This document shows, one piece after another, positions 1 to 64,000 of a stretch of DNA of 64,000 bases. Each line of letters starts with the position of its first letter. Position 1 is the stretch's first letter. Source of the stretch: Selaginella moellendorffii (taxonomy: Eukaryota; Plantae; Lycopodiophyta); NCBI RefSeq assembly GCF_000143415.4, contig NW_003314306.1, forward strand, positions 1,179,199 through 1,243,198. Reading direction: 5' to 3'. The translations under genes and the position numbers were made by a program. The notes beneath the pieces were generated by a model that made no database searches, was not told the origin of the DNA, and worked only from the letters and a program-made list of their open reading frames with translations.

Positions 1-687
1 CCGGTGGTGGAAAACGCTGCTTTCTCCTCCTCGCCATCGCCATCTATGGAACAAATCCTCGTGAGAGCCTGTAGCTGCACCCTCAGCTCCTCGGTGTGGA
101 GATAGAGCTCCACAAGGCTCTGAGCACTGCTGCGATCAAACCGAAGATTCAAGGCGGCCGAGTGTCCGTGCAAGATGGTCCTCACAGCAGAAGCAAAAGC
201 CTGATTCAAGAGCGGACAAGCGCCGCCAGCTTTCCTCCTGTGGAAGCCGAGGAAGAAGTCTACAAACCGATCGAGCTGGTACCTGTGCCACCCCGCTCGA
301 GCGAAACACGAGAGTAGCTTGGCCAAAGCGCTGGCGCTGGACGAGAGCCGCCAGAGAGTGGCGATGTTGTGAGCAGTCTTATCGGCAGCTTGCAAGGCAA
401 AGGCCGCGGCGAGGGAGCGCAAGGCTGTGATCGCGGAGGGAAGTCCCTGGAGAGCATGTAAAGAGTCCTTGACGAGCTTTGCCTCCTAGAATCACATTTT
501 CTTCGCAAATTATACTAGATACTAAAGGATACAAGGAGCTTACACTGGAACAAGGAGACGACGGCCGCGGCGCGTGTTTGATCGCCCCACGGATGGCGCA
601 AAACTCGCCGGGCTGCTCCCAGCAGTGTGAGATCTTCGGCGCGGAAGTCTCGAATCCGACCTGGATCCACATTTCTTCCTCCCGCAT
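1..687 (-). CDS. GCP6: Gamma-tubulin complex component 6 (Spc97/Spc98 family), 5' part; continues beyond window start
   Basis: ATG at 687, exon 544-687, 58-bp GT-AG intron (486-543). Exon 2 reads EAKLVKDSLHALQGLPSAI...AADKTAHNIATLWRLSSSASAL...LLNQAFASAVRTIL...LVELYLHTEELRVQLQALTRIC, matching remembered plant GCP6 N-terminal motifs (ADRTFH-IP-LW, LVNQAFA-AVR, LLEVxLHTxELRxQ). Telo-box AAACCCTAA at ~695. Confidence 0.8.
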
Positions 688-869
688 TTTTGCTAAACCC
701 TAATTCTAGCTGGGAATTTTAGTGGTGCAACGTATAGTTCTAAGCTTGAATATTTATTTGATCGCCAATGCTCCAAACAAGGAATCCTCGTCAGCTTGCA
801 GCCTAGCTCAAACTCATCATACCTGTTCGTGTGGCGTTCATCCTCCTTTCTCGTTGAGTTGAGTGTCCT

Positions 870-1600
870 AAGGGACGGGCAAAAAATCACTGCTTTTGCA
901 TATTCATCTAAGTGCCCAATCCCCTGTGCTCAAGTCGTAAACAAACATGATCCCAGATTGGCCTCTGCATGAACAGAACAACGGAAAACCATTCCGACAG
1001 AGCGCTGCCCAGCGTACACTTGATCAAGGATCGATTTATGGGTCTTTGCAGAGACGGCAACCAAGCCACCCTTGTCGTCAACCTTCCACACGCCATAGCC
1101 ATCAACTCCGGACTCCCCTGCCTCGCGGTTGCCTCCCGCATACACCCAGGCACTTGCAAAGTATCGCTGGCCATTGTACTCCCACGGCCTCGCGGTGCAC
1201 AGTCCCGGGAGCGGCAAAACGCAGCGCAGGATCTCTTCATCTGGGTCAACCTTGTCTTCCAGGCCCGTTATAATCCTGCCTACGGCGCAGCGGCTCTCAG
1301 ATTACAGCGTGGACTTGGCGCCCTTGGGAAGAGAAGACCACGAGCGCGTTGCCGAGTCGTAGATGCAGCACCAGCGACCCGAGAAGTCGACAGCGGTGGC
1401 AGGACAGAGAAAGCGACTTTGAAGCCATTCTATGGAGCGGTGGTAGTTCGCTCCACCCTTGGGTCACTGGCTTCCCCACCACCAGGTGAAACACAATCAA
1501 TCATGCCCAATGTAGCCAGGTCCACATAGCTGAGAACCGTCTCCAAAATGTCGCAGCACAGTCTATGATCGTAGCAAGACGTCCTCTTAGTTTCTTCTTT
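870..1600 (-). pseudogene. F-box/kelch-like pseudogene
   Basis: Manual translation gives F-box LCCDILETVLSYVDLATLGMIDCVS, then IYDSATRSWSSLP, VYDLSTGDW and terminal FCPSL in shifting frames with internal stops. Confidence 0.5.
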
Positions 1601-2386
1601 CTAAAGAAGTTATTCCCCGTTATTAACCTCCTCACTGGCTTGTGCTTCTCAACTCTGCCGTCTCATTGAAACTGAGCTTCTCATAAATCTTTCCAATCCT
1701 GATTATCTCCCTCTTTATGCTCAATCTCATCTACTGAGGAGACATCGAAAGTGTTCATTGTAAAGTCATGGCGTGATAAACATCCACCTGTGACGTTCCT
1801 CCAGTCAGATTGAACGTAGAAAACACACAACTTACGTGAATCAGGCGTGGAAGTCTTCCATGCTGGCCAGCCAAACTGATCCCAGAGACGTAATACTGTA
1901 AAGAAATGAGGACTTTAGTCATTAGTGGTCATGTTTTTTCTATTTAGTCGCGGACCTTTTTTTTTCCTACCAGGACAGGGATCTCATGACAATCATCCTC
2001 GAATGCTGCCTTCAAGAGAAAGTTTTCAACACATTTCTACTGTCTCATGATTCACAGATTCTAATTACAAGAAAAAACCAAAGAACCTTCGTAGTTATTT
2101 TCCAACCTTCTGGTGGCACCATTCAATTCCACTCCCTAGACTAAGTGTTGAGTTACAGAATCATGCAACATCTCTGACATGAACATACTTTCTAAGCTGC
2201 TGAAATATCCCACCTCATCATCAAAAACAAATAAAATCCCTTCTTGTTTATCATATTGCTAAAGGTCCTTAAGAATCAATAGAATTCTTATAAGAAAAGG
2301 ATCATAAATTACCATGTAAATCATACTTATCAGTATCTATCACTATAAATTGTTGGCGACAAGGTGATAAGGCGGACAAAGAGAAG

Positions 2387-3030
2387 AGCTTCTTCATCCC
2401 GCCAGTAACCCAATCTGGCTTACAATGCAAATCTCATTGCCCAAGTCGACAACTGTTTCTTGAAGTTTCTGCCAGAGCAAGTTCTCAAGAGCTATGTCTT
2501 CCCGAGCTTTCCAGCTTGCGCACTGCTAATATATCGCTTTGACGATATCCTCACATCCCGCCCTCGTACATTGTTTTGTCCTATAAGCTGGCTCGACATG
2601 GAGCTAAGCTGGATTCTCATCCTCAGCATGAACACTTACATCTGGCTGAGAGAAATGGCTGAACCGTTTATCGATTTCATGCAGGGCTTGAAGCTGGCAG
2701 GAGATGCTTCTGCTTCAGAGATTGGAATCCACCACGTTATGATTGTCAACGACTTGTTCTCCTTCAGGAAAGAACGGGCCACTAGGAACTACCTCAACAT
2801 CATCCGGCCTTGTTGTGGCTTACAATCTAAACCTGGAAATCAACAATGCAATTGCAAAGGTGACAAGCATGATCCAGGAGCTGGAAGAGGAGTTCACACA
2901 AAAGAAGAGAGAAATATAAATGGTCTCTGTGTCAAGGATGGTGTTATGGAGTACCTGGCGGGAATGGAGGAGTAATATAGAATGGTCGTGGCAAACGGCA
3001 CGTAGGCTGGATTCCTCCACCAATAAAGTC
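2387..3030 (+). pseudogene. Microbial-type terpene synthase-like (MTPSL) pseudogene
   Basis: FDDIL (Asp-rich motif relic, ~2538), NDLFSFRKE (NSE/DTE motif, 2748-2774), then frameshifted AIAKVTSMIQELEEEF, YLAGME and EWSWQTAR (WxxxxxRY relic, ~2980-3003). About 650 bp, far short of a full enzyme. Confidence 0.75.
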
Positions 3031-3054
3031 CGCAAGCTTTTCCCTTTGACTCGA

Positions 3055-4038
3055 TTATTTCGATTGTGTTCCTATGTTCCTCCTCGTTCTCTTTAGATAG
3101 CTCGCAGTGGGCTGAATGCTACTGTCCTCCACAAGCATCTCTACAAGCTCTGGAGTATCGGGCCCAAAATTGGTCACCCGAGGCCCCCAGTAGTGATTCA
3201 TCCTCATCTCCTCCTCCTCCGCCACGATCGTCGCCCCAGTCCCCATCGAAAACATGTGTGCGTCGATGCTCGTCGCGCTCTCCACCAGCGATGGCCGAAA
3301 GATTGGCTTCTGTCGGCTGCGAGAACCCGCAATCCTACCCTCGGTCTCACGTTTTCTTCTCTGGTACCGCTCGATCATCCAGTTCCCGGGATCTCCCGCT
3401 GGATTCCCCACGAAGAACATACACTGGAGCAAGATCTGGGACACTTCGCTCGTCTCCGCTCTTCTTTGCACGAATCTGGCCAGAAAGGCCGGGAATGTGT
3501 CCATGGGCGAGAATGGGTACTCGTCCACATCCATCTCAAGCGCCCAAACACTCGATTGATTGTAGTTCGCAAGGAAATGAGCGTAGGAATTCTCCTGCTC
3601 GTAATGGCAATCCGAGCTCTCTAGCATCGGGAAGAGCGAGTAGAAGCGGTGGTACGTGAGAGCACCGGATTCCACATAAGGCCGGAGATTTTCCTCCTGT
3701 GACTCGGATTGACCGTGGGCGGTATCATACCAGTAGATGTGCTCCACACCTGCGCTGCCCATGAATTCGATCCACTGCCGGCACTCGAAGGCCGTGATGT
3801 TGAAGAGATCCGCTGCGAATACCCTGTTAACAATCACCGCGACGAGAAAGAAGCCGTCACCCTCGTGTAGATTGATCATTAGACGGGGGCTCGATTTGTT
3901 GCCAAAGCGGACGAACTCGAGCTGGGAGATCACAAGAAAAATGAGCCACGCTGCCAAAAGTAGCATCCATATTTTCCTATTGATCGTAGTGTTGTTGCTA
4001 CCATTGCCATTCATTGATGATGATCCCAGACGCACCAT
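3055..4038 (-). CDS. Type II membrane GT-A fold glycosyltransferase (GT92/DUF23-like)
   Basis: Intronless 327 aa ORF with N-terminal TM helix, WIEFMGSAGVEHIYWYD, DVDEY (DxD) and a C-terminal NHYW. Confidence 0.75.
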   Translation of the reverse strand: MVRLGSSSMNGNGSNNTTINRKIWMLLLAAWLIFLVISQLEFVRFGNKSSPRLMINLHEGDGFFLVAVIVNRVFAADLFNITAFECRQWIEFMGSAGVEHIYWYDTAHGQSESQEENLRPYVESGALTYHRFYSLFPMLESSDCHYEQENSYAHFLANYNQSSVWALEMDVDEYPFSPMDTFPAFLARFVQRRAETSEVSQILLQCMFFVGNPAGDPGNWMIERYQRRKRETEGRIAGSRSRQKPIFRPSLVESATSIDAHMFSMGTGATIVAEEEEMRMNHYWGPRVTNFGPDTPELVEMLVEDSSIQPTASYLKRTRRNIGTQSK

Positions 4039-5649
4039 GGCGTAGACTCTTGCTTAGATATTTAGTCAAGCTAAATCTGATTGCCTAACTCATCGTTGTT
4101 GGTCGCAAAATCGAATCTTAATGAAACAGCAGATTTGCTGATTATAGTCCCAAGAAACATAAAACTTTATCAATGCAATGCAATTGAATTTAGCCCACAC
4201 CTCTTCGGTCCTTCTAAATATGATAGACCACGCTGCTTTAACACTTAGGGAACATACAAACCAATCGTTGAACTATCACTCTATTTACTTTGTTATCCTT
4301 CTATAGCTGTTATTGTTTTAGAATATTTTAAGAATACTATTTGTAATGGTTTAACAACAACAATATTTTATGATATCAACAACAAAATATTGACACAAAA
4401 CATTAGAGCATAGAGTGTGGAGTGATTTTAATTTATGTTTTCTCTTTTAGTTATCTTTGAAAAATATAAAATTTCCTTTTTTTCTTAAGGCACAAAGCAT
4501 GCAAAGATGGTGTGTTACTTTAACCATTAGCTTTGGACATAACAACCTCATAATGGCAAGAAAAGAAGCTAAAGAATCAATGAAATTTTTATCACTCTTT
4601 CACTAAAACATTTACTATTGATTATTGCTTCCCAAAATCACTCTAAAGAAGTATATAATGAAAATTTTCACGAGTGAACAATGCGTAAACAAGCATTATG
4701 GATTTTAAAGAGCACTGAATAGAGTATGAAACATAGATTATAAAGTAGATTATATAAAATTTTACATTAGAAAATAAAGTATATAATTTGCTTTTATCCC
4801 TCATCATTTTTGGTGTGGTGACTATGGAATTGTTTTGAGTTTTCTTTTTTTTAATTTCTTTTACCTTTCCTTTTCTACATTTCTAAAAGTTATGAAAAAT
4901 AAGTGGTCAAATAGAGTTTGATCAAAGTGTTATTCTAAACCATCATCCCTCACTAAATCATAATTTGTAGTTAGGTTTTTTTTGTCTTCCTGAGGAGTTA
5001 CAAGTTAAAATTCTTTACTTAATCTTTAAAAAACTTCACTTATTTGTTGAGAGCAATAAAAGTCCCAAGTTATCCTAATTCCATTTTCATTGAAAATATA
5101 AAATATTATCTTTACTTTTTCAAAAGTCTTAAAAATGAAAGGTGATTGAGAAAGTGCTCTTAGATATTTCTAGGTTGAGTTTGTGATATTAAATTTAGCT
5201 TTTGGACTTGGCTTATAAGTGGATGCCATGTAAACAGTAGGGATTAAATTTTTATGCTTGTGAGGAAGATATTTAAAACAATGATAGACTAAAAAATATC
5301 TTCATTAAATATATAGATTGGATATATAAGTGATAGTGATAAACAATTTTGGAATAAATCTTTTTATTGTTTGGCCTATTCAAAATTGTATATTAAAGTC
5401 TTGTTTCCAAGATCATGTTTAATAATACAGTTAGCATCATTCAAGAGAATTTGACTTTGAAATTCTTTTAATCATTGTCAATATTCTCATAAAGCATCAT
5501 GAATTGAGGAAAGCTTGGTTACAAATCTGTTACATAGAGTCACATTTGAAAATGTATATCATTACAACAATAATTTGTTATAGATTCTTGAATTTAGAGT
5601 TCCCAAGAGGTCACTTAATTGAGTTTAAATGGGATTTAAATTAAGTTTA

Positions 5650-5967
5650 TAAGAGTTCAAATATAAAAGGAAAATGCCCATGAATAAAAATACACTTACT
5701 TTTCCAATTAGTTAAGGGTTTTAGGAGAATTGGTTAGGATATTTGAGGTTAAGCAATACTATTCAAACTTAAAGATATATAACCCTAAATATCTTAAAAC
5801 CTTTAAATGAGGTGCATTTTTATTTATGAGTTTTTTCCCTCTATATTTAAACTCCAATGCTCCCTTATACCGTTGTCCTAAAAACCCCACTTTCTTGATC
5901 AGCCCTTTCCTTTTATAATTAAATTTTAATAAATCATCTTTCAAAGCATTCTCTTTAGCTGCTTACA
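5650..5967. mobile_element. Cluster of degenerate Cassandra-like LTR fragments in both orientations
   Basis: 5650-5755 (+) and 5755-5853 and 5900-5967 (-) align by eye to the LTR at 44739-44932; reverse-strand TGTAAGC terminus at 5967. Confidence 0.7.
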
Positions 5968-6087
5968 TTTGTCTTATAGCAATTCAAAAGAACCTATAGC
6001 AAAGATTTTTTAGTGCATTCATTCTTTTTGTGGTCTATATATAATTTTAAAATCCTCCTTTGGTGTAACTTATGAAATGCAATTGTT

Positions 6088-6430
6088 AATGTGGCAAGTG
6101 AACTTTGAGGGAGTGTTCAACTTAAAAAAGAAAGTAGCTAGTATTAGAGTTATTTTCACTAATCTAAAAGGCATAAAACACATATTGGATAAATTGTTAT
6201 AAATACCCACACTTACAACCAAGATGAGTATGCTACTTTGATTCAAGAATTGAAGGATGCAAAAGTATTAAGAGCTAAAGATGTGGTTATTATAGGAGAT
6301 TTGAAGGTAATTATGAATTAAGTGAATGGGAGTTAAGCATTTCTATCAAAAGATGGTCTATTCCTTCAAAATCAAACACATTGTAATAAGGAACAACTTT
6401 GAAACAAATTTGCTAGCTCAAGTTGGTAAT
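6088..6430 (+). mobile_element. Degenerate retroelement RNase H (Tat/Ogre-type additional RNase H)
   Basis: MWQVNFEGVF...ASIRVIFTN and NQDEYATLIQELKDAKVLRAKDVVIIGDLKVIMN*VNG resemble WxxxFDGA and NNxAEYxALxxGL...GDSxLVxxQVxG. Confidence 0.6.
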
Positions 6431-9341
6431 AGGAAGTCATAATAACTTAAAGCTTATCATAACAAAGTTAGTAAAAATTTCTTAGAGTGGAGAAGATTCT
6501 AAAATTAATTTTATAGTGTTTATAAATATTTGAATCTTAAAGTTTTTTACTTTTTAGCATTTATATCTAGTGCCCAAATTGATCCCTACAAATTCAGGGC
6601 AACAAATGACACAATGAATGATTACACTGTCCTAAACATTTGCCAACCAGCCTCAACTTCCTCCCTCCCCATGGAAGGTTTGCTTTGAACTCTTGATTGG
6701 ACTGATCAATCAATTGGTGGAACTAGGGAATTTGCACATATGGATGTTGAAAGGTTGAGAAGCCTTGTCACACACAATCCAAATAGCAAAAGCAAAACAT
6801 TCTTATACAGCCATTCCCCTCTTCTTTGTGGATTAGGAGTTTCTGAGGATGGGATGAAATCACACAATTACTGCTGGAATCTTATGAGTGATGGAGTTAA
6901 GGCCACCAGCTTGGATCATTTGCTATACTCTCCCTACTTGGTGCCAATTTTAAGCTCATTTACTTAATTTGGTTTACCATTTTTCATTTCATGGTTGTTC
7001 ACAAAAGAGTAATATTGTGCCTCTCACTAGATCACTCTTTGATTGTAAGAGACTATCCTTTTTATACCATTAGATTTCTGTAATAGACTAAGCATTCAGA
7101 CTTTCATAGTGGAGATCTCTTATTAACCACAATAGCTAAGACTGCACTCCTATTATTGGGAGAGTCAGAGATGGCACAAATTGCTTTAAAGGCCAGATGA
7201 TGGTATGGAGCTTAGTTACCTCCCTACCACCCTTCTACTCCACCCTGCTTTGTGTTCCATCTATCCATGATTGTTAGTAATGGCTCAAATCCTATTTTTG
7301 GTTTGCTTTGATATACCTAAATTATATTTAGATATTCTAGAATATTTTACCATCTAATGGTTGTTATTCATTTAGTAAATATTAAATTAATTCAAACTTA
7401 GATTAATCTTGTATTTATAATTTATAAATATGTTTATAATTTATGAACTTCCTTAAACACTTTCTAGTATATTCTTGTTTATTCTACCATCTAATGGTTG
7501 ATATTCAGTAAGATTAAATCTTGATTTATAAATTATAAACATGTTTATAATTATTGATCAATTGGATTATTTAAATAATACTAAATAGGAATGACACTAA
7601 TATTAAGCAAACCAAGCTGCATGCAATTTGTAGTAAATTATTATTAAATTTGAGAATATTTGTTTAATCTATAGTTATTTTTTATTTTAAACATGTATAA
7701 TAATAATAATCTTAACATTTTAACTTTTATTTTTCAATCCCTAATCAAGGTTTAATGTTCTAATACAATCTGTGCTAAGTTTTTAGTAGATTGCTCCTCC
7801 TTCCCAGTTCTTTCCACAGTCAATCACAGTAAGCTTAACAAAAGTCATCTTTAGCTGCATGGATCCAACTACCTGGAAATAGTGGACTAAGAGCTAGATA
7901 ATTGAGCAATCCCTTCATATTGAGATTGCCTTGTTGTAAAGCATCTAAAGCTCACGATTCTCCCATGGGGTATCATCTTCTTTGTACTGTTTATAGTGCA
8001 AGTCATCTTTTTTATTCTTTTAAAAGCTTTGTAGTTAAATAGAATATATCAAAATCTAGGACTAGCTGGAAGAAGTCCCAAGAATGTTATATTTCTCTAC
8101 TTTTAAATTTCAAATTAGTAAGGATTGGGTACAACTGATTTTAAAAATTAATAAATATAGATTATTTTTTCCTCGCATCAAAGAAAATCTGCTCTTTCTT
8201 GTGCTTTTTTTCAGCACACGAACTTGTGTCAAAAGCCTACTACCAAAGAAATCATAAAGCTTTTGATTCCAACTAATCTGCTCAGGCTGGACCCCATCCA
8301 AGGAATAACTTTGCGTGAACTTGAAATACTTTACCATTGCTGATCATATCAACATTTATCTAAAAAGATTTAAACTTAAATAATAATCAAGGTTTAATAC
8401 TACTTTTTTTAATTAGGTTGGTTCGCTCTAGTAGGTGAAAAAAACTCAAACAAAAGAGAAAGAATCAAGCATGGTTGTAGCTTCTAGAGCATGATAGAAA
8501 TATGAAAACCAAGTCGAATAACACTCCACAAGCACGTGTATATCAACAGTTCTCAGTTCTTGCAGTGACTCACAAGCTAAGTAAATCCTTGAAAACCATC
8601 ACATTGGGAGGTGTAGACACGTGGAGATGAACAGAGAGATCCTTGCGCATGGAGACACCCCAGACACAAAGTACTGCAACATGATTAGCAGGACGAAACG
8701 AGATCCACCTCAAAAGAATGACAATGGACATTGAGCGTCCAAATCATGATAGCATCACGTTATGCAACTTCTAACATGCCTTGTTAAGAACAGAAGAAGT
8801 TTCAGAGATAACTAGCCTCAAATGTTGGGAGTGCAACTGCCTCTATACAGTTCCAAAGTAAAACCACGAGTAAAACATTCAGTTTTGGAGCTCAAACATC
8901 TCATCTGGAGCATCATATTAGATTAGCAACTTTGGAGCACCACGTTAGCTCCTGCTAAGATGCATTTTAAACCCCTTCTCTTCATGAGATGGAAAAAATT
9001 TCTTTTGAGAGTTGGTTTCCTACATTATGTTAGTAGAAGTTGAATAAAAATGTTATCACCAGCATATTAAACATAAAAAATTAATAGCGCAGCAAATTAT
9101 TTACAAATTATGATACAAATCCCTTTAGTTTGTGTGGTAAAGTAAATGCCTTTGTGGACATCATCGCTTGTTCCTTTCAAGCACGGAAAACATAAAAGAG
9201 CACTTGACAAATGGTGGTTTGTGGTGCCCCAGCATGCTTGTGGGACAACTACGTGCTATTGTTTTTGCGTAAAGTTTTTAAAACCATTAGAGCGTTGTTG
9301 TTTCTTTTGCTTTGAAGAAATAATATGTCGAACTATAAACC

Positions 9342-10614
9342 TCAAGCCGGAGTAAAATGGTTGAGCTTCAAGCTTTCCACGCACTCTTTAAGGTTGTGTT
9401 CCAGGCTGTGGAAGCGAAGGCCGAGCTCCTCTTGCAGTTTCCTGGTGGAGATGGCATATGGAGTGGCCTTGGGAGATCCATTGTCTTCACATCTGCTCAC
9501 AAGATCAAAGCGTGATCATCTGGATCAATCTGCGATTTATAACTTACTCTGTTGGGATTGGATACTCTGGATAGAGCTTGCGCAGCGTTTCGACCACGTC
9601 TTCGTAGTGAGTAACCCTCTCCACGCACAAGTACCTCCCGGAAGCATTTGGATTCTCGTAAGCTAGCAAGTGAGCCTCAGCAACATCTCCAACTCCCACC
9701 CATCCCAAACAAGCATTTGAGTAGTGTGTTTTGCTACCTGATCGAAGTCATGATCTTGAAACCACAAACAATAGAAAAAACACTTTTACCATTGATGAGT
9801 TTAAGGATAATCTCGCAGCTGGTGTTCAAAGTAGGCTGCAGGAGCGGTCCAATTACCATGGCAGGATTTATAGTCACCAGGTTAAGTCCTTTCTCTTTGG
9901 CAAACTTCCACGCTTCTTGCTCAGCTAGTGTCTTCGAAAGAATGTACCAGGCCTGCAGAAGGAAAGCAAATGGAGAATTGTCCAGGAGAGGCCTTTCTTA
10001 CCTTCATCTCTCTGCAATAGTCGGGGTCGCTAAAGCAAGACTCATCGACGACCGTGTCGGGCGTTCTCTTGGGATTATACGCCACTGCCGCAGTGGACGA
10101 CGTGACAACCACTTTGGCGACCGAGGGGCTCCGGGAACACGCCTCGAGAACATTGAGAGTTCCTTGTACTGCTGGCTGGATGAGCTGACGCTGCGATCAT
10201 TATACAACACACAAAAGGAGTGAGAAGGAGCGAGAATTCTTTGAAAACTTTCTCAAAACTTACTTCCGGGTCAGCCACGCCTGCCAAGAAGAAAGGAGAG
10301 GCTGTGTGGAAAACACCCTGGCAGTCTTTTACCACATCATTGAATGCGCCGTCCTTGAGAAGATCGGCCTCGACGAGCTCCAATCTCTCCTCCGCGCCAG
10401 GCAGGCCTCGCAAATGCGATGTTCTGCTCGGATCGGCTGGAAACAATCGATCAAAATCTCGCTCCTATCCTATCTCTGGCTAGATTTCGCGCTTACTCAA
10501 GCTCCGCACGGTGCCGCGCACCTTGTAGCCGCGATCCAGCAGCAGCTTCACCAAGAACGATGCGATGAATCCCGACGCGCCGGTCACGCACACCAGCCCC
10601 TTGCCCTTGTCCAT
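9342..10614 (-). CDS. CCR/DFR-like NAD(P)-dependent SDR reductase (phenylacetaldehyde reductase / CCR-like), 6 exons
   Basis: [12 protein letters not shown] Rossmann motif, [18 protein letters not shown], catalytic [10 protein letters not shown] (YxxxK), [11 protein letters not shown]; GT-AG introns. Confidence 0.92.
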
Positions 10615-10716
10615 CGCCGCTCGACTCCCCTGTTCTAGGGCATTCACTCCATCCTCGCTTTTCAAAAGCTCGTAGTCGCGAGAAAAATATTCATTAATCA
10701 TGCTTTGGCACCAAAT

Positions 10717-10788
10717 GTCGGTGAAGTCTAGTGGTGAGTATCTCCGCCTGTCATGCGGAGGACCCGGGTTCGATCCTCGGTGAAGTGG
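10717..10788 (+). tRNA. tRNA-Asp(GTC)-like gene, probably a pseudogene
   Basis: A box TAGTGG, anticodon arm TCCGC-CTGTCAT-GCGGA and T arm CCGGG-TTCGATC-CTCGG are intact. The acceptor stem does not pair (GTCGGTG vs TGAAGTG). A second copy of the 3' half lies at 10827-10864. Confidence 0.75.
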
Positions 10789-11991
10789 AAAATGGTACTA
10801 ATTAATCCTGTTTTGGCAACAATTTCCGCGGAGGACCCGGGTTCGATCCTCGGTCAAGTGGAAAGTTTTGTTAATAGATGAATGGATCTCCATCCTCTGG
10901 ATTGCTGCGGACCACCAAACAAAGAATTGACAAGGAGCCAGCGGTCGCAACTGCAAACAAAGCCTCTTCCACTGGAATATAGAAACATGCCCAACCGCGG
11001 ACAAAGGCTTTTCCGCGGGAATAAAAGCTGCGCATTGGAATAAGTAGCGGCGAAGATGATAGAAAAATTACCAGAATTTTGCAAGCTGGACCATGGCAAA
11101 TGTGACATAACATGGCTACTTCCAAAAGAACCGCTTAACTTAAATCGCCCATCTCTCTTGCTTTTGCGTTTCCTCCTAAGAAAACGAAAGCTTTCCAAGG
11201 GTCAAAGTTTCGCACCAAGCAATATAGATATCGAAGGTACCTGCGATTCCTTTCTTATGCTTGAAAAGTCGTGCGCGCTAACTCTTGCGAAGGAAGGAAT
11301 CAGTTCCGCAGCAGCAATCCGACAAGTCGCTTGGAAGTCATGAGGTGCGCCAACTGATTGAGCTGGTCCGCGGGCCAAGGAAGTAATCGTCCAAGCCGAC
11401 CCTGACGCAAAGGCCAAGACTGTAGATGACGATGACGATTGCTCACCAGCAACGCCTACAGGAAGAATGAGAGTTACTTTGAAGGAACACAAGGAGAAAT
11501 GACGAAGGAAAGACTTATCTTGACAACGAAACCAAAGGTACCTCTGCTTCTCAAAAAATTCTCTTTCTGGAAGCGGAAAAATTAGCTAGAACGGGAGAAA
11601 AGGAAGGCTGCCACACTTACAACACTTTGTTGTATAGTCATGTACATGAGAAAGGTGGGTCATGCCATCAGGCTCTTCATCTTCACTGCAAGCGGAAAAG
11701 ATGAAAAAAAGAAAAAAAAAGAGAAAACGTAAGGTTTTGAGCAAGGGGAAAATAAAAAAGAAAGTAGACAAGGGGTTTTGGTGACGGCTGTTCCGAGTCA
11801 CTCACTTGTTTGCCTGCATTTGCTTGTCACATGAAAATCCGCCATATAGTATCCATTTTTCCAAGGAGCCACTCGAAAGGGGCCAATATCGGTGTTTTCT
11901 CTCTTCTTCGAGCGATGAATTCAACCTCCTCTGTCCTTCTTCCTCTCCAGTTGCATCACCTATAGTGCTGCAGCCATCAAAAGTATCAGTC

Positions 11992-14133
11992 ATGCAACAC
12001 CCGGCTCTTGCAGCTCTTTTCATTCTCGCAAATGTCGCTTACCAGGGAGTGCATTCGCTCGAGATGCAACGAGTTGTTCTCCAGATCAACACCACCTCTC
12101 CAGTGGCTCGAATCAGCGAGAACTTCATCTGTGCGACGCTCGACTGGTGGCCACCCGAGAAGTGCGACTATGGATACTGCAGCTGGGGGCGAGCCTCGCT
12201 TCTCAATCTGGTAAGCACAGAAAACAGAGCACTCGCTCAATGCACAGCAAAAAGCTAGATTGAAAATCGACTTGCCTTTTTCTGTCTCCGTCCAGGATCT
12301 CTGGAATCCAAGGCTGGTTAACGCTGTCAAAGGTGTGAGCTTTTTCCACTGGAGATGCTGAATTCGATGCTTGACACTCGTTTTTCCAGGATTGTCTCCA
12401 TTACTGCTGAGACTGGGAGGATCACTCCAAGACCAGATTATTTACGAGGTTGGTGTCAGGCCGGGGCCATGCTTACCGCTTCAAAAGCAGCCTTCAGCCA
12501 TGTTTGGATTCACAGGCGGATGTCTCAACATGTCCCGATGGACGGAGCTAAATTCCTTTTTCGAAAAGACAGGGTGAGTCGTGATTGCAGAAAAAGTGAA
12601 AGCGAAGTTACCTGTGACTGAGATCTGCGGAAATCCTCATCTCGTCTTCACAGGGCTCTGGTGGCTTTCGGTCTGAATGCCCTCTACGGAAGGACCAAGT
12701 TCGGAGACAACGGTTTCAAAGGATCATGGGAGTCCTCCAATGCCAGGGACTTGATGAAATTCTCTCTGGACCATGGCTTTCCAATCGTAGCTTGGGAACT
12801 CGGTAAGTGATATCATCTGCTGCTTTCTCTGTCCGAACGCATGCTGACTCCTCGGAGCTTCAGGAAACGAGCTAAGTGGAAGCGGGGTCGGAACCAGCAT
12901 TAGTGCCAAGCAGTACGCGGCCGACATCAAAGAGCTTCGTTCCGTCGTAGATCAAGTGTATGCGAGATCCACCATCAAGCCTCAAGTGGTAGCACCGGAT
13001 GGTTTCTGGGATTACGGCTGGTTCCATGACTTTCTCCAAAGCACAGGGCCCAACGTCGTCAACGCCTGCTCCCATCACATCTACAACCTCGGACCTGGTA
13101 ATCAGAGCATCACGCATCAGAGACGAGAAAAAAAGAGAAGTACAGAAACACTAAAACGGGATTAAAACATGTTTCTTGCGCCTGTAGGAGTTGACACACA
13201 CCTCATCGAGAAGATAGTCAGCCCGAGTTACCTTAGTCAAGAAGCAGGGACCTTTGAGGGAGTGGAGAAGCTGATGAAAGCGTATGGAACCGAGGCCTGG
13301 GTTGGAGAAGCCGGAGGAGCATACAACAGTGGTCACCACAACGTTACCGACAGATATGTCTTCAGCTTCTGGTAAGAAAAGAAGATATTGGAAACCGTTA
13401 GAACACTATCTAATACTTGCGAGCTTACAGGTACCTCGACGAGCTGGGGATGTCTGCATACTACAATACCGCAGTGTACTGCAGGCAGTCCCTGATAGGA
13501 GGCAACTACGGACTCGTTGATCGCACATCATACGATTTGAATCCCGACTACTTCTCGTAAGTCTGTCGCGTTTTTCCCGCTTTCTAACACGTTCCTTTCG
13601 TCGCATTCAGGGCACTGCTTTGGAAGAAGCTAATGGGCCGGAACGTTTTCTCTGCAACTGCAGAAAACACACCGTACCTACGAACGTACGCACACTGCCT
13701 AAAAAGCAACCAGGTATACCAACTAAACTCCAGCAAAAACTTACACTTAGAAAGCCAACCTCTGATGTTTGTTTTCGGGCAGGGAGGATTGGCAGTCTTG
13801 ATAATAAATCTCAGCAACTCAACGCAGTACTCGGTCGACTTAAGCCTCACTCACAGTGAGAAGGACTGCTCCTGTAATAAACCAAGAACGAAGAAGTTAG
13901 CCGGAGCTGGAGTAAATGCTGAGAGGATGGAATACCACTTGACAGCTCCAAACGGAGACTTGCAAAGCCCAGTAATGCTGCTGAACGGGAAGCCACTCGT
14001 AGCAGGAGCAGATGGTAGCATACCAGAGTTAACTCCGGTGACAAGAACAAGTTCCTCGCCGGTTCTGGTGGATCCATACTCGATTGTCTTCGCGGTAATC
14101 CCAGAAGCAGGTGTCCAATCGTGCACACAATAG
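11992..14133 (+). CDS. Heparanase-like beta-glucuronidase (GH79), multi-exon
   Basis: Signal peptide; FICATLDWWPPEKCDYG, LRLGGSLQD, WELGNE (acid/base), AWVGEAGGAYNSG (nucleophile), YCRQSLIGGNYG, EYHLT. Confidence 0.95.
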
Positions 14134-14483
14134 TCACCGTCGGGGCCTGCAACAGAGAGATCACATCAATAGATACCGTCCAAACAGGAAAACAACACAG
14201 CCAAAGACAAACGAGAAAAAAAAAAGAGTGAAAGAGAAACAAAAACTTCCATTGAAAGAGAGAAAAATGCGAGACAACTAAGAAAAGTTTTCTGTGATCC
14301 TAAGGATGATGGAAAATGCAAGAGTCTTCAGCAGCAGCAGCAGCAGCTCTCTACCAACGTTGCTTATAGTATTTTTACAACCCTGCTATGTAACTTGAAA
14401 ATTCAAACACAGTCCGTGGACTTCGCCTAAGCAAGGCTCACCAGATCTCAATTCCAATCATAAAAATCTCATCTTATCTTCGC

Positions 14484-15839
<1,356 letters not shown>

Positions 15840-16651
15840 GATTCCCTGCACAGAAAAGCGGGCCTCAGGCTAGGGTAAAAATTCCCAATCCCAAATCCCT
15901 AGCATGGATGCAAAGATCTGGATTCTAGATCTCGGCCAGAGCTAGATCCTACCTCTTAGAGCAAAGAAAGAGCGGATTCCAGCAAGATCCGAGATGCCGC
16001 AGCCAAGGCGCCGATGATAGCCGCCTTGCGCCTTGTCCACGCAAAGAAAGAAAACGAGAGAGCGGGCGAATAAACCCTAGCCAGTCGAGACACGTTCTAC
16101 AAATTTCACCACGTTGGGCAGCACACACGGCGTGATCGCCGGTTCGAGTACAGTCCCCGCCACAAAATGCCAGCCCTCGGATGCAACCGGATATTCCAAA
16201 CCACCGGCTGCAATCATGGCGCCCACGGCCGTTGGATGCGGGCAGAAGAAACGATCGCGGCCGCTCGTTCCAATCCCCGCGCGCGGGAGAAAGGCCATTG
16301 AATCTGGCGCTGTCAATGGGCCAGGTGGCAGCTGGCGAGTTGTGGACGGTGGTGGCCAGCGCGGACAAAAAGGAGCATATGCTTTCCATGCTAGCAAAAG
16401 AAAGAAAAAGAGGGAAATGGATGAATTATAGGGACCACCACATGGACTCTGCCTATAGTTCTTTTAAAAGATAGAGCCATTTGCGAGGTTCTTGTGAGAT
16501 TTTGATGATACCTTACATACACCTTGGATTACAACGTTATGATATTATCTACAAGCCTTAAGCCACCACCACATTATTATTATTTCCTGTGCGCGGTAGC
16601 CATCGATGCATGGAGAACGAACGGAACAAAATTCTCCATTTTCTCGGCAGC

Positions 16652-17985
16652 TCAAGCGGCAACTGCCACCGGCTTTTTGCTTGTTTTGATGCCTTTGATC
16701 GCTGCCAAGCAAGAAAAAAAAATTTTAAAAAAAAATCGTGAGCAAAGTACGATGATGTTTCGAAAGTTTTGGCTACCTTCTGAATAGCTCTTGGCACCAA
16801 AAACTGCTGATCCTGCTACAACGGCATTCGCACCAGCTTCAATCACCTGCGAAGTTCACAGACTGTAAGCCAATCGATCCAAAAGCTAAAAAACAAAAAA
16901 AAAACAGACCTTGTAAGCATTTGAGGGAGTTACTCCACCATCAACCTCGATCCACGGGTTTACTCCCTGCAAGTGTTCATAAGTCTATCGGCGATCACAA
17001 TCCAAGTTACAAACCTTCTCAGCGCACAACCTCTTCAAGTCAGAGATCTTCTTTACTTGGCTCTCGATGAAGCTCTGTCCTCCAAAACCGGGATTTACTG
17101 ACATGATCAGCACCAAGTCCACAACTGCAATCGGAAAAAGATTTCTTTTTAGCGACGAGCATCTCTATAATACAAGACAAAACGCTCACCTTCAAGCACG
17201 TACTCGATGGCTCCCAATGGCGTGGCCGGGTTTAAAACAACACCAGCTTTACAGCCGAGATCTTTAATCTGGACACGAGAAGAAACCATTAAAAACTCAT
17301 AGGATACTCCGCAACATACTTGATTGATGGTACGATGTAAATGGATAGTGGAAGCATTCTCACAGTGGACACTGATGATATCAGCACCCGCCTTCGCGAA
17401 ATCGGGAACTCTTTGCTCGGGCTCCACGATCATCTGAAAAGAAAGTATGAACTTCAAGCATGCCACAAACTCATAAATGAAAAGCCACGAACCAAGTGCA
17501 CGTCGAGAGGAAGATCAGTGACAGGTCTCAAGGAATCCACAACCAGAGGGCCGATTGTTATGTTTGGAACAAACCTTCCATCCATGACATCTACATGGAT
17601 CCAATCACACCCTGCTGCTTCCACTGCTTTAACCTGGAGCTCTAGGCTTTTAAAAACTTCTTCTTTAGAAGGAAAAAAAAAACATATTTCACCTGTTCTC
17701 CCAGCTTCGAGAAATTCGCAGAAAGGATCGATGGCGAGACAATCACATCCTTCTTTGAGAATTTGTCCACCCGTGAGGATGCATTGACTTGTAAGCTGAA
17801 TCCTCTCCCCTGGCTGAGGAAAATCCATGAAATTTGCCGACTGTATACAGAGACTCATACCTCGTCGATGATTTCGCAGTAGAAATCCGACCGCAATCCT
17901 GATTGCGCCCCCAGAACGAGCTCTGCGAGCTCGAAGGAGACGCCACAGCGAGCGCGGCATTGTGCGCCATGAATGTTCCAGCCAT
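16652..17985 (-). CDS. RPE: Ribulose-phosphate 3-epimerase, plastid, multi-exon
   Basis: Transit peptide, [58 protein letters not shown]. Confidence 0.97.
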
Positions 17986-19172
<1,187 letters not shown>

Positions 19173-19341
19173 AAGCTTTTTTTTTTCCCTTCGAGCTTAT
19201 TGAGAATCACTCAAGTTTTTAAAAGTTTGCGATCTCTATTAGAGCTTTATGGAAGAACTGTTGGAAGTTTAAAATCGTCTACAAAGTTTTAGTGTAAGAA
19301 TCTAAAGTGTTAAAAGATTGCAAAAACCATTCATATCTATT

Positions 19342-20496
19342 TCATTGAGAACTTATCCAACATTGCGAGTTCGCAGTCTTAGAAGAGTCTAGAAGAGCTC
19401 TCTCCAAGTCGTGGACTCTCCTCTCAAGCTTGGCGATGGTGGTGTTTTGCCACTGGATCCCTTCCAGGCACTTGGCCACCATCGCCTTGAGCTGCGCATT
19501 GTCCTCCATGAGCTTCTTCACCACGTCCACGTCCATCTTCTCGCCACCTTCCATGCTTGTTTGCCCGGAGATTTGATCTTGCTCGACCGCTTCACACGAG
19601 ACTGGAACTTCCTGGTCAATCTTCTCGGGGCTGCGAAGATCTTCCTCCTCCGAGATCGTGCTCTCCGGCTCGGTGTCCATCGAGTCCTCGGCATCGCCGC
19701 GCTTGACGATGAAGAAACCATCGTCCTGATCGTTCTCCGCGTCTTCGATCTCGATGTCTTGAGCCTCTTCTCCATCGGGGTCATCCTCCGCGTCCTCGAT
19801 CTGGATGTCCTGAGCTTTGCTTCTGTTCTTCTCGTGCTCTTCTCGATCTTTGTCCTCCATGGGCTTCGAGAATTGCTGGAGCTCCACGATCAAGGCCTTC
19901 CTCACTTCCTTGACGAGGGGCTGGACAGCGTCGATCTCGTCCAGCTTCAGTAGAAGGAGCGTCACGCGCTCGTTGAGCATCATCCTCTCCTTGCGATCCT
20001 CCAGGATGGCGTTAAACTTGGCAGCATCGGCCACACTCTCCCTGATCACCGCGAAGTCCTTCGCGATCGCCTTGATGCTGCGCAGCTGCTTGATGGGCTT
20101 CCATCGCCTCACAAGAAACCCGCGAAACACCGCCTGGATCTTCCGGGCCGCGTCGTCTTGGGATTGAAACGTGAAGATCTTCTTGGGAATCTTCTCGGGC
20201 TTGGCTGCTGCCGCCGCCGCCGACCTCTTGGGAGAAGGAACCCTAGCTTCCTCGATCGGGATGTCGATCACGGGCTCCTTCCGCGGAGGAGACTTCCGCG
20301 GCGCCGGAGAAGAAGGTTTGCGAGCCTCATACCTTGGATCCCTTTGCTGCTGCTGCTTCTTCGGACCACCGCCTCTGGAGAAATTCTGGGCGAAATTTGG
20401 CGCGTAGAACGAAGAGAATGGATCGAAGGGTCCCTTCGATCGACCGCCAAAGCCGCCCCAGCCACCATCACTGAAGAGATCATCCATAAACGCCAT
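19342..20496 (-). CDS. IQ + BAG domain co-chaperone (BAG5/6-like)
   Basis: AARKIQAVFRGFLVRR (IQ), LNERVTLLLLKLDEI...VRKALI (BAG), acidic region and C-terminal coiled coil; HSE-like TTCTAGAA at ~20573. Confidence 0.85.
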   Translation of the reverse strand: MAFMDDLFSDGGWGGFGGRSKGPFDPFSSFYAPNFAQNFSRGGGPKKQQQQRDPRYEARKPSSPAPRKSPPRKEPVIDIPIEEARVPSPKRSAAAAAAKPEKIPKKIFTFQSQDDAARKIQAVFRGFLVRRWKPIKQLRSIKAIAKDFAVIRESVADAAKFNAILEDRKERMMLNERVTLLLLKLDEIDAVQPLVKEVRKALIVELQQFSKPMEDKDREEHEKNRSKAQDIQIEDAEDDPDGEEAQDIEIEDAENDQDDGFFIVKRGDAEDSMDTEPESTISEEEDLRSPEKIDQEVPVSCEAVEQDQISGQTSMEGGEKMDVDVVKKLMEDNAQLKAMVAKCLEGIQWQNTTIAKLERRVHDLERALLDSSKTANSQCWISSQ

Positions 20497-20740
20497 TACC
20501 GAAGAAGAAAAAGGATTTCTACAGAACCCTAAAGCTACCACGCGGACTTTATTTGCAAATCCTTTTGGGAGATTCTAGAACGCCCCAGATGGTTTCCAAG
20601 CATATTCCCCTTCCAGTCTCACAGCATATTCGCTATTTAAAAATTTGATCTTGGCGGAAAAGCTACTCCAACAACGCACTAGCGCTTGGATACAAATTCC
20701 TCGCGCCTCCATATCCTCGCTACCATATCCTCGATCGGAT

Positions 20741-21618
20741 ATGGATCAGCTAGTATCATTGTTTGTGGCGCTCACAGTTCTTTCGGGCAAGTCTCTAGGA
20801 TTTCTATACCTATTACTGATCAATTCCATGCCATCGCAGGATCCGTGGCACACCAGACGAAGATCAATCTCTACAACGCGTGCCAATTCCCCGTGTGGCC
20901 GGCCTGGATCCCCAATGCCGGCGTTGCCCAAATCGCCCCCGGGGGCGCCAAGATCCAACCTTACGAGTCCATTCATCTCCTCGCCCCCTGGGGCTGGTCT
21001 GGCCGATTCTGGGGTCGAACGGACTGCTCCTCCTCCATCGCTGCGATCAATTCAAGCAACACGGCTAACAACCACACGATGAACACGATGATCGACTGCG
21101 AGACAGGGGACTGCAATGGCGAGCTCGGGTGCTCCTCGCCGGGCCTTCCTCCCGCAACGCTAGTGGAATTCACCCCGCTGCGCGATCCCCACGCGCTGCT
21201 CGACCACTACGACGTCTCACTCGTCGACGGCTACAATCTCCCGGTCAGAGTCATCCCCTCGTCGGGCAGCTGCAAATCCGCAGGGTGCAGCGCCAGTGCC
21301 GCCGATCTCCTCGCGCGCTGCCCGCCCGAGCTCGCGATCCGGAGGAGCGGCGGCGACGCGGGCGTGATCGCCTGCAAGAGCCCCTGCCTGGCGTTCAAGG
21401 AGGACAGGTACTACTGTACGGGCGAGTACGGCAGCGCACGGAAGTGCCGCCCCAGTCCGTACTCGCGATGCTTCAAGCGCTCTTGCCCGGACGCCTATAG
21501 CTACGCGTTTGATTCGCTCGACTCGGGCTTCGCATGCCCGTCCGGGGCCGAGTACACGATCGTGTTTTGTCCCAGGAGCTATGGCCATGGATCCAGCGAG
21601 AGTTCTAGTTCCTGGTGA
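20741..21618 (+). CDS. Thaumatin-like protein (PR-5)
   Basis: Signal-peptide exon 20741-20786, GC-AG intron 20787-20839; WSGRFWGRTDC, PPATLVEF, YDVSLVDGYNLP, CPDAYSYAFD, YTIVFCP. Confidence 0.93.
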
Positions 21619-21787
21619 GAAAACACCGTATAACTTTTCATATATTAATTTACAGCGCATGGAACTTGAATTGTGTGCCTATGAATTGAAGAATGCCTGG
21701 ATCGATCGATCGGACCTATCATCTTTTGTTCTTGGTTTTGGAGTTTCACTTTGATGTATGATCTTTTGCTCTTGGGATTCGGGGTTT

Positions 21788-23012
21788 TCACTTGATGTGG
21801 GAGTCGTAGATCGTGAATAAGCTGTCGGTGATGAGCAGTGGCAGCTTGTCAATGTACATGAACAGCCGCTGCAAATTCTCCCGCGACAGTTCCACCATGT
21901 CCTGCGAGTCGGAAACATCGGTGAAAACCCACAAGTCCCGCGAATTCACTCGCTTCAAGCTGTCACGGCAAAACGGACACGATTGAGCTCTCGAATGCCT
22001 GGAACCAAAAAAAAAAAAAAAAAAAACAAAGAGAACGAACAAAGTAGAACATCTCTAAAGACCAAACTCTTGGAAACGTACCATTCTCTGTAGCATCGTA
22101 TACACATTGCGTGATTGCATCCCGGCAGCGCGATTTTGCTGTTGGCCTCGAGGCAAATCCCACACTCTTGCTCCCGCTCCACGTCCAAATCGCTCATCCG
22201 CCCCCGTTCCTCGTCGCCTTTCCGCTTAAACTTCTCCAGGCACGCGGCGCGCTGCTTGATCGCCTCCACTTCCGTGATCCCACCTTGCAACTGCTGCAAA
22301 GAAGGATAAATATACGCTGGAACAAGCACAAATCTTTCCAAAATCACTTAACGGGCTCTTCACTTCGTCTACAAGCTTACCGTAGAACTCCCGTAGGCTA
22401 GCTTTTCGTTCGTGCGTGGACATGGTGGTTGTGCCATCCACATAAACCTGCGGATCATTTACGAGAAACCAGCCAGTCAGTGTGGATCAAACGCGCCAAA
22501 CTATTAAAGACAGGATAAAATCAAGAAGAAAAAGAAGATCTCCAGCACAGAATGCTTGCTGACCTGAAACAATTTGCCGGATTCTAACGACAAAAACTTC
22601 CCACAGAAAACAAAAGAGGGGAGAGATTCGAAGTTTACGACGATCTAGAGAGCGAAAACTAAACTGACCTTGTAGATGAGAATTCTTATCAGGCCCAAAG
22701 CTCCGGCGAGGCTACAATCCGTCCAGCGAACGAGAAAGAGGAAGAAATGCGCCGCGGGGCTGTAAGAGAGCCTCATCTGGAGGCAAGCGCCATCGTATCC
22801 TCTTGGAAACTCGGATGCCCTGCGAAAGAATTCATCACAAAGTAAGAATCGCGAAGAAAAGCCCTCAAGAACACAAGAACACCAATATGCTATAGAACGA
22901 GCAGAGTTTCCACTGATCACACTTACAATGTGTTGGCGTGTTGGATGTCCGCCTCGAGTGACTTGAGAGACTCCTTGAAAGATTTGCCATGGCGCTTTGT
23001 CACAAGGATCAT
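21788..23012 (-). CDS. C3HC4 RING E3 ligase, AIRP2-like, multi-exon
   Basis: SFKESLKSLEADIQHANTL, DGACLQMRLSYSPAAH, RKASLREFY, ECGICLE...PGCNHAMCIRCYREW...CPFCRDSLKRV. Confidence 0.92.
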
Positions 23013-23408
23013 CTCGCAAGTAACCCCCTCTCACTAGTTCTTAATTTTGGATTTTTTCCTCGATTCACTTCACGGAGAATCCCTGCCTCCACTGTGGATT
23101 GGAACCTCTGCCATCCAATCCCTTTCCCTTCTTCCCCGGAGCCCTATCTCTTTGGCAAGTACCGCATTTGGGGTGCATAGCTCTCCCTCCTCTCTCTCCC
23201 CGCTCTAGGAAAGAAATCCAGCAACGAGAAAAAAAGGAAACAATCCCGCAAGAAAATCGGGAATTCCCACAAAAGGCCTACCCCACGGGCGATGCGATTG
23301 GCGATCGACCCCGCCCAGACGCTGCGAGGAACGCAAAGAAGCCGCTCAACCGCAACACGAAACAAAGCCAGCCACAGGGAGCTTTTTCACCGGGGTTACT
23401 TACCGCAC

Positions 23409-23543
23409 GCCACGTGTCAGGGCGGGCGCTGACGTGTCCGTGACGCAGCGAACACGTGGCGGATTGCCGGGGCCGTTGTGGGGCCCAACCGTGGCACCAA
23501 CGTGTCGCCAAATATAACAGCTGGAAAAAATACGTGTGAGTCA
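23409..23543. promoter_or_regulatory. ABRE/G-box cluster in the divergent RING / UBA-PUB intergenic region
   Basis: GCCACGTGTC 23409, GACGTGTC 23431, ACACGTGGC 23452, AACGTGTC 23499, TACGTG 23531, TGAGTCA 23537; GGGCCCA site II at ~23481. Confidence 0.7.
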
Positions 23544-23641
23544 TCCTTTATTGTTTGATCTTAGCGACGACCATTTTGATTTGATAAGGGTTTGATATAT
23601 AAGGGCTTGGTTTTAGGGTTAGGGTTTGAGAAGGAAGAGCT

Positions 23642-24871
23642 ATGGCAGGACTTTCTCTTCAGTGTGGAGATTGCGGCGCGGCTCTTCGGACCGTGGAAGA
23701 GGCGCAGGAGCACGCGGAGATCTCAGGCCACGCGAATTTCGTGGAATCAACGCAAGCGGTCCTCAATCTGGTATGCACAGCCTGCGGCAAGCCCTGCCGA
23801 TCGCAGACGGAGGTGGATCTCCACACCAAGCGCACTGGCCATGTCGATTTCGCGGACAAGACGGCCGAGGCGGCCAAGCCCGTGGTCCTGGAGAGCGGCA
23901 GCAAGCCCGAGATGATGGACGTGGATCCGAAAGAGGAGATGCAAGCTCCGGAGGTGAACCAGCAGCTCCTCGAGGAGCTGGAAGCGATGGGATTCCCGCG
24001 CGCTCGATCCGTCCGGAGCTTGTTCTACAGCAAGGCCGAGAACTTGGAAGGCGCTGTGAATTGGATCGTGGAGCACGAGAACGATCCGGATATTGATGAG
24101 GAGCTCTTGGTTCCGGCGAGCTCGCTAAAGCCGGCTCTCACTCCCGAGGAGGCCAAGGCTAAGGCGCAAGAATTGGTGGAGCGAGCACGGAAGAAGAAAG
24201 AGGAGGAGGAGAAGAGGCTGGAGAGGGAGCGAGAGAAGGAGAGGATCCGCGTCGGGAAGGAGCTCCTCGAGGCCAAGCGCAAGGAGGAGGACAGCGAGAG
24301 GAAGCGGATCCTCATGTACAGGAAGGCGGAGAAGGAGGAGGAGAAGCGCGCGAGGGAGAAGATCCGGCAAAAGATCGAGGAGGATCGAGCGGAGAGGCGG
24401 CGGAAGCTGGGCTTGCCGCCGGAAGAACCCAAGCCGGCTGATCAAGCAGCAGCGCCACTCGCAGCTCCAGCGGCAGCTCGTCCAGCAGACGAAACCAAGC
24501 CAGTCCAGCAGCCAAAGGCAGCGTCCAAGGCCGAAGAGCTCCGGAGCTGCCTGAGATCCATCAAGCAATCTCACAAGGATCAGGACGCGAAGGTGAAGAA
24601 GGCGTTCCAGACGCTCCAGACTTACGTGGGGAACATTGGACGCGCCCCGCAGGAGGAGAAGTTTCGCAAGATCCGGGTGACCAATCCCACGTTCCAGGAG
24701 CGCGTCGGGGATCTCGGCGGCGTCAAGTTTCTGGAGCTGTGCGGCTTCGAGCTGGACCCGAGCGGCGAGTTTTTGAACCTGGCGGCCCAGAGTGTCGACA
24801 TTGGGGTGCTGAGAGCCGCAGACAAGGAGCTCTCATCGGCGATCACCAATCCCTTCTTCGGCGTTCTCTAG
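23642..24871 (+). CDS. C2H2 zinc-finger + UBA + coiled-coil + PUB domain protein (CDC48 adaptor-like)
   Basis: CGDCG...HAE..GH and CTACGKPC...HTKRTGH fingers, LEAMGFP (UBA), [18 protein letters not shown]...FLELCGF (PUB); intronless. Confidence 0.93.
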
Positions 24872-24908
24872 ACATTTTCCCCAAGAGCCCTAAACATTTA
24901 TAAAGTTA

Positions 24909-24972
24909 AAGAACCCTAAAAGTGATGTTTACGAAGAACCCTAAAAGTGATGTTTCCGAAGAACCCTAAAAG
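24909..24972 (+). repeat. 25-bp tandem repeat, ~2.5 copies, containing AACCCTA
   Basis: GAACCCTAAAAGTGATGTTT(A/C)CGAA repeated, just 3' of the PUB gene. Confidence 0.85.
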
Positions 24973-25239
24973 GTCATTGTCTAAAAATAAGTAGATGACG
25001 GAATATCCTCACGCGGATATACAAGCAGGGACACAAAGGACGAAAGGGCTTTTCTTTGCGTATACAGGATGATGCGGCGGCGGAATCGATCGCAAGTGGC
25101 CAAGATCCCCTGGCTGCCAGATCTGACCCCCTTCGACGACGATGGATCCGGGTTGATTTGACCGTTCGCCTTCCTTCCCCCGTGCTGTCAAAGATTGACG
25201 CTTCTTGGGGATCGTCTCGTCTCCTCTCGTTTGTTGGCG

Positions 25240-25659
25240 ATGGCGAAGCTGACACCAGGGATTGTTGCGGTGATTATGGTGTCTGGGAGCGTGATCTACA
25301 TCGCGGCCAACAGGTTCCACCGGCTCAAGCAGCAGAATTTCGAGGATCTGGCGCCCGCCGCAAAGCCCAAGAAGAAGGTCCGCTTCTCCGACTCGGTCGT
25401 GGAGCCCAAGGGCGACAATCGCGAGTTTCGGAGGTCTCGCAAGGCTCGGGGGAGCGTCAATCAGGAAATTTCGGATCAGGGAGGCGAGCCGGCGCCGGCA
25501 CCGAGCGCAGCTCCAGAGATTTCGGTGGATCGAGCGCCGCCGCCCGGCGATCACCGGCCAATCTCGAAGAAAGTGGAGGCGCTGCTGGGATCCAATCTGC
25601 CCGCTAACAGGATCGCGCTCTACTCGGACAGGTATCACGATCGCCTCCTCAAGGTCTGA
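25240..25659 (+). CDS. Small plant-specific membrane-anchored protein with KKVRF (RVxF-type) motif
   Basis: N-terminal TM (IVAVIMVSGSV), KKKVRFSDSVVEP.GDN.EFRR and C-terminal PANRIALY..DR, as in a conserved plant family of unknown function. Confidence 0.75.
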   Translation: MAKLTPGIVAVIMVSGSVIYIAANRFHRLKQQNFEDLAPAAKPKKKVRFSDSVVEPKGDNREFRRSRKARGSVNQEISDQGGEPAPAPSAAPEISVDRAPPPGDHRPISKKVEALLGSNLPANRIALYSDRYHDRLLKV

Positions 25660-26332
25660 CGCGAGCGATTGATTGATTGCCCGGCTCCTCCTCTCCCATT
25701 CTTTCTTTCGGTTCGATCGATTGTCAATTTTCTCTCTAACTCCACCGATCGCCACATTCGTTGCGTGACCTTTTCTCTTCCGGTACTGGTTTTCGTTTTT
25801 TTCCTGTTCTACTCTTCATTTTCCCGGCAAAAAGGGGGCTTTCAACATCTGGGGTGTCCTTCGCTTGGCTGCTTCGAAAAAAATTCGTGCGTGGCGACGA
25901 CGGCCTCCCTCCACTTGCAGCTCCGAGTGGGCGGCGCAGCGAGAGAACAAGAGCAACAGTCAATCTCGCTGGAATCATTGGCGACGGAAGAAATCCCAGT
26001 AGCCAATGCGAGCGTCTCAAGATAAGAGATCCTTTCGTGGAAAGAGCAAGAACAATTGGTTATAGTGGTCGGTGGTGACCGGTCAGTGGTGATCCAGTGG
26101 TCAGTCTCCACCCAATTATTGACGGACTTCTTTAAGCTTCCATTCTTATCCAACATAAATCTTTGGATCTAAGCTTAGATTGTCTACATTGAAAAAGATT
26201 CCATTCCATGAACCCTAAAATCTCGAGACAAAACAAAGGATTTTTGGAACTATAGTAGTGTCCGTACAGAAATGCAAAAGAGAATTTACAAGCCTGGGGC
26301 TCACTCCCAAGATTGCTTGCGTGGAATTCGCC

Positions 26333-26941
<609 letters not shown>

Positions 26942-26983
26942 TCACAAGGCTAGAACCCTAATGTAGCACGAAGTGGGGGAAGG

Positions 26984-27986
26984 ATGCAAACTGCGACGGT
27001 GTGTAGCAGCCACACGGTAGGGTTTGATCGGCGGCGCTGCGAAGTACTGCGCACGCAATGCAGGCCACGTATCATCCAGAGATTGCCGGCACAGAGTAGG
27101 AGGAGATTGATTACCGCCGCGGCTGGAAGCTCCGGGCCGAAGGGCGATGGATTCTCAGGTAGAGATTTCCTGGCGGAATTCGATGATCTGCTCAAGTTTA
27201 AGCCGGCTGACAAGGAGCAGCAGCAGGCGTCGACGAGCAGCGCGCTGTCGGATCTTTTCAAGGTGATGGACGAGAAGAAGAAGCCGGATGATAGCAGCAA
27301 GAGCATGAAGTTTGGGACATTCAAGAGCTTGGATACGGAGGACAAGCAACCCAAGGCTGGTAAGAACTTGCATTGCTTCTTTTCGTTTCCTTTTTCGTTG
27401 CTAGATCGAATTGTTGGTTTTAACTTCTGGATTGATTGATCGCTGTAGGGAAGGTCAAGAAGGAGCGGATCACAAAGAAGGTGTGACATTCCTCGTCATT
27501 TTCTTCTCTGATTCTTTTTCTCTTGCTTTTGGCAGTTTTTTGGCTCGTCTCCCGGCAAAATAGAAGTGAAGGAAATTGTCGACGCCTTTAAGCTCCATGA
27601 AGCCGATGTTGGATCGTCACAAGTTCAAGGTACGTTTTCCTTCCCATCCCAGCAATTGTTTCTCACTTTTCCCGGGGAAAAACATCCTTTGTAGTTGCGC
27701 TCCTCACCCAGCGGATCAAATACGTCGCAGCTCATCTCAAAGACAACAAAAAGGTACGCCACCAAGCTCCCAGGATGTCGATCTCGATCTCTTACAAGGA
27801 GTTACCAAATCGCAGGACTTTTCATCGCAACGGGGGCTCCGCGCGATGGTCGAGAAGAGGAAGAAGCATCTCCTATACCTGCGAAGAACAAACATGGACG
27901 GCTACAAGGTGGTGATCGCCAAGCTGGGCCTCAAAGACAACCTCGACAAAGCGAGACTGGCAGCGTCTGGCCGCCGGGGCCGTTAA
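26984..27986 (+). CDS. RPS15: Nuclear-encoded organellar ribosomal protein uS15 with transit peptide, multi-exon
   Basis: Spliced FKLHEADVGSSQVQ/VALLTQRIKYVAAHLKDNKK/DFSSQRGLRAMVEKRKKHLLYLRRTNMDGYKVVIAKLGLKDN; R/S/A-rich N-terminus. Confidence 0.88.
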
Positions 27987-28165
27987 AAAGATTGTGAGCG
28001 CCACGTCAGTTGTACACGTCATTCTAATTCTGTCACGTCAGCCCTAAATGATCTTTGTTGGCCACGTCAGCCCTAGAACTTTCTAGGGTTTTCGGGCTAG
28101 GGCTTGGGGGCGCCGCGAAGGTCGAGTATTTGAGAGAGGCCGTAGCGATGGTAGCGTGTTCTAGC

Positions 28166-28245
28166 GCGTGATGATTACATAGTTCAGATGAGTCCCACAA
28201 TGGGCGCTGACTATAAGCACTATGTCTTTCGCTCCTATCTGACGC
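28166..28245 (+). ncRNA. U80: C/D box snoRNA, U80/snR60 homologue
   Basis: C box TGATGA (28169), D box CTGA (28239), terminal GCG/CGC stem. Guides CATAGTTCA and GTCTTTCGCTCCTAT are antisense to LSU TGAACTATG and ATAGGGGCGAAAGAC, as in U80/snR60. Confidence 0.9.
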
Positions 28246-28297
28246 TTTGATCTTCCTCGGTATTTTTTCGGGTTTTCCGTGTTGTTCTTGGGTGGGC

Positions 28298-28439
28298 GGC
28301 TTCTCTAAGTTAGTCGTAAGGCTTAACTCTGTGCTTTTCGGCTCGTTCCCTTGAAGCCAAATGTCTCTGTCCTGCATCAAACGCGCTTCCTCCTTCATTG
28401 TGAACTGGATGCGCTGTGATTTCGGAGCAGGACACATTG
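28298..28439 (+). ncRNA. Putative H/ACA snoRNA (snR37/ACA10-like 5' pocket)
   Basis: Hairpins GGCTTC..GAAGCC and GTCCTGC..GCAGGAC followed by ACA+3 nt. Pocket CGTTCCCT / CTAAGTT flanks LSU AGGGAACG-U-GAGCUGGG. The H box is non-canonical (AAATGT). Confidence 0.55.
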
Positions 28440-28456
28440 ACACGAAAAGAGGGTGT

Positions 28457-28532
28457 GCTGTGATGACCAAGTTTTTCGTGTTTGATTTATCGTGGCCATG
28501 ATCACGACAAAAGAACATCTAAGGGTCTGAGC
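28457..28532 (+). ncRNA. C/D box snoRNA targeting 18S rRNA (snoR19-like)
   Basis: TGATGA 28461, CTGA 28527; guide AGAACATCTAAGGG is antisense to 18S CCCTTAGATGTTCT. Confidence 0.8.
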
Positions 28533-28848
28533 TCCCGCCAAAGCCCTCGCTTGTTTGCGATGACTTTTGCGCTTTGTTTTCTCGCGGTTGTTGGTTTGTT
28601 TCTGGCGATCGAGACGGACACGGTAAGGCAGAGAGGTGAGATCTCTTAAATGCTGCATGTTTGACCAAACTCCTTCAAAGTCGGAAAGTAGACAAGGAAC
28701 AAGAGAGGACCACGTAGCGGTGTTTGTTTACAGCCCAAAAAAAAAACTCATGTCAATCCCCAGGATTTCCATCCATGGACTCCCAAGACACCGCGAAGAA
28801 CTCATCAAACTTCACTTTTGAGTATGTGTATACAAGAGAGAAAAGAAG

Positions 28849-29566
28849 CTAGTTGTGGTTGGCAGTCCTCGGTTGCGGAGGATTCGGGGGGCCGAGGTGG
28901 TACGCCTTTGTAGTGACGACGAATTTCCGGGGCCGAGGGGGTTCCGGGGGGTCGAGCTTGTAACCCTGCGTGCTCTTCTTCGGAGCTTCTGGCGGCCCCA
29001 ACGTTAGCGCCTCGCGCCTGGCGGGAGTGGAACAGAAGGCCAGCGCTTGGCTTGGCCGGAACACGAGATCACGCGGCTGATCGAGTGACGCGGACGTAGC
29101 AAATGCTGCCGCCGGAGTGGCGCAAGAGTCGAGAGCTTTGCTCAAGAACTGGACGGAGCAAGCGTCGAACTGTGGTGGGATTTGGGCCTGGAATTGCCCC
29201 GTCTCGTTGGTGCTCACGACGGTGGAGTGATCTGGATTCCCGCGGTTGCCGACGCATTCGATTTGGATCTCGGCCTCTGTTTGACAAGTACCATGGATTT
29301 AACAGTGAGACCACAACTCTCTCTCTCTTTCTTGCTTTATCTTTACCTGAGAAGACTATGCTGTTGCGCGTGAGCCTCGCTTCCAGGCAACTATCGCAGT
29401 AGACTGTGCCAAACAGGATCCTAATTGAAGAAGAAGAGGAAGAGCGGAGAAATCTTCGCGCATCTAGCGATACCGCGTGAGATTCCAGCGCCAATACGAG
29501 TACCACTGCGAGCAGTAGACCCGAAGGAGAAGAAGATTTCAAAGAAAGGAAGATTGGGACAGCCAT
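28849..29566 (-). CDS. Pollen Ole e 1 / extensin-like secreted protein, 2 exons
   Basis: Signal peptide, GTVYCDSC, intron 29277-29346, EAEIQIEC...TNETGQF...CSVQFL...SC; Pro-rich repeated C-terminal tail. Confidence 0.85.
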
Positions 29567-29589
29567 TCAACTCATATATATATATAGGG

Positions 29590-29620
29590 GTGTGTGTGTG
29601 TGGGTGTGTGTGTGTGTGTG
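29590..29620 (+). repeat. (TG)n microsatellite
   Basis: Directly visible, adjacent to a short (TA)n at 29574-29586. Confidence 0.9.
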
Positions 29621-31117
29621 GACAAATGTGGGAAAAAAATTTCTTGTGAGCCCCTTTGGTGTCTCCTGATCCTGCTTGTTATTCACCCACCTTTCTGATT
29701 TCTCCTGACACTGCACTAAATGTGCAGGTTTTAGACATGAGCTCTCTCTTGCTACTACCTTCTTTTTATCCCTCCCTCTCTCGAATCTACTGCTCCTTGA
29801 GCTGCTGCTGGTTCACAAGCCCCACAAAAAATTTTTTTTTTTTTTGGCCGCAAGAGGACATGTAGGCGGAGATATAAGCAATTTGGTCAACACGGAGGAA
29901 TTTAAGGTTTTTCAAAGTTTCTGTAAGAGCTCAAAGTAGAGACCAGCGTTAAAGAGGGCGAGCACTATCTCTTGATTATATCATAGAAAAGTAAACAAGG
30001 CAAAGGGGATGGATTGATTCACAGAGATCACGAACGCTTTGGGCCGAATTCTAAATGGAGCGGCTGAGATCATGATCAAGATTCACCACGAGTGGGCAAA
30101 TACGCGACCATCTCCCAAGTCAAAATGCGGGTGATTACTTTTAGGATCACGCCGAGGAATCCCTGACTGCTAAACAAATCCAAAGGGGAAGTTGACAATG
30201 AATGGGGAAGCTTGCCTGCCAGCTCGCACCACCTTTAAATTTAAGCTCGTTTTTGTCGGTGTTTTCTCGATCTTCTTCTTATTTAACTTTACACTCTCGT
30301 TCTCTCTCACGTGGTACCAACAATGTACCTTTAAGGATGAATCGATAGACAATTTTCCCAAGATTGGCTCTCATTTCCAATCCACTGTTGGAGATTGCGC
30401 AACGAGATTGTTGCTTTTTGCTTGGGGAGAAGGGAGATTTCGTTTGAAGTGTTCTTCTTCTGTAAAGCAAAGGTGGTGGGCGTGTGTGTGCGTGCTTTCC
30501 ATGATTGCGTACATGATTGAGTGGAGCGTGCACTATAAGGAGCTCACACCAAGAGGGGCTTATTCCCATTGGAGGTTGGCGAATTTTTCATACCCCCATT
30601 CATGTCCCTTCGCACAGCAAGAACAAAAAACCCCCAGAAAAAACGAGGCATGCGAACCACCGCCACCTTGGATGGATGATTCGCAGCTGATGATTTGCAT
30701 GAAAGCCATACAGTGAAAATTGGAGCTTCTCTTTTGTCCCCAATTTAAAAAAAAACATACTCAAAAAGATGAATTATTACTCTAATCGTCGCTGCTCACC
30801 CAATCGTCACCAGTTAATCAATCAGTAAAACAAGAAAAAAAAAGTAGTGCGAATTTGACCGAGGCATTGTTTGGAAGCATAGGCACAGGTGATCGATCGA
30901 TTTTACACTACTATACAAGACTGGGAGGCCGTAAGCATTGTCCTCTTGCTTTCGGCCAAACAAAAATGTAATCGAACTTCTTGGTCGGTAAAAAGGAACA
31001 CTTTCAAAGTCAAACAGAAGCTTGTCACCGTGTTCATCAATGTTTGACTTGTGACAAGGACTGGCACTGATATATTCCCCGGATCTTTAGGTCAGGGCTC
31101 GAATCGCGAGACCCATG

Positions 31118-31128
31118 TAGCCGTTGGA
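31118..31128 (-). promoter_or_regulatory. MSA (mitosis-specific activator, MYB3R) element
   Basis: TCCAACGGCTA on the minus strand fits YCYAACGGYYA; ~55 bp upstream of the Borealin-like ATG. Confidence 0.65.
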
Positions 31129-31182
31129 GGGAGATTTAAAGCTACCTCGGATATTCGCTCGCATCCTGGGATTTTAGGGCTC

Positions 31183-31737
31183 ATGGCGAGGAAGAGGAGG
31201 GCGCTGGCCGTCAAGAGCAGCAATGCGAGGGCGGGGGAGGAGGAGGAGGACGCGGCGGCGGCGGAGGATGATCGCGTGGCGGAGCTGTGCCGGGCGATAG
31301 ATTTGCAAGGTGAGAGGCTGCATTCGGGGGGAAATCTCTCAATCTTGGTCTCGACAGTGCAAGCGAGGGCGACGGCGATTCGAGCCATCCGCGACGCGCA
31401 GATCGCCGAGTTCCTGGCGCAGCTCCAGCTCCAGCAGGCGAGCTTGTCGGAGGAGATGCTGGACATGCCGATTTGCGACTTCCTGGAGCGGTTCTGCCCT
31501 AACACCGAGCTCGTGTGCAAGGAGAGCGGAGTGGTGGAGATGAGGAAGAAGAAGCTGCCGACGAGCGATGCCGGGGACCCTCTGGCTTCCTTGTTTGCGC
31601 TCAGTGCGCTCAAGAACACTAGCTCCACCGCCGCCGCCGCCGCCACCGCCAAAAAGAGCTCCGCTTCCTTCTTTTGCACGCCGCGAACCTTGGGTGGTGG
31701 GATATCCTCGAGCATGAAGACTCGAAGTATGCGCTGA
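31183..31737 (+). pseudogene. Borealin-related (BORR) N-terminal part, truncated
   Basis: VQARATAIRAIRDAQIAEFLAQL...EMLDMPICDFLERFCPN resembles plant BORR (AIRAIRDxEIExxL...EQLxTPVLxFFxENxPN). 48-bp intron at 31310-31357. Ends in two TGA codons before the expected C-terminal GSP motif. Confidence 0.65.
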
Positions 31738-32419
31738 GCTTGAGAGGCTGGGCTCTTGCACCGAACAACCATTCTTTGGATCAAGTAAGTGTTACGTTTT
31801 TCTTTTCTCTTCCTCTCCTTGTGTATTGAATTTGTGTTTGCTTTCTCTTGAAATTCTTGCGGTTCTTTCTATTTTGTCTTTGTTCTTTGCTTCAAGTCTC
31901 AATCTCTGCTCTCGCTTTGTTATGTCACACAATTACTGACAAAATGTCCCTGTTCCTTTCCTAGTTTCCATCGTGGACGGGAAGGAGGACAGGTAGCTGG
32001 TCTTGTTGGATGGAATCAGGAATCTCATATTGTGTTGCTCTTCTGTCAGATCAGTCAATCAGACGTTCTTCTCAAATTGATGTGCAACAAGACAGTATGT
32101 CCATGCATCACTTCGAAGTTTCAGGTCTTGTCATGGAAGGGATATCCGTTGTTTCCGTCTTCCTAGCCGGAGCTGGTCATTTGGATAGGCATGTGTACTT
32201 TTCGATGGGAGTGACACTATGAAATAGGTGTCATGAGTTCGGAAGTTATCGTCACCTTGAGGAAAAAATCTTGAGCAGATAATGGCTGCCTCAACAGGAT
32301 ATCAATGGTTTGACTTTTTGGTTCACCTGACAGGGATTGAACCTGCTCCGGAAACAGACGTTCATTTCCTATCGACTTGTCATTTGGGCCGACACTTGGC
32401 TCTGTAACCAGTTATACAC

Positions 32420-32574
32420 ATAGGAAAAGTGCTGGTGCTGCTTGCCGCAGCTCCGATGGAGATCTTCTTGCTGGGAGCTGGGAGCTGCTCGCTCAAGCGC
32501 ATGACAAGCCAACTTGTTGCAATCCGGGCATTTGCTATCAGACTCCTCCGTTTATCGGGGCTTGCTATCCGTGA
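32420..32574 (+). pseudogene. Knottin-type peptide pseudogene copy 1
   Basis: Signal-peptide relic KVLVLLAAAPMEIFLLG is out of frame with PTCCNPGICYQTPPFIGACYP*, a paralogue of 38149-38331. Confidence 0.75.
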
Positions 32575-32639
32575 ATTTCATGAACACCATGACAATGGTC
32601 CGCCATCCTTACGGGGAAGGGTAACGCCGTGTATATAAG

Positions 32640-33356
32640 GGCAATGTTGGGGAAGAGAAACGCGCCAGAGGCTGTCGCTGATTTTCTGGGAACGGTGCGA
32701 GTTAAGCAGGATCAAGTCAAAGGAAAGTTAACAGAGGTACGACATACAGAGTGGCGACTGAGACCCGCGTCTAAGATTGCTGCATCGCATTTTCTGTCCA
32801 GGGGCTGTGGCTAGTGTGGAAGTTTCAAGGTTACCATACTTTGAATCACTACATGAAACAAAAGACATTTCCAGAGAATCTCTCAAAGCAACTTCTCGGA
32901 GACAGTGTAAGGTTGTACGCCTTGGCTAATATTAGATGTTGGTAACAGGGTTGTTTTAGGCCACAAACAAGCGTTATGGCTCTATAAACCAACGACAAAA
33001 TGCTCTAATTCTCCGAATTATAATGACTCACTTGTTATATAACCTACAACAAATCCATAGAACCAGTAAGCATGTTTGCCGCCGAATGTCTTTTAGATCT
33101 TGTTCTTACTTTATCCCCAGGCGTTGTGCACTGTGATGTAAAGCCATTAAATCTAATTCTCGCTGGTGATATGGATACTTTTAAGCTTGTCGACCTTGGC
33201 GCATGTGTCAATCTACGGTCGGTTACAATTACGTAAGTGATGAATTTTTCGCAAATCATGCTTTTCAAATGAAAATCTCAAGTACAGGTTCCGAACGAAA
33301 CAATCATGGACCCAGATTATGCACCTCCTGAGCAGTACGTCATGCCGAGCTTGTAA
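32640..33356 (+). pseudogene. STN7/STN8-like kinase internal fragment with introns
   Basis: RNAPEAVADFLGT, GLWLVWKFQG..TL..YMKQKTFPENL, GVVHCDVKPLNLIL (HRD->HCD), FKLVDLGACVNLRSGYNY/VPNETIMDPDYAPPEQYVM; both ends missing. Confidence 0.8.
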
Positions 33357-33423
33357 GCCTGCGTGCTCTTCTTCTTGTTCGGTGTCGGAGCACTATCTCT
33401 TGATTATATCATAGAAAAGTAAA

Positions 33424-33890
33424 CAAGGTAAAAGGGATGGATTGATTCACAGAGATCACGAACGCTTTGGGCGGAATTCTAAATGGAGCGGCTGATCGAG
33501 ATTCACCATGAGTGGGCAAATACGCGACCATCTCCCAAGTCAAAATGCGGGTGAATACGTTTAGGATCACGCCGAGGAATCCCTGACTGCTAAACAAATC
33601 CAAGGTAAAGGGGATGGATTGATTCACAGAGATCACGAACGCTTTGGGCGGAATTCTAAATGGAGCGGCTGATCGAGATTCACCACGAGTGGGCAAATGC
33701 GCGACCATCTCCCAAGTCAAAATGCGGGTGAATACGTTTAGGATCACGCCGAGGAACCCCTGACTGCTAAACAAATCCAAGGTAAAGGGGATGGCAGAGA
33801 TCACGAGCGCTTTGGGCGGAATTCTAAATGGAGCGGCTCATCGAGATTCACCACTAGTGGGCAAATACGCGACCATCTCCCAAGTCAAAA
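33424..33890 (+). repeat. 177-bp tandem repeat, ~2.6 copies
   Basis: CAAGGTAAA unit starts at 33424, 33601 and 33778; single-copy version at ~29996-30190. Confidence 0.92.
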
Positions 33891-33980
33891 AAGCTTGCCT
33901 GCCAGCTCGCACCACCTTTAAATCTAAGCTCGTTTTTGTTGTAGAGACCAGCGTTCGTGGAAGAGTTTACTACAATCGCA

Positions 33981-34646
33981 ATGGCCTTGATCGCGTCCTT
34001 GACCAACAAAATGTTGCTCGTCGCTGCTCTCATGGCCGCAGTGGTGGTCGACTCCTCCAGGATGATCCAGCGTCTCGTTTTGCTCTCGCCACCAACGGGG
34101 CCTAATCCGGGCGGGAACTCGAAGGATGTGGACGAGGTGGCAATGGAATTCATCTCTCCGCCATCCGGTCCCAGCCCTGGTGGTAACGGTGGATCGCGGT
34201 TTGAGGTCTCAAAGCCCCGGACGCCATCTCCTCCGGCCGGTCCGAGCCGAGTCCACAATGGAGAGGGTCAGTTCGTCGTCTCCAAGCCCCGCACAACGCC
34301 ATCTCCTCCGGCCGGTCCGAGCCCAGTCCACAATGGAGGGGGCCAGTTCGTCGTCTCCAAGCCCCGCATAACGCCATCTCCTCCGGCCGGTCCGAGCCGA
34401 GTCCACAATGGAGAGGGCCAGTTCGTCGTCTCCAAGCCCCGCACAACGCCATCTCCTCCGGCCGGTCCCAGCCCAGTTCATAGAAGGCCCGTTCGTCGTC
34501 TCCAAGCGCCATCGCCTCCGTCCGGTCCCAGCCCCGTCCACGACGAGATCGATCTTCACTTGGTTCCAGCGGGTCCGAATCCACTCCACAACTTTGGAAC
34601 CGTGTTCCATAGCGTTCCGGAGGGGCCAGATCCAGTTGGAAACTAG
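33981..34646 (+). CDS. Secreted multi-peptide precursor with CLE, TDIF-like and IDA/PIP-like modules
   Basis: Signal peptide MALIASLTNKMLLVAALMAAVVVDS; nine modules including PSPPAGPSRVHN, HLVPAGPNPLHN and terminal HSVPEGPDPVGN; 75-bp internal tandem repeat (34281, 34356, 34431). Confidence 0.85.
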   Translation: MALIASLTNKMLLVAALMAAVVVDSSRMIQRLVLLSPPTGPNPGGNSKDVDEVAMEFISPPSGPSPGGNGGSRFEVSKPRTPSPPAGPSRVHNGEGQFVVSKPRTTPSPPAGPSPVHNGGGQFVVSKPRITPSPPAGPSRVHNGEGQFVVSKPRTTPSPPAGPSPVHRRPVRRLQAPSPPSGPSPVHDEIDLHLVPAGPNPLHNFGTVFHSVPEGPDPVGN

Positions 34647-34950
34647 GGTGGAGCTATGGTCTTCTATTGATCTTTTCTTGCCATTCATGCTTGTTTCTTA
34701 ATCGTCGCCCAACACTTCGTTTTTTTCTGGCTCAATTGCATCCTCTCTTGGATAAATATTGTAATTACTTGCAAAGAAATAGACAATGCTGAATTAATCG
34801 CCCCAGTGTTCTTTGAGATTGCTCTTCCTAGATTCCAAAGCTGGCGCTAATTTGTTCTCGGAATTTCTGAACGAACGGCAAAGTTGGCGCTAAATTTTAA
34901 AACAAACGAGAGGGATATTCGGCCCTTTGTGCTAGATTTAGGGTTCTTTC

Positions 34951-36202
34951 ATGAGACAGTGGCTATGGCGGAATGCCGCTGCTGCGCGAGCTGGGATATT
35001 TGGCTGTCGATCGGGGGGCCTCTCCAGCTGCGCTCTATTCGGCGTTGAGAGCAGAGGTGCTTACGCGATTTTCTTGCCCGGCGTCAAGACGCGACGCACA
35101 GCTTGATCTTTGTGAGGCACAAGAAGCTCCGGCTCAGGCCTACGACGAACAAGGTTCTGGCGCTGGAGAATGTGGCAAGTTGGAAGTAAGTTTCGATGCT
35201 TTCGGGGCGTGTGGAGTTAGATCTGATTGATTGAACTACGATTTGTTCCAGAGCAGGCAGAATGAAGTTCCGAATGAAAGAACTAAAGCGCCTTATGATG
35301 TGCTCCCGAGAAGAACTAAGATGCAAAGAGCACGGGACTTGGTGGATGCAGTAAGTTCTTCTCTCTTTATTTCTTCTGGATCTTTCAAAACTTCGTGCAC
35401 AGGTTTTGCCACTTCCCGATGTCAAAGGGGAGATTTGGGCCGCTTGCGATACATGGATTGCCTGGGAGCTAAGATTTCCTCTGCATACAATCGAGATGGC
35501 CACTCACAGGCTCTTCCGGTTGAAACAATGGCGCAGAGTTATTCACGTAAGTTCTGTGAGTTCTCTGTTCTATCTGACTGGAAAAACGTCACAGGTGATC
35601 AAGTGGATGTTTAGCAAAGGCCATGGCTTTACAATGAACACTTATGGATGTCTCCTCCGGGCTTTGGACATTGATGGCAGGGTGGACGAGGTTGAGCACA
35701 TCTGGCATACTTTTGTGGTGACGAAACAAGAGAGCGTCCCTAGAGTTATGTATGCTCGAATGATCACGACGTATGATCGGCGAGCATTGCCAGACAAAGC
35801 TATCAAGGTAGGTAGACGAAACGTTTTGCGATCGTGGTGGTGATGGTGTTTGTTTTGTGGTCGTAGATGTTTAAAGAGCTGGAGCTTTCAGGAACGAGGC
35901 CGGATCCAGCGACAATAATCAAGATCGGGAAGATTTATGAGAAGCTCGGTTTCACGAATAAGACGGCGGAGCTACTCGAGAAGCACAAGCCAACGAAGAC
36001 GTTCATATCGTTTAAGTTCAGGTGAGCCTTGTGATTGGGCTTGGCGGAAGTTCTTACGCTTGTGATCCTGCGGCTGCTCAGAACGAAGAGTCACAAATTC
36101 ATGGGAGTCCCGGGCCATGACAGGAGGCGACTAACTTCTTCGGAGAAACAGAAAAAGAGGAAACTTAGAGAACGTCTTGCTACGATCATAGACTTTAGCT
36201 GA
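34951..36202 (+). CDS. Short P-class PPR protein (At4g21190/At4g18975-like), organelle-targeted, multi-exon
   Basis: MRQWLWRNAAAAR presequence; DTWIAWELRFPL...KQWRRVIH/VIKWMFSKGHGFTMNTYGCLLRALDIDGRVDE...SVPRVMYARMITTY. Confidence 0.85.
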
Positions 36203-36361
36203 GGCGAGCTTCTGGTCTTCTACTTTTTCTTCTTGATCAGGGGCAAATCTAAAAAAGTTTCTATAGGTTTTTTTTTTCCGGCAGCACCCCGTTTTTAAGT
36301 CATGGAAGTCCAAATCCATCCTTTAGCCGGCAGTGGTGCGAAAACAGTGGCGACAAGGAAT

Positions 36362-37442
36362 CACCGAGCTCGTGTGCAAGGAGAGCGGAGTGGTGGAGAT
36401 GAGGAAGAAGAAGCCGACGAGCGATGCCGGGGACCCTCTGGCTTCCTTGTTTGCGCTCAGTGCGCTCAAGAACACTAGCGCCACCGCCGCCGCCGCCGCG
36501 GCCACGGCCAAAAAGAGCTCCGCTTCCTTCTTTTGCACGCCGCGAACCTTGGGTGGTGGGATATCCTCGAGCATGAAGACTCGAAGTATGCGCTGAGCTT
36601 TAGAGGCTGGGATCTCGCACCAAACAACCATTCTTTGGATCAAGTAAGTGTTACGTTTTTCTTTTCTCTTCCTCTCCTTGCGTATTGAATTTGTGTTTGC
36701 TTTCTCTTGAAATTCTTGCGGTTCTTTCTATTTTGTCTTTGTTCTTTGCTTCAAGTCTCAAGCTCTGCTCTCGCTTTGTTATGTCACACAATTACTGACA
36801 AAATGTCCCTGTTCCTTTCCTAGTTTCCATCGTGGACGGGAAGGAGGGCAGGTAGCTGGTCTTGTTGGATGGAATCAGGAAGCTCATATTGTATTGCTCT
36901 TCTGTCAGATCAGTCAATCAGACGTTCTTCTCAAATTGAAGACATACTGTGCAACAAGACAGTATGTCCATGCATCACTTGGATGTTTCAGGTCTCGTCA
37001 TGGAAGGGATCCGTTGTTTTCGTCTTCCTAGCCGGAGCTGGTCATTTGGATATTGGCATGCGTACTTTTAGATGGGAGTGACATTATGAAATAGGTGTCA
37101 TGAGTTCGGAAGTTATCGTCACCTTGAGGAAAAAATCTTGAGCAGATAATGGCTGCCTCAACAGGATATCAATGGTTTGACTTTTTGGTTCACTTGACAG
37201 GGATTGAACCTGGCGTTCTTTTCCTATCGGCCACTTGTCATTTGGGCCGACACTTGGCTCCGGTTATATACATAAGAAAAGTGCTGGTGCTGCTTGCCGC
37301 AGCTCCGATGGAGATCTTCTTGCTGGGAACTGCTCGCTCAAGCGCATGACAAGCCAACTTGTTGCAATCCGGGCATTTGCTATCAGACTCCTCCGTTTAT
37401 CGGGGCTTGCTATCCGTGAATTTCATGAACAGCATGACAATG
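36362..37442 (+). repeat. ~1.1 kb segmental duplicate of 31503-32597 (BORR 3' fragment plus knottin pseudogene copy 2)
   Basis: Near-identical from CACCGAGCTCGTGTGCAAG to CATGACAATG, with small indels. Confidence 0.95.
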
Positions 37443-37961
37443 TTGCGGAATGAACAAACAAATGTTTTTCTGATCCATCAACAGCAAGTTGGAGCATTTC
37501 CTTAATCAGCTGACCTATTTACATTGAGGCCTTCCGTGAAATGGATCTAGTAGGAAATATCGTCCACAAGCAACGGACCCGGCAATGGACCTCTATATTC
37601 CGCAACAAGACTCAGTCGGGTTTCTGTTCCAACAAAACATCAAACTTCCTTCTGGAACGAAATGTCTTACTGTAAAGCTGAAAGGGTCCTTGCCAGGAGG
37701 CCAGGTTCCTCCTCCACACGAGATGGAGGATCCACGGCATGAGTTATCACACCCAGAGCATGTCCAGAAGGAACCACACCACCCTAAGACATTCAATTAA
37801 TTCTTCCAGTGTATTTGTACAATTTCTTCCACAATAATCTCATATAACAACTCGGCTCCATGAGAATTTCATGATGCCTGTGGTAATGCCTTGTTGTATG
37901 TCACTAGTTAATAGCTAATTTGTTTGTATGTGAGATTAACTGGGCCAAACCGTCGATAATC

Positions 37962-38127
37962 ACCACTAGATAGAAAGCATGAAATTGTGAGTTCTGAAAC
38001 AACTATGCATAGCTTCAGATAAAGAACAGTTTATTCATTCGACCATTAGATAGAAAGCATGAAATTGTGAGTTCTGAAACAACTATGCATAGCTTCAGAT
38101 AAAGAACAGTTTATTCATTCGACCATT
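37962..38127 (+). repeat. 80-bp tandem duplication
   Basis: TAGATAGAAAGCATG... at 37967 and 38047; lies in the 3' region of the knottin gene. Confidence 0.95.
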
Positions 38128-38148
38128 TGTGCTTGTACATGCTACTGA

Positions 38149-38331
38149 TCAGTAGCAAGGGCCAACAAATGGAGGAGTGCTGTAGCAGATCCCGGGATTG
38201 CAGCAGAAGGGCATGCTAGATGGGCACTGTGAACTACTTGTGCATCTCCGGTCCTGAGCACTAGCGACTTCCACAAAGCAAATTACTACCAGAGCAGCAA
38301 CCAGCGCAAACAAAACCGCGAACTTCGACAT
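38149..38331 (-). CDS. Secreted 6-Cys knottin-type (cystine-knot) peptide
   Basis: Signal peptide plus QDRRCTSSSQCPSSMPFCCNPGICYSTPPFVGPCY (C-X5-C-X6-CC-X4-C-X9-C); minus-strand TATA-like ATAAATA at ~38370. Confidence 0.85.
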   Translation of the reverse strand: MSKFAVLFALVAALVVICFVEVASAQDRRCTSSSQCPSSMPFCCNPGICYSTPPFVGPCY

Positions 38332-38834
38332 TGTGAAACCAAGATGATTATTCCTCTTGCAGCCTACCTATTTATGAACCAAGTGTTGCCTAAAGGCCGG
38401 TCAAGATTTACATACGCAGTGCCTTCGAGGAACATGATAATGACTGAGAAGTCAGAGCAGCTGTTCACAAGTGCATTTTATAAAGTTAAGTGCTTGAGAA
38501 TGTTCTTAGAATATTTTCCTTTTATTGTGGAGATTATATAATTTTCAACCTTTTTACTATTAACATTAACTTTTTGTTTTGTAGGGTGATGCAAGCTCAA
38601 GTCAAAGCTTTCGGATATCAAAGAACCAATTAGCCAATAGTGAGTATGCATCATCTTCCTCTTGCATGATTATTTATTTTTTATTTTTTTCATCTACTCG
38701 GGTGCGTGAAAATCTTCTACGCAATGGAATTCCCAGCGATTCTGGGAAGAATGGTGTGGGAAATGCATCACTGAGAAAAAGCCCTTTCAAATTGTCTCAG
38801 CTACCTCGCAAACACTTCCAATCTGATTGTATAT

Positions 38835-39085
38835 CTCGACCAGTAGTTCTCTGGAACGCAATGATCATGACATATGCCATATATAGCAAGCAAGCTGCAA
38901 AGTGTGAGCTTTCTAACTATTCTGACAACCCATAGTTTCTCGCGGCAGAGAATACGATGACAGCTCTGGTAAACTTTTATAGAAAGTCTAGCAATGTGGA
39001 TGACTTACGAGCAGTGACAGGTCACAGGATGAAGCAGCTGAGCTTGGTACCTGGAACACGACAATCACTGGCTTGCTTACGTCCA
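38835..39085 (+). pseudogene. Degraded PLS-class PPR fragment
   Basis: VVLWNAMIMTYA, TALVNFYRKSSNVDDLRAV and TWNTTITGL in shifting frames. Confidence 0.55.
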
Positions 39086-39978
39086 AAGAAAGGATGAAGA
39101 TCGAAGATGCAACAGGTATTATCCTTTTCTCTTTCTTTTATACAACAACACCACAGTGAGATAGAAATAAGCACAACACTCACACATGGCAGGGCCTCCA
39201 CAATGCAGTATTTTTAGAGCAAAGGCCTCTGCCACATGCCACATCATGAGAGGCAATGTCCTATGCTCCAGATAATTGATAGAACTTATCAAATAGGACT
39301 TAAGAAGCTCAATGAGATGTACATATAAAGGTTACATATAAAACAAACTTTCATGCTGACTGCTGATGGGAATTCAGTACAAAATTGGTAGTGCATAAAT
39401 CTTTTCTACTTCTCCCAAGAGAGCTAAGGTAACTTTATGTGTAAATAAAATTTAAATTTATAAAGGAATAAAATATTTATTATTTGTGCTTATTATTATA
39501 TAAAGTTTTTATTTAACCACTTTTTTTCTATCTTTTCCAATGGAGCTGGATTAAGATCAAGTGCTTTTAAAGCCATAACATATAAAGTAAATTACACACT
39601 TGTCAAGTATTTGTCATCTTTATATTTATTAAGAAATATAACCATGGCAAAAATTGAACCCTAAACCTCTACTCATGGGATTAATATGAATCCAGACCTA
39701 AATTACATATTTGGATTAGCTTGGGGTCTAACCACATTAGTTTCCAAAACTCCTATAAAAATAGAGTTACAATGAGCTCCTAACAGTTAAAACACTCTAA
39801 TATCACTAGCTTTTTCGAATCCTCTTCTTCAACTCTACTCAAATCTTGATATTCTGCGGAAGTTATATTAAGTGTTGAAGTAATCCAATATAGTACTTTA
39901 CATATAGCTTTAGCAAATTATTTAGCACCAACAATGACTTTTTTATTTATATATGCTAGTAAAGTTTGATGGTTTGAG

Positions 39979-40153
39979 TGTAAGCAATAAAAAAGAACAA
40001 CTCAATAAATAATCCATTAGGGTTCAAATATAGTGGGAAAAGGCTATGAATAAATTGATTAAAGGTTTTAAGATACTTTAAATTAAACATCTTTGGGTTT
40101 AAATAGTATTGAGTTGGGTGATTTTATAAGAAGTTCAAATTCAAGAGTTTACA
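39979..40153 (+). mobile_element. Degenerate solo LTR of the Cassandra-like family
   Basis: TGTAAGC...GTTTACA termini; flanks TTGAG/CCGAA are compatible with a deaminated CCGAG TSD. Confidence 0.75.
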
Positions 40154-40199
40154 CCGAATTTGATGATATAGCCTTTGAAAAACATTTTTACCTTGGATT

Positions 40200-43100
40200 T
40201 CATGACGATATCAAAGATTTCATACTCTCTCATTTAGATCTAACATCCATTGATATTAATATTTATTATAATAATCAATTGGAAGAATGATAATTGAAGT
40301 ATCATCATCAAACCTTTATGCCTTATCCAATGGCCTCAATCTTGGAGTAACTAGCATATGAGAAAATAAGATTTTTCAGTGCCATAGAGAGAATTGTGCA
40401 ATGGAATTTGATGCCATAATCAAGCATCCAATAGATCATTTCTTGCCTATAATACAACAAGGTATTATGGCTTGACAATTGTTTAGGGTGGAATTTAGGC
40501 CGATTCTAGTTAGATTTTAGTTTAAGCAAGGCATAATTCCAATAGAAATTAGAGCCATATATTAACGGGTTTTCCCAATATTGAATGACAATGTTGAATT
40601 AGACAATTCTCCCCTTCTCCAAATCTTCTTCTTATGCTTCTCTAATATTAATTTCTCACATTTCTTTACATGAGTTTTGGCCATTATAATCCTAGTTTTT
40701 TTTTTGCAATTACCATTCATCTAATGTCAACTTCATCTATCATGATCAAATCTACTTTTCCCTTATGTAGGTTGATTTCAAGGATATTTTCAACAAAAGG
40801 CTCATTCACATTTTACCATCATATCAACTTTATAATTATTCTATTGATCTTATAAAGAGGAAATTACCACCATTTAGTTATATCTATAATCTTTTACTAC
40901 TAAAGTTGGAAACATAACTAAAGATCACTACCTCCATCCTTGAGGTATTTTTTAGTTCCATAGCAAAGGCTCTACTTGGCAAGTCTAAGAGTGTTCATCC
41001 CTAGTAAGTCCCTTTAACATTTTCTATTATGGGCTTTATCCTCAACTCAATTTTACGACCCTTCTTTGGGTCCTTCCTTAGAAATTACTTTTCTTAAACT
41101 CATAATACTATTGTATTTTATAGTTTATTTCCTTTAAGTGTCCTTCCCACTTGGTCACCTTGACTAAATCACACTATATTATTTATTCAAATCACTACTT
41201 TAAACTAGGAATACCGTTCCTTAACCCACCAAGGAGCTTGTCCTTAACTATCAGCTATAGAATCACTTAATGGTTTTACATAAACAATTTAATGGGTTTT
41301 CAAACCTCTAAGTTGTTGACTACAACCCCAGGGCATCCCCCACACTTGGCAGTGTGCATAAGCTAATCCTTTTAGTCAAGGGTCTATAGCAATTGAGTTT
41401 AGGTATCCCCATTTCATTCACTATATCCTTGGTGCCACTTACACCAAAGTGTTCATATTAGATATGCCAAGATTTCACACTAAACAATATAACCATGTAT
41501 TATGATTTTAGGGCATCTCTCGCTTGGTAGTGTGCCCAAGCTAACCTCCTTACTAAGAGTCTATGACCACTGAAAAATAAATGTCCTCATATTCTAAAAC
41601 ATTATTATGGCCTAGTGAATTGGTACTTGAACCCAAGTATTAAAAAGTTAGGACTTAAACCCAACCTCCACATATGCATCTACGGACGGCATCATCTAGA
41701 ATGCCTAGCATGATTCCCTACGTTGATACATCAATTTATATCCAATGCACGGTACGAATCAAAGTTTAGGAACCTAGTTCCTCCAAACTTCCAAGTCCTA
41801 TCATTTGATAAACTAGTTGACCAGCATGTGATCATGCATAGACTCCTTCATGCTTGGCCCCATGAGCCACCTTTTTGAAGTCATCACTTTCAATTAGGTT
41901 CTTTGTTCCTCCTCCTTGTTAATCCCATTTAGCAAGTCACCCAATCAACATAACATGATTTTGAAAGTTTTTAAACATCAAATTTCGTTTAAAGCCATTT
42001 TTTAAAACACTTAAGAACCATTTCCCTAACTTTGATAGCTTTGCTTTATAACAAGCTTCAAGACCATACTTCTGCTGCACCACTGTAATTTTGTATATTC
42101 CTATAAACTATTTACACTTGGCTTTTTAGGTACTAACTTACCTAGAATTGTCTTTCGGAATATGATTTTATCATGTAGTTTCCTAAAGCTTCCTTTTTTA
42201 GAAGTTTTCTATAATTTCATACTTTAAACTCACCATGGCACCACAATTGCCAATAATAACACCTTTGAGCACCCATTTGATTTTTCACTCTCAACTTACA
42301 TAATTAATCTTGGTATGCCCTTTGATTCCTATAGTTTGATTGTATCCTTTTATTACTTGCTTTCGGCCCTACACATTTTCTTCTGTTATTCTTTTCTAGG
42401 CTAGAAAGATAGCTTTGCATTTTCTACCATACCTCAGCAAATATTTTTAGGGATGAACCTACTCGATAGCCTAGAGAGTGGTTTTTCAATATGGATATAT
42501 TCATCTTGCAATCCTATACATTGGAATTATTATTGCTACTTATGCACTTTTGTATACCTATCACTAGTATTGCCAAAATTCCTTTTGACTTTGTCTAATT
42601 CGGATAGATGGATTTCTCCCATCTTTGCAACTTTGGATGTTGAATAGCACCTCCTATCGATTATTCGTTAGGGATTTAATCCCTTAGGCTTTATTAAATG
42701 CCCTCATAATACCAAACACCACTTTCTGGTGTTTTAAAGTATTTATATATCTTAATGATGGCCTTCTTTGGCAATGAGCATTTTCTTTTACAACATTAAT
42801 TTATTATATCGCAACATAAGCAATTTATCTCTTGAGGGATATATCTAACCCCCTTATCCAAATAAAAAGTCTTGGGAAGTTAACTTTCACTTATCTAATC
42901 AATTATGTCATACCTTTTGTTTAATTACCTTATATTTGTTACGTTTTATAACTCATTATTGGTTCTTTCACACCTCCATCATTATTTGGGTCATTGCACT
43001 CGAATTATATACCTTTTAAATTAAGCTATGTCAATCCCATTTCTATTGGGATTCCTTTGGCAAGGGGTTTTCATGAACTAACTAATTTGACCTCAAGGTA

Positions 43101-44489
43101 TCACACCTTAGAACATTTGGTGTCTTCACACCATTGACTCTATAAGTATACCCTCATGACACTTACCACTTATGTCTAAGTTTTTGCTAAGACCATCGTA
43201 ATCATTTCTTATGCAACTATCAATTCACACTACAATATAGTATTCACATATAACAACTTGTCAAAGTTGTTTTCTTTCATAAACACCTTTCCACGACTTT
43301 AGTATGGCATATTCTGCTATTAATGAGATACCCATTGTTTTCATATTTGGATCTTATGATCCTCCCAATCTTTCATAAGGTACAACACACCTTAGTCTAT
43401 ATGTATTTCAAATAATCCCTTAGGATCATTCTTTAACTCTATAGAGTCATCTAGTTTTTGGACTTGTTAATCTGAGAACTCATAATGTCCAAGCTTTATA
43501 ACTCCTTTTGAGTAGCCATCTCGTTGGAATACAATTTCATGTATTCATATTCTATTCACAAGGACTATATTTGCAAATGTTGCTTCGATACTTGATCATC
43601 CTTTATTTTACATGAGCTATTTTTGATTTACAACATTGATTCACTATATCGCAATATAAGCAATTTATCTCTCAAGGGATATATTTAACCTTCTTATTCA
43701 AATAAAAAGTCTTGGGAAGTTAACTTTTACCCATCCAATCAATTATGTCACATCTTTTGTTTAGTTACTTTATAGTTACAACTCATTGTTAGTTCTTCCA
43801 CACCTCTATTATTATTTAGGTCACTGCACTCAAATCATATACCTTCTAACTTAGGATATGCCAATCTCATTTCCATTGGGATTTTTTTGGCAAGGGGTTC
43901 TCATGAACTAACTAACTTGACCTTGAAGCATCACGCTTTGGAACATTTAGTGTCTCCACACCATCAACTCTATGAGCCTACCCTCACAACACTTACCACT
44001 TGTATCTAAGTTTTTGCTAGGACCATCATAGTTTTTTCTTATACTAACTATCAATTAGCACTATAATATAGTGTTCACACACAACAACTTTTCAAAGTTG
44101 CTTTCTTTCGTAAACACTTTTCCATGACTTTAGTATAGCATGTTCTGCCATTAATGAAATACTCACTACTCTTATATTTCGATTTCATGATCCTCTCAAT
44201 CTTTCATAAGGTACAACACACCTTAATCCATATGTGTTCCCACTAATCCTTTAGGATCATTCTTTAACTCTATAGAGTCATTTAACTTTTGGACTTGTTA
44301 ATTTGATAATCTGTAATGTCCAAGCTTATGGCTTCTTTTGAGCTGCTATTTCATTAGAATACAACTTCATGTATTCATGTTCTATTCACAAGGACCATGT
44401 TTGCAAATGTTGTTTCAACACTTATAAGCTATTTTGCCCCTTAAAACTATCCTTCTACGAGGAGAACGCTCACTCATCCTCTAAGAACA
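40200..44489. mobile_element. AT-rich decayed retroelement field with copia-like protease relic and ~830-bp direct repeat
   Basis: Minus-strand YWMLDYGIKFHCT (~40395-40435) resembles WxLDSGASxHxT; 42790-43595 is repeated at 43630-44426 with mostly transition differences. Confidence 0.5.
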
Positions 44490-44589
44490 NNNNNNNNNNN
44501 NNNNNNNNNNNNNNNNNNNNNNNNNNNNNNNNNNNNNNNNNNNNNNNNNNNNNNNNNNNNNNNNNNNNNNNNNNNNNNNNNNNNNNNNN
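44490..44589. other. Assembly gap (100 N)
   Basis: Run of N. Confidence 1.
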
Positions 44590-44738
44590 ACACTCAATTT
44601 TTGAGTCGAAGGCTTAATCCAAATGTGTTACGCTGTTTGCCTTCTACTTTGGCCACTACCATGTGGCACCCTCTCGGCTCTACTTTAGGGCTTAGGGATT
44701 TGTGTTTCATATTAAATTGACTTATGTGATGATTACAA

Positions 44739-45309
44739 TGTAAGCAACCAAAGAGAACGACTCGAAAGGCGATCCATAAGGGTTCAAATATAAAGGGAAA
44801 GGGCCCATGAACAAGAGTGCACCCTTTTTTCCAATCGGTTAATGGTCTTGGGATATTTGGGTTAAGTGTTTTTGGGTTTGAATAGTACTGGGCTGGGTGA
44901 CCTCCCAGGAAGTCCAAACTTAGGAGCTTACATTTGGTATTAGAGCGGTCTTGAGTCTAAGGGAATCACACCACATGTTGATTAACATCTGGCTAGTTTA
45001 GTTTGCTCCCGCTAGGCTCGACCCAAGGGGTAGGGTGTCAAGAGAGCGGGGCTCTCGGGAGAGCTGCGACTTTCAGCTTTCATTCACGAGAGTGTGAATT
45101 TACGGGGAAACGTAATGGATTGTAAGCAACTAAAGAGAACGACTCGAAAGGCGATCCATTCAAATATAGAGGGAAAGGGCCCATGAACAAGAGTGCACCC
45201 CGTTTTCCAATCGGTTAAAGGTCTTGGGATATTTGGGGTTAAGTGTCCTTAGGTTTGAATAGTACTGGGCTAAATGACCTCTTAGGAAGTCTAAACTCAA
45301 GAGCTTACA
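44739..45309 (+). mobile_element. Complete Cassandra-type TRIM (5S-derived LTRs)
   Basis: LTRs 44739-44932 and 45121-45309 with TGTAAGC..GCTTACA ends, PBS TGGTATTAGAGC (44935), 188-bp non-coding interior, TACAA TSD on both sides, 5S-like segment at 44861-44915. Confidence 0.92.
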
Positions 45310-48300
45310 TACAACTTTATTAGTATTTGGGAAATTGATGAGTGAAAAATAATATTTTGTACTTGTTATGGCCACTTTGAATACATAGTGATGCCTTTTG
45401 CTTTGATAATTGCCTTTAATATTTTCCCACATATAGCAAATTATGTTTTTCATGATTTTGTTTTTGTCTCATTTATTATGATGACATATCTTCTATGAGA
45501 TTCAAGAAGAGCATAATCATTATATGTGTCTTTTTTTTCAGCACCTTTAACAATAAGGCATTTTTGCAAAGTTGGAGAAATGTTATTTTAAATAAGATGT
45601 AATTATCATTTTTTCATGATCATTAATCCTTCTAAGATTTCCACCATTCTTGGGTGGCAATACTGAACTTCTATTATGATATCTAATGCTTCCTTGTTTT
45701 GCAAACTTGTATTGACATTTCTTTTTGGACTTTTTTAAAATCACTTTTCCTTAAATACAATTCATTATAAAGAATGTATATTTTGTATTGTTTTTGCTAC
45801 CCAGACTTATTTTTATCTCTTGAAATTTAGATTCACTTTCACTCTAGATTATCTATCCAAATAATACAAAGATATATTTTATCGAGGTAAATATTTTAGA
45901 GTTTACTTTATGTACTATCTTTTCATAGTAGGAACCAAAATTATGACATCTTTAATAGGGTGTTACTTACAATTATAGACTCTTTCAAAGTTTATAATTT
46001 CTTTAAAGATTCTCCCCAGATAATCACTTAATCTTGTATTTATAAATTATAATTATAAACTTCCATTTGATTAATTAGATTAATAAATAGAAATAACATT
46101 ACTATTAAACAAACCAACACACAGCAAATTATAGTGATTATAAAAACCTCTACTATTAATCTTTGATAGGAATCCTTAATTGGCATTTGGCTCAATAGTC
46201 ATAATTATTATGCCATTTTTGGTTTGTGATTATAAATTACTTAGAGAAAATAAATGGCATTTGAACTCCAGCATCAAACTCTTAAGGGGGGGTGTCCAAA
46301 TGCATAGATAGTGGTTAGGTTTTATTGTTTGACTCCTTGCTAATATTGTCTTTATTTTATATCCTGTTTGTCAAGCTCCATACCATGTTAGATAGTGGAG
46401 TATCTATTGGTATACTGAAATAGTGCTAAATTCCATTTAGCATTGTTTTGTATATTGGTCTTAGCATTGGAATACTAAATGTTTTAGGACTATTTCATTG
46501 TCACTTTATACTCCTATTCTTTTGCTCTTTAGTTGTATGTTCAAAAGTTGTTTTATGGTCTAGTTCTTTCACTCTTTGGCTATATATTCAAAAATTTAGT
46601 TTTGTCCCTTTGTTCAATAACCTAAGGCTATGAAACTCAAATTTCACTCTATTGCCCTTGGCATATGTGTTCAAAGGTTAAGTTCTGCTCCATCGTTATC
46701 TTATAGTATAGGGTAATTATATGCATTACATTTAGTAAAAAAGGATATATTTCAATGAGTACTATCCAATGAGATTATGCAATTAATCCTATTGCATATA
46801 TAAAGATGAAAACAATAATCCAAATGAGTATACATTTGATTACTAAAGCTTCATGTGCATCCTTTAGAATAGATTTTGGTTACCATAAGTTATCACCAAC
46901 TATTATCACTCAACTATAGAGTTCCTTCTTGTCACATAAACAATGCCAAATATGAATCTATGGTCTATGAAGCTTATGATATTTAATCATTCCTAATAGA
47001 TACACTTTTAGTATTATCTATGTACCAAGGCTGGAAGATTGATTTCAATTACAATAAAAAATTTAACTTCTTCAATTAAATCTATACATCTTAAAAGCTT
47101 GGCCAAGTAGATATTAGTAAGAAGTAAAATAAAAACTATATATCTTTCATTATAGAACATTCTAGCAATGATTTCCATTTTGAAATTGTTTAGAAATGGT
47201 GATGAAGCAATCACTTGTGATAATGGAATTGCCCATAAAAGAAACACTGTGTGCATTTCTTGTTACACAACCCTCTTAGCATAGATACCAAAATTATCAT
47301 GCCAGCATTAAGAGCAGTGTTACATGTGAGGGATACCTAGGAAACTTCTGGGTCCTCCCATATTTTATGTGGGGGCATGGGATCTGTCTAGGTTTACCTG
47401 GCAGTGCCCTGGGCCCTGGTTCTGGGCCTGGGAGAGCATTGGCCATACACGTGTACAAAAAATAGAAAATCTTAGAGATAAAATACTTAAAAAATTACTA
47501 TATATAGCATGCTAGTCTACTAGAGCTGTCTAAGTGATCATCAGTACTAATTTTGTTAGGGTTTCTTAGAGATGTATTTATCTTGACTGTTAATTTGAAA
47601 CATCACAAATTTAAATAGGCTAAGCATGATTTCTTATTTAAAATTTTCTCTAATCAAGGTTTAAAATTAATACTATTACTACAAATTGTGTTTAAACTTC
47701 TAACTTTCATCTAGCCAGATTGCACTGTGAGTAGCAAATATGGATCTCCACGATTTCATCCTCAACTGCCTCCCTAGATTGAGGATGGCTCCACCAAGCA
47801 TGTCCATCTCTCCTTGGGCATTCTTGCTGCTGGAGGAAGCAAAAAATCTCAAAGTATACACAGCAATTGAACCTCATATCCTAGTGTGACTTTGCTTTTG
47901 GCCATGCTTGCACTTTCTCTGCTGGGAGTCTCTTGTTTGCTAGGAGTGATGGCAGGAAAGCAGCACTACTCCTACAAGCAGTCATCTCAGCAAGATGTAC
48001 AAGAAAGGATTTTTTTTTAACAAATCTTGTAAGCACATCCCATGATAAGAATCTTAATCCAATCTAGGGAATCAGCAGGTAAGATTCATGCTGTTGTGTC
48101 TTTTTCTTTTCTTTGGGCTAGATACAAAGGATTTCAATGATAGATTCTCTTGGGTCAATGCCCATTTTAACCATAGTTTAGCTATATTATTGGTATGAAT
48201 TATTTTAACTTAGTATCAATAATTTCTTCAAGTGATCTATGACAAAGCAACCAACGTGTGCAAATCTAGAAAAAGAAAATTTACTTTACTAGTGAAGGTA

Positions 48301-49371
48301 GGGCTGATTTATCATTGAAACTTCTTGCCTCTCCAGCTGGGCGCTAATGACCCTATTAACACGTAATAATAATTGCCAAAGCTTCTTTGATAACTATAAA
48401 AACAAGGAAGAAAGAAAATAAAGCTTATCAGATGAAAAGGGATTCTCTAAAGTGACAGCACCAAAAAAGACAGTGAGAAAAAACTTTTGATTCAAGCGCC
48501 TTCCCAGGATTCCAGGCATACAGTAGTTCAGTTTGATTCACCGACCAAGATAATGGAACGAGAAGCTTCAGGAAAACGTGGACAATACACCTTCATTTCG
48601 ACAGAGTACTCAGCTTTTTCTCTGCGCCTTATTTCGCTGAACTGGACTGGCAGTCCTGGCAGACAAATTCCTATAGAAACTCCAAACTACCTTGGGTATT
48701 ATGCCACCTTGGGCATTTTAAAAAAAAGAAAAACAGTCAAACCGAGCGGTTCACTATTCACGGATCAACAAGCAAATTTGAAATCTTCGGAGGGCTCTCA
48801 TAAGCTTAGTATTGCTCAACGTCTTTCCAAACGAAGCAGATTTTCTTAGGAAGTTTGGTTTACCCCTCTGCTAGATTGCAGTCATTCTGCATCTGAAACC
48901 TTTACGCCATTGCACACCACTCCAGAGCATTGACGCAACTGTGAGCAAACTACTAAAGCAACATACCAAAATCTTTCAAAGAATCTCCGAGTTCTTACTC
49001 TCTTGGAAAATTTTCTAGTCGGCCTAGCTTCGACTCAATTCTACTCCTCCTTAAATATCTAAAAAGCATGTTCTTCTGCCAAACAGTGATCGTGCTGCTA
49101 TAAAACTCTAGAAAAGTTCCCAGTGTACGAGGTGCTTGCGTTTCCATGTTATTCTAGCCTTGCCACTGGCGTGGTTTTCCATAAGAAATAGCTGCCATTG
49201 TCATTGAATGGCATAAAGCAAACCATCCTGCTGACGGTATAAGATTGACATTGTCTTGTCCCACAGGAACACAGGATACGTGTTCCTCGTGGCCACCCAA
49301 CACGAAAAAGCGTGCATCAATCCTTTTCAACACAAGTTCCACCTTACAGTGTTAAATACAAAATATGGCCT

Positions 49372-51142
49372 TCATAGGACGCGCGGCTTCATCACCACCG
49401 TCGAGTGCTTGGCAATATGCAAGCTGAACTGTCCACCCTTCTCGCTCACGTCAATCTTGTCGCATCCCGGTGGTGGCAAGAGCTCAAACTTGGCAACGAG
49501 GCTTCCAATCACCAAGTGGAGCAGCGGCATGGCGATGATGATCCCTGGGCAGCTCCTCCGCCCCACCCCAAATGGCAGGAATCTAAAGTCATTGCCGCTG
49601 GCCTCGATCTTGCCGTCCAGAAACCTGCTTGGATCGAACACGTCGGGCTTGTCCCACAGCTCCGGATTGTTCCCCAGCCACCACGCGTTCACCAAGATCT
49701 TGCTCTCCGCCGGGATGTCGTAGCCGGCCAGCTTGGCGGGCCGGAGGTTCATGTGTGGCACCAGCAGAGGGATCGCCATGTGGTAGCGGAACGTCTCCTT
49801 GATCACGGCGGTGAGATACGTGAACTTTGGAATGTCGGGCTCCGTGATCGGAACTCCCGGCCCCAAGACCCTGTCGAGCTCCTCGCGAACTTTGTCTTGG
49901 ATATCCCTGTTGTTGACGAGCTCGGCGATGACCCACTCCATTGACCAGAGGGTGGTCTCGATAGCTGCGGGAGAAAACGGCGCCGAAACGTTAGGAAAGT
50001 GGTCCATCTGGTAAAGCAGTAAACGACGATAGGTAGGTCGTCACTCACCAGCAACGTTTATGTTTTCCACTATGTACAGGACGTTGGCTTCGGTGATCTC
50101 TCCCTGCTTTTGAGCCTCCAAAATGTGATCGATGGCAACCTTGTCGGGTCCGGTCTTTCCAGCATTCAGCAATTGCCTGCGAGCACACAAGGTTGAGATT
50201 AGATATGGCTACCAGAAAGTCAAAACAAACAAAAAGGGAAAGCTCCAAAACTACGTGAAGAGCTTACTTGCGCTCGTCCAGGAAGTATTTCTTGAAGAGC
50301 CCCAGCCGGTTCTCCTTCACGTCCTTGCACATCTGCAGGTAGCGCTTGAGAAACGGGCGCAGGATGGGGATGAAGTCGCCGTAGTTGTACTCGAAGCTCT
50401 GCGCAAGCCGGCTCCTCTCGCCATTGAGCTGCCGGAGCTTCAGGAAGAGCGGATCATCCTCGCTCTCGAAGCGCCGATCAAACATCATCTTGTACATGAC
50501 GTTGTACATGAGCAGCTGGAGCCTCCTCCGGATCACAGTCCCGCCCTCCTGCGCCTCCTTGTTGGCGAGAAGATCCTTGAGCACGAACTCGATCTCCTGC
50601 TCCCACACGGGCCTCGACTGCTGTACCACTTTGTTGGTGAAGAACGGGACGGTCATGATCCTCCTCATCCGCCGCCAGTGCTCGCCGTAGACCGTGAAGA
50701 CCATGTCCTGCCCCTTTCCGGTGAAGATATCAAACACCACGTTTCTCGTGCGCGATCCAAACTCCACGCCCTGCGTGTGGAGCACCTCCTTGGCGAGCTC
50801 GGGCGAGGACACCACGACGAGATTCCTCTGCCCCATCTTGAGCAGGAAGATCTCGCCATACTTCTTGGCGAGCTCGGCCAGGTTGCGGTGATTGAGATCG
50901 TCCCCTACCTGGAGCCAGTTCCCGAATATCGGCACCGCCGGAGGGCCCGGCGGGAGCTTGAGCTTCGGTCCCAGCGCCTTGGAGGCGAGAATCGCCCCAA
51001 GAACGAGCACCAGGAGGCCAAACAGCACCGTCTCGAGGCGGAGAGGAGACGATGCCGCCGCCGCCAGCGCGGCCTCCTCCGCCGCGGATGCTACATTGAT
51101 CATCGCTGCCACGGCTAGCAATGTCGCACTGCCCCGATCCAT
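49372..51142 (-). CDS. C4H: Cinnamate 4-hydroxylase (CYP73A), 3 exons
   Basis: [73 protein letters not shown]. Exons 50268-51142, 50049-50176, 49372-49964; the start may be at 51103. Confidence 0.98.
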
Positions 51143-51304
51143 CGCGACGAGCTTTCCCCTGCGGCAGCAGAGAGACTGGATTAAGCAAGATGGCAGGATT
51201 GCGCAGATCTGGCAGCTTACCGGAGCTAGATCTCACAGCGCTCTTGGCGTGGGAGTTCCTACACCTCAAAGGGAGGCTAAGGAAATATTTAGAGACCGCT
51301 TTGC

Positions 51305-51477
51305 CCTATATACTCCCAAAGGTGTTATCACCGTCCAATCTCTGTCAGCAAACCATGGCTGCGATCCACGCGTCCAGCGCCTAGCCGTCGGATCTGCCAG
51401 ATGCCGGTTTGAGTGATGGACAGGCGCTTGACTAGTAGAGCACGTGTAGCGGCTCCCGCCACAAAGAGGTAGGTAAG
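51305..51477 (-). promoter_or_regulatory. C4H promoter: AC-I element, G-box, TATA
   Basis: ACCTACC (minus, 51468-51474), CACGTG 51441, TATATA ~51307. Confidence 0.7.
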
Positions 51478-51679
51478 CTGGCCGGGATCTTTGCGAATAT
51501 TCTTGGGATTTGTACGGATGTGTCCCATGTATTGTAGTTTTTTGGATCGTGATCCAGGTCAATGGTAGCCACGATGGCCGCATTTGATTTTCTTTGTGAA
51601 AGATGCCTTCGAGCTATGATAGGTATAGCTCTCGTAAGAGAGACGCACAAAACTTAGTCTCTTAATAGTTTAAGTTTTC

Positions 51680-52135
51680 TCCACGGCTCCATCACCACCT
51701 GTGGAGTGCCCGCCCACAAACTTCGATGACAATTCCTGAGCGGCTTCTTCGTTCCACCCAAATGGCAGAGATCTCGAGTCACATTGCTACTGACCTCTTC
51801 CTGAAACATGGTTGGATCGAAAACGTCTGGATTCCTTCATAGCTCGCGAAGGAGTCGCCATATATATGGCAGTGGAAGGTTTCTCCTAGGATACGTGAGC
51901 TTTGCGGGTTCCGTCCAAGACTTTTTCTTAACTAATCCCTTCCTGGTTGAAAAGTTCCATGATGATCCACTCGAGGTTGACAATAGCGCCGCAACAGTGT
52001 CCCGTGGAGCGTTGTAAAAGTCCACCGCACCAACGATTGGTAGGTCGTCACTCACCGGCAACCTTGATATTCTCCAGGATGTTGTCTTGTAGGTGGATCT
52101 CTCCTCTGGTAGATCTCACACTTGTCGGGTCTAAC
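51680..52135 (-). pseudogene. Deletion-riddled C4H (CYP73A) 3' pseudogene
   Basis: PDK..GEI..NILENIKVA/gtgagtgacgacctacc, EWIIMELFN, TEP.KLTY, EL*RNPDVFDP, LPFG(V)ERRSRSGI, HST.VVMEP; all collinear with the adjacent C4H. Confidence 0.8.
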
Positions 52136-52180
52136 CATCCGAGCGCAAGAAATAAACAATCAGGTCTGGTCTCGTTTCTT

Positions 52181-52810
52181 TCACGCGCGAGGAACTACAG
52201 TCATGGATCTCAAGTCAAACAACTCCCGCAAGTACTCATATCTTGGTTTCAGTGTCAGCAGTTCCCAGTTCGCCACACCCCGGCAGTGAATCACGAGCTT
52301 CTCGACTTCATGAACTCCAAGTAATTCCCTGAGAACCATCATAGGGTCACTCGAGATGAACAGTGAGATCCTTGCGCCTGTAGACACAAACCACTGCAGA
52401 AGAGAAAGAAGGAAGAAATATCGAAATCCACCTCAAAAGGGCATGTATCATCTCCACGCTAGATATTGTCCATGGTCATCTTGGGTTTGCTGGCGAAGAA
52501 CTGGAGGGAGAGCGTCGAGACCACAGGCGTGAACCGAGAGAGTTTGACGATGGAATCCATCTCCCATAATCCAGTTAGCGTCAAGTTACGCAGCTTCTCG
52601 TATGGCTTGTCAAAAACACAAGAGCTAACCAGCATGGCCGCCCTCAAATCCTCGGAGCGCAACCGGATGCTCGCTCGAGTCATAACAGAAGAACTTTCAG
52701 CCGCAGGGCATATTGCCCAAACAAGTTGAGAGTTCTGAGGCTGCCATTCGAGACGAAGTAATTCTAGCCCTCAAAACGTCCAGCCTCGGGCATGATGCTA
52801 CCAGCATTTG
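52181..52810 (-). pseudogene. Truncated tandem copy of the F-box/LRR gene (C-terminal half)
   Basis: MLVASCPRLDVL and SIRLRSEDLRAA..CVFDK..EKLRNLTL.GLWEMDSI parallel 53300-53680. Confidence 0.75.
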
Positions 52811-52884
52811 TGTGAGTGTATTATCACCGTTGAAATTAAGCAAGAAAATTCGTCAAATTTTCTAGATTTTTTCCTTGCTGACGG

Positions 52885-54200
52885 CTAGAGATGGATCGAT
52901 AACCATGGATGCAACTTCTCATGCGTGAAAGAAATGCGACAAGGAGACAACGAACGCAAGTCGGACAGCACCCGCAAGGATTCGTAACTTAGTCTCCCTA
53001 GCACCAGCTTCAAGTTGGCCACATCTTTGTAGTGAATACCAATCCCTTTGACTCCAAGTAAATCCTTGAGAACCAACGCGTTGCGCAGTGCAGACTCCTC
53101 CACATGAACAGTCAGATTGTTGAGAAGATCGGAGACACCCCCAGACACAAATGATTGCAACGCAGATCAGTAAGAAAAAAGAAAAACAAAGACAAATGAT
53201 CAAGATCCACCTGAAGAGAATGACAGTCGCAATGTAAAGTGTCCACACTACCAAACGAAGATAAGAGCCTGTCGATGGTGATATTGTGGTGGCTTTTAAA
53301 ATAAAAAAGGGAGAGCTTGGAGACCAGAGGCATGAACCAAGACATCTCGGCAATCGTATCCATCTCCCAGGCTCCAAATAGCGTCAAGCAACGTACCTTC
53401 TCGCATCGCTTGTCAAGAACACAACAGCCGTAAAAGCTGGCCACCTTCAAATCCTCGGAGTGCAACCGGATGCTCACTAGAGTTCCTGGGCTGTGTACTC
53501 CCACCAGCAGAGCTTCCAGCTGTGGGGCGTCGATTGTAAGCTCAAACGCCTCAAGGTCCTCATCGCATTGCCCGAGCACACTCAGAGCTTTGAGGTTTCC
53601 ACTCGAGACTGTAAGGGATTGCCCGCCAACAATGACAGCGCTCAAAACCTCCAGCCTTGGGCACGATGCTAGCAGCATCGGGAGCAGCGCGTGAGGGACG
53701 GGGCTGACAAGCTTGCAAACTTCTAGGGCCTGGAGAGAGCACGACACCAAGCTCTTGGTGCTAATGCCCATCGTCCCACTTATGTGGATCATCTGGATCG
53801 CGGTGGAGCACGCGATCAAGCTCCAGACCGCCGGTCCCCACTCGAGCCCTTCCAGTTGGAGGGCGAGCCTTGTGACGGAGCCAGCAGCCCAGGCAAGCCA
53901 GTGACCGCTAACTTCCATCTGGTCGTCGCCATAGCCACACTGGAGCACGACGCTGAGCTCCTTGAGGCAGCCGGGAGCCTTGTACTTGGCGCGGTGGAGG
54001 ACGCTGGAGATGGTATCCTCGGCGTCCCTCACCTCCTCCATGCTACTTACCTCAAAGTCGAAGTGGAGGCGAGAAACCGCCGAGCTCAGCTCCCGCCATC
54101 GCTTGCACACCAGCGAGCACTCCGCGAGCTGCCGCGCATCGCCCACCTTGCTCAAGATCTCCACCAGGGTGCTATCGTCCAGCTCCACGCTTCGCCTCAT
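52885..54200 (-). CDS. F-box/LRR (RNI-like) protein; last splice acceptor appears mutated
   Basis: LDDSTLVEILSKV...CSLVCKRWR (F-box), LLASCPRLEVL-type LRRs; donor after 53211, putative last exon 52885-53154. Confidence 0.8.
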
Positions 54201-54470
54201 TCGACACCCCCTGCCCTGGTTTCAAAAATGAAACGTTTAGCTACGTTCCGTACAAGACGTATTTGCGTATCGTACGCTGAGAGTTCTGGCCATGTGGCCC
54301 AAGAACAGGGGGGTCGCCGTCTCAAATCTCGTGCCCCGCAGTTTCAGCGAGAATGGCTTCATTATCCTGAAAAACTGGTCATGGAGGATTTGCTGTGAGA
54401 GAGCCCGCATTTCTCATCCCCCTTGTTTCTTGGCTTCCAGGAGCTAGGGTTTTCTCGCGCGCGCTAGGCA

Positions 54471-55201
54471 ATGGCGGCCTATCCCGGGACAACCGCGATC
54501 ACCACAGAGCTCATACAGAAGGTGCGTGAGTGAGTGGTGTTTTCTTCCTTTTTTTTTGGGGTGTGCGTGGGCGGCTTTAGGTTGTCTGTCCAGTAGCATC
54601 TATAGTTTTTCGGATGGAATGTCGTTTTCCTGTGCAAGAGAACGTTTCATTCCTTTTTGGGTTTTAGGAGAGGAGCATAAAGTGATCTCTCACAGTTTTG
54701 TAAGGCCAAAGCTCACTTTTTTTTGCTCTTTTCTCTTTTGGATTTGGTGCTGCAGTACTTGGACGAGAACAAGCAGCTCATACTTGCAATCCTTGACAAC
54801 CAGAACCTCGGCAAGCTTAATGAATGCGCGCAGTATGCCACTGACTCGAAAATCTTCGATCTCCCCCTCTCTCTCCGGCTGGTTTCTATTCGAATCTCTT
54901 CTTCATTTCTTTAAGCTTCTGCCTTCTTTCGCTGGATGAACACCGAATTCATGGAAGGTGGAACTTAATTCTTCCCTGCTTTCTCTTTCAGGTACCAGCT
55001 GAAACTCCAGCAAAATCTCATGTACCTCGCTGCCATAGCTGACGCTCAGCCACAACCACCTCTTACAGCTGCTCAGGTACCTTTGACGTAAACTCTTAAC
55101 CTGCGAGAAGAAGAGATAGTTTAGTGTGGATGCTTAAGAAAAAATCTCTTTTTTTTTTAGGTTCCTCCCGGGAGTATGATGCAACCGGGGCAGCACTACA
55201 T

Positions 55202-55234
<33 letters not shown>

Positions 55235-55685
55235 CATGATGCAGCAGTCGATGCTCGGGCAGCGAAATCCAATGCAGTACATGCAAGCGCAAGGCCCGAT
55301 GCATCCCGCCGCTGCTGCCGCCGCCGCCGCGGCTGCACAGCAGCAAGCCATGGCCGTCCACGCAGGGATGGTTTCAGGAGCTCACAACGGACTACACATG
55401 CTCGGAGAGGGTGGCGTTGGCGGCAATGGCCCGGCGGGTGCCGGGAGCTTTGCGGACTTTGGGAGAGCAAATGCCAGCGCTGGAGGTGGTGGGGATGGCC
55501 TCCAGACGAGCATCGGGCTCGGACAGGACATGAGGAGCGGCGCTCCCGGGAACCGGGAGATGGGCGGCGGTGGCGGCGGTGGCGGCGGAGGTGGCGGCGG
55601 CGGAGATGGCGGTGCTTCCGGAGTTCAAGGAGGAGAAGATACCGAGCCATCTTACTTGAAAGCTTCCGAGGAGGACGGGAACTAA
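54471..55685 (+). CDS. GIF: GRF-interacting factor (SSXT/SNH domain), 4 exons
   Basis: ITTELIQK/YLDENKQLILAILDNQNLGKLNECAQ/YQLKLQQNLMYLAAIADAQP; Q/G-rich tail with (CAG)n and (GGC)n. Confidence 0.95.
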
Positions 55686-56731
55686 CGGGAAGAGAGCGCC
55701 AGAAGGGAACACTCCGGATCGCTGAGATGGACAACACAGCTACAAGCCAGGCTCGTTTTTCTTTCACTTGTTTCTCGATTATTTTTCCTGGGATGGATGG
55801 TATCCTGCCAAGAACTTTTCACAGGCAAAGTTCTAGCGGCAAGAGCAGGGAGGCTTTCCAGTGCTAACTCTTTTTCTTCTTTCTTTCTTCTCCGTTTCCC
55901 CTTTTGCATAGATCAAGTGATGGTATCTTTAGTTCCGCAAAGTTCTCTGTAAGCTACTTTGTTTGTCCTAATGTAATCAAATCCTTTTCGTCGTTTCTTT
56001 AATGAGCTCGACCGCTTTTGCTCTCGCTCTCGTTCGATCGATCGATCGATCGAGGAACTCCACGACAAAGGGAATGTCTCTCGAGCGAGAGGGACAGCAA
56101 GCCGGAGGAGCGAAAAGCCGGTGCATGGTTCCAATCATTGGTTTAATCTATTGTGGTTAGGCACATGGCAGTGTTGGAATTATTTCCAGATTTAATCGCT
56201 TGAGGGCTCGCCCGTACGTGGCTGGCGTCAACTTTTGCATCACCCCGGGGCCGGGGGAGCAATTAACTATGCTAAATGGCATGCACGTTAATTAAAAGCG
56301 GAACGATATGGTTTCCATTCCAATGGGTTTTGACGTTGGCGAATTTAAAACGACCGCGGCAAGTGCCACGCTGGCAGGGTGGACACGCGGGCGATGCCCA
56401 TTTGCTGTCGCGATGGCCGTTTCCAGGTGGCGGGGGCGTGTTACCTTTAACAGGCGGTGAGATTTTGTCTTTGACTGCCACTAGCACATAAAAAACCAGA
56501 GTAAGTCCGATATAGAAACTTTCTTGCTGGAAGCTCTAGGGCTTAATGCCGCGGACAGCGCATTTCTCTCTTCCCAGGCCGCGGTGTGAGAAGCTGCGAT
56601 AGATTGGAGGAGGGAGATTTCGCTCGCGATTTTCTTCTCTGAATCGATCACTCTCTTCGCCGGAATCAATCTCTCTTTCTTGGCGATTTCCGTCGATCGA
56701 CTCGATTTCGTTCTTGGTCTCTTGACATTCC

Positions 56732-57172
56732 ATGGACAGAGTGAAGCAAATGGTGAGGCGATGGCAGAAGTTTTCATGCGCGGGGAGTTTCTCGAGCGCG
56801 CCGGCGATGGAGTCAGAATGGAGGAAAGGAGGCGGCGAGGGCGACGCGGCGGCGCTGCTGCCCGAGGGAGGAGCGCTCACAGTGTACGTTGGGAGGGAGA
56901 GGCGGAGGTATGTTCTTGGCGACGAATACGTGAATCATCCCCTCTTCAAGTCCCTCCTCGCCAGGAAATCCGCGCGCGAGGCCCTGGATCGCGGCTCGTC
57001 GCCGGGGAATCCCCCGGATTTCTCCTCCAGCGCCGCCGCGCTCGAGCAAGAGATGTGCATTCCCTGCGAGGTCGTGCTGTTTGAGCATTTGCTGTGGATT
57101 CTCAGCAGCGACGACGCCGTGGAGATCAGGGACTCGGCGGAGGAGCTTGTGGATTTCTACGCGTGGGCATGA
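56732..57172 (+). CDS. SAUR: SAUR family protein
   Basis: VYVGRERRRYVL...VNHPLFKSLL...IPCEVVLFEHLLW. Confidence 0.92.
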   Translation: MDRVKQMVRRWQKFSCAGSFSSAPAMESEWRKGGGEGDAAALLPEGGALTVYVGRERRRYVLGDEYVNHPLFKSLLARKSAREALDRGSSPGNPPDFSSSAAALEQEMCIPCEVVLFEHLLWILSSDDAVEIRDSAEELVDFYAWA

Positions 57173-57538
57173 TCATCGCCCCCTGGAAAGTCATTTCGGC
57201 CCATTTGTTCTTGGCAAGGAGAAGGGAGAATATTCCTCCCGCAAATCCACATTCCTGGAATATGCTTGTAACAAAGCATCTGTTGAATATTCTATTGGAG
57301 TATGAACATTCGTGGAATATGCTTGTGATTTGACTAGCAAAACCCTAAAGTATCTTCGGTTCTGTACAAAGAAGAATGTGGTCTGCCACGATCGAGATCC
57401 GCCACTCTTTGAGAAGTAGATCGATCATTCCCCACTCAAGAAATCAAAAAAAAAATCTAGAAAGCCCTGTGTTTGTGCTGTTCCACCTTGCCAATCAAAC
57501 GGATTGTTCTTTCCTCCCCGCGGACTCTGTGGATTTGA

Positions 57539-58003
57539 TCAGAAGGATTTTCTCCCCAAATCCTTGAGATCGCTGTCCTTGTTCTTGACGAGCAGCAGCA
57601 TCTGCTCGAACTGGCGGGTGTCGCAAGCGAATTTGAGGCCGCCGCTGTGCTTGAACCCAAACTCGGACGCGGATTCCTCGAGCAGCGGGCGGAACACGGG
57701 ATGATTCAGGAGATGCGCTCGGATGATGTAGCGCTGCCTCTCCTCGCCCACGTACACCGCCAAGCAGCCCTTCGGGACGTCGCTGGAGATCCGGGCGCTG
57801 CTGCTGCCGCCGGAGCTGACGCTTCTTCTCGGAGGATCTAGCTTGCAATACACGGCTTTGCGCTCCACGACGTTGGAAGTGGAGCAGCCCATGAGATTGA
57901 AGTGGAAGCCCAGATGGTGCTGGTGCTGCTCGTGCTGGGATCCCATCTTCTTGGCCTTGCTCACCACCAGGTTGTGGATGTTGTTGCTGCTGCTGTGGAT
58001 CAT
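57539..58003 (-). CDS. SAUR: SAUR family protein (start uncertain)
   Basis: DVPKGCLAVYVGEERQRYII..LLNHPVFRPLLEESASEFGF..GGL...CD...F. Confidence 0.92.
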   Translation of the reverse strand: MIHSSSNNIHNLVVSKAKKMGSQHEQHQHHLGFHFNLMGCSTSNVVERKAVYCKLDPPRRSVSSGGSSSARISSDVPKGCLAVYVGEERQRYIIRAHLLNHPVFRPLLEESASEFGFKHSGGLKFACDTRQFEQMLLLVKNKDSDLKDLGRKSF

Positions 58004-59227
58004 ACTTTCTCTGGAACGGGAAATGCTCTCCCCTCTTTTTATTTGCGGAGATATGTGGGATTTGTGGCGAATTCCTGGAGATAAATGACAGATCTTTGGC
58101 TCAGCGTCCGCCTCGTGTGTGACGAAGAAAGCGCGCCAAGAGAGATTTGCAAGATCGAAAATGGGGCCTCTGTATAAGAACGCAAGACAAGAGCTAGAAG
58201 ATGACCTTCCTTATATCACACACACTAAGAGATCATGAGAAACGAGAGATTAGACAAATCTTTGTGAGGATTTGGAGAGCGCTCTAGAGAAATTACCCCT
58301 TTTTTGGGGGAATTTGACTAGGCAGCAGACATATCTACATGCCCCACTCTTTCTCTCCCTTTCTTTTGTTTTGCTTTACCGCCACCTTCGCTAACACTCG
58401 AGCGCAAGCGCCAGCCAACGTCTCCTCGTTTCTAGAAACAGGTCTGCGCGTGGCTGGCAGATGGAATGGTGGTGTAAAATGTACCTAAAGCGCTTGCGCT
58501 CTGGCCTTTGTGTAAAGTTTGTGAAGAAATTTGTTCTACCCCACACTCCACGAGAGGCCCACACAACACTCTTTCCCCCAAATGGCCTGAAGCTTTGCTG
58601 TAAATTATGACCGTCATCGTGGAGACCACTGAACTACCACCTAAGAACAAAATGAAAAGAAAATTGCCCAATTGCAAGAGTTTGTGCTTGAAATCGGAAA
58701 AATTCTTGCATGCGAAGGTACGGAGAGAGTACCCGCAAGTGCACCTTGACGGACATGTATGTAGAACAGTCTTCATACTGTACATACACGTATCCTACTT
58801 TGTAGACTTGGACCCACGGGAAAAGATTCCAAACACCAGGTCGCACGGATTTGTCCTTCTGTACATTTTGTTTTTTTTTTGGAGGTCGACCCTTGAAATC
58901 AAGACTCAACCTTCTCAGTTGTTTCGTCGTTTTCTCAAGTTTTTATTCAACAATTTTCATTGTTTTTGCGTGGTTCCTGTCAGTTGTCCACTATCACGGA
59001 ATATGTTGTCCATTATCACGGAATATACCTAGACGAAATCTGATTGATTTTGGTTGACTTGGCACTGACGGTTTTTCCGGAAGTATGAAATATTGGGAGG
59101 CTGAGTACTAATTTAGCTTGCTCTTGATTAATCTGTGGACGGGAAGGACGACAGGTAGCTGAGAATATCTAAGTTATAAGTCCAACAGGTGGACTTTCAG
59201 ATTCTGTGACCTCTCGCTACACCAGCT

Positions 59228-60056
59228 ATGGCTCCGGAGCTCCTCAAACAAGGTAAAATTAGGAAGCAATATCTCAAATGGAGCAATGTGGTGACTGAGG
59301 ATTGTGTGAAAGGTCTTGTAATTGAAGGGACTCAGTTTCCTCCAGGTTTGACATCTCCGGTTTCACAGAAAAGCCTCTTCCTCGCTGGAGCTGGTAAATT
59401 CCTGCCATGTTTCTTGTCCAGAGCTATTGATTGTAATGCCGGTGTCTTTCAGGTGTCCGGAGCATACAGATAAATCCCCAAGTGACCATCACTGTCACAG
59501 TTTTGGGATTTTACTTCGAGGACGGCATCTTGAAACATCTGTCCGGGAAATGGTCGGGGAAATCTGGCTCGGAGCTGGAGAAGGAGGACGATTTCTTCAC
59601 GGATATCATCAATGGTATGTATGACACTGTTGCAATCCAATCCAAGGTTTTGATATACTCTTTCTTACGCTAGCTCCATCCGAGAAAATCTTTAGCGTGA
59701 CGATGCTCAAGCCTCTTCCTGGCACCGAGTTCTCAAAGAAAGTCATGGAGAACACAAAGCAAGTGCTGGCCGAGTCGAATTCTCTTGGCGAGGACGAGGA
59801 GAAAGCAATTGAAGAGTTCTCCAAACTTTTCGAGGACCAGGCCCTCAAGCCAGGAATGGGGCCGTTTTACGTGTCTTCCTCCTCCGGCCTTGGAGTCGGC
59901 TTTACGGACCCAGACGAGCCATCCAACTTAAAAATCTCGTCTTCAATAGGAAACGTGAAGTTTGCAAACGCTCTCCTGAGCACCATGATCGGGAAGAACC
60001 CGGTGTCTCCAGCTTCGAAAGCTTGTATCGCGCAACGCCTCTCAGCGCTGCTGTAA
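59228..60056 (+). CDS. CHI: Chalcone isomerase (type-II-like residues), 4 exons
   Basis: Exons 59228-59252, 59313-59393, 59453-59614, 59674-60056; FLAGAGVR, TVLGFY, KWSGKSGSEL, EFSKKVMEN, STMIGKNPVSPASK. Confidence 0.9.
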
Positions 60057-60079
60057 TCGAACGTTTCGAGAGTTTACCA

Positions 60080-61218
60080 TCTCTTTGTGTAGTAAGATCA
60101 AACGAATACCTCACGGGATTAACGTTGACGTATGTTCTTCGTGATCTTAAATTTGGACCACTGCTCATTCCTTGGAACAAAATCCGGCCTCACCACCAAT
60201 CCCTCTCGTCAATCCTGACGTAAATCCCCTCCACGGCTCCATCCCTGTCCGCCGAGTTGCAAGACATCAGAAGCTTCATCCACTTGGCCTTGCTCTTGAC
60301 CAGCATCCCATCAACCATGAAGATCCCGGGAACTTTTTCTATCGACTCCTCCTCAGCTTGATCCCAGCGTTAAACCTCTCCCGGCTGTAAAATCTCTCCT
60401 TTTCAACGTCCAGGATGTCAAATGCGATGAAGTAGTCCGGTATCCTAGTAATGGATCGAGTGAATGGCCACCATCCACTCGCCATAGAGTATCATCTTTC
60501 CCGGCTCGTCCCCCAGCAAGCGAAACAGCCTTTCGTTTTGCTCAGTAATCCACCGGTCCAAAACTTCATACTCGAGGATATGAAGTGAGAGCGGTTCTGT
60601 GCGAGGATCCTGCCGTCGTAACCCAAGCTAAAGGCCATGTTTGCTCCATCGATCTTCGCCTCAAAGCCGTCGTCATCTCCAGTGCGGTGCTCAAGTCCGC
60701 CACCAAGTCGTCCGGTGTGCCGCTCTTTCCCCCGGTGTCAAACCTGGTATACCTTTTCACAAAGTCCTCCAGCCACTTAGTTTCCAAGACGCAGCTCAAT
60801 GGCTTTGGCGGCGGTCATTCGCGGCGGCTCTCCCGTCCTTTGGGATGGAAATGTGTGAGCGTTCATCTTCTCACCGCGCGGTACAGTCGAGAAGCCTTGC
60901 AAAAGGGTCTACCATGGCTCACGAAATAGCACGCCAGGACGGTACCGCCGGGCATGGTGATGGAGGAATGGAGCATTTCCGAATTTCCTCCTCTTCCTTT
61001 AAGCGCCAAGAAGATGGAGTTTGCAAATTGTTTCCATCCACGTCACTCCACAAGGTGCTATTCGCCGCGGAAGAACTCCTGGGCTCAAACGCTGGCACTT
61101 CCCAGCTCCAGCTCCGGAATGCCGACGACTCTCCTATCCTGGTGAAGATGCTACACTCGACTCCATAGCCTGGCATGATTCACTCCACTCAGGAAAGATT
61201 TAAGAATGGACTCACCAT
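60080..61218 (-). pseudogene. Dual-specificity/PTP-type phosphatase + ATP-dependent RNA ligase (Rnl2-like) fusion, pseudogenised
   Basis: GTVLACYFVSHG and MTAAKAIELR..LET...EDFVKRY (phosphatase tail); FDTGG.SGTPDDL, FEAKIDGANMAFSL..ILAQNRSHF, ILYGEWMVAIHSIHY, PDYFIAFDILD, VEGIYVRIDE, VVRPDF...W (ligase motifs). Several frameshifts. Confidence 0.8.
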
Positions 61219-62994
61219 GGCAGGAAACGAGAGCTTTCACTTCCTGGTCCTGAACTCCGCTAGAACCCTAAACTGGTACCATAACAAACAAGATAGCTCT
61301 TTATTGATGGGATAACGTGGGACTGTGGATCAGATCACACTGGTCGGCATCCTCGCGGGAGATTGCAAGAGTTAAAGCATGCATTCCTATTCAGAACGCC
61401 TCCGCAAACCACTCGAGTGTACTGGCACACAGCTGGGCAAACTGGAAAAGCCAACGTTATATAAAAATGGAATAAGATCTAATACTAGATCATGTAAGAT
61501 TGATCGCTCACCTCGCTGGAGGAGCGCCCGCTGTCCAGCAGCTTCAGCTTGCATCGCACCCCCTGATACATGAACAAGAATTAGAAAGAATCTTCACTCA
61601 AGCGGAGATTATACCCAAGAGAACCAGCAGCACCACAGCAATTGCAATGACACTTGTTGATTTCATCGCCATTTCCAATCCAAGCACAGAAAGTAACAGA
61701 TTTTATAACCGCTGTGATTTGTGACTTTTCTGCAATCAGAAAAGTCAAGCCTCCCAAGTGAGACTAGTCCTTCTTTAACAGTAAGTCGTGGTCATTCTAC
61801 AAACGATCACGTGCATCTACCATATAAAACTCGAGTATACTGAATTTTTAATTTGCCATGGATTTTGGTTCTCCAAATAGTGTCAAATACAAATTAAATA
61901 CACTTACAAAGCCTAATGGACAATGCACAGTAAATTATTATTTTAGTAACATAATTAAAACGTTTAATCTATTATTTGTAGTATCTAGTATATATTCTTA
62001 TTAATGTTGATATCTGTATGATCCAGATTTAATTTTAAATTTAATAGCTATAATTATTTTGAAAAATATAATTTATTTTGTGAGGTCCAATTGTACGACT
62101 ATAATGCCACATATTATTATTAGTATAGTAGGATTTTGGTAGCCATTATATTGGTTTCAATCCACTCTTGCATATAAGCTAAGGTTTTTGGATTAATCAA
62201 ATATATGTATTTCTGTATTCTATGCATTGAAAATTTTGATTCTCCCTCAAGGAGTGCTTTGATTTGTGCTTTTAATTTAGATTTAATTTATCATCTAGAT
62301 CTCTTTTATTCTTCTAATTTTTTCCATTTCTTCTCATTTACTTTTCTTCTTTTCATTCATCTTCATAATAGAGCAATAGCTTCTTCTTCTTTTGACTTTG
62401 GAGTAATAAGTAGTATAATTGCTCAATGCTATATGGTTGTAGTTGAACAATCAAACTTAGTTGATGGTGGCATTCACAACATGTGTATATAACTCCTCTT
62501 GCTCTTGCAAGCAAACTTTGTGTCTGGCTAAAATTCTTTTATATGAATCTTAGGGATGATATATAGTATTGGTTTAATCACTTTATAGTGATTGCCACCT
62601 ATCATTCTTGGGATATTGCCTAGTGTCTACACAAGTTTCCCATATATCTTAAAAGGATATCATTTCAATGGTATAATGGTTTAAGTGTAACTACTAGTAT
62701 GGATTACAACTTTCTTCTAAACATCTTAAATGCGCATTTAAACATGTTGACAATTGTGATAATATATTCTAGCAATTCCATTATCTCTATTAAGGGTTGT
62801 CTGAGTTAATTATGCAATTTGATGTTCACTTTTAAAGCCTATTTCTTTGTGTGGAGCAAAATATATTAGAGCGGATTAAATTAGGAATATTGTGGTTAAC
62901 GCTTTATCAACATCTTGTGGGACTAAATGCACTTGCCCCAACCACCTTTGATGACGCTCTTCAACTAGTACAATGCTATAAAATATCACCTCTC

Positions 62995-63520
62995 TATAAG
63001 TAACTATAAAGAATAACTCAAAAAATGATCTATGATTTAAATATAAAGAGAAAGGGCCCATGAATAAAACTACACCCCTTTTTCAATTAGTTAAGGAAAT
63101 TAAAATTTTTATGGTTAATCATCTTTGGGTTCAAATAATACTAGGTTAGATGACTTCCCGAGAAATCCAAATTAAAGAGTTTATATTTGGTATTAGAAGG
63201 GTTTTAAATTTGACTTTGTTGATTACCTAGATCACACTATATATTGTGATTGATATTAATAGGTTTAGTTTGCCTCTAGCTGGGTGTTAAAAGAGTAGGG
63301 CTTTTAGGGAAAGCTATAGCTCGCAGCTTCCATTCACGAGAGCGTGAAATTACAAGAAAGTGTAATAGATCCTAAATAGCCAAAGCTAATGACTCGAAAA
63401 AGAATCCATAATGTTTAAATATAAAAAAAAAGGCCTATGAACAAGAGTGCACCCCTTTTTCCAATCAGTTAAAGGTTTTGGGATATTCAAGGTTAAGCAT
63501 CTTTGGGTTTGAATAATACT
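62995..63520 (+). mobile_element. Older, deaminated Cassandra-like TRIM copy (3' LTR truncated)
   Basis: LTR 62995-63185 (TATAAGT..GTTTATA), PBS TGGTATTAG, interior homologous to 44933-45120 (CATTCACGAGAG-GTGAA), second LTR ~63370-63520. Confidence 0.85.
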
Positions 63521-63619
63521 TTTCATTTCATATAAAAGATAATTTTGTTCTAATGGGTTATTACCCGTATTAAAGAACAAGAGCAAGTGGTTATGGTTAT
63601 GATATTCATTAATAAGTGT

Positions 63620-63622
<3 letters not shown>

Positions 63623-63682
<60 letters not shown>
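63623..63682 (+). repeat. (AT)n microsatellite, ~30 units
   Basis: Directly visible. Confidence 0.98.
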
Positions 63683-63685
<3 letters not shown>

Positions 63686-64000
63686 ACTGATATTCCCTAG
63701 ATTGCCAATATTAACACACAAGGGCGAGGATATGGTTGTAGCTATGATATTCATTATTAGGTATGTGATGAAGTTAGACACATATATCGATATTATTGGC
63801 ATTACCTAGATAGGCATCCACTATTTCTTAGATGGAGGCCTGAGTGTGAATAATATCATGTAGGTGCTACTATGGTGGAAGGTATTAATATAAAAATTCT
63901 TTAAGGAAATAAGACTTGTACAAGTAATGGGGGGTTTTTCTATGATTGTGTATCAGTTATTGTCTATTAAATAATGTGATGATCCCAAATATGTATCTAC

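Follow-up and report, generated by a model that had tools for sequence, protein, structure and literature searches.

An unannotated reading frame of Selaginella moellendorffii related to CLE genes and predicted to encode a secreted precursor with IDA-like and CLE-type modules

Introduction

CLE and IDA are among the oldest peptide-hormone families of land plants, and their receptors form sister clades of LRR-RLK XI. Precursors with several CLE motifs have been described in rice, wheat and Medicago; they carry two to six motifs, one every 25-37 residues, and the release of multiple peptides and a role in amplification have been proposed for them (Oelkers et al. 2008, PMC2254619). An IDA gene encodes a protein of 77-103 aa whose single motif is close to the C-terminus, and the angiosperm tail is (R/K)(R/K)HN (PMC4526919). 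The IDA peptides of lycophytes and bryophytes have the form PPxGPSPxHN, for example MpIDA1 of Marchantia, EVPPQGPSPIHN (PMC8462819). The receptor HAESA requires a free C-terminal Asn, and CLV3 is not bound by it. The PIP/PIPL peptides are defined by an SGPS core and a C-terminal GxGH (Vie et al. 2015, PMC4526919). An origin in angiosperms has been reported for this group.

In S. moellendorffii, SmIDA1-3 were found by tBLASTN, a PSGP core and an HN end being common to CLE and IDA, and the species has three HSL-clade genes as well as PXY- and CLV1/BAM-clade receptors (Furumizu 2021, PMC8462819). A common CLE/IDA ancestor has been proposed from the PSGP...HN scaffold of both families (Furumizu 2021) and from 'IDA-like CLE candidates', which are 'transitional' single motifs (Zhang 2020, PMC7552357). 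The same study lists two annotated genes with repeated modules, JGI 416983 (257 aa, ten modules) and 420331 (207 aa, eight modules), hereafter Sm416983 and Sm420331. Both were filed as CLE group 3C on the single motif HLVPAGPNPLHN and have a SignalP value of 0.864 (Zhang 2020 Table S1, PMC7552357), and both are among the CLE motifs used in choosing a substitution matrix (Table S9). In S. kraussiana, H-type CLE peptides applied from outside did not affect the xylem.

Results

An intronless ORF carries a putative signal peptide and nine modules

The window analysed here is a 64-kb stretch of S. moellendorffii DNA. On its plus strand, an intronless ORF of 221 codons and a stop (33981..34646) encodes a peptide precursor, and it maps to scaffold GL377610.1 at about 1,213,179-1,213,844 (GCA_000143415.2), where it was placed via a neighbouring protein. 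An exact-sequence look-up found no record of the ORF product, because it is hidden inside a 614-aa chimeric GenBank model; the word-index protein search missed this model since it falls outside the length window of that search. Pfam gave no match on the precursor. The translation agreed, in positions and letters, with the original prediction of a signal peptide followed by nine 12-residue modules. The probable signal peptide (33981..34058, plus strand) has an n-region with K10, a hydrophobic core at residues 11-23 and then a polar DSS; the 9-residue Kyte-Doolittle mean of the core is about 2.8, as expected of a CLE secretion signal judged by hydropathy. A loose 12-mer pattern, applied to all six frames of the window, had nine matches, each of them inside the ORF, and the mean was 0.02 matches in composition-preserving shuffles of the window.

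The neighbouring genes are of ordinary plant types (GT92, BAG/IQ, thaumatin, RING, PUB/UBA, histone-fold, ribosomal S15, PPR and F-box), and no receptor gene was seen among these neighbours of the ORF. Elsewhere in the window, a 60-codon ORF on the minus strand (38149-38331) has a signal-peptide-like start and six Cys in its last 33 residues (...CTSSSQCPSSMPFCCNPGICYSTPPFVGPCY), and may encode a small cysteine-rich secreted peptide. Two blocks, 4000-8000 and 38000-48000, have 28-37% G+C against about 50% in the rest of the window and are probably repeat-rich DNA.

The ORF is a third copy of a catalogued gene family

We compared the protein encoded in the window with Sm416983 and Sm420331 by eye, from the printed table. 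All three copies have the same signal peptide and the same central unit, their first two modules agree apart from one substitution, and there is no difference in the C-terminal 37 residues, which include both CLE motifs. Module number varies, with nine in the window copy versus ten and eight in the annotated ones. By this protein comparison, the ORF is a third copy, without an annotation of its own, of a catalogued CLE gene family. Since no locus is represented by more than two haplotypes in the assembly, three copies mean at least two loci. The window copy differs from both annotated copies by the absence of LLL from the signal-peptide core, by the absence of DDV, and by a Pro9 to Arg change in two modules. 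Within the annotated copies, every central module ending in HN is identical. SmCLE12-15 encode five H-type motifs (Hirakawa and Bowman 2015), a number that fits one gene carrying two of them, as here.

Beyond S. moellendorffii, an exhaustive phmmer search of 1.84 billion representative proteins returned no relatives, only seven weak proline-rich matches, and the word-index protein search, run with the whole protein and with residues 172-221, found no relative. The searched collections do not hold the two annotated copies, so this absence of relatives is weak evidence. One of the weak phmmer matches is a metagenome contig (ENA ERZ1034429; 1.7 kb, low coverage) in which a 229-aa ORF at 792-1481 has seven SG(P/S)NPGGNS modules; these resemble module 1 and are spaced by about 20-25 residues, and the called ORF lacks a signal peptide. 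No description of IDA-like and CLE modules within one precursor was found in the literature searched. The original remark that the cross-family mixture was undescribed is to be qualified: the gene family was already catalogued as CLE, and other 'transitional' motifs had led to the proposal that CLE and IDA share an ancestor.

The modules fall into three classes

As the original prediction had proposed, each 12-mer was scored by identity to reference peptides, here taken from Furumizu 2021 (PMC8462819) and Zhang 2020 (PMC7552357). The modules are not all CLE, and the five central ones are nearest to IDA-type peptides. In place of the graded series that had been suggested, we observed three discrete classes.

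The first class contains two intermediate modules, module 1 (LSPPTGPNPGGN, 34083..34118, plus strand, as for all modules) and module 2 (ISPPSGPSPGGN, 34152..34187). Both combine P3, a trait of IDA, with a GN end, which is a trait of lycophyte/bryophyte H-type CLE peptides; module 1 also has the N8 of the latter.

The second class is formed by the five central modules. Modules 3 (34224..34259) and 5 (34374..34409) share the sequence PSPPAGPSRVHN, which is IDA-like with the P9R change, and module 4 (PSPPAGPSPVHN, 34299..34334) is IDA-like and has the form of all central units in both annotated copies. Module 6 (PSPPAGPSPVHR, 34449..34484) ends in HR and is without the terminal Asn. Module 7 (PSPPSGPSPVHD, 34509..34544) has an IDA-like core with a true SGPS and an Asp at its end; this HD is also present in both annotated copies. 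The central modules show 8-9/12 identity to the 'PVPP-type' PVPPSGPSPCHN and 7-8/12 to MpIDA1, versus 4-7/12 to the CLE references. At the family-distinguishing positions, they have Pro and not Val at 3, Ser and not Asn/Asp at 8, and no Arg/His at 1. Their core is PP-[AS]-G-P-S, as in IDA, with AGPS in modules 3-6 and strict SGPS in module 7 and also in the intermediate module 2; P7, the anchoring-Hyp position, is present in all modules. With respect to the IDA tail, three of the five end in HN, one in HR and one in HD, and HN is preceded by P-V or R-V and not by a basic pair; MpIDA1 likewise has P-I-H-N at its C-terminus (Furumizu 2021, PMC8462819). A conserved basic flank, KPR(T)T, precedes each central module. 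The precursor does not have the small, single-motif layout typical of IDA prepropeptides: it is 221 aa long, its IDA-like motifs recur in the interior, and CLE motifs form its end. Similarity supports describing the central repeats as IDA-like, and as ligands they are predicted only.

The third class comprises module 8 (HLVPAGPNPLHN, 34557..34592), which is the CLE motif on which the family was filed as group 3C, and module 9 (HSVPEGPDPVGN, 34608..34643), an H-type CLE located directly before the stop codon. They show 8-10/12 identity to the CLE references (module 8 is identical to MpCLE2 at 9/12 positions and module 9 to SmCLE14, HSVPSGPNPVGN, at 10/12) and provide the 12-residue motif characteristic of CLE, which is located at or close to the C-terminus and has R/H1, P4, G6, P7, N/D8, P9 and H/G11-N12. 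The assignment of the last two modules to the CLE type was thus supported. The central repeats had been predicted to be IDA/PIP: the IDA part holds, since they are nearer to IDA-type than to CLE references, and the PIP part does not, because they have no C-terminal GxGH. Membership in PIP/PIPL was rejected for the whole precursor, as GxGH ends none of the nine modules, whose ends are GGN, VHN, VHR, VHD, LHN and VGN.

The central units are recent copies of a 75-bp repeat

Tandem Repeats Finder delimited an array of a 75-bp unit at 34221..34507 (plus strand; 3.9 copies, 92% matches), each unit consisting of one 12-mer and the 13-residue spacer GEGQFVVSKPRTT, and the core of this repeat is unique to the ORF array within the 64-kb window. 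The array is recent and unstable, given that units 1 and 3 (those of modules 3 and 5) are one synonymous base apart and that copy number varies among the three gene copies. The central units are therefore near-identical recent copies of one unit, and their sameness carries no information on selection.

Module 2 and its spacer align with the central unit over the whole 72-75 nt of DNA, including the GG.(R/Q)F.VSKPRT spacer; judged by this alignment, module 2 is an older copy of the central repeat unit. Module 8 and the central module use the same codon at four of their seven shared residues, with about 2.5 expected, a difference that is not significant. The idea that the modules diverged by tandem repetition is hence sustained by the DNA alignment for module 2 versus the central units and is not sustained for the CLE modules, whose codon sharing does not exceed chance. 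It is plausible that the IDA-like and CLE modules go back to a single ancestral unit in the gene.

In unit 4, two deletions of 5 nt and 10 nt leave nine codons out of frame between them (34482..34508, plus strand), so that the alignment shows the spacer RRPVRRLQA instead of NGEGQFVVSKPRTT and HN has become HR. The net loss of 15 nt restores the frame, and both CLE motifs remain readable.

The window copy has an insert close to its ATG and is at most weakly transcribed

Upstream of the ORF there is an insert of about 4 kb (29936..33955), flanked by the 15-bp direct repeat GTAGAGACCAGCGTT at 29936-29950 and 33941-33955, that stops 25 nt short of the ATG. A contig of a related copy, assembled from a DNA run, aligns from 33954 into the ORF and is unlike the window upstream of this point, which suggests that the insert is not common to the related copy. 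A TATA-like TTTAAAT is located about 60 nt before the ATG, within the insert end.

Some features of the insert itself were also recorded. The same block, a 177-bp repeat plus 49 nt, is found close to each end (30004-30256 and 33424-33939), and the insert contains kinase-like exons. At 33424-33890 the 177-bp tandem repeat has 2.7 copies with 94% identity. A DNA run contains a form with fewer 177-bp copies; in it, 33603 is joined to 33891 through 24 different letters, which match about 30183-30207 of the left-hand copy.

RNA-seq contigs identical to the window copy over 34350-34650 were found in three RNA runs from two studies; the contigs do not give the strand. In run X4, a 223-nt contig aligns to 34350..34572 without mismatches or gaps (depth 4.7) and crosses the frameshifted spacer that is known only from the window copy. 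Runs X1 and X16 cover 34376-34643 at a depth of 2-3. GT..AG joints in both neighbouring genes identify the three runs as RNA, and no coverage was detected on 33438-34241 or 34644-34911, which speaks against DNA contamination. The RNA is limited to the 3' ~300 nt of the ORF at a depth of 2-5, with none over the 5' 370 nt or the 3' flank. The window copy is thus at most weakly transcribed.

A PPR-like gene (34973-36500+, plus strand) begins 327 nt downstream of the ORF, is spliced with GT..AG joints and has a contig depth of 125-150 in two RNA runs. One adapter-bearing contig end places a fragment start at about 34936, near this gene.

Discussion

A derived copy of a polyprotein-type precursor, or a decaying duplicate

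These observations lead us to regard the ORF, with modest confidence, as probably a third, derived copy of a small S. moellendorffii family that encodes a secreted, polyprotein-type hormone precursor of the CLE family. According to this reading, the precursor would enter the secretory pathway, where its prolines would be hydroxylated, and proteases would cut at the conserved flanks, that is, at KPR(T)T before the central modules, the end of the last module being set by the stop codon. The two H-type CLE dodecapeptides would be the most secure products, and PXY/TDR- or CLV1/BAM-clade receptors their probable readers. Up to three IDA-type peptides, PSPPAGPS(P/R)VHN, may also be released and would fit HAESA/HSL-clade receptors. 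Against this reading stand the sparse RNA, the absence of relatives beyond the species in the collections searched, the PVHN or RVHN end in place of the basic pair before HN of angiosperm IDA, and the lack of a xylem response to applied H-type CLE peptides in S. kraussiana. Given that HAESA requires a free C-terminal Asn, the modules that end in HR and HD would not qualify, and the internal modules would need exact C-terminal cleavage. The window copy itself has drifted, as seen in the loss of a terminal Asn by the compensated frameshift, the two P9R changes and the 4-kb insert near the ATG.

Whatever the family does, the window copy could instead be a decaying duplicate, severed from its promoter by the insert and gathering lesions. 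We regard this as a serious possibility, somewhat short of an even chance. The insert end only 25 nt before the ATG, the two deletions with nine codons out of frame and HN turned into HR, the P9R change in two modules and the signal-peptide core shortened by LLL are all what decay would leave, and no RNA was found over the 5' 370 nt. Moreover, the other frames of this GC-rich repeat are open too, for 81-159 codons, so that an open frame is a weak sign of selection. However, the deletions add up to exactly -15 nt and keep both CLE motifs in frame, three RNA runs have mismatch-free contigs across the copy-specific spacer and no coverage of the neighbouring intergenic DNA, and the TATA-like TTTAAAT lies about 60 nt before the ATG.

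Are the central repeats ligands?

Besides our preferred reading, two other views of the central modules were considered. One is that the two C-terminal CLE peptides are the only ligands, the central repeats being a CLE-derived 'variable domain' that underwent a minisatellite-like expansion, with an IDA likeness that comes from the shared Pro/Gly/HN scaffold; we consider this a live alternative, though less likely than not. In its favour, the motif by which the family was filed as CLE is close to the C-terminus, where CLE genes typically carry it, and the C-terminal 37 residues are invariant across the copies, in contrast to the repeat number and the central residues. One central module ends in HR and another in HD, which is incompatible with the free Asn needed by HAESA, none of the central modules has (R/K)(R/K) ahead of HN, and the PSGP core and HN end are in any case common to CLE and IDA. 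This view does not account well for the departure of the central modules from CLE at P3, at S8 and in the lack of R/H1, positions at which they match the IDA of non-flowering plants, nor for the conserved basic flank before each of them, nor for the complete identity of the HN modules in the annotated copies.

The other view is that of a heterotypic polyprotein, releasing IDA-type ligands for the HSL clade together with H-type CLE ligands for the PXY/CLV1 clade, in a gene that preserves a route from CLE to IDA by tandem duplication and divergence. This proposal is speculative, and we hold it to be unlikely.

Two readings that can be set aside

A structural hydroxyproline-rich glycoprotein, with extensin/AGP glycomodules and no hormone function, would share with this precursor a signal peptide, the abundance of Pro (19%) and Ser (11%) and the many SP, GP and TP dipeptides, but it is very improbable, since the SP3-5 runs and Tyr cross-link motifs of extensins are absent (no SPPP or longer run, Pro runs of at most two residues, no Tyr and no Cys) and the period is set by 12-mers ending in HN or GN, among them two bona fide CLE motifs, the last of which ends at the stop codon.

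The 614-aa GenBank model (GCA_000143415.2; 31183..34646, plus strand), which has a Pkinase hit and shares the stop codon of the ORF, fuses kinase fragments from the insert with the peptide ORF. The RNA contigs that map to the kinase exons are spliced at GT..AG joints and have about 95% identity to the window (2-7 mismatches per 100 nt), and from 33348 their sequence is unlike it; being mismatched and leaving the locus at that point, they derive from a parent gene elsewhere. That this model is the true gene, a kinase fragment spliced to the peptide ORF, is hardly credible: the model does run to the ORF's stop codon and an in-frame AG acceptor exists at 33943-33944, but the RNA-seq contigs show no joint leading into the ORF, those on the kinase exons come from elsewhere, and each of the other two copies is annotated as a protein in its own right, starting with the same MALIAS... 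signal peptide.

Comparison with known precursors

A lycophyte precursor with both motif types and intermediates in one frame would make the common origin of CLE and IDA directly testable. If the heterotypic proposal were true, this would be the first multi-motif precursor with modules addressing different receptor clades. The locus also carries a lesson for annotation, in that a peptide-hormone ORF can be concealed at the end of a chimeric kinase annotation.

The closest known genes are Sm416983 and Sm420331, from which the window copy differs by the insert upstream and by the lack of a stand-alone annotation. The multi-CLE precursors of rice, wheat and Medicago resemble this one in having one exon, a signal peptide and similar spacers (Oelkers et al. 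2008, PMC2254619). Those precursors, however, repeat near-identical canonical CLEs (PMC2254619), whereas five of the nine modules here lack R/H1, V3 and N/D8 and look like IDA. The likeness to IDA/IDL lies in the PP-x-GPS-P-x-HN core, the Pro at the anchoring-Hyp position and the His-Asn end of three modules (PMC8462819; Zhang 2020), and the difference in that the motifs are internal, repeated and in the same precursor as CLE motifs. Compared with H-type CLE peptides (SmCLE14, HSVPSGPNPVGN; MpCLE1, HKNPAGPNPIGN), module 9 has the same GN end and module 8 the His start; however, module 9 has D8 and not N8, and module 8 has a PLHN end as in R-type CLE. Repeated motifs are also known from PIP2, PIP3 and PIPL1, with two each, and from CEP9, with five, and the SGPS core is shared with modules 2 and 7 (Vie et al. 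2015, PMC4526919).

Follow-up and report, generated by a model that had tools for sequence, protein, structure and literature searches.

The minus strand of the Selaginella window (the whole stretch of 64,000 nt that was analysed) carries, at ~60119-60988, a dead fragment of an RNA-repair gene of the 'Swiss Army Knife' (SAK) type, which is truncated at its 5′ end and internally deleted. We assign a probability of about 0.9 to this reading. The fragment comprises a frameshifted RNA ligase domain preceded by the C-terminal half of a cysteine phosphatase. What survives is the last ~80 phosphatase residues and ~176 of ~230 ligase positions, distributed over three frames, with the kinase excised. 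The fragment appears to have neither start codon nor promoter of its own and lies in the 1-kb gap that separates two expressed genes.

The initial annotation had proposed a decayed phosphatase plus ATP-dependent RNA ligase piece from a multi-domain heal-and-seal protein, and this is borne out by the SAK profile and by the Pfam domains of relatives. Of the extent that it had assigned (60080-61218), the core at ~60119-60988 stands while the periphery does not, as sub-profiles and frameshift-aware alignment detect no family likeness upstream of ~61000. Three-frame translation of 59800-61400 recovered all of the quoted motifs on the minus strand in the frames described: GTVLACY (60946-60926), EAKIDGAN (60662-60639), QNRSH, LYGEWMVAIHSIHY, FIAFDI, EGIY and VRPDF. 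They are spread over different frames, with stops or frame changes between them. The parts of the relic are listed in their coding order; P0006 and P0007 are two full-length relatives that are described below.

60911-60988, minus: PTP-SAK remnant with degenerate P-loop and the following helix, GNSEMLHSSITMPGGTVLACYFVSHG, catalytic Cys and Arg lost (collinear matches of relatives, sub-profile, z ~5.5)
60780-60827, minus: remnant of the phosphatase C-terminal helix, PPRMTAAKAIELRLGN, in another frame than the preceding piece, from which a stop also divides it (assigned by visual comparison with P0006/P0007, weak when taken alone; within the region of the z ~5.5 test)
60740-60796, minus: end of the PTP-SAK domain, SCVLETKWLEDFVKRYTRF, resembling ...LETPQQEDFVKQYYNY of relatives (P0006 382-450 aligned to 60946-60740; frameshift-aware alignment)
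60668-60739, minus: possible remnant of the ligase N-terminal segment, GGKSGTPDDLVADLSTAL versus G....DD... (marginal for the first 40 ligase residues: 27.2 versus a null of 21.8 ± 2.2, with 2 of 100 null windows reaching the score)
60570-60665, minus: ligase motif I piece, FEAKIDGANMAFSLGYDGRILAQNRSHFISSS, lysine codon at 60656-60654 (PF09414 6-33; SAK profile 689-721)
60448-60573, minus: ligase motif III piece, EYEVLDRWITEQNERLFRLLGDEPGKMILYGEWMVAIHSIHY, with a stop codon at its end (PF09414 43-81; E 3e-14; top public matches 45-52% identical)
60360-60455, minus: ligase motif IIIa piece, TRIPDYFIAFDILDVEKERFYSRERFNAGI (PF09414 84-112; E 1e-8)
60193-60351, minus: ligase motif IV piece, ...DGAVEGIYVRIDERDWW (SAK profile 799-844, E 2e-5)
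60119-60202, minus: ligase motif V and natural C-terminus, GLVVRPDFVPRNEQWSKFKITKNIRQR, followed by a stop; overlaps the 3′UTR of a chalcone isomerase (CHI) gene in antisense (SAK profile 849-872 of 877, E 8e-5; 70% identity to the tail of P0007)

The ligase domain, which is of the PF09414 type, is nearly complete from motif I to the natural stop codon. A SAK profile was built from 135 aligned full-length family members (877 positions) and searched against the 2883 stop-free six-frame segments of the window. The top five matches across the window all fall on the ligase pieces, which are collinear with the profile (689-721, E 6e-10; 725-766, E 3e-14; 767-795, E 1e-8; 799-844, E 2e-5; 849-872, E 8e-5). 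Together they extend over the ligase profile from motif I up to the natural end of the protein and its stop codon, and cover 176 of the ~230 positions. Where relatives are conserved to at least 90%, 37 of the 47 covered columns (79%) have been kept, including the lysine of KxDG. Identity to any of 275 relatives amounts to 35-47% over the 176 columns. The C-terminal ligase with its SAK motifs is thus present as sequence only, as its reading frame is broken.

Three pieces also match the Pfam RNA_ligase profile (PF09414) collinearly, each of them below threshold (profile 6-33, 19.3 bits; 43-81, 20.5 bits; 84-112, 13.1 bits). Relic pieces were searched separately; for the phylogenetic tree they were combined as a single row, gapped where the frame breaks, without adding residues. 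Single pieces found no match among PDB sequences and nothing relevant in NCBIfam, and the motif IV piece, used in a feature search of the ESM Atlas, returned just sub-threshold clusters of hypothetical bacterial proteins.

The phosphatase remnant is more degraded. The piece at 60866-61042 reaches E 12 with the whole SAK profile and has no Pfam match. With a sub-profile of the PTP C-terminal half it reaches E 0.033 and is the best of the 2883 segments, a score which one unrelated segment equals. In 25 relatives a match to GGTVLACYFVSHG (60949-60911) is found right after the P-loop, in every case in collinear order with the ligase. Segments of 15 relatives that extend from the P-loop to the end of the domain were compared to 60730-61010 by frameshift-aware alignment, giving a mean score of 45.1, while the null is 29.9 ± 2.8 (z ~5.5). 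None of 120 GC-matched random windows reaches the observed score, and we therefore consider the phosphatase tail to be real. Its end bears the ...LET..Q..FV..Y motif of the SAK family. The HCx5R loop had been described as deleted; its position is in fact occupied by the degenerate HSSITMPGGT, according to an ungapped alignment to the P-loop of P0006 (relatives: HCGG(G)KGRTG). The catalytic Cys is replaced by Ser and the Arg by Pro, and compared with the consensus the loop has lost one residue.

Other domains of the family have left no trace. Frameshift-aware alignment of the phosphatase front half to 61000-61300 is at chance level (65 of 100 null windows do as well), and so is a kinase in 60650-60900 (score reached by 12 of 60 null windows). 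No signal was seen anywhere in the window with sub-profiles of the kinase, of the middle region and of the 2H domain. A possible relic of an N-terminal 2H phosphoesterase, cautiously raised before, was not found, as the best match of the 2H sub-profile (E 4.4) lies elsewhere in the window. Between the phosphatase end and motif I, the ligase-start motif KFPRTPHL is missing, and this gap measures ~70 codons versus ~260 profile positions in relatives. Since the gap is so short and the upstream domains are at chance, we conclude that the kinase was excised and that the gene is truncated at its 5′ end. A polynucleotide kinase between phosphatase and ligase is a feature of the SAK family that the initial annotation did not expect.

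Family assignment was obtained from an exhaustive phmmer search of 1.84 billion cluster representatives, which stand for ~15 billion proteins. The query was the motif III piece (60448-60627), which is the best conserved. It returned six true relatives with 45-52% identity over the piece, two of which are full-length (P0006 and P0007, 857 and 929 residues). In both, Pfam recognizes 2H-SAK (PF22547), PTP-SAK (PF22784, a DSP-PTPase phosphatase domain), an AAA_33 P-loop kinase and RNA_ligase (PF09414). As Pfam assigns SAK domains to these full-length relatives, the architecture is a curated one. It had been thought undescribed, but the 'Swiss Army Knife' domains PF22547 and PF22784 already have Pfam entries. 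The SAK protein is said to have been named by Burroughs and Aravind in Nucleic Acids Research in 2016. A literature text search under the SAK Pfam names found no paper, and we are not aware of any biochemical work on a SAK protein.

From the domain families, a division of labour can be predicted for the intact relatives. The 2H phosphoesterase would open 2′,3′-cyclic phosphate ends, the PTP-type cysteine phosphatase would then remove the remaining phosphate, the P-loop polynucleotide kinase would phosphorylate the 5′-OH and the ATP-dependent ligase would seal the break via a lysyl-AMP at the KxDG lysine. The kinase of one SAK member resembles the kinase domain of mammalian polynucleotide kinase/phosphatase (PNKP; E 5e-13) and also an RNA 5′-OH kinase of Mucorales. 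The SAK ligase is without a close solved relative: a profile of 19 sequences matches 3qwu with E 4e-4 and NgrRnl (5cot) with E 0.018.

Word-index searches found SAK members in many fungi (Aureobasidium, Agaricomycetes, chytrids), in red and brown algae, in a giant virus, in a bdelloid rotifer and among many metagenome proteins. The kinship to multi-domain proteins of fungi and protists that had been proposed is therefore confirmed, relatives being found in fungi, protists, viruses and metagenomes. Novelty for plants, which had also been suggested, does not hold, as intact full-length SAK genes are annotated in a moss (Ceratodon purpureus), a liverwort (Calypogeia fissa) and two ferns (Adiantum capillus-veneris and A. 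nelumboides; proteins P0014 and P0023). All of these land-plant genes are located on large chromosomal scaffolds. The moss gene M758_8G169100 (P0171; CM026441.1, L002 3001-5568) is intact, and relatives of it with 67-81% identity occur in Logan and JGI data. The liverwort protein P0122 (CBCUJL010000002.1, L001 3001-7757) has 1017 aa and its gene has three introns of ~520-560 nt, one of which interrupts the ligase domain where the relic continues without a break. Its 2H domain is not recognizable, which it has in common with some other SAK relatives from red algae. It is loosely associated with members of ~1000-1100 aa from red algae (Gracilaria) and chytrids.

As to the origin of the fragment, it may descend from an intronless SAK gene that was acquired horizontally from a fungus-like or other microbe and is now eroding. 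This is a sub-case of the dead-fragment explanation, concerning the origin rather than the nature of the stretch, and we regard it as possible, though somewhat doubtful. In a maximum-likelihood tree of the ligase domain (60 rows, 228 columns), a single plant clade is rejected (p-AU 9e-5, with the plant group named after inspection of the tree). The moss clade is nested within fungi of the Dikarya (support 100/99), so the Ceratodon gene, which is intronless and has ordinary plant genes on both sides (for a TPP enzyme and for BOP1), is a candidate for fungus-to-moss transfer. The ferns cluster with chytrids and Aureobasidium. Horizontal acquisition is also favoured by the occurrence of the family in rotifer and giant virus, by the relic being intronless and by a review which, as quoted in a preprint, describes a wide lateral spread of RNA-repair ligases. 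However, the relic itself is placed in a backbone polytomy, and its joining with the clade of Dikarya and moss is not rejected (p-AU 0.45). Moreover, the row to which it is closest by path is the liverwort gene with its introns, so that old vertical descent could equally explain its presence. For the SAK family in plants as a whole, horizontal origin and turnover are plausible.

Alternatively, the relic could be a retrocopy or segmental copy of an intact, functional SAK gene elsewhere in the Selaginella genome, which would encode a working heal-and-seal enzyme. The relic is free of introns over ~830 nt while local genes have introns of 59-70 nt every few hundred bases, most of its conserved ligase residues are kept (the 79% given above) and intact SAK genes exist in other non-seed plants, all of which speaks for such a copy. 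We nevertheless consider it improbable. The phmmer search, which represents ~15 billion proteins, found nothing above 52% identity and no plant protein, the best identity is 47% among the 275 relatives (176 ligase columns), and no Selaginella protein is named among the best 120 matches of each of three SAK-family searches. The intact Selaginella paralogues that the initial annotation had thought possible thus did not emerge from these protein searches. The intron of the liverwort gene in this stretch has no counterpart in the relic, which fits an intronless parent like the moss gene as well as a retrocopy.

In its genomic surroundings, the relic is located between two expressed genes:

59100-60128, plus: chalcone isomerase (CHI) gene, convergent with the relic; stop at 60054-60056, 3′UTR to at least 60128 (PF02431, E 1e-45 and 9e-17)
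61111-61672, minus: three-exon gene for a 71-aa secreted six-cysteine peptide, CDS 61672-61335, 3′UTR to ~61111 (spliced joints 61441/61512 and 61561/61614; contiguous high-depth contig 61111-61417)

The CHI gene has three GT..AG introns of 59-60 nt, which are spliced in public RNA contigs, and its 3′UTR overlaps the last codons of the relic in antisense (record 16 of X7 reaches 60128). The peptide gene (61335-61703, minus) codes for a signal peptide followed by six cysteines in a CxxxC...CxxxC pattern, and its contig depth in run X1 is the highest of the stretch; a Pfam search with its exons, one by one, gave no match. Further genes in the neighbourhood code for a SAUR-type auxin-responsive protein (57542-58003, minus; PF02519, E 9e-24) and for an F-box protein (53115-54200, minus; PF12937). 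As these are ordinary plant genes, the relic resides in native plant DNA. Repeat scanning of 58500-63500 for transposon ends or target duplications flanking the relic revealed only short pairs at chance level, and a self-search of the window found no second copy of it.

An own ATG, a first intron and a telo-box-like site had been attributed to the relic. The corresponding strings exist (ATG-gtgagt at 61218, TTTAGGG at 61272), but both are within the 3′UTR of the peptide gene. Because the contiguous, unspliced 3′UTR contig 61111-61417 spans both, they do not belong to the relic. Parts of this region, 61022-61140 and 61143-61248, recur in part in other transcripts, so that the peptide gene may belong to a small family. 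No Pfam match was obtained for the plus-strand ORF 60641-61165 or for the ORFs in 61002-61267, and the two blocks are therefore best read as 3′UTR common to paralogous peptide genes. A mosaic of captured genes at 61022-61248 was also considered but is less likely, as the ORFs are blank in Pfam and the blocks occur partly in other transcripts.

At least seven frame changes or stops disrupt the relic. Over 59673-61070 the broken sequence is found again in independent RNA and DNA contigs. At each of the five ligase frame changes, contigs of four independent runs, which come from four studies, agree with the window apart from 1-2 base differences and from indels that restore no frame. Frameshifts are a common artefact of draft assemblies, but an intact gene disrupted only by assembly errors is next to impossible here since independent contigs reproduce the breaks and since kinase, phosphatase front and 2H domain are simply absent. 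The indels comprise 12 extra nt at 60355 (in three RNA runs) and deletions of 8 nt at 60604-60613 (run X1), of 22 nt at 60812 (run X9) and of 1 nt at 60784 (run X4). This shows that the locus drifts by indels, as is expected for DNA without coding constraint. DNA run X4 has no contig over ~60320-60670, which may reflect a deletion allele or a data gap.

RNA from the relic is found, with a depth of ~53-69 in run X1, at a few percent of the level of the neighbouring genes and is unspliced, no splicing being seen in RNA contigs within 60051-61070. Depth in run X1 is above 3000 over 61140-61373, ~1000 over 61023-61139 and only 53-85 over 60087-61022, while it is 1422 for the CHI exons. A contig of run X9 (record 21) continues unspliced from spliced CHI exons through 61070. 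Most simply, the RNA of the relic represents read-through. As the contigs are unstranded, transcription from the peptide gene, antisense transcription from CHI or a weak promoter of its own would all fit. With its frames broken, its kinase cut out, no start or promoter of its own and RNA that is scant and unspliced, the relic encodes nothing.

As a pseudogene fragment of a curated family, the relic is neither a new system nor a working one, and by itself it changes little. Its value is historical, in that a lycophyte lineage, that of this spikemoss, once carried a gene of the SAK family. A lycophyte point is thus added to the patchy distribution of SAK genes in plants, where a dead spikemoss copy joins those of moss, liverwort and ferns. 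The failure of the ligase tree to support a single plant ancestor fits a lateral spread and a quick turnover of RNA-repair enzymes. A more far-reaching scenario would be that lycophytes had a functional four-enzyme SAK gene, gained independently of those in moss, fern and liverwort, which some of them may keep, so that an intact copy would be present in Selaginella or a relative and early land plants would have repeatedly captured and lost microbial RNA-repair machinery. We consider this speculative and on the whole unlikely. The intact genes of moss, liverwort and ferns are candidates for an RNA end-healing and sealing activity in plants apart from tRNA ligase, and they are better experimental targets than the relic.

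Among known RNA-repair systems, Trl1 and the plant tRNA ligase (RNL) also combine healing (kinase, phosphoesterase) and sealing in one polypeptide (PMC6379707, PMC4408790). However, they have an Rnl1-type ligase, the ligase comes first and a cysteine phosphatase is lacking (PMC6379707, PMC4408790 and our Pfam results). The relic had been said to differ from the standard plant tRNA ligase and does so, as its pieces match PF09414 and the Pfam search yielded no match to PF09511 (RNA_lig_T4_1). The nick-sealing RNA ligases of the Rnl5 type, NgrRnl from Naegleria and DraRnl from Deinococcus (PMC4408790), share with the relic an ATP-dependent nucleotidyltransferase ligase that belongs to PF09414 and has no C-terminal appendage. 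In contrast to SAK proteins, they have an N-terminal domain of their own and no fused healing enzymes, and the kinship of the SAK ligase to them is distant, as indicated by the weak 5cot match.

To the SAK proteins themselves, the relic is similar in the order of phosphatase and ligase, in the ligase signatures (EK.DGAN, QNRSH, GEW, HS..Y, F.A.D, EG.Y, VR.DF and W) and in the C-terminus. It differs in not being an ORF, in lacking the 2H domain, the middle region, the PTP front half, the kinase and KFPRTPHL, in the replacement of the phosphatase Cys and Arg and in a ligase that is only 35-47% identical to known members. The SAK genes of other plants differ from it in being intact, the liverwort gene having an intron in the ligase domain and the moss gene belonging to a fungal clade. 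The Calypogeia protein is nonetheless the nearest row to the relic by path and, with 46% identity, ranks third among the 275 relatives.
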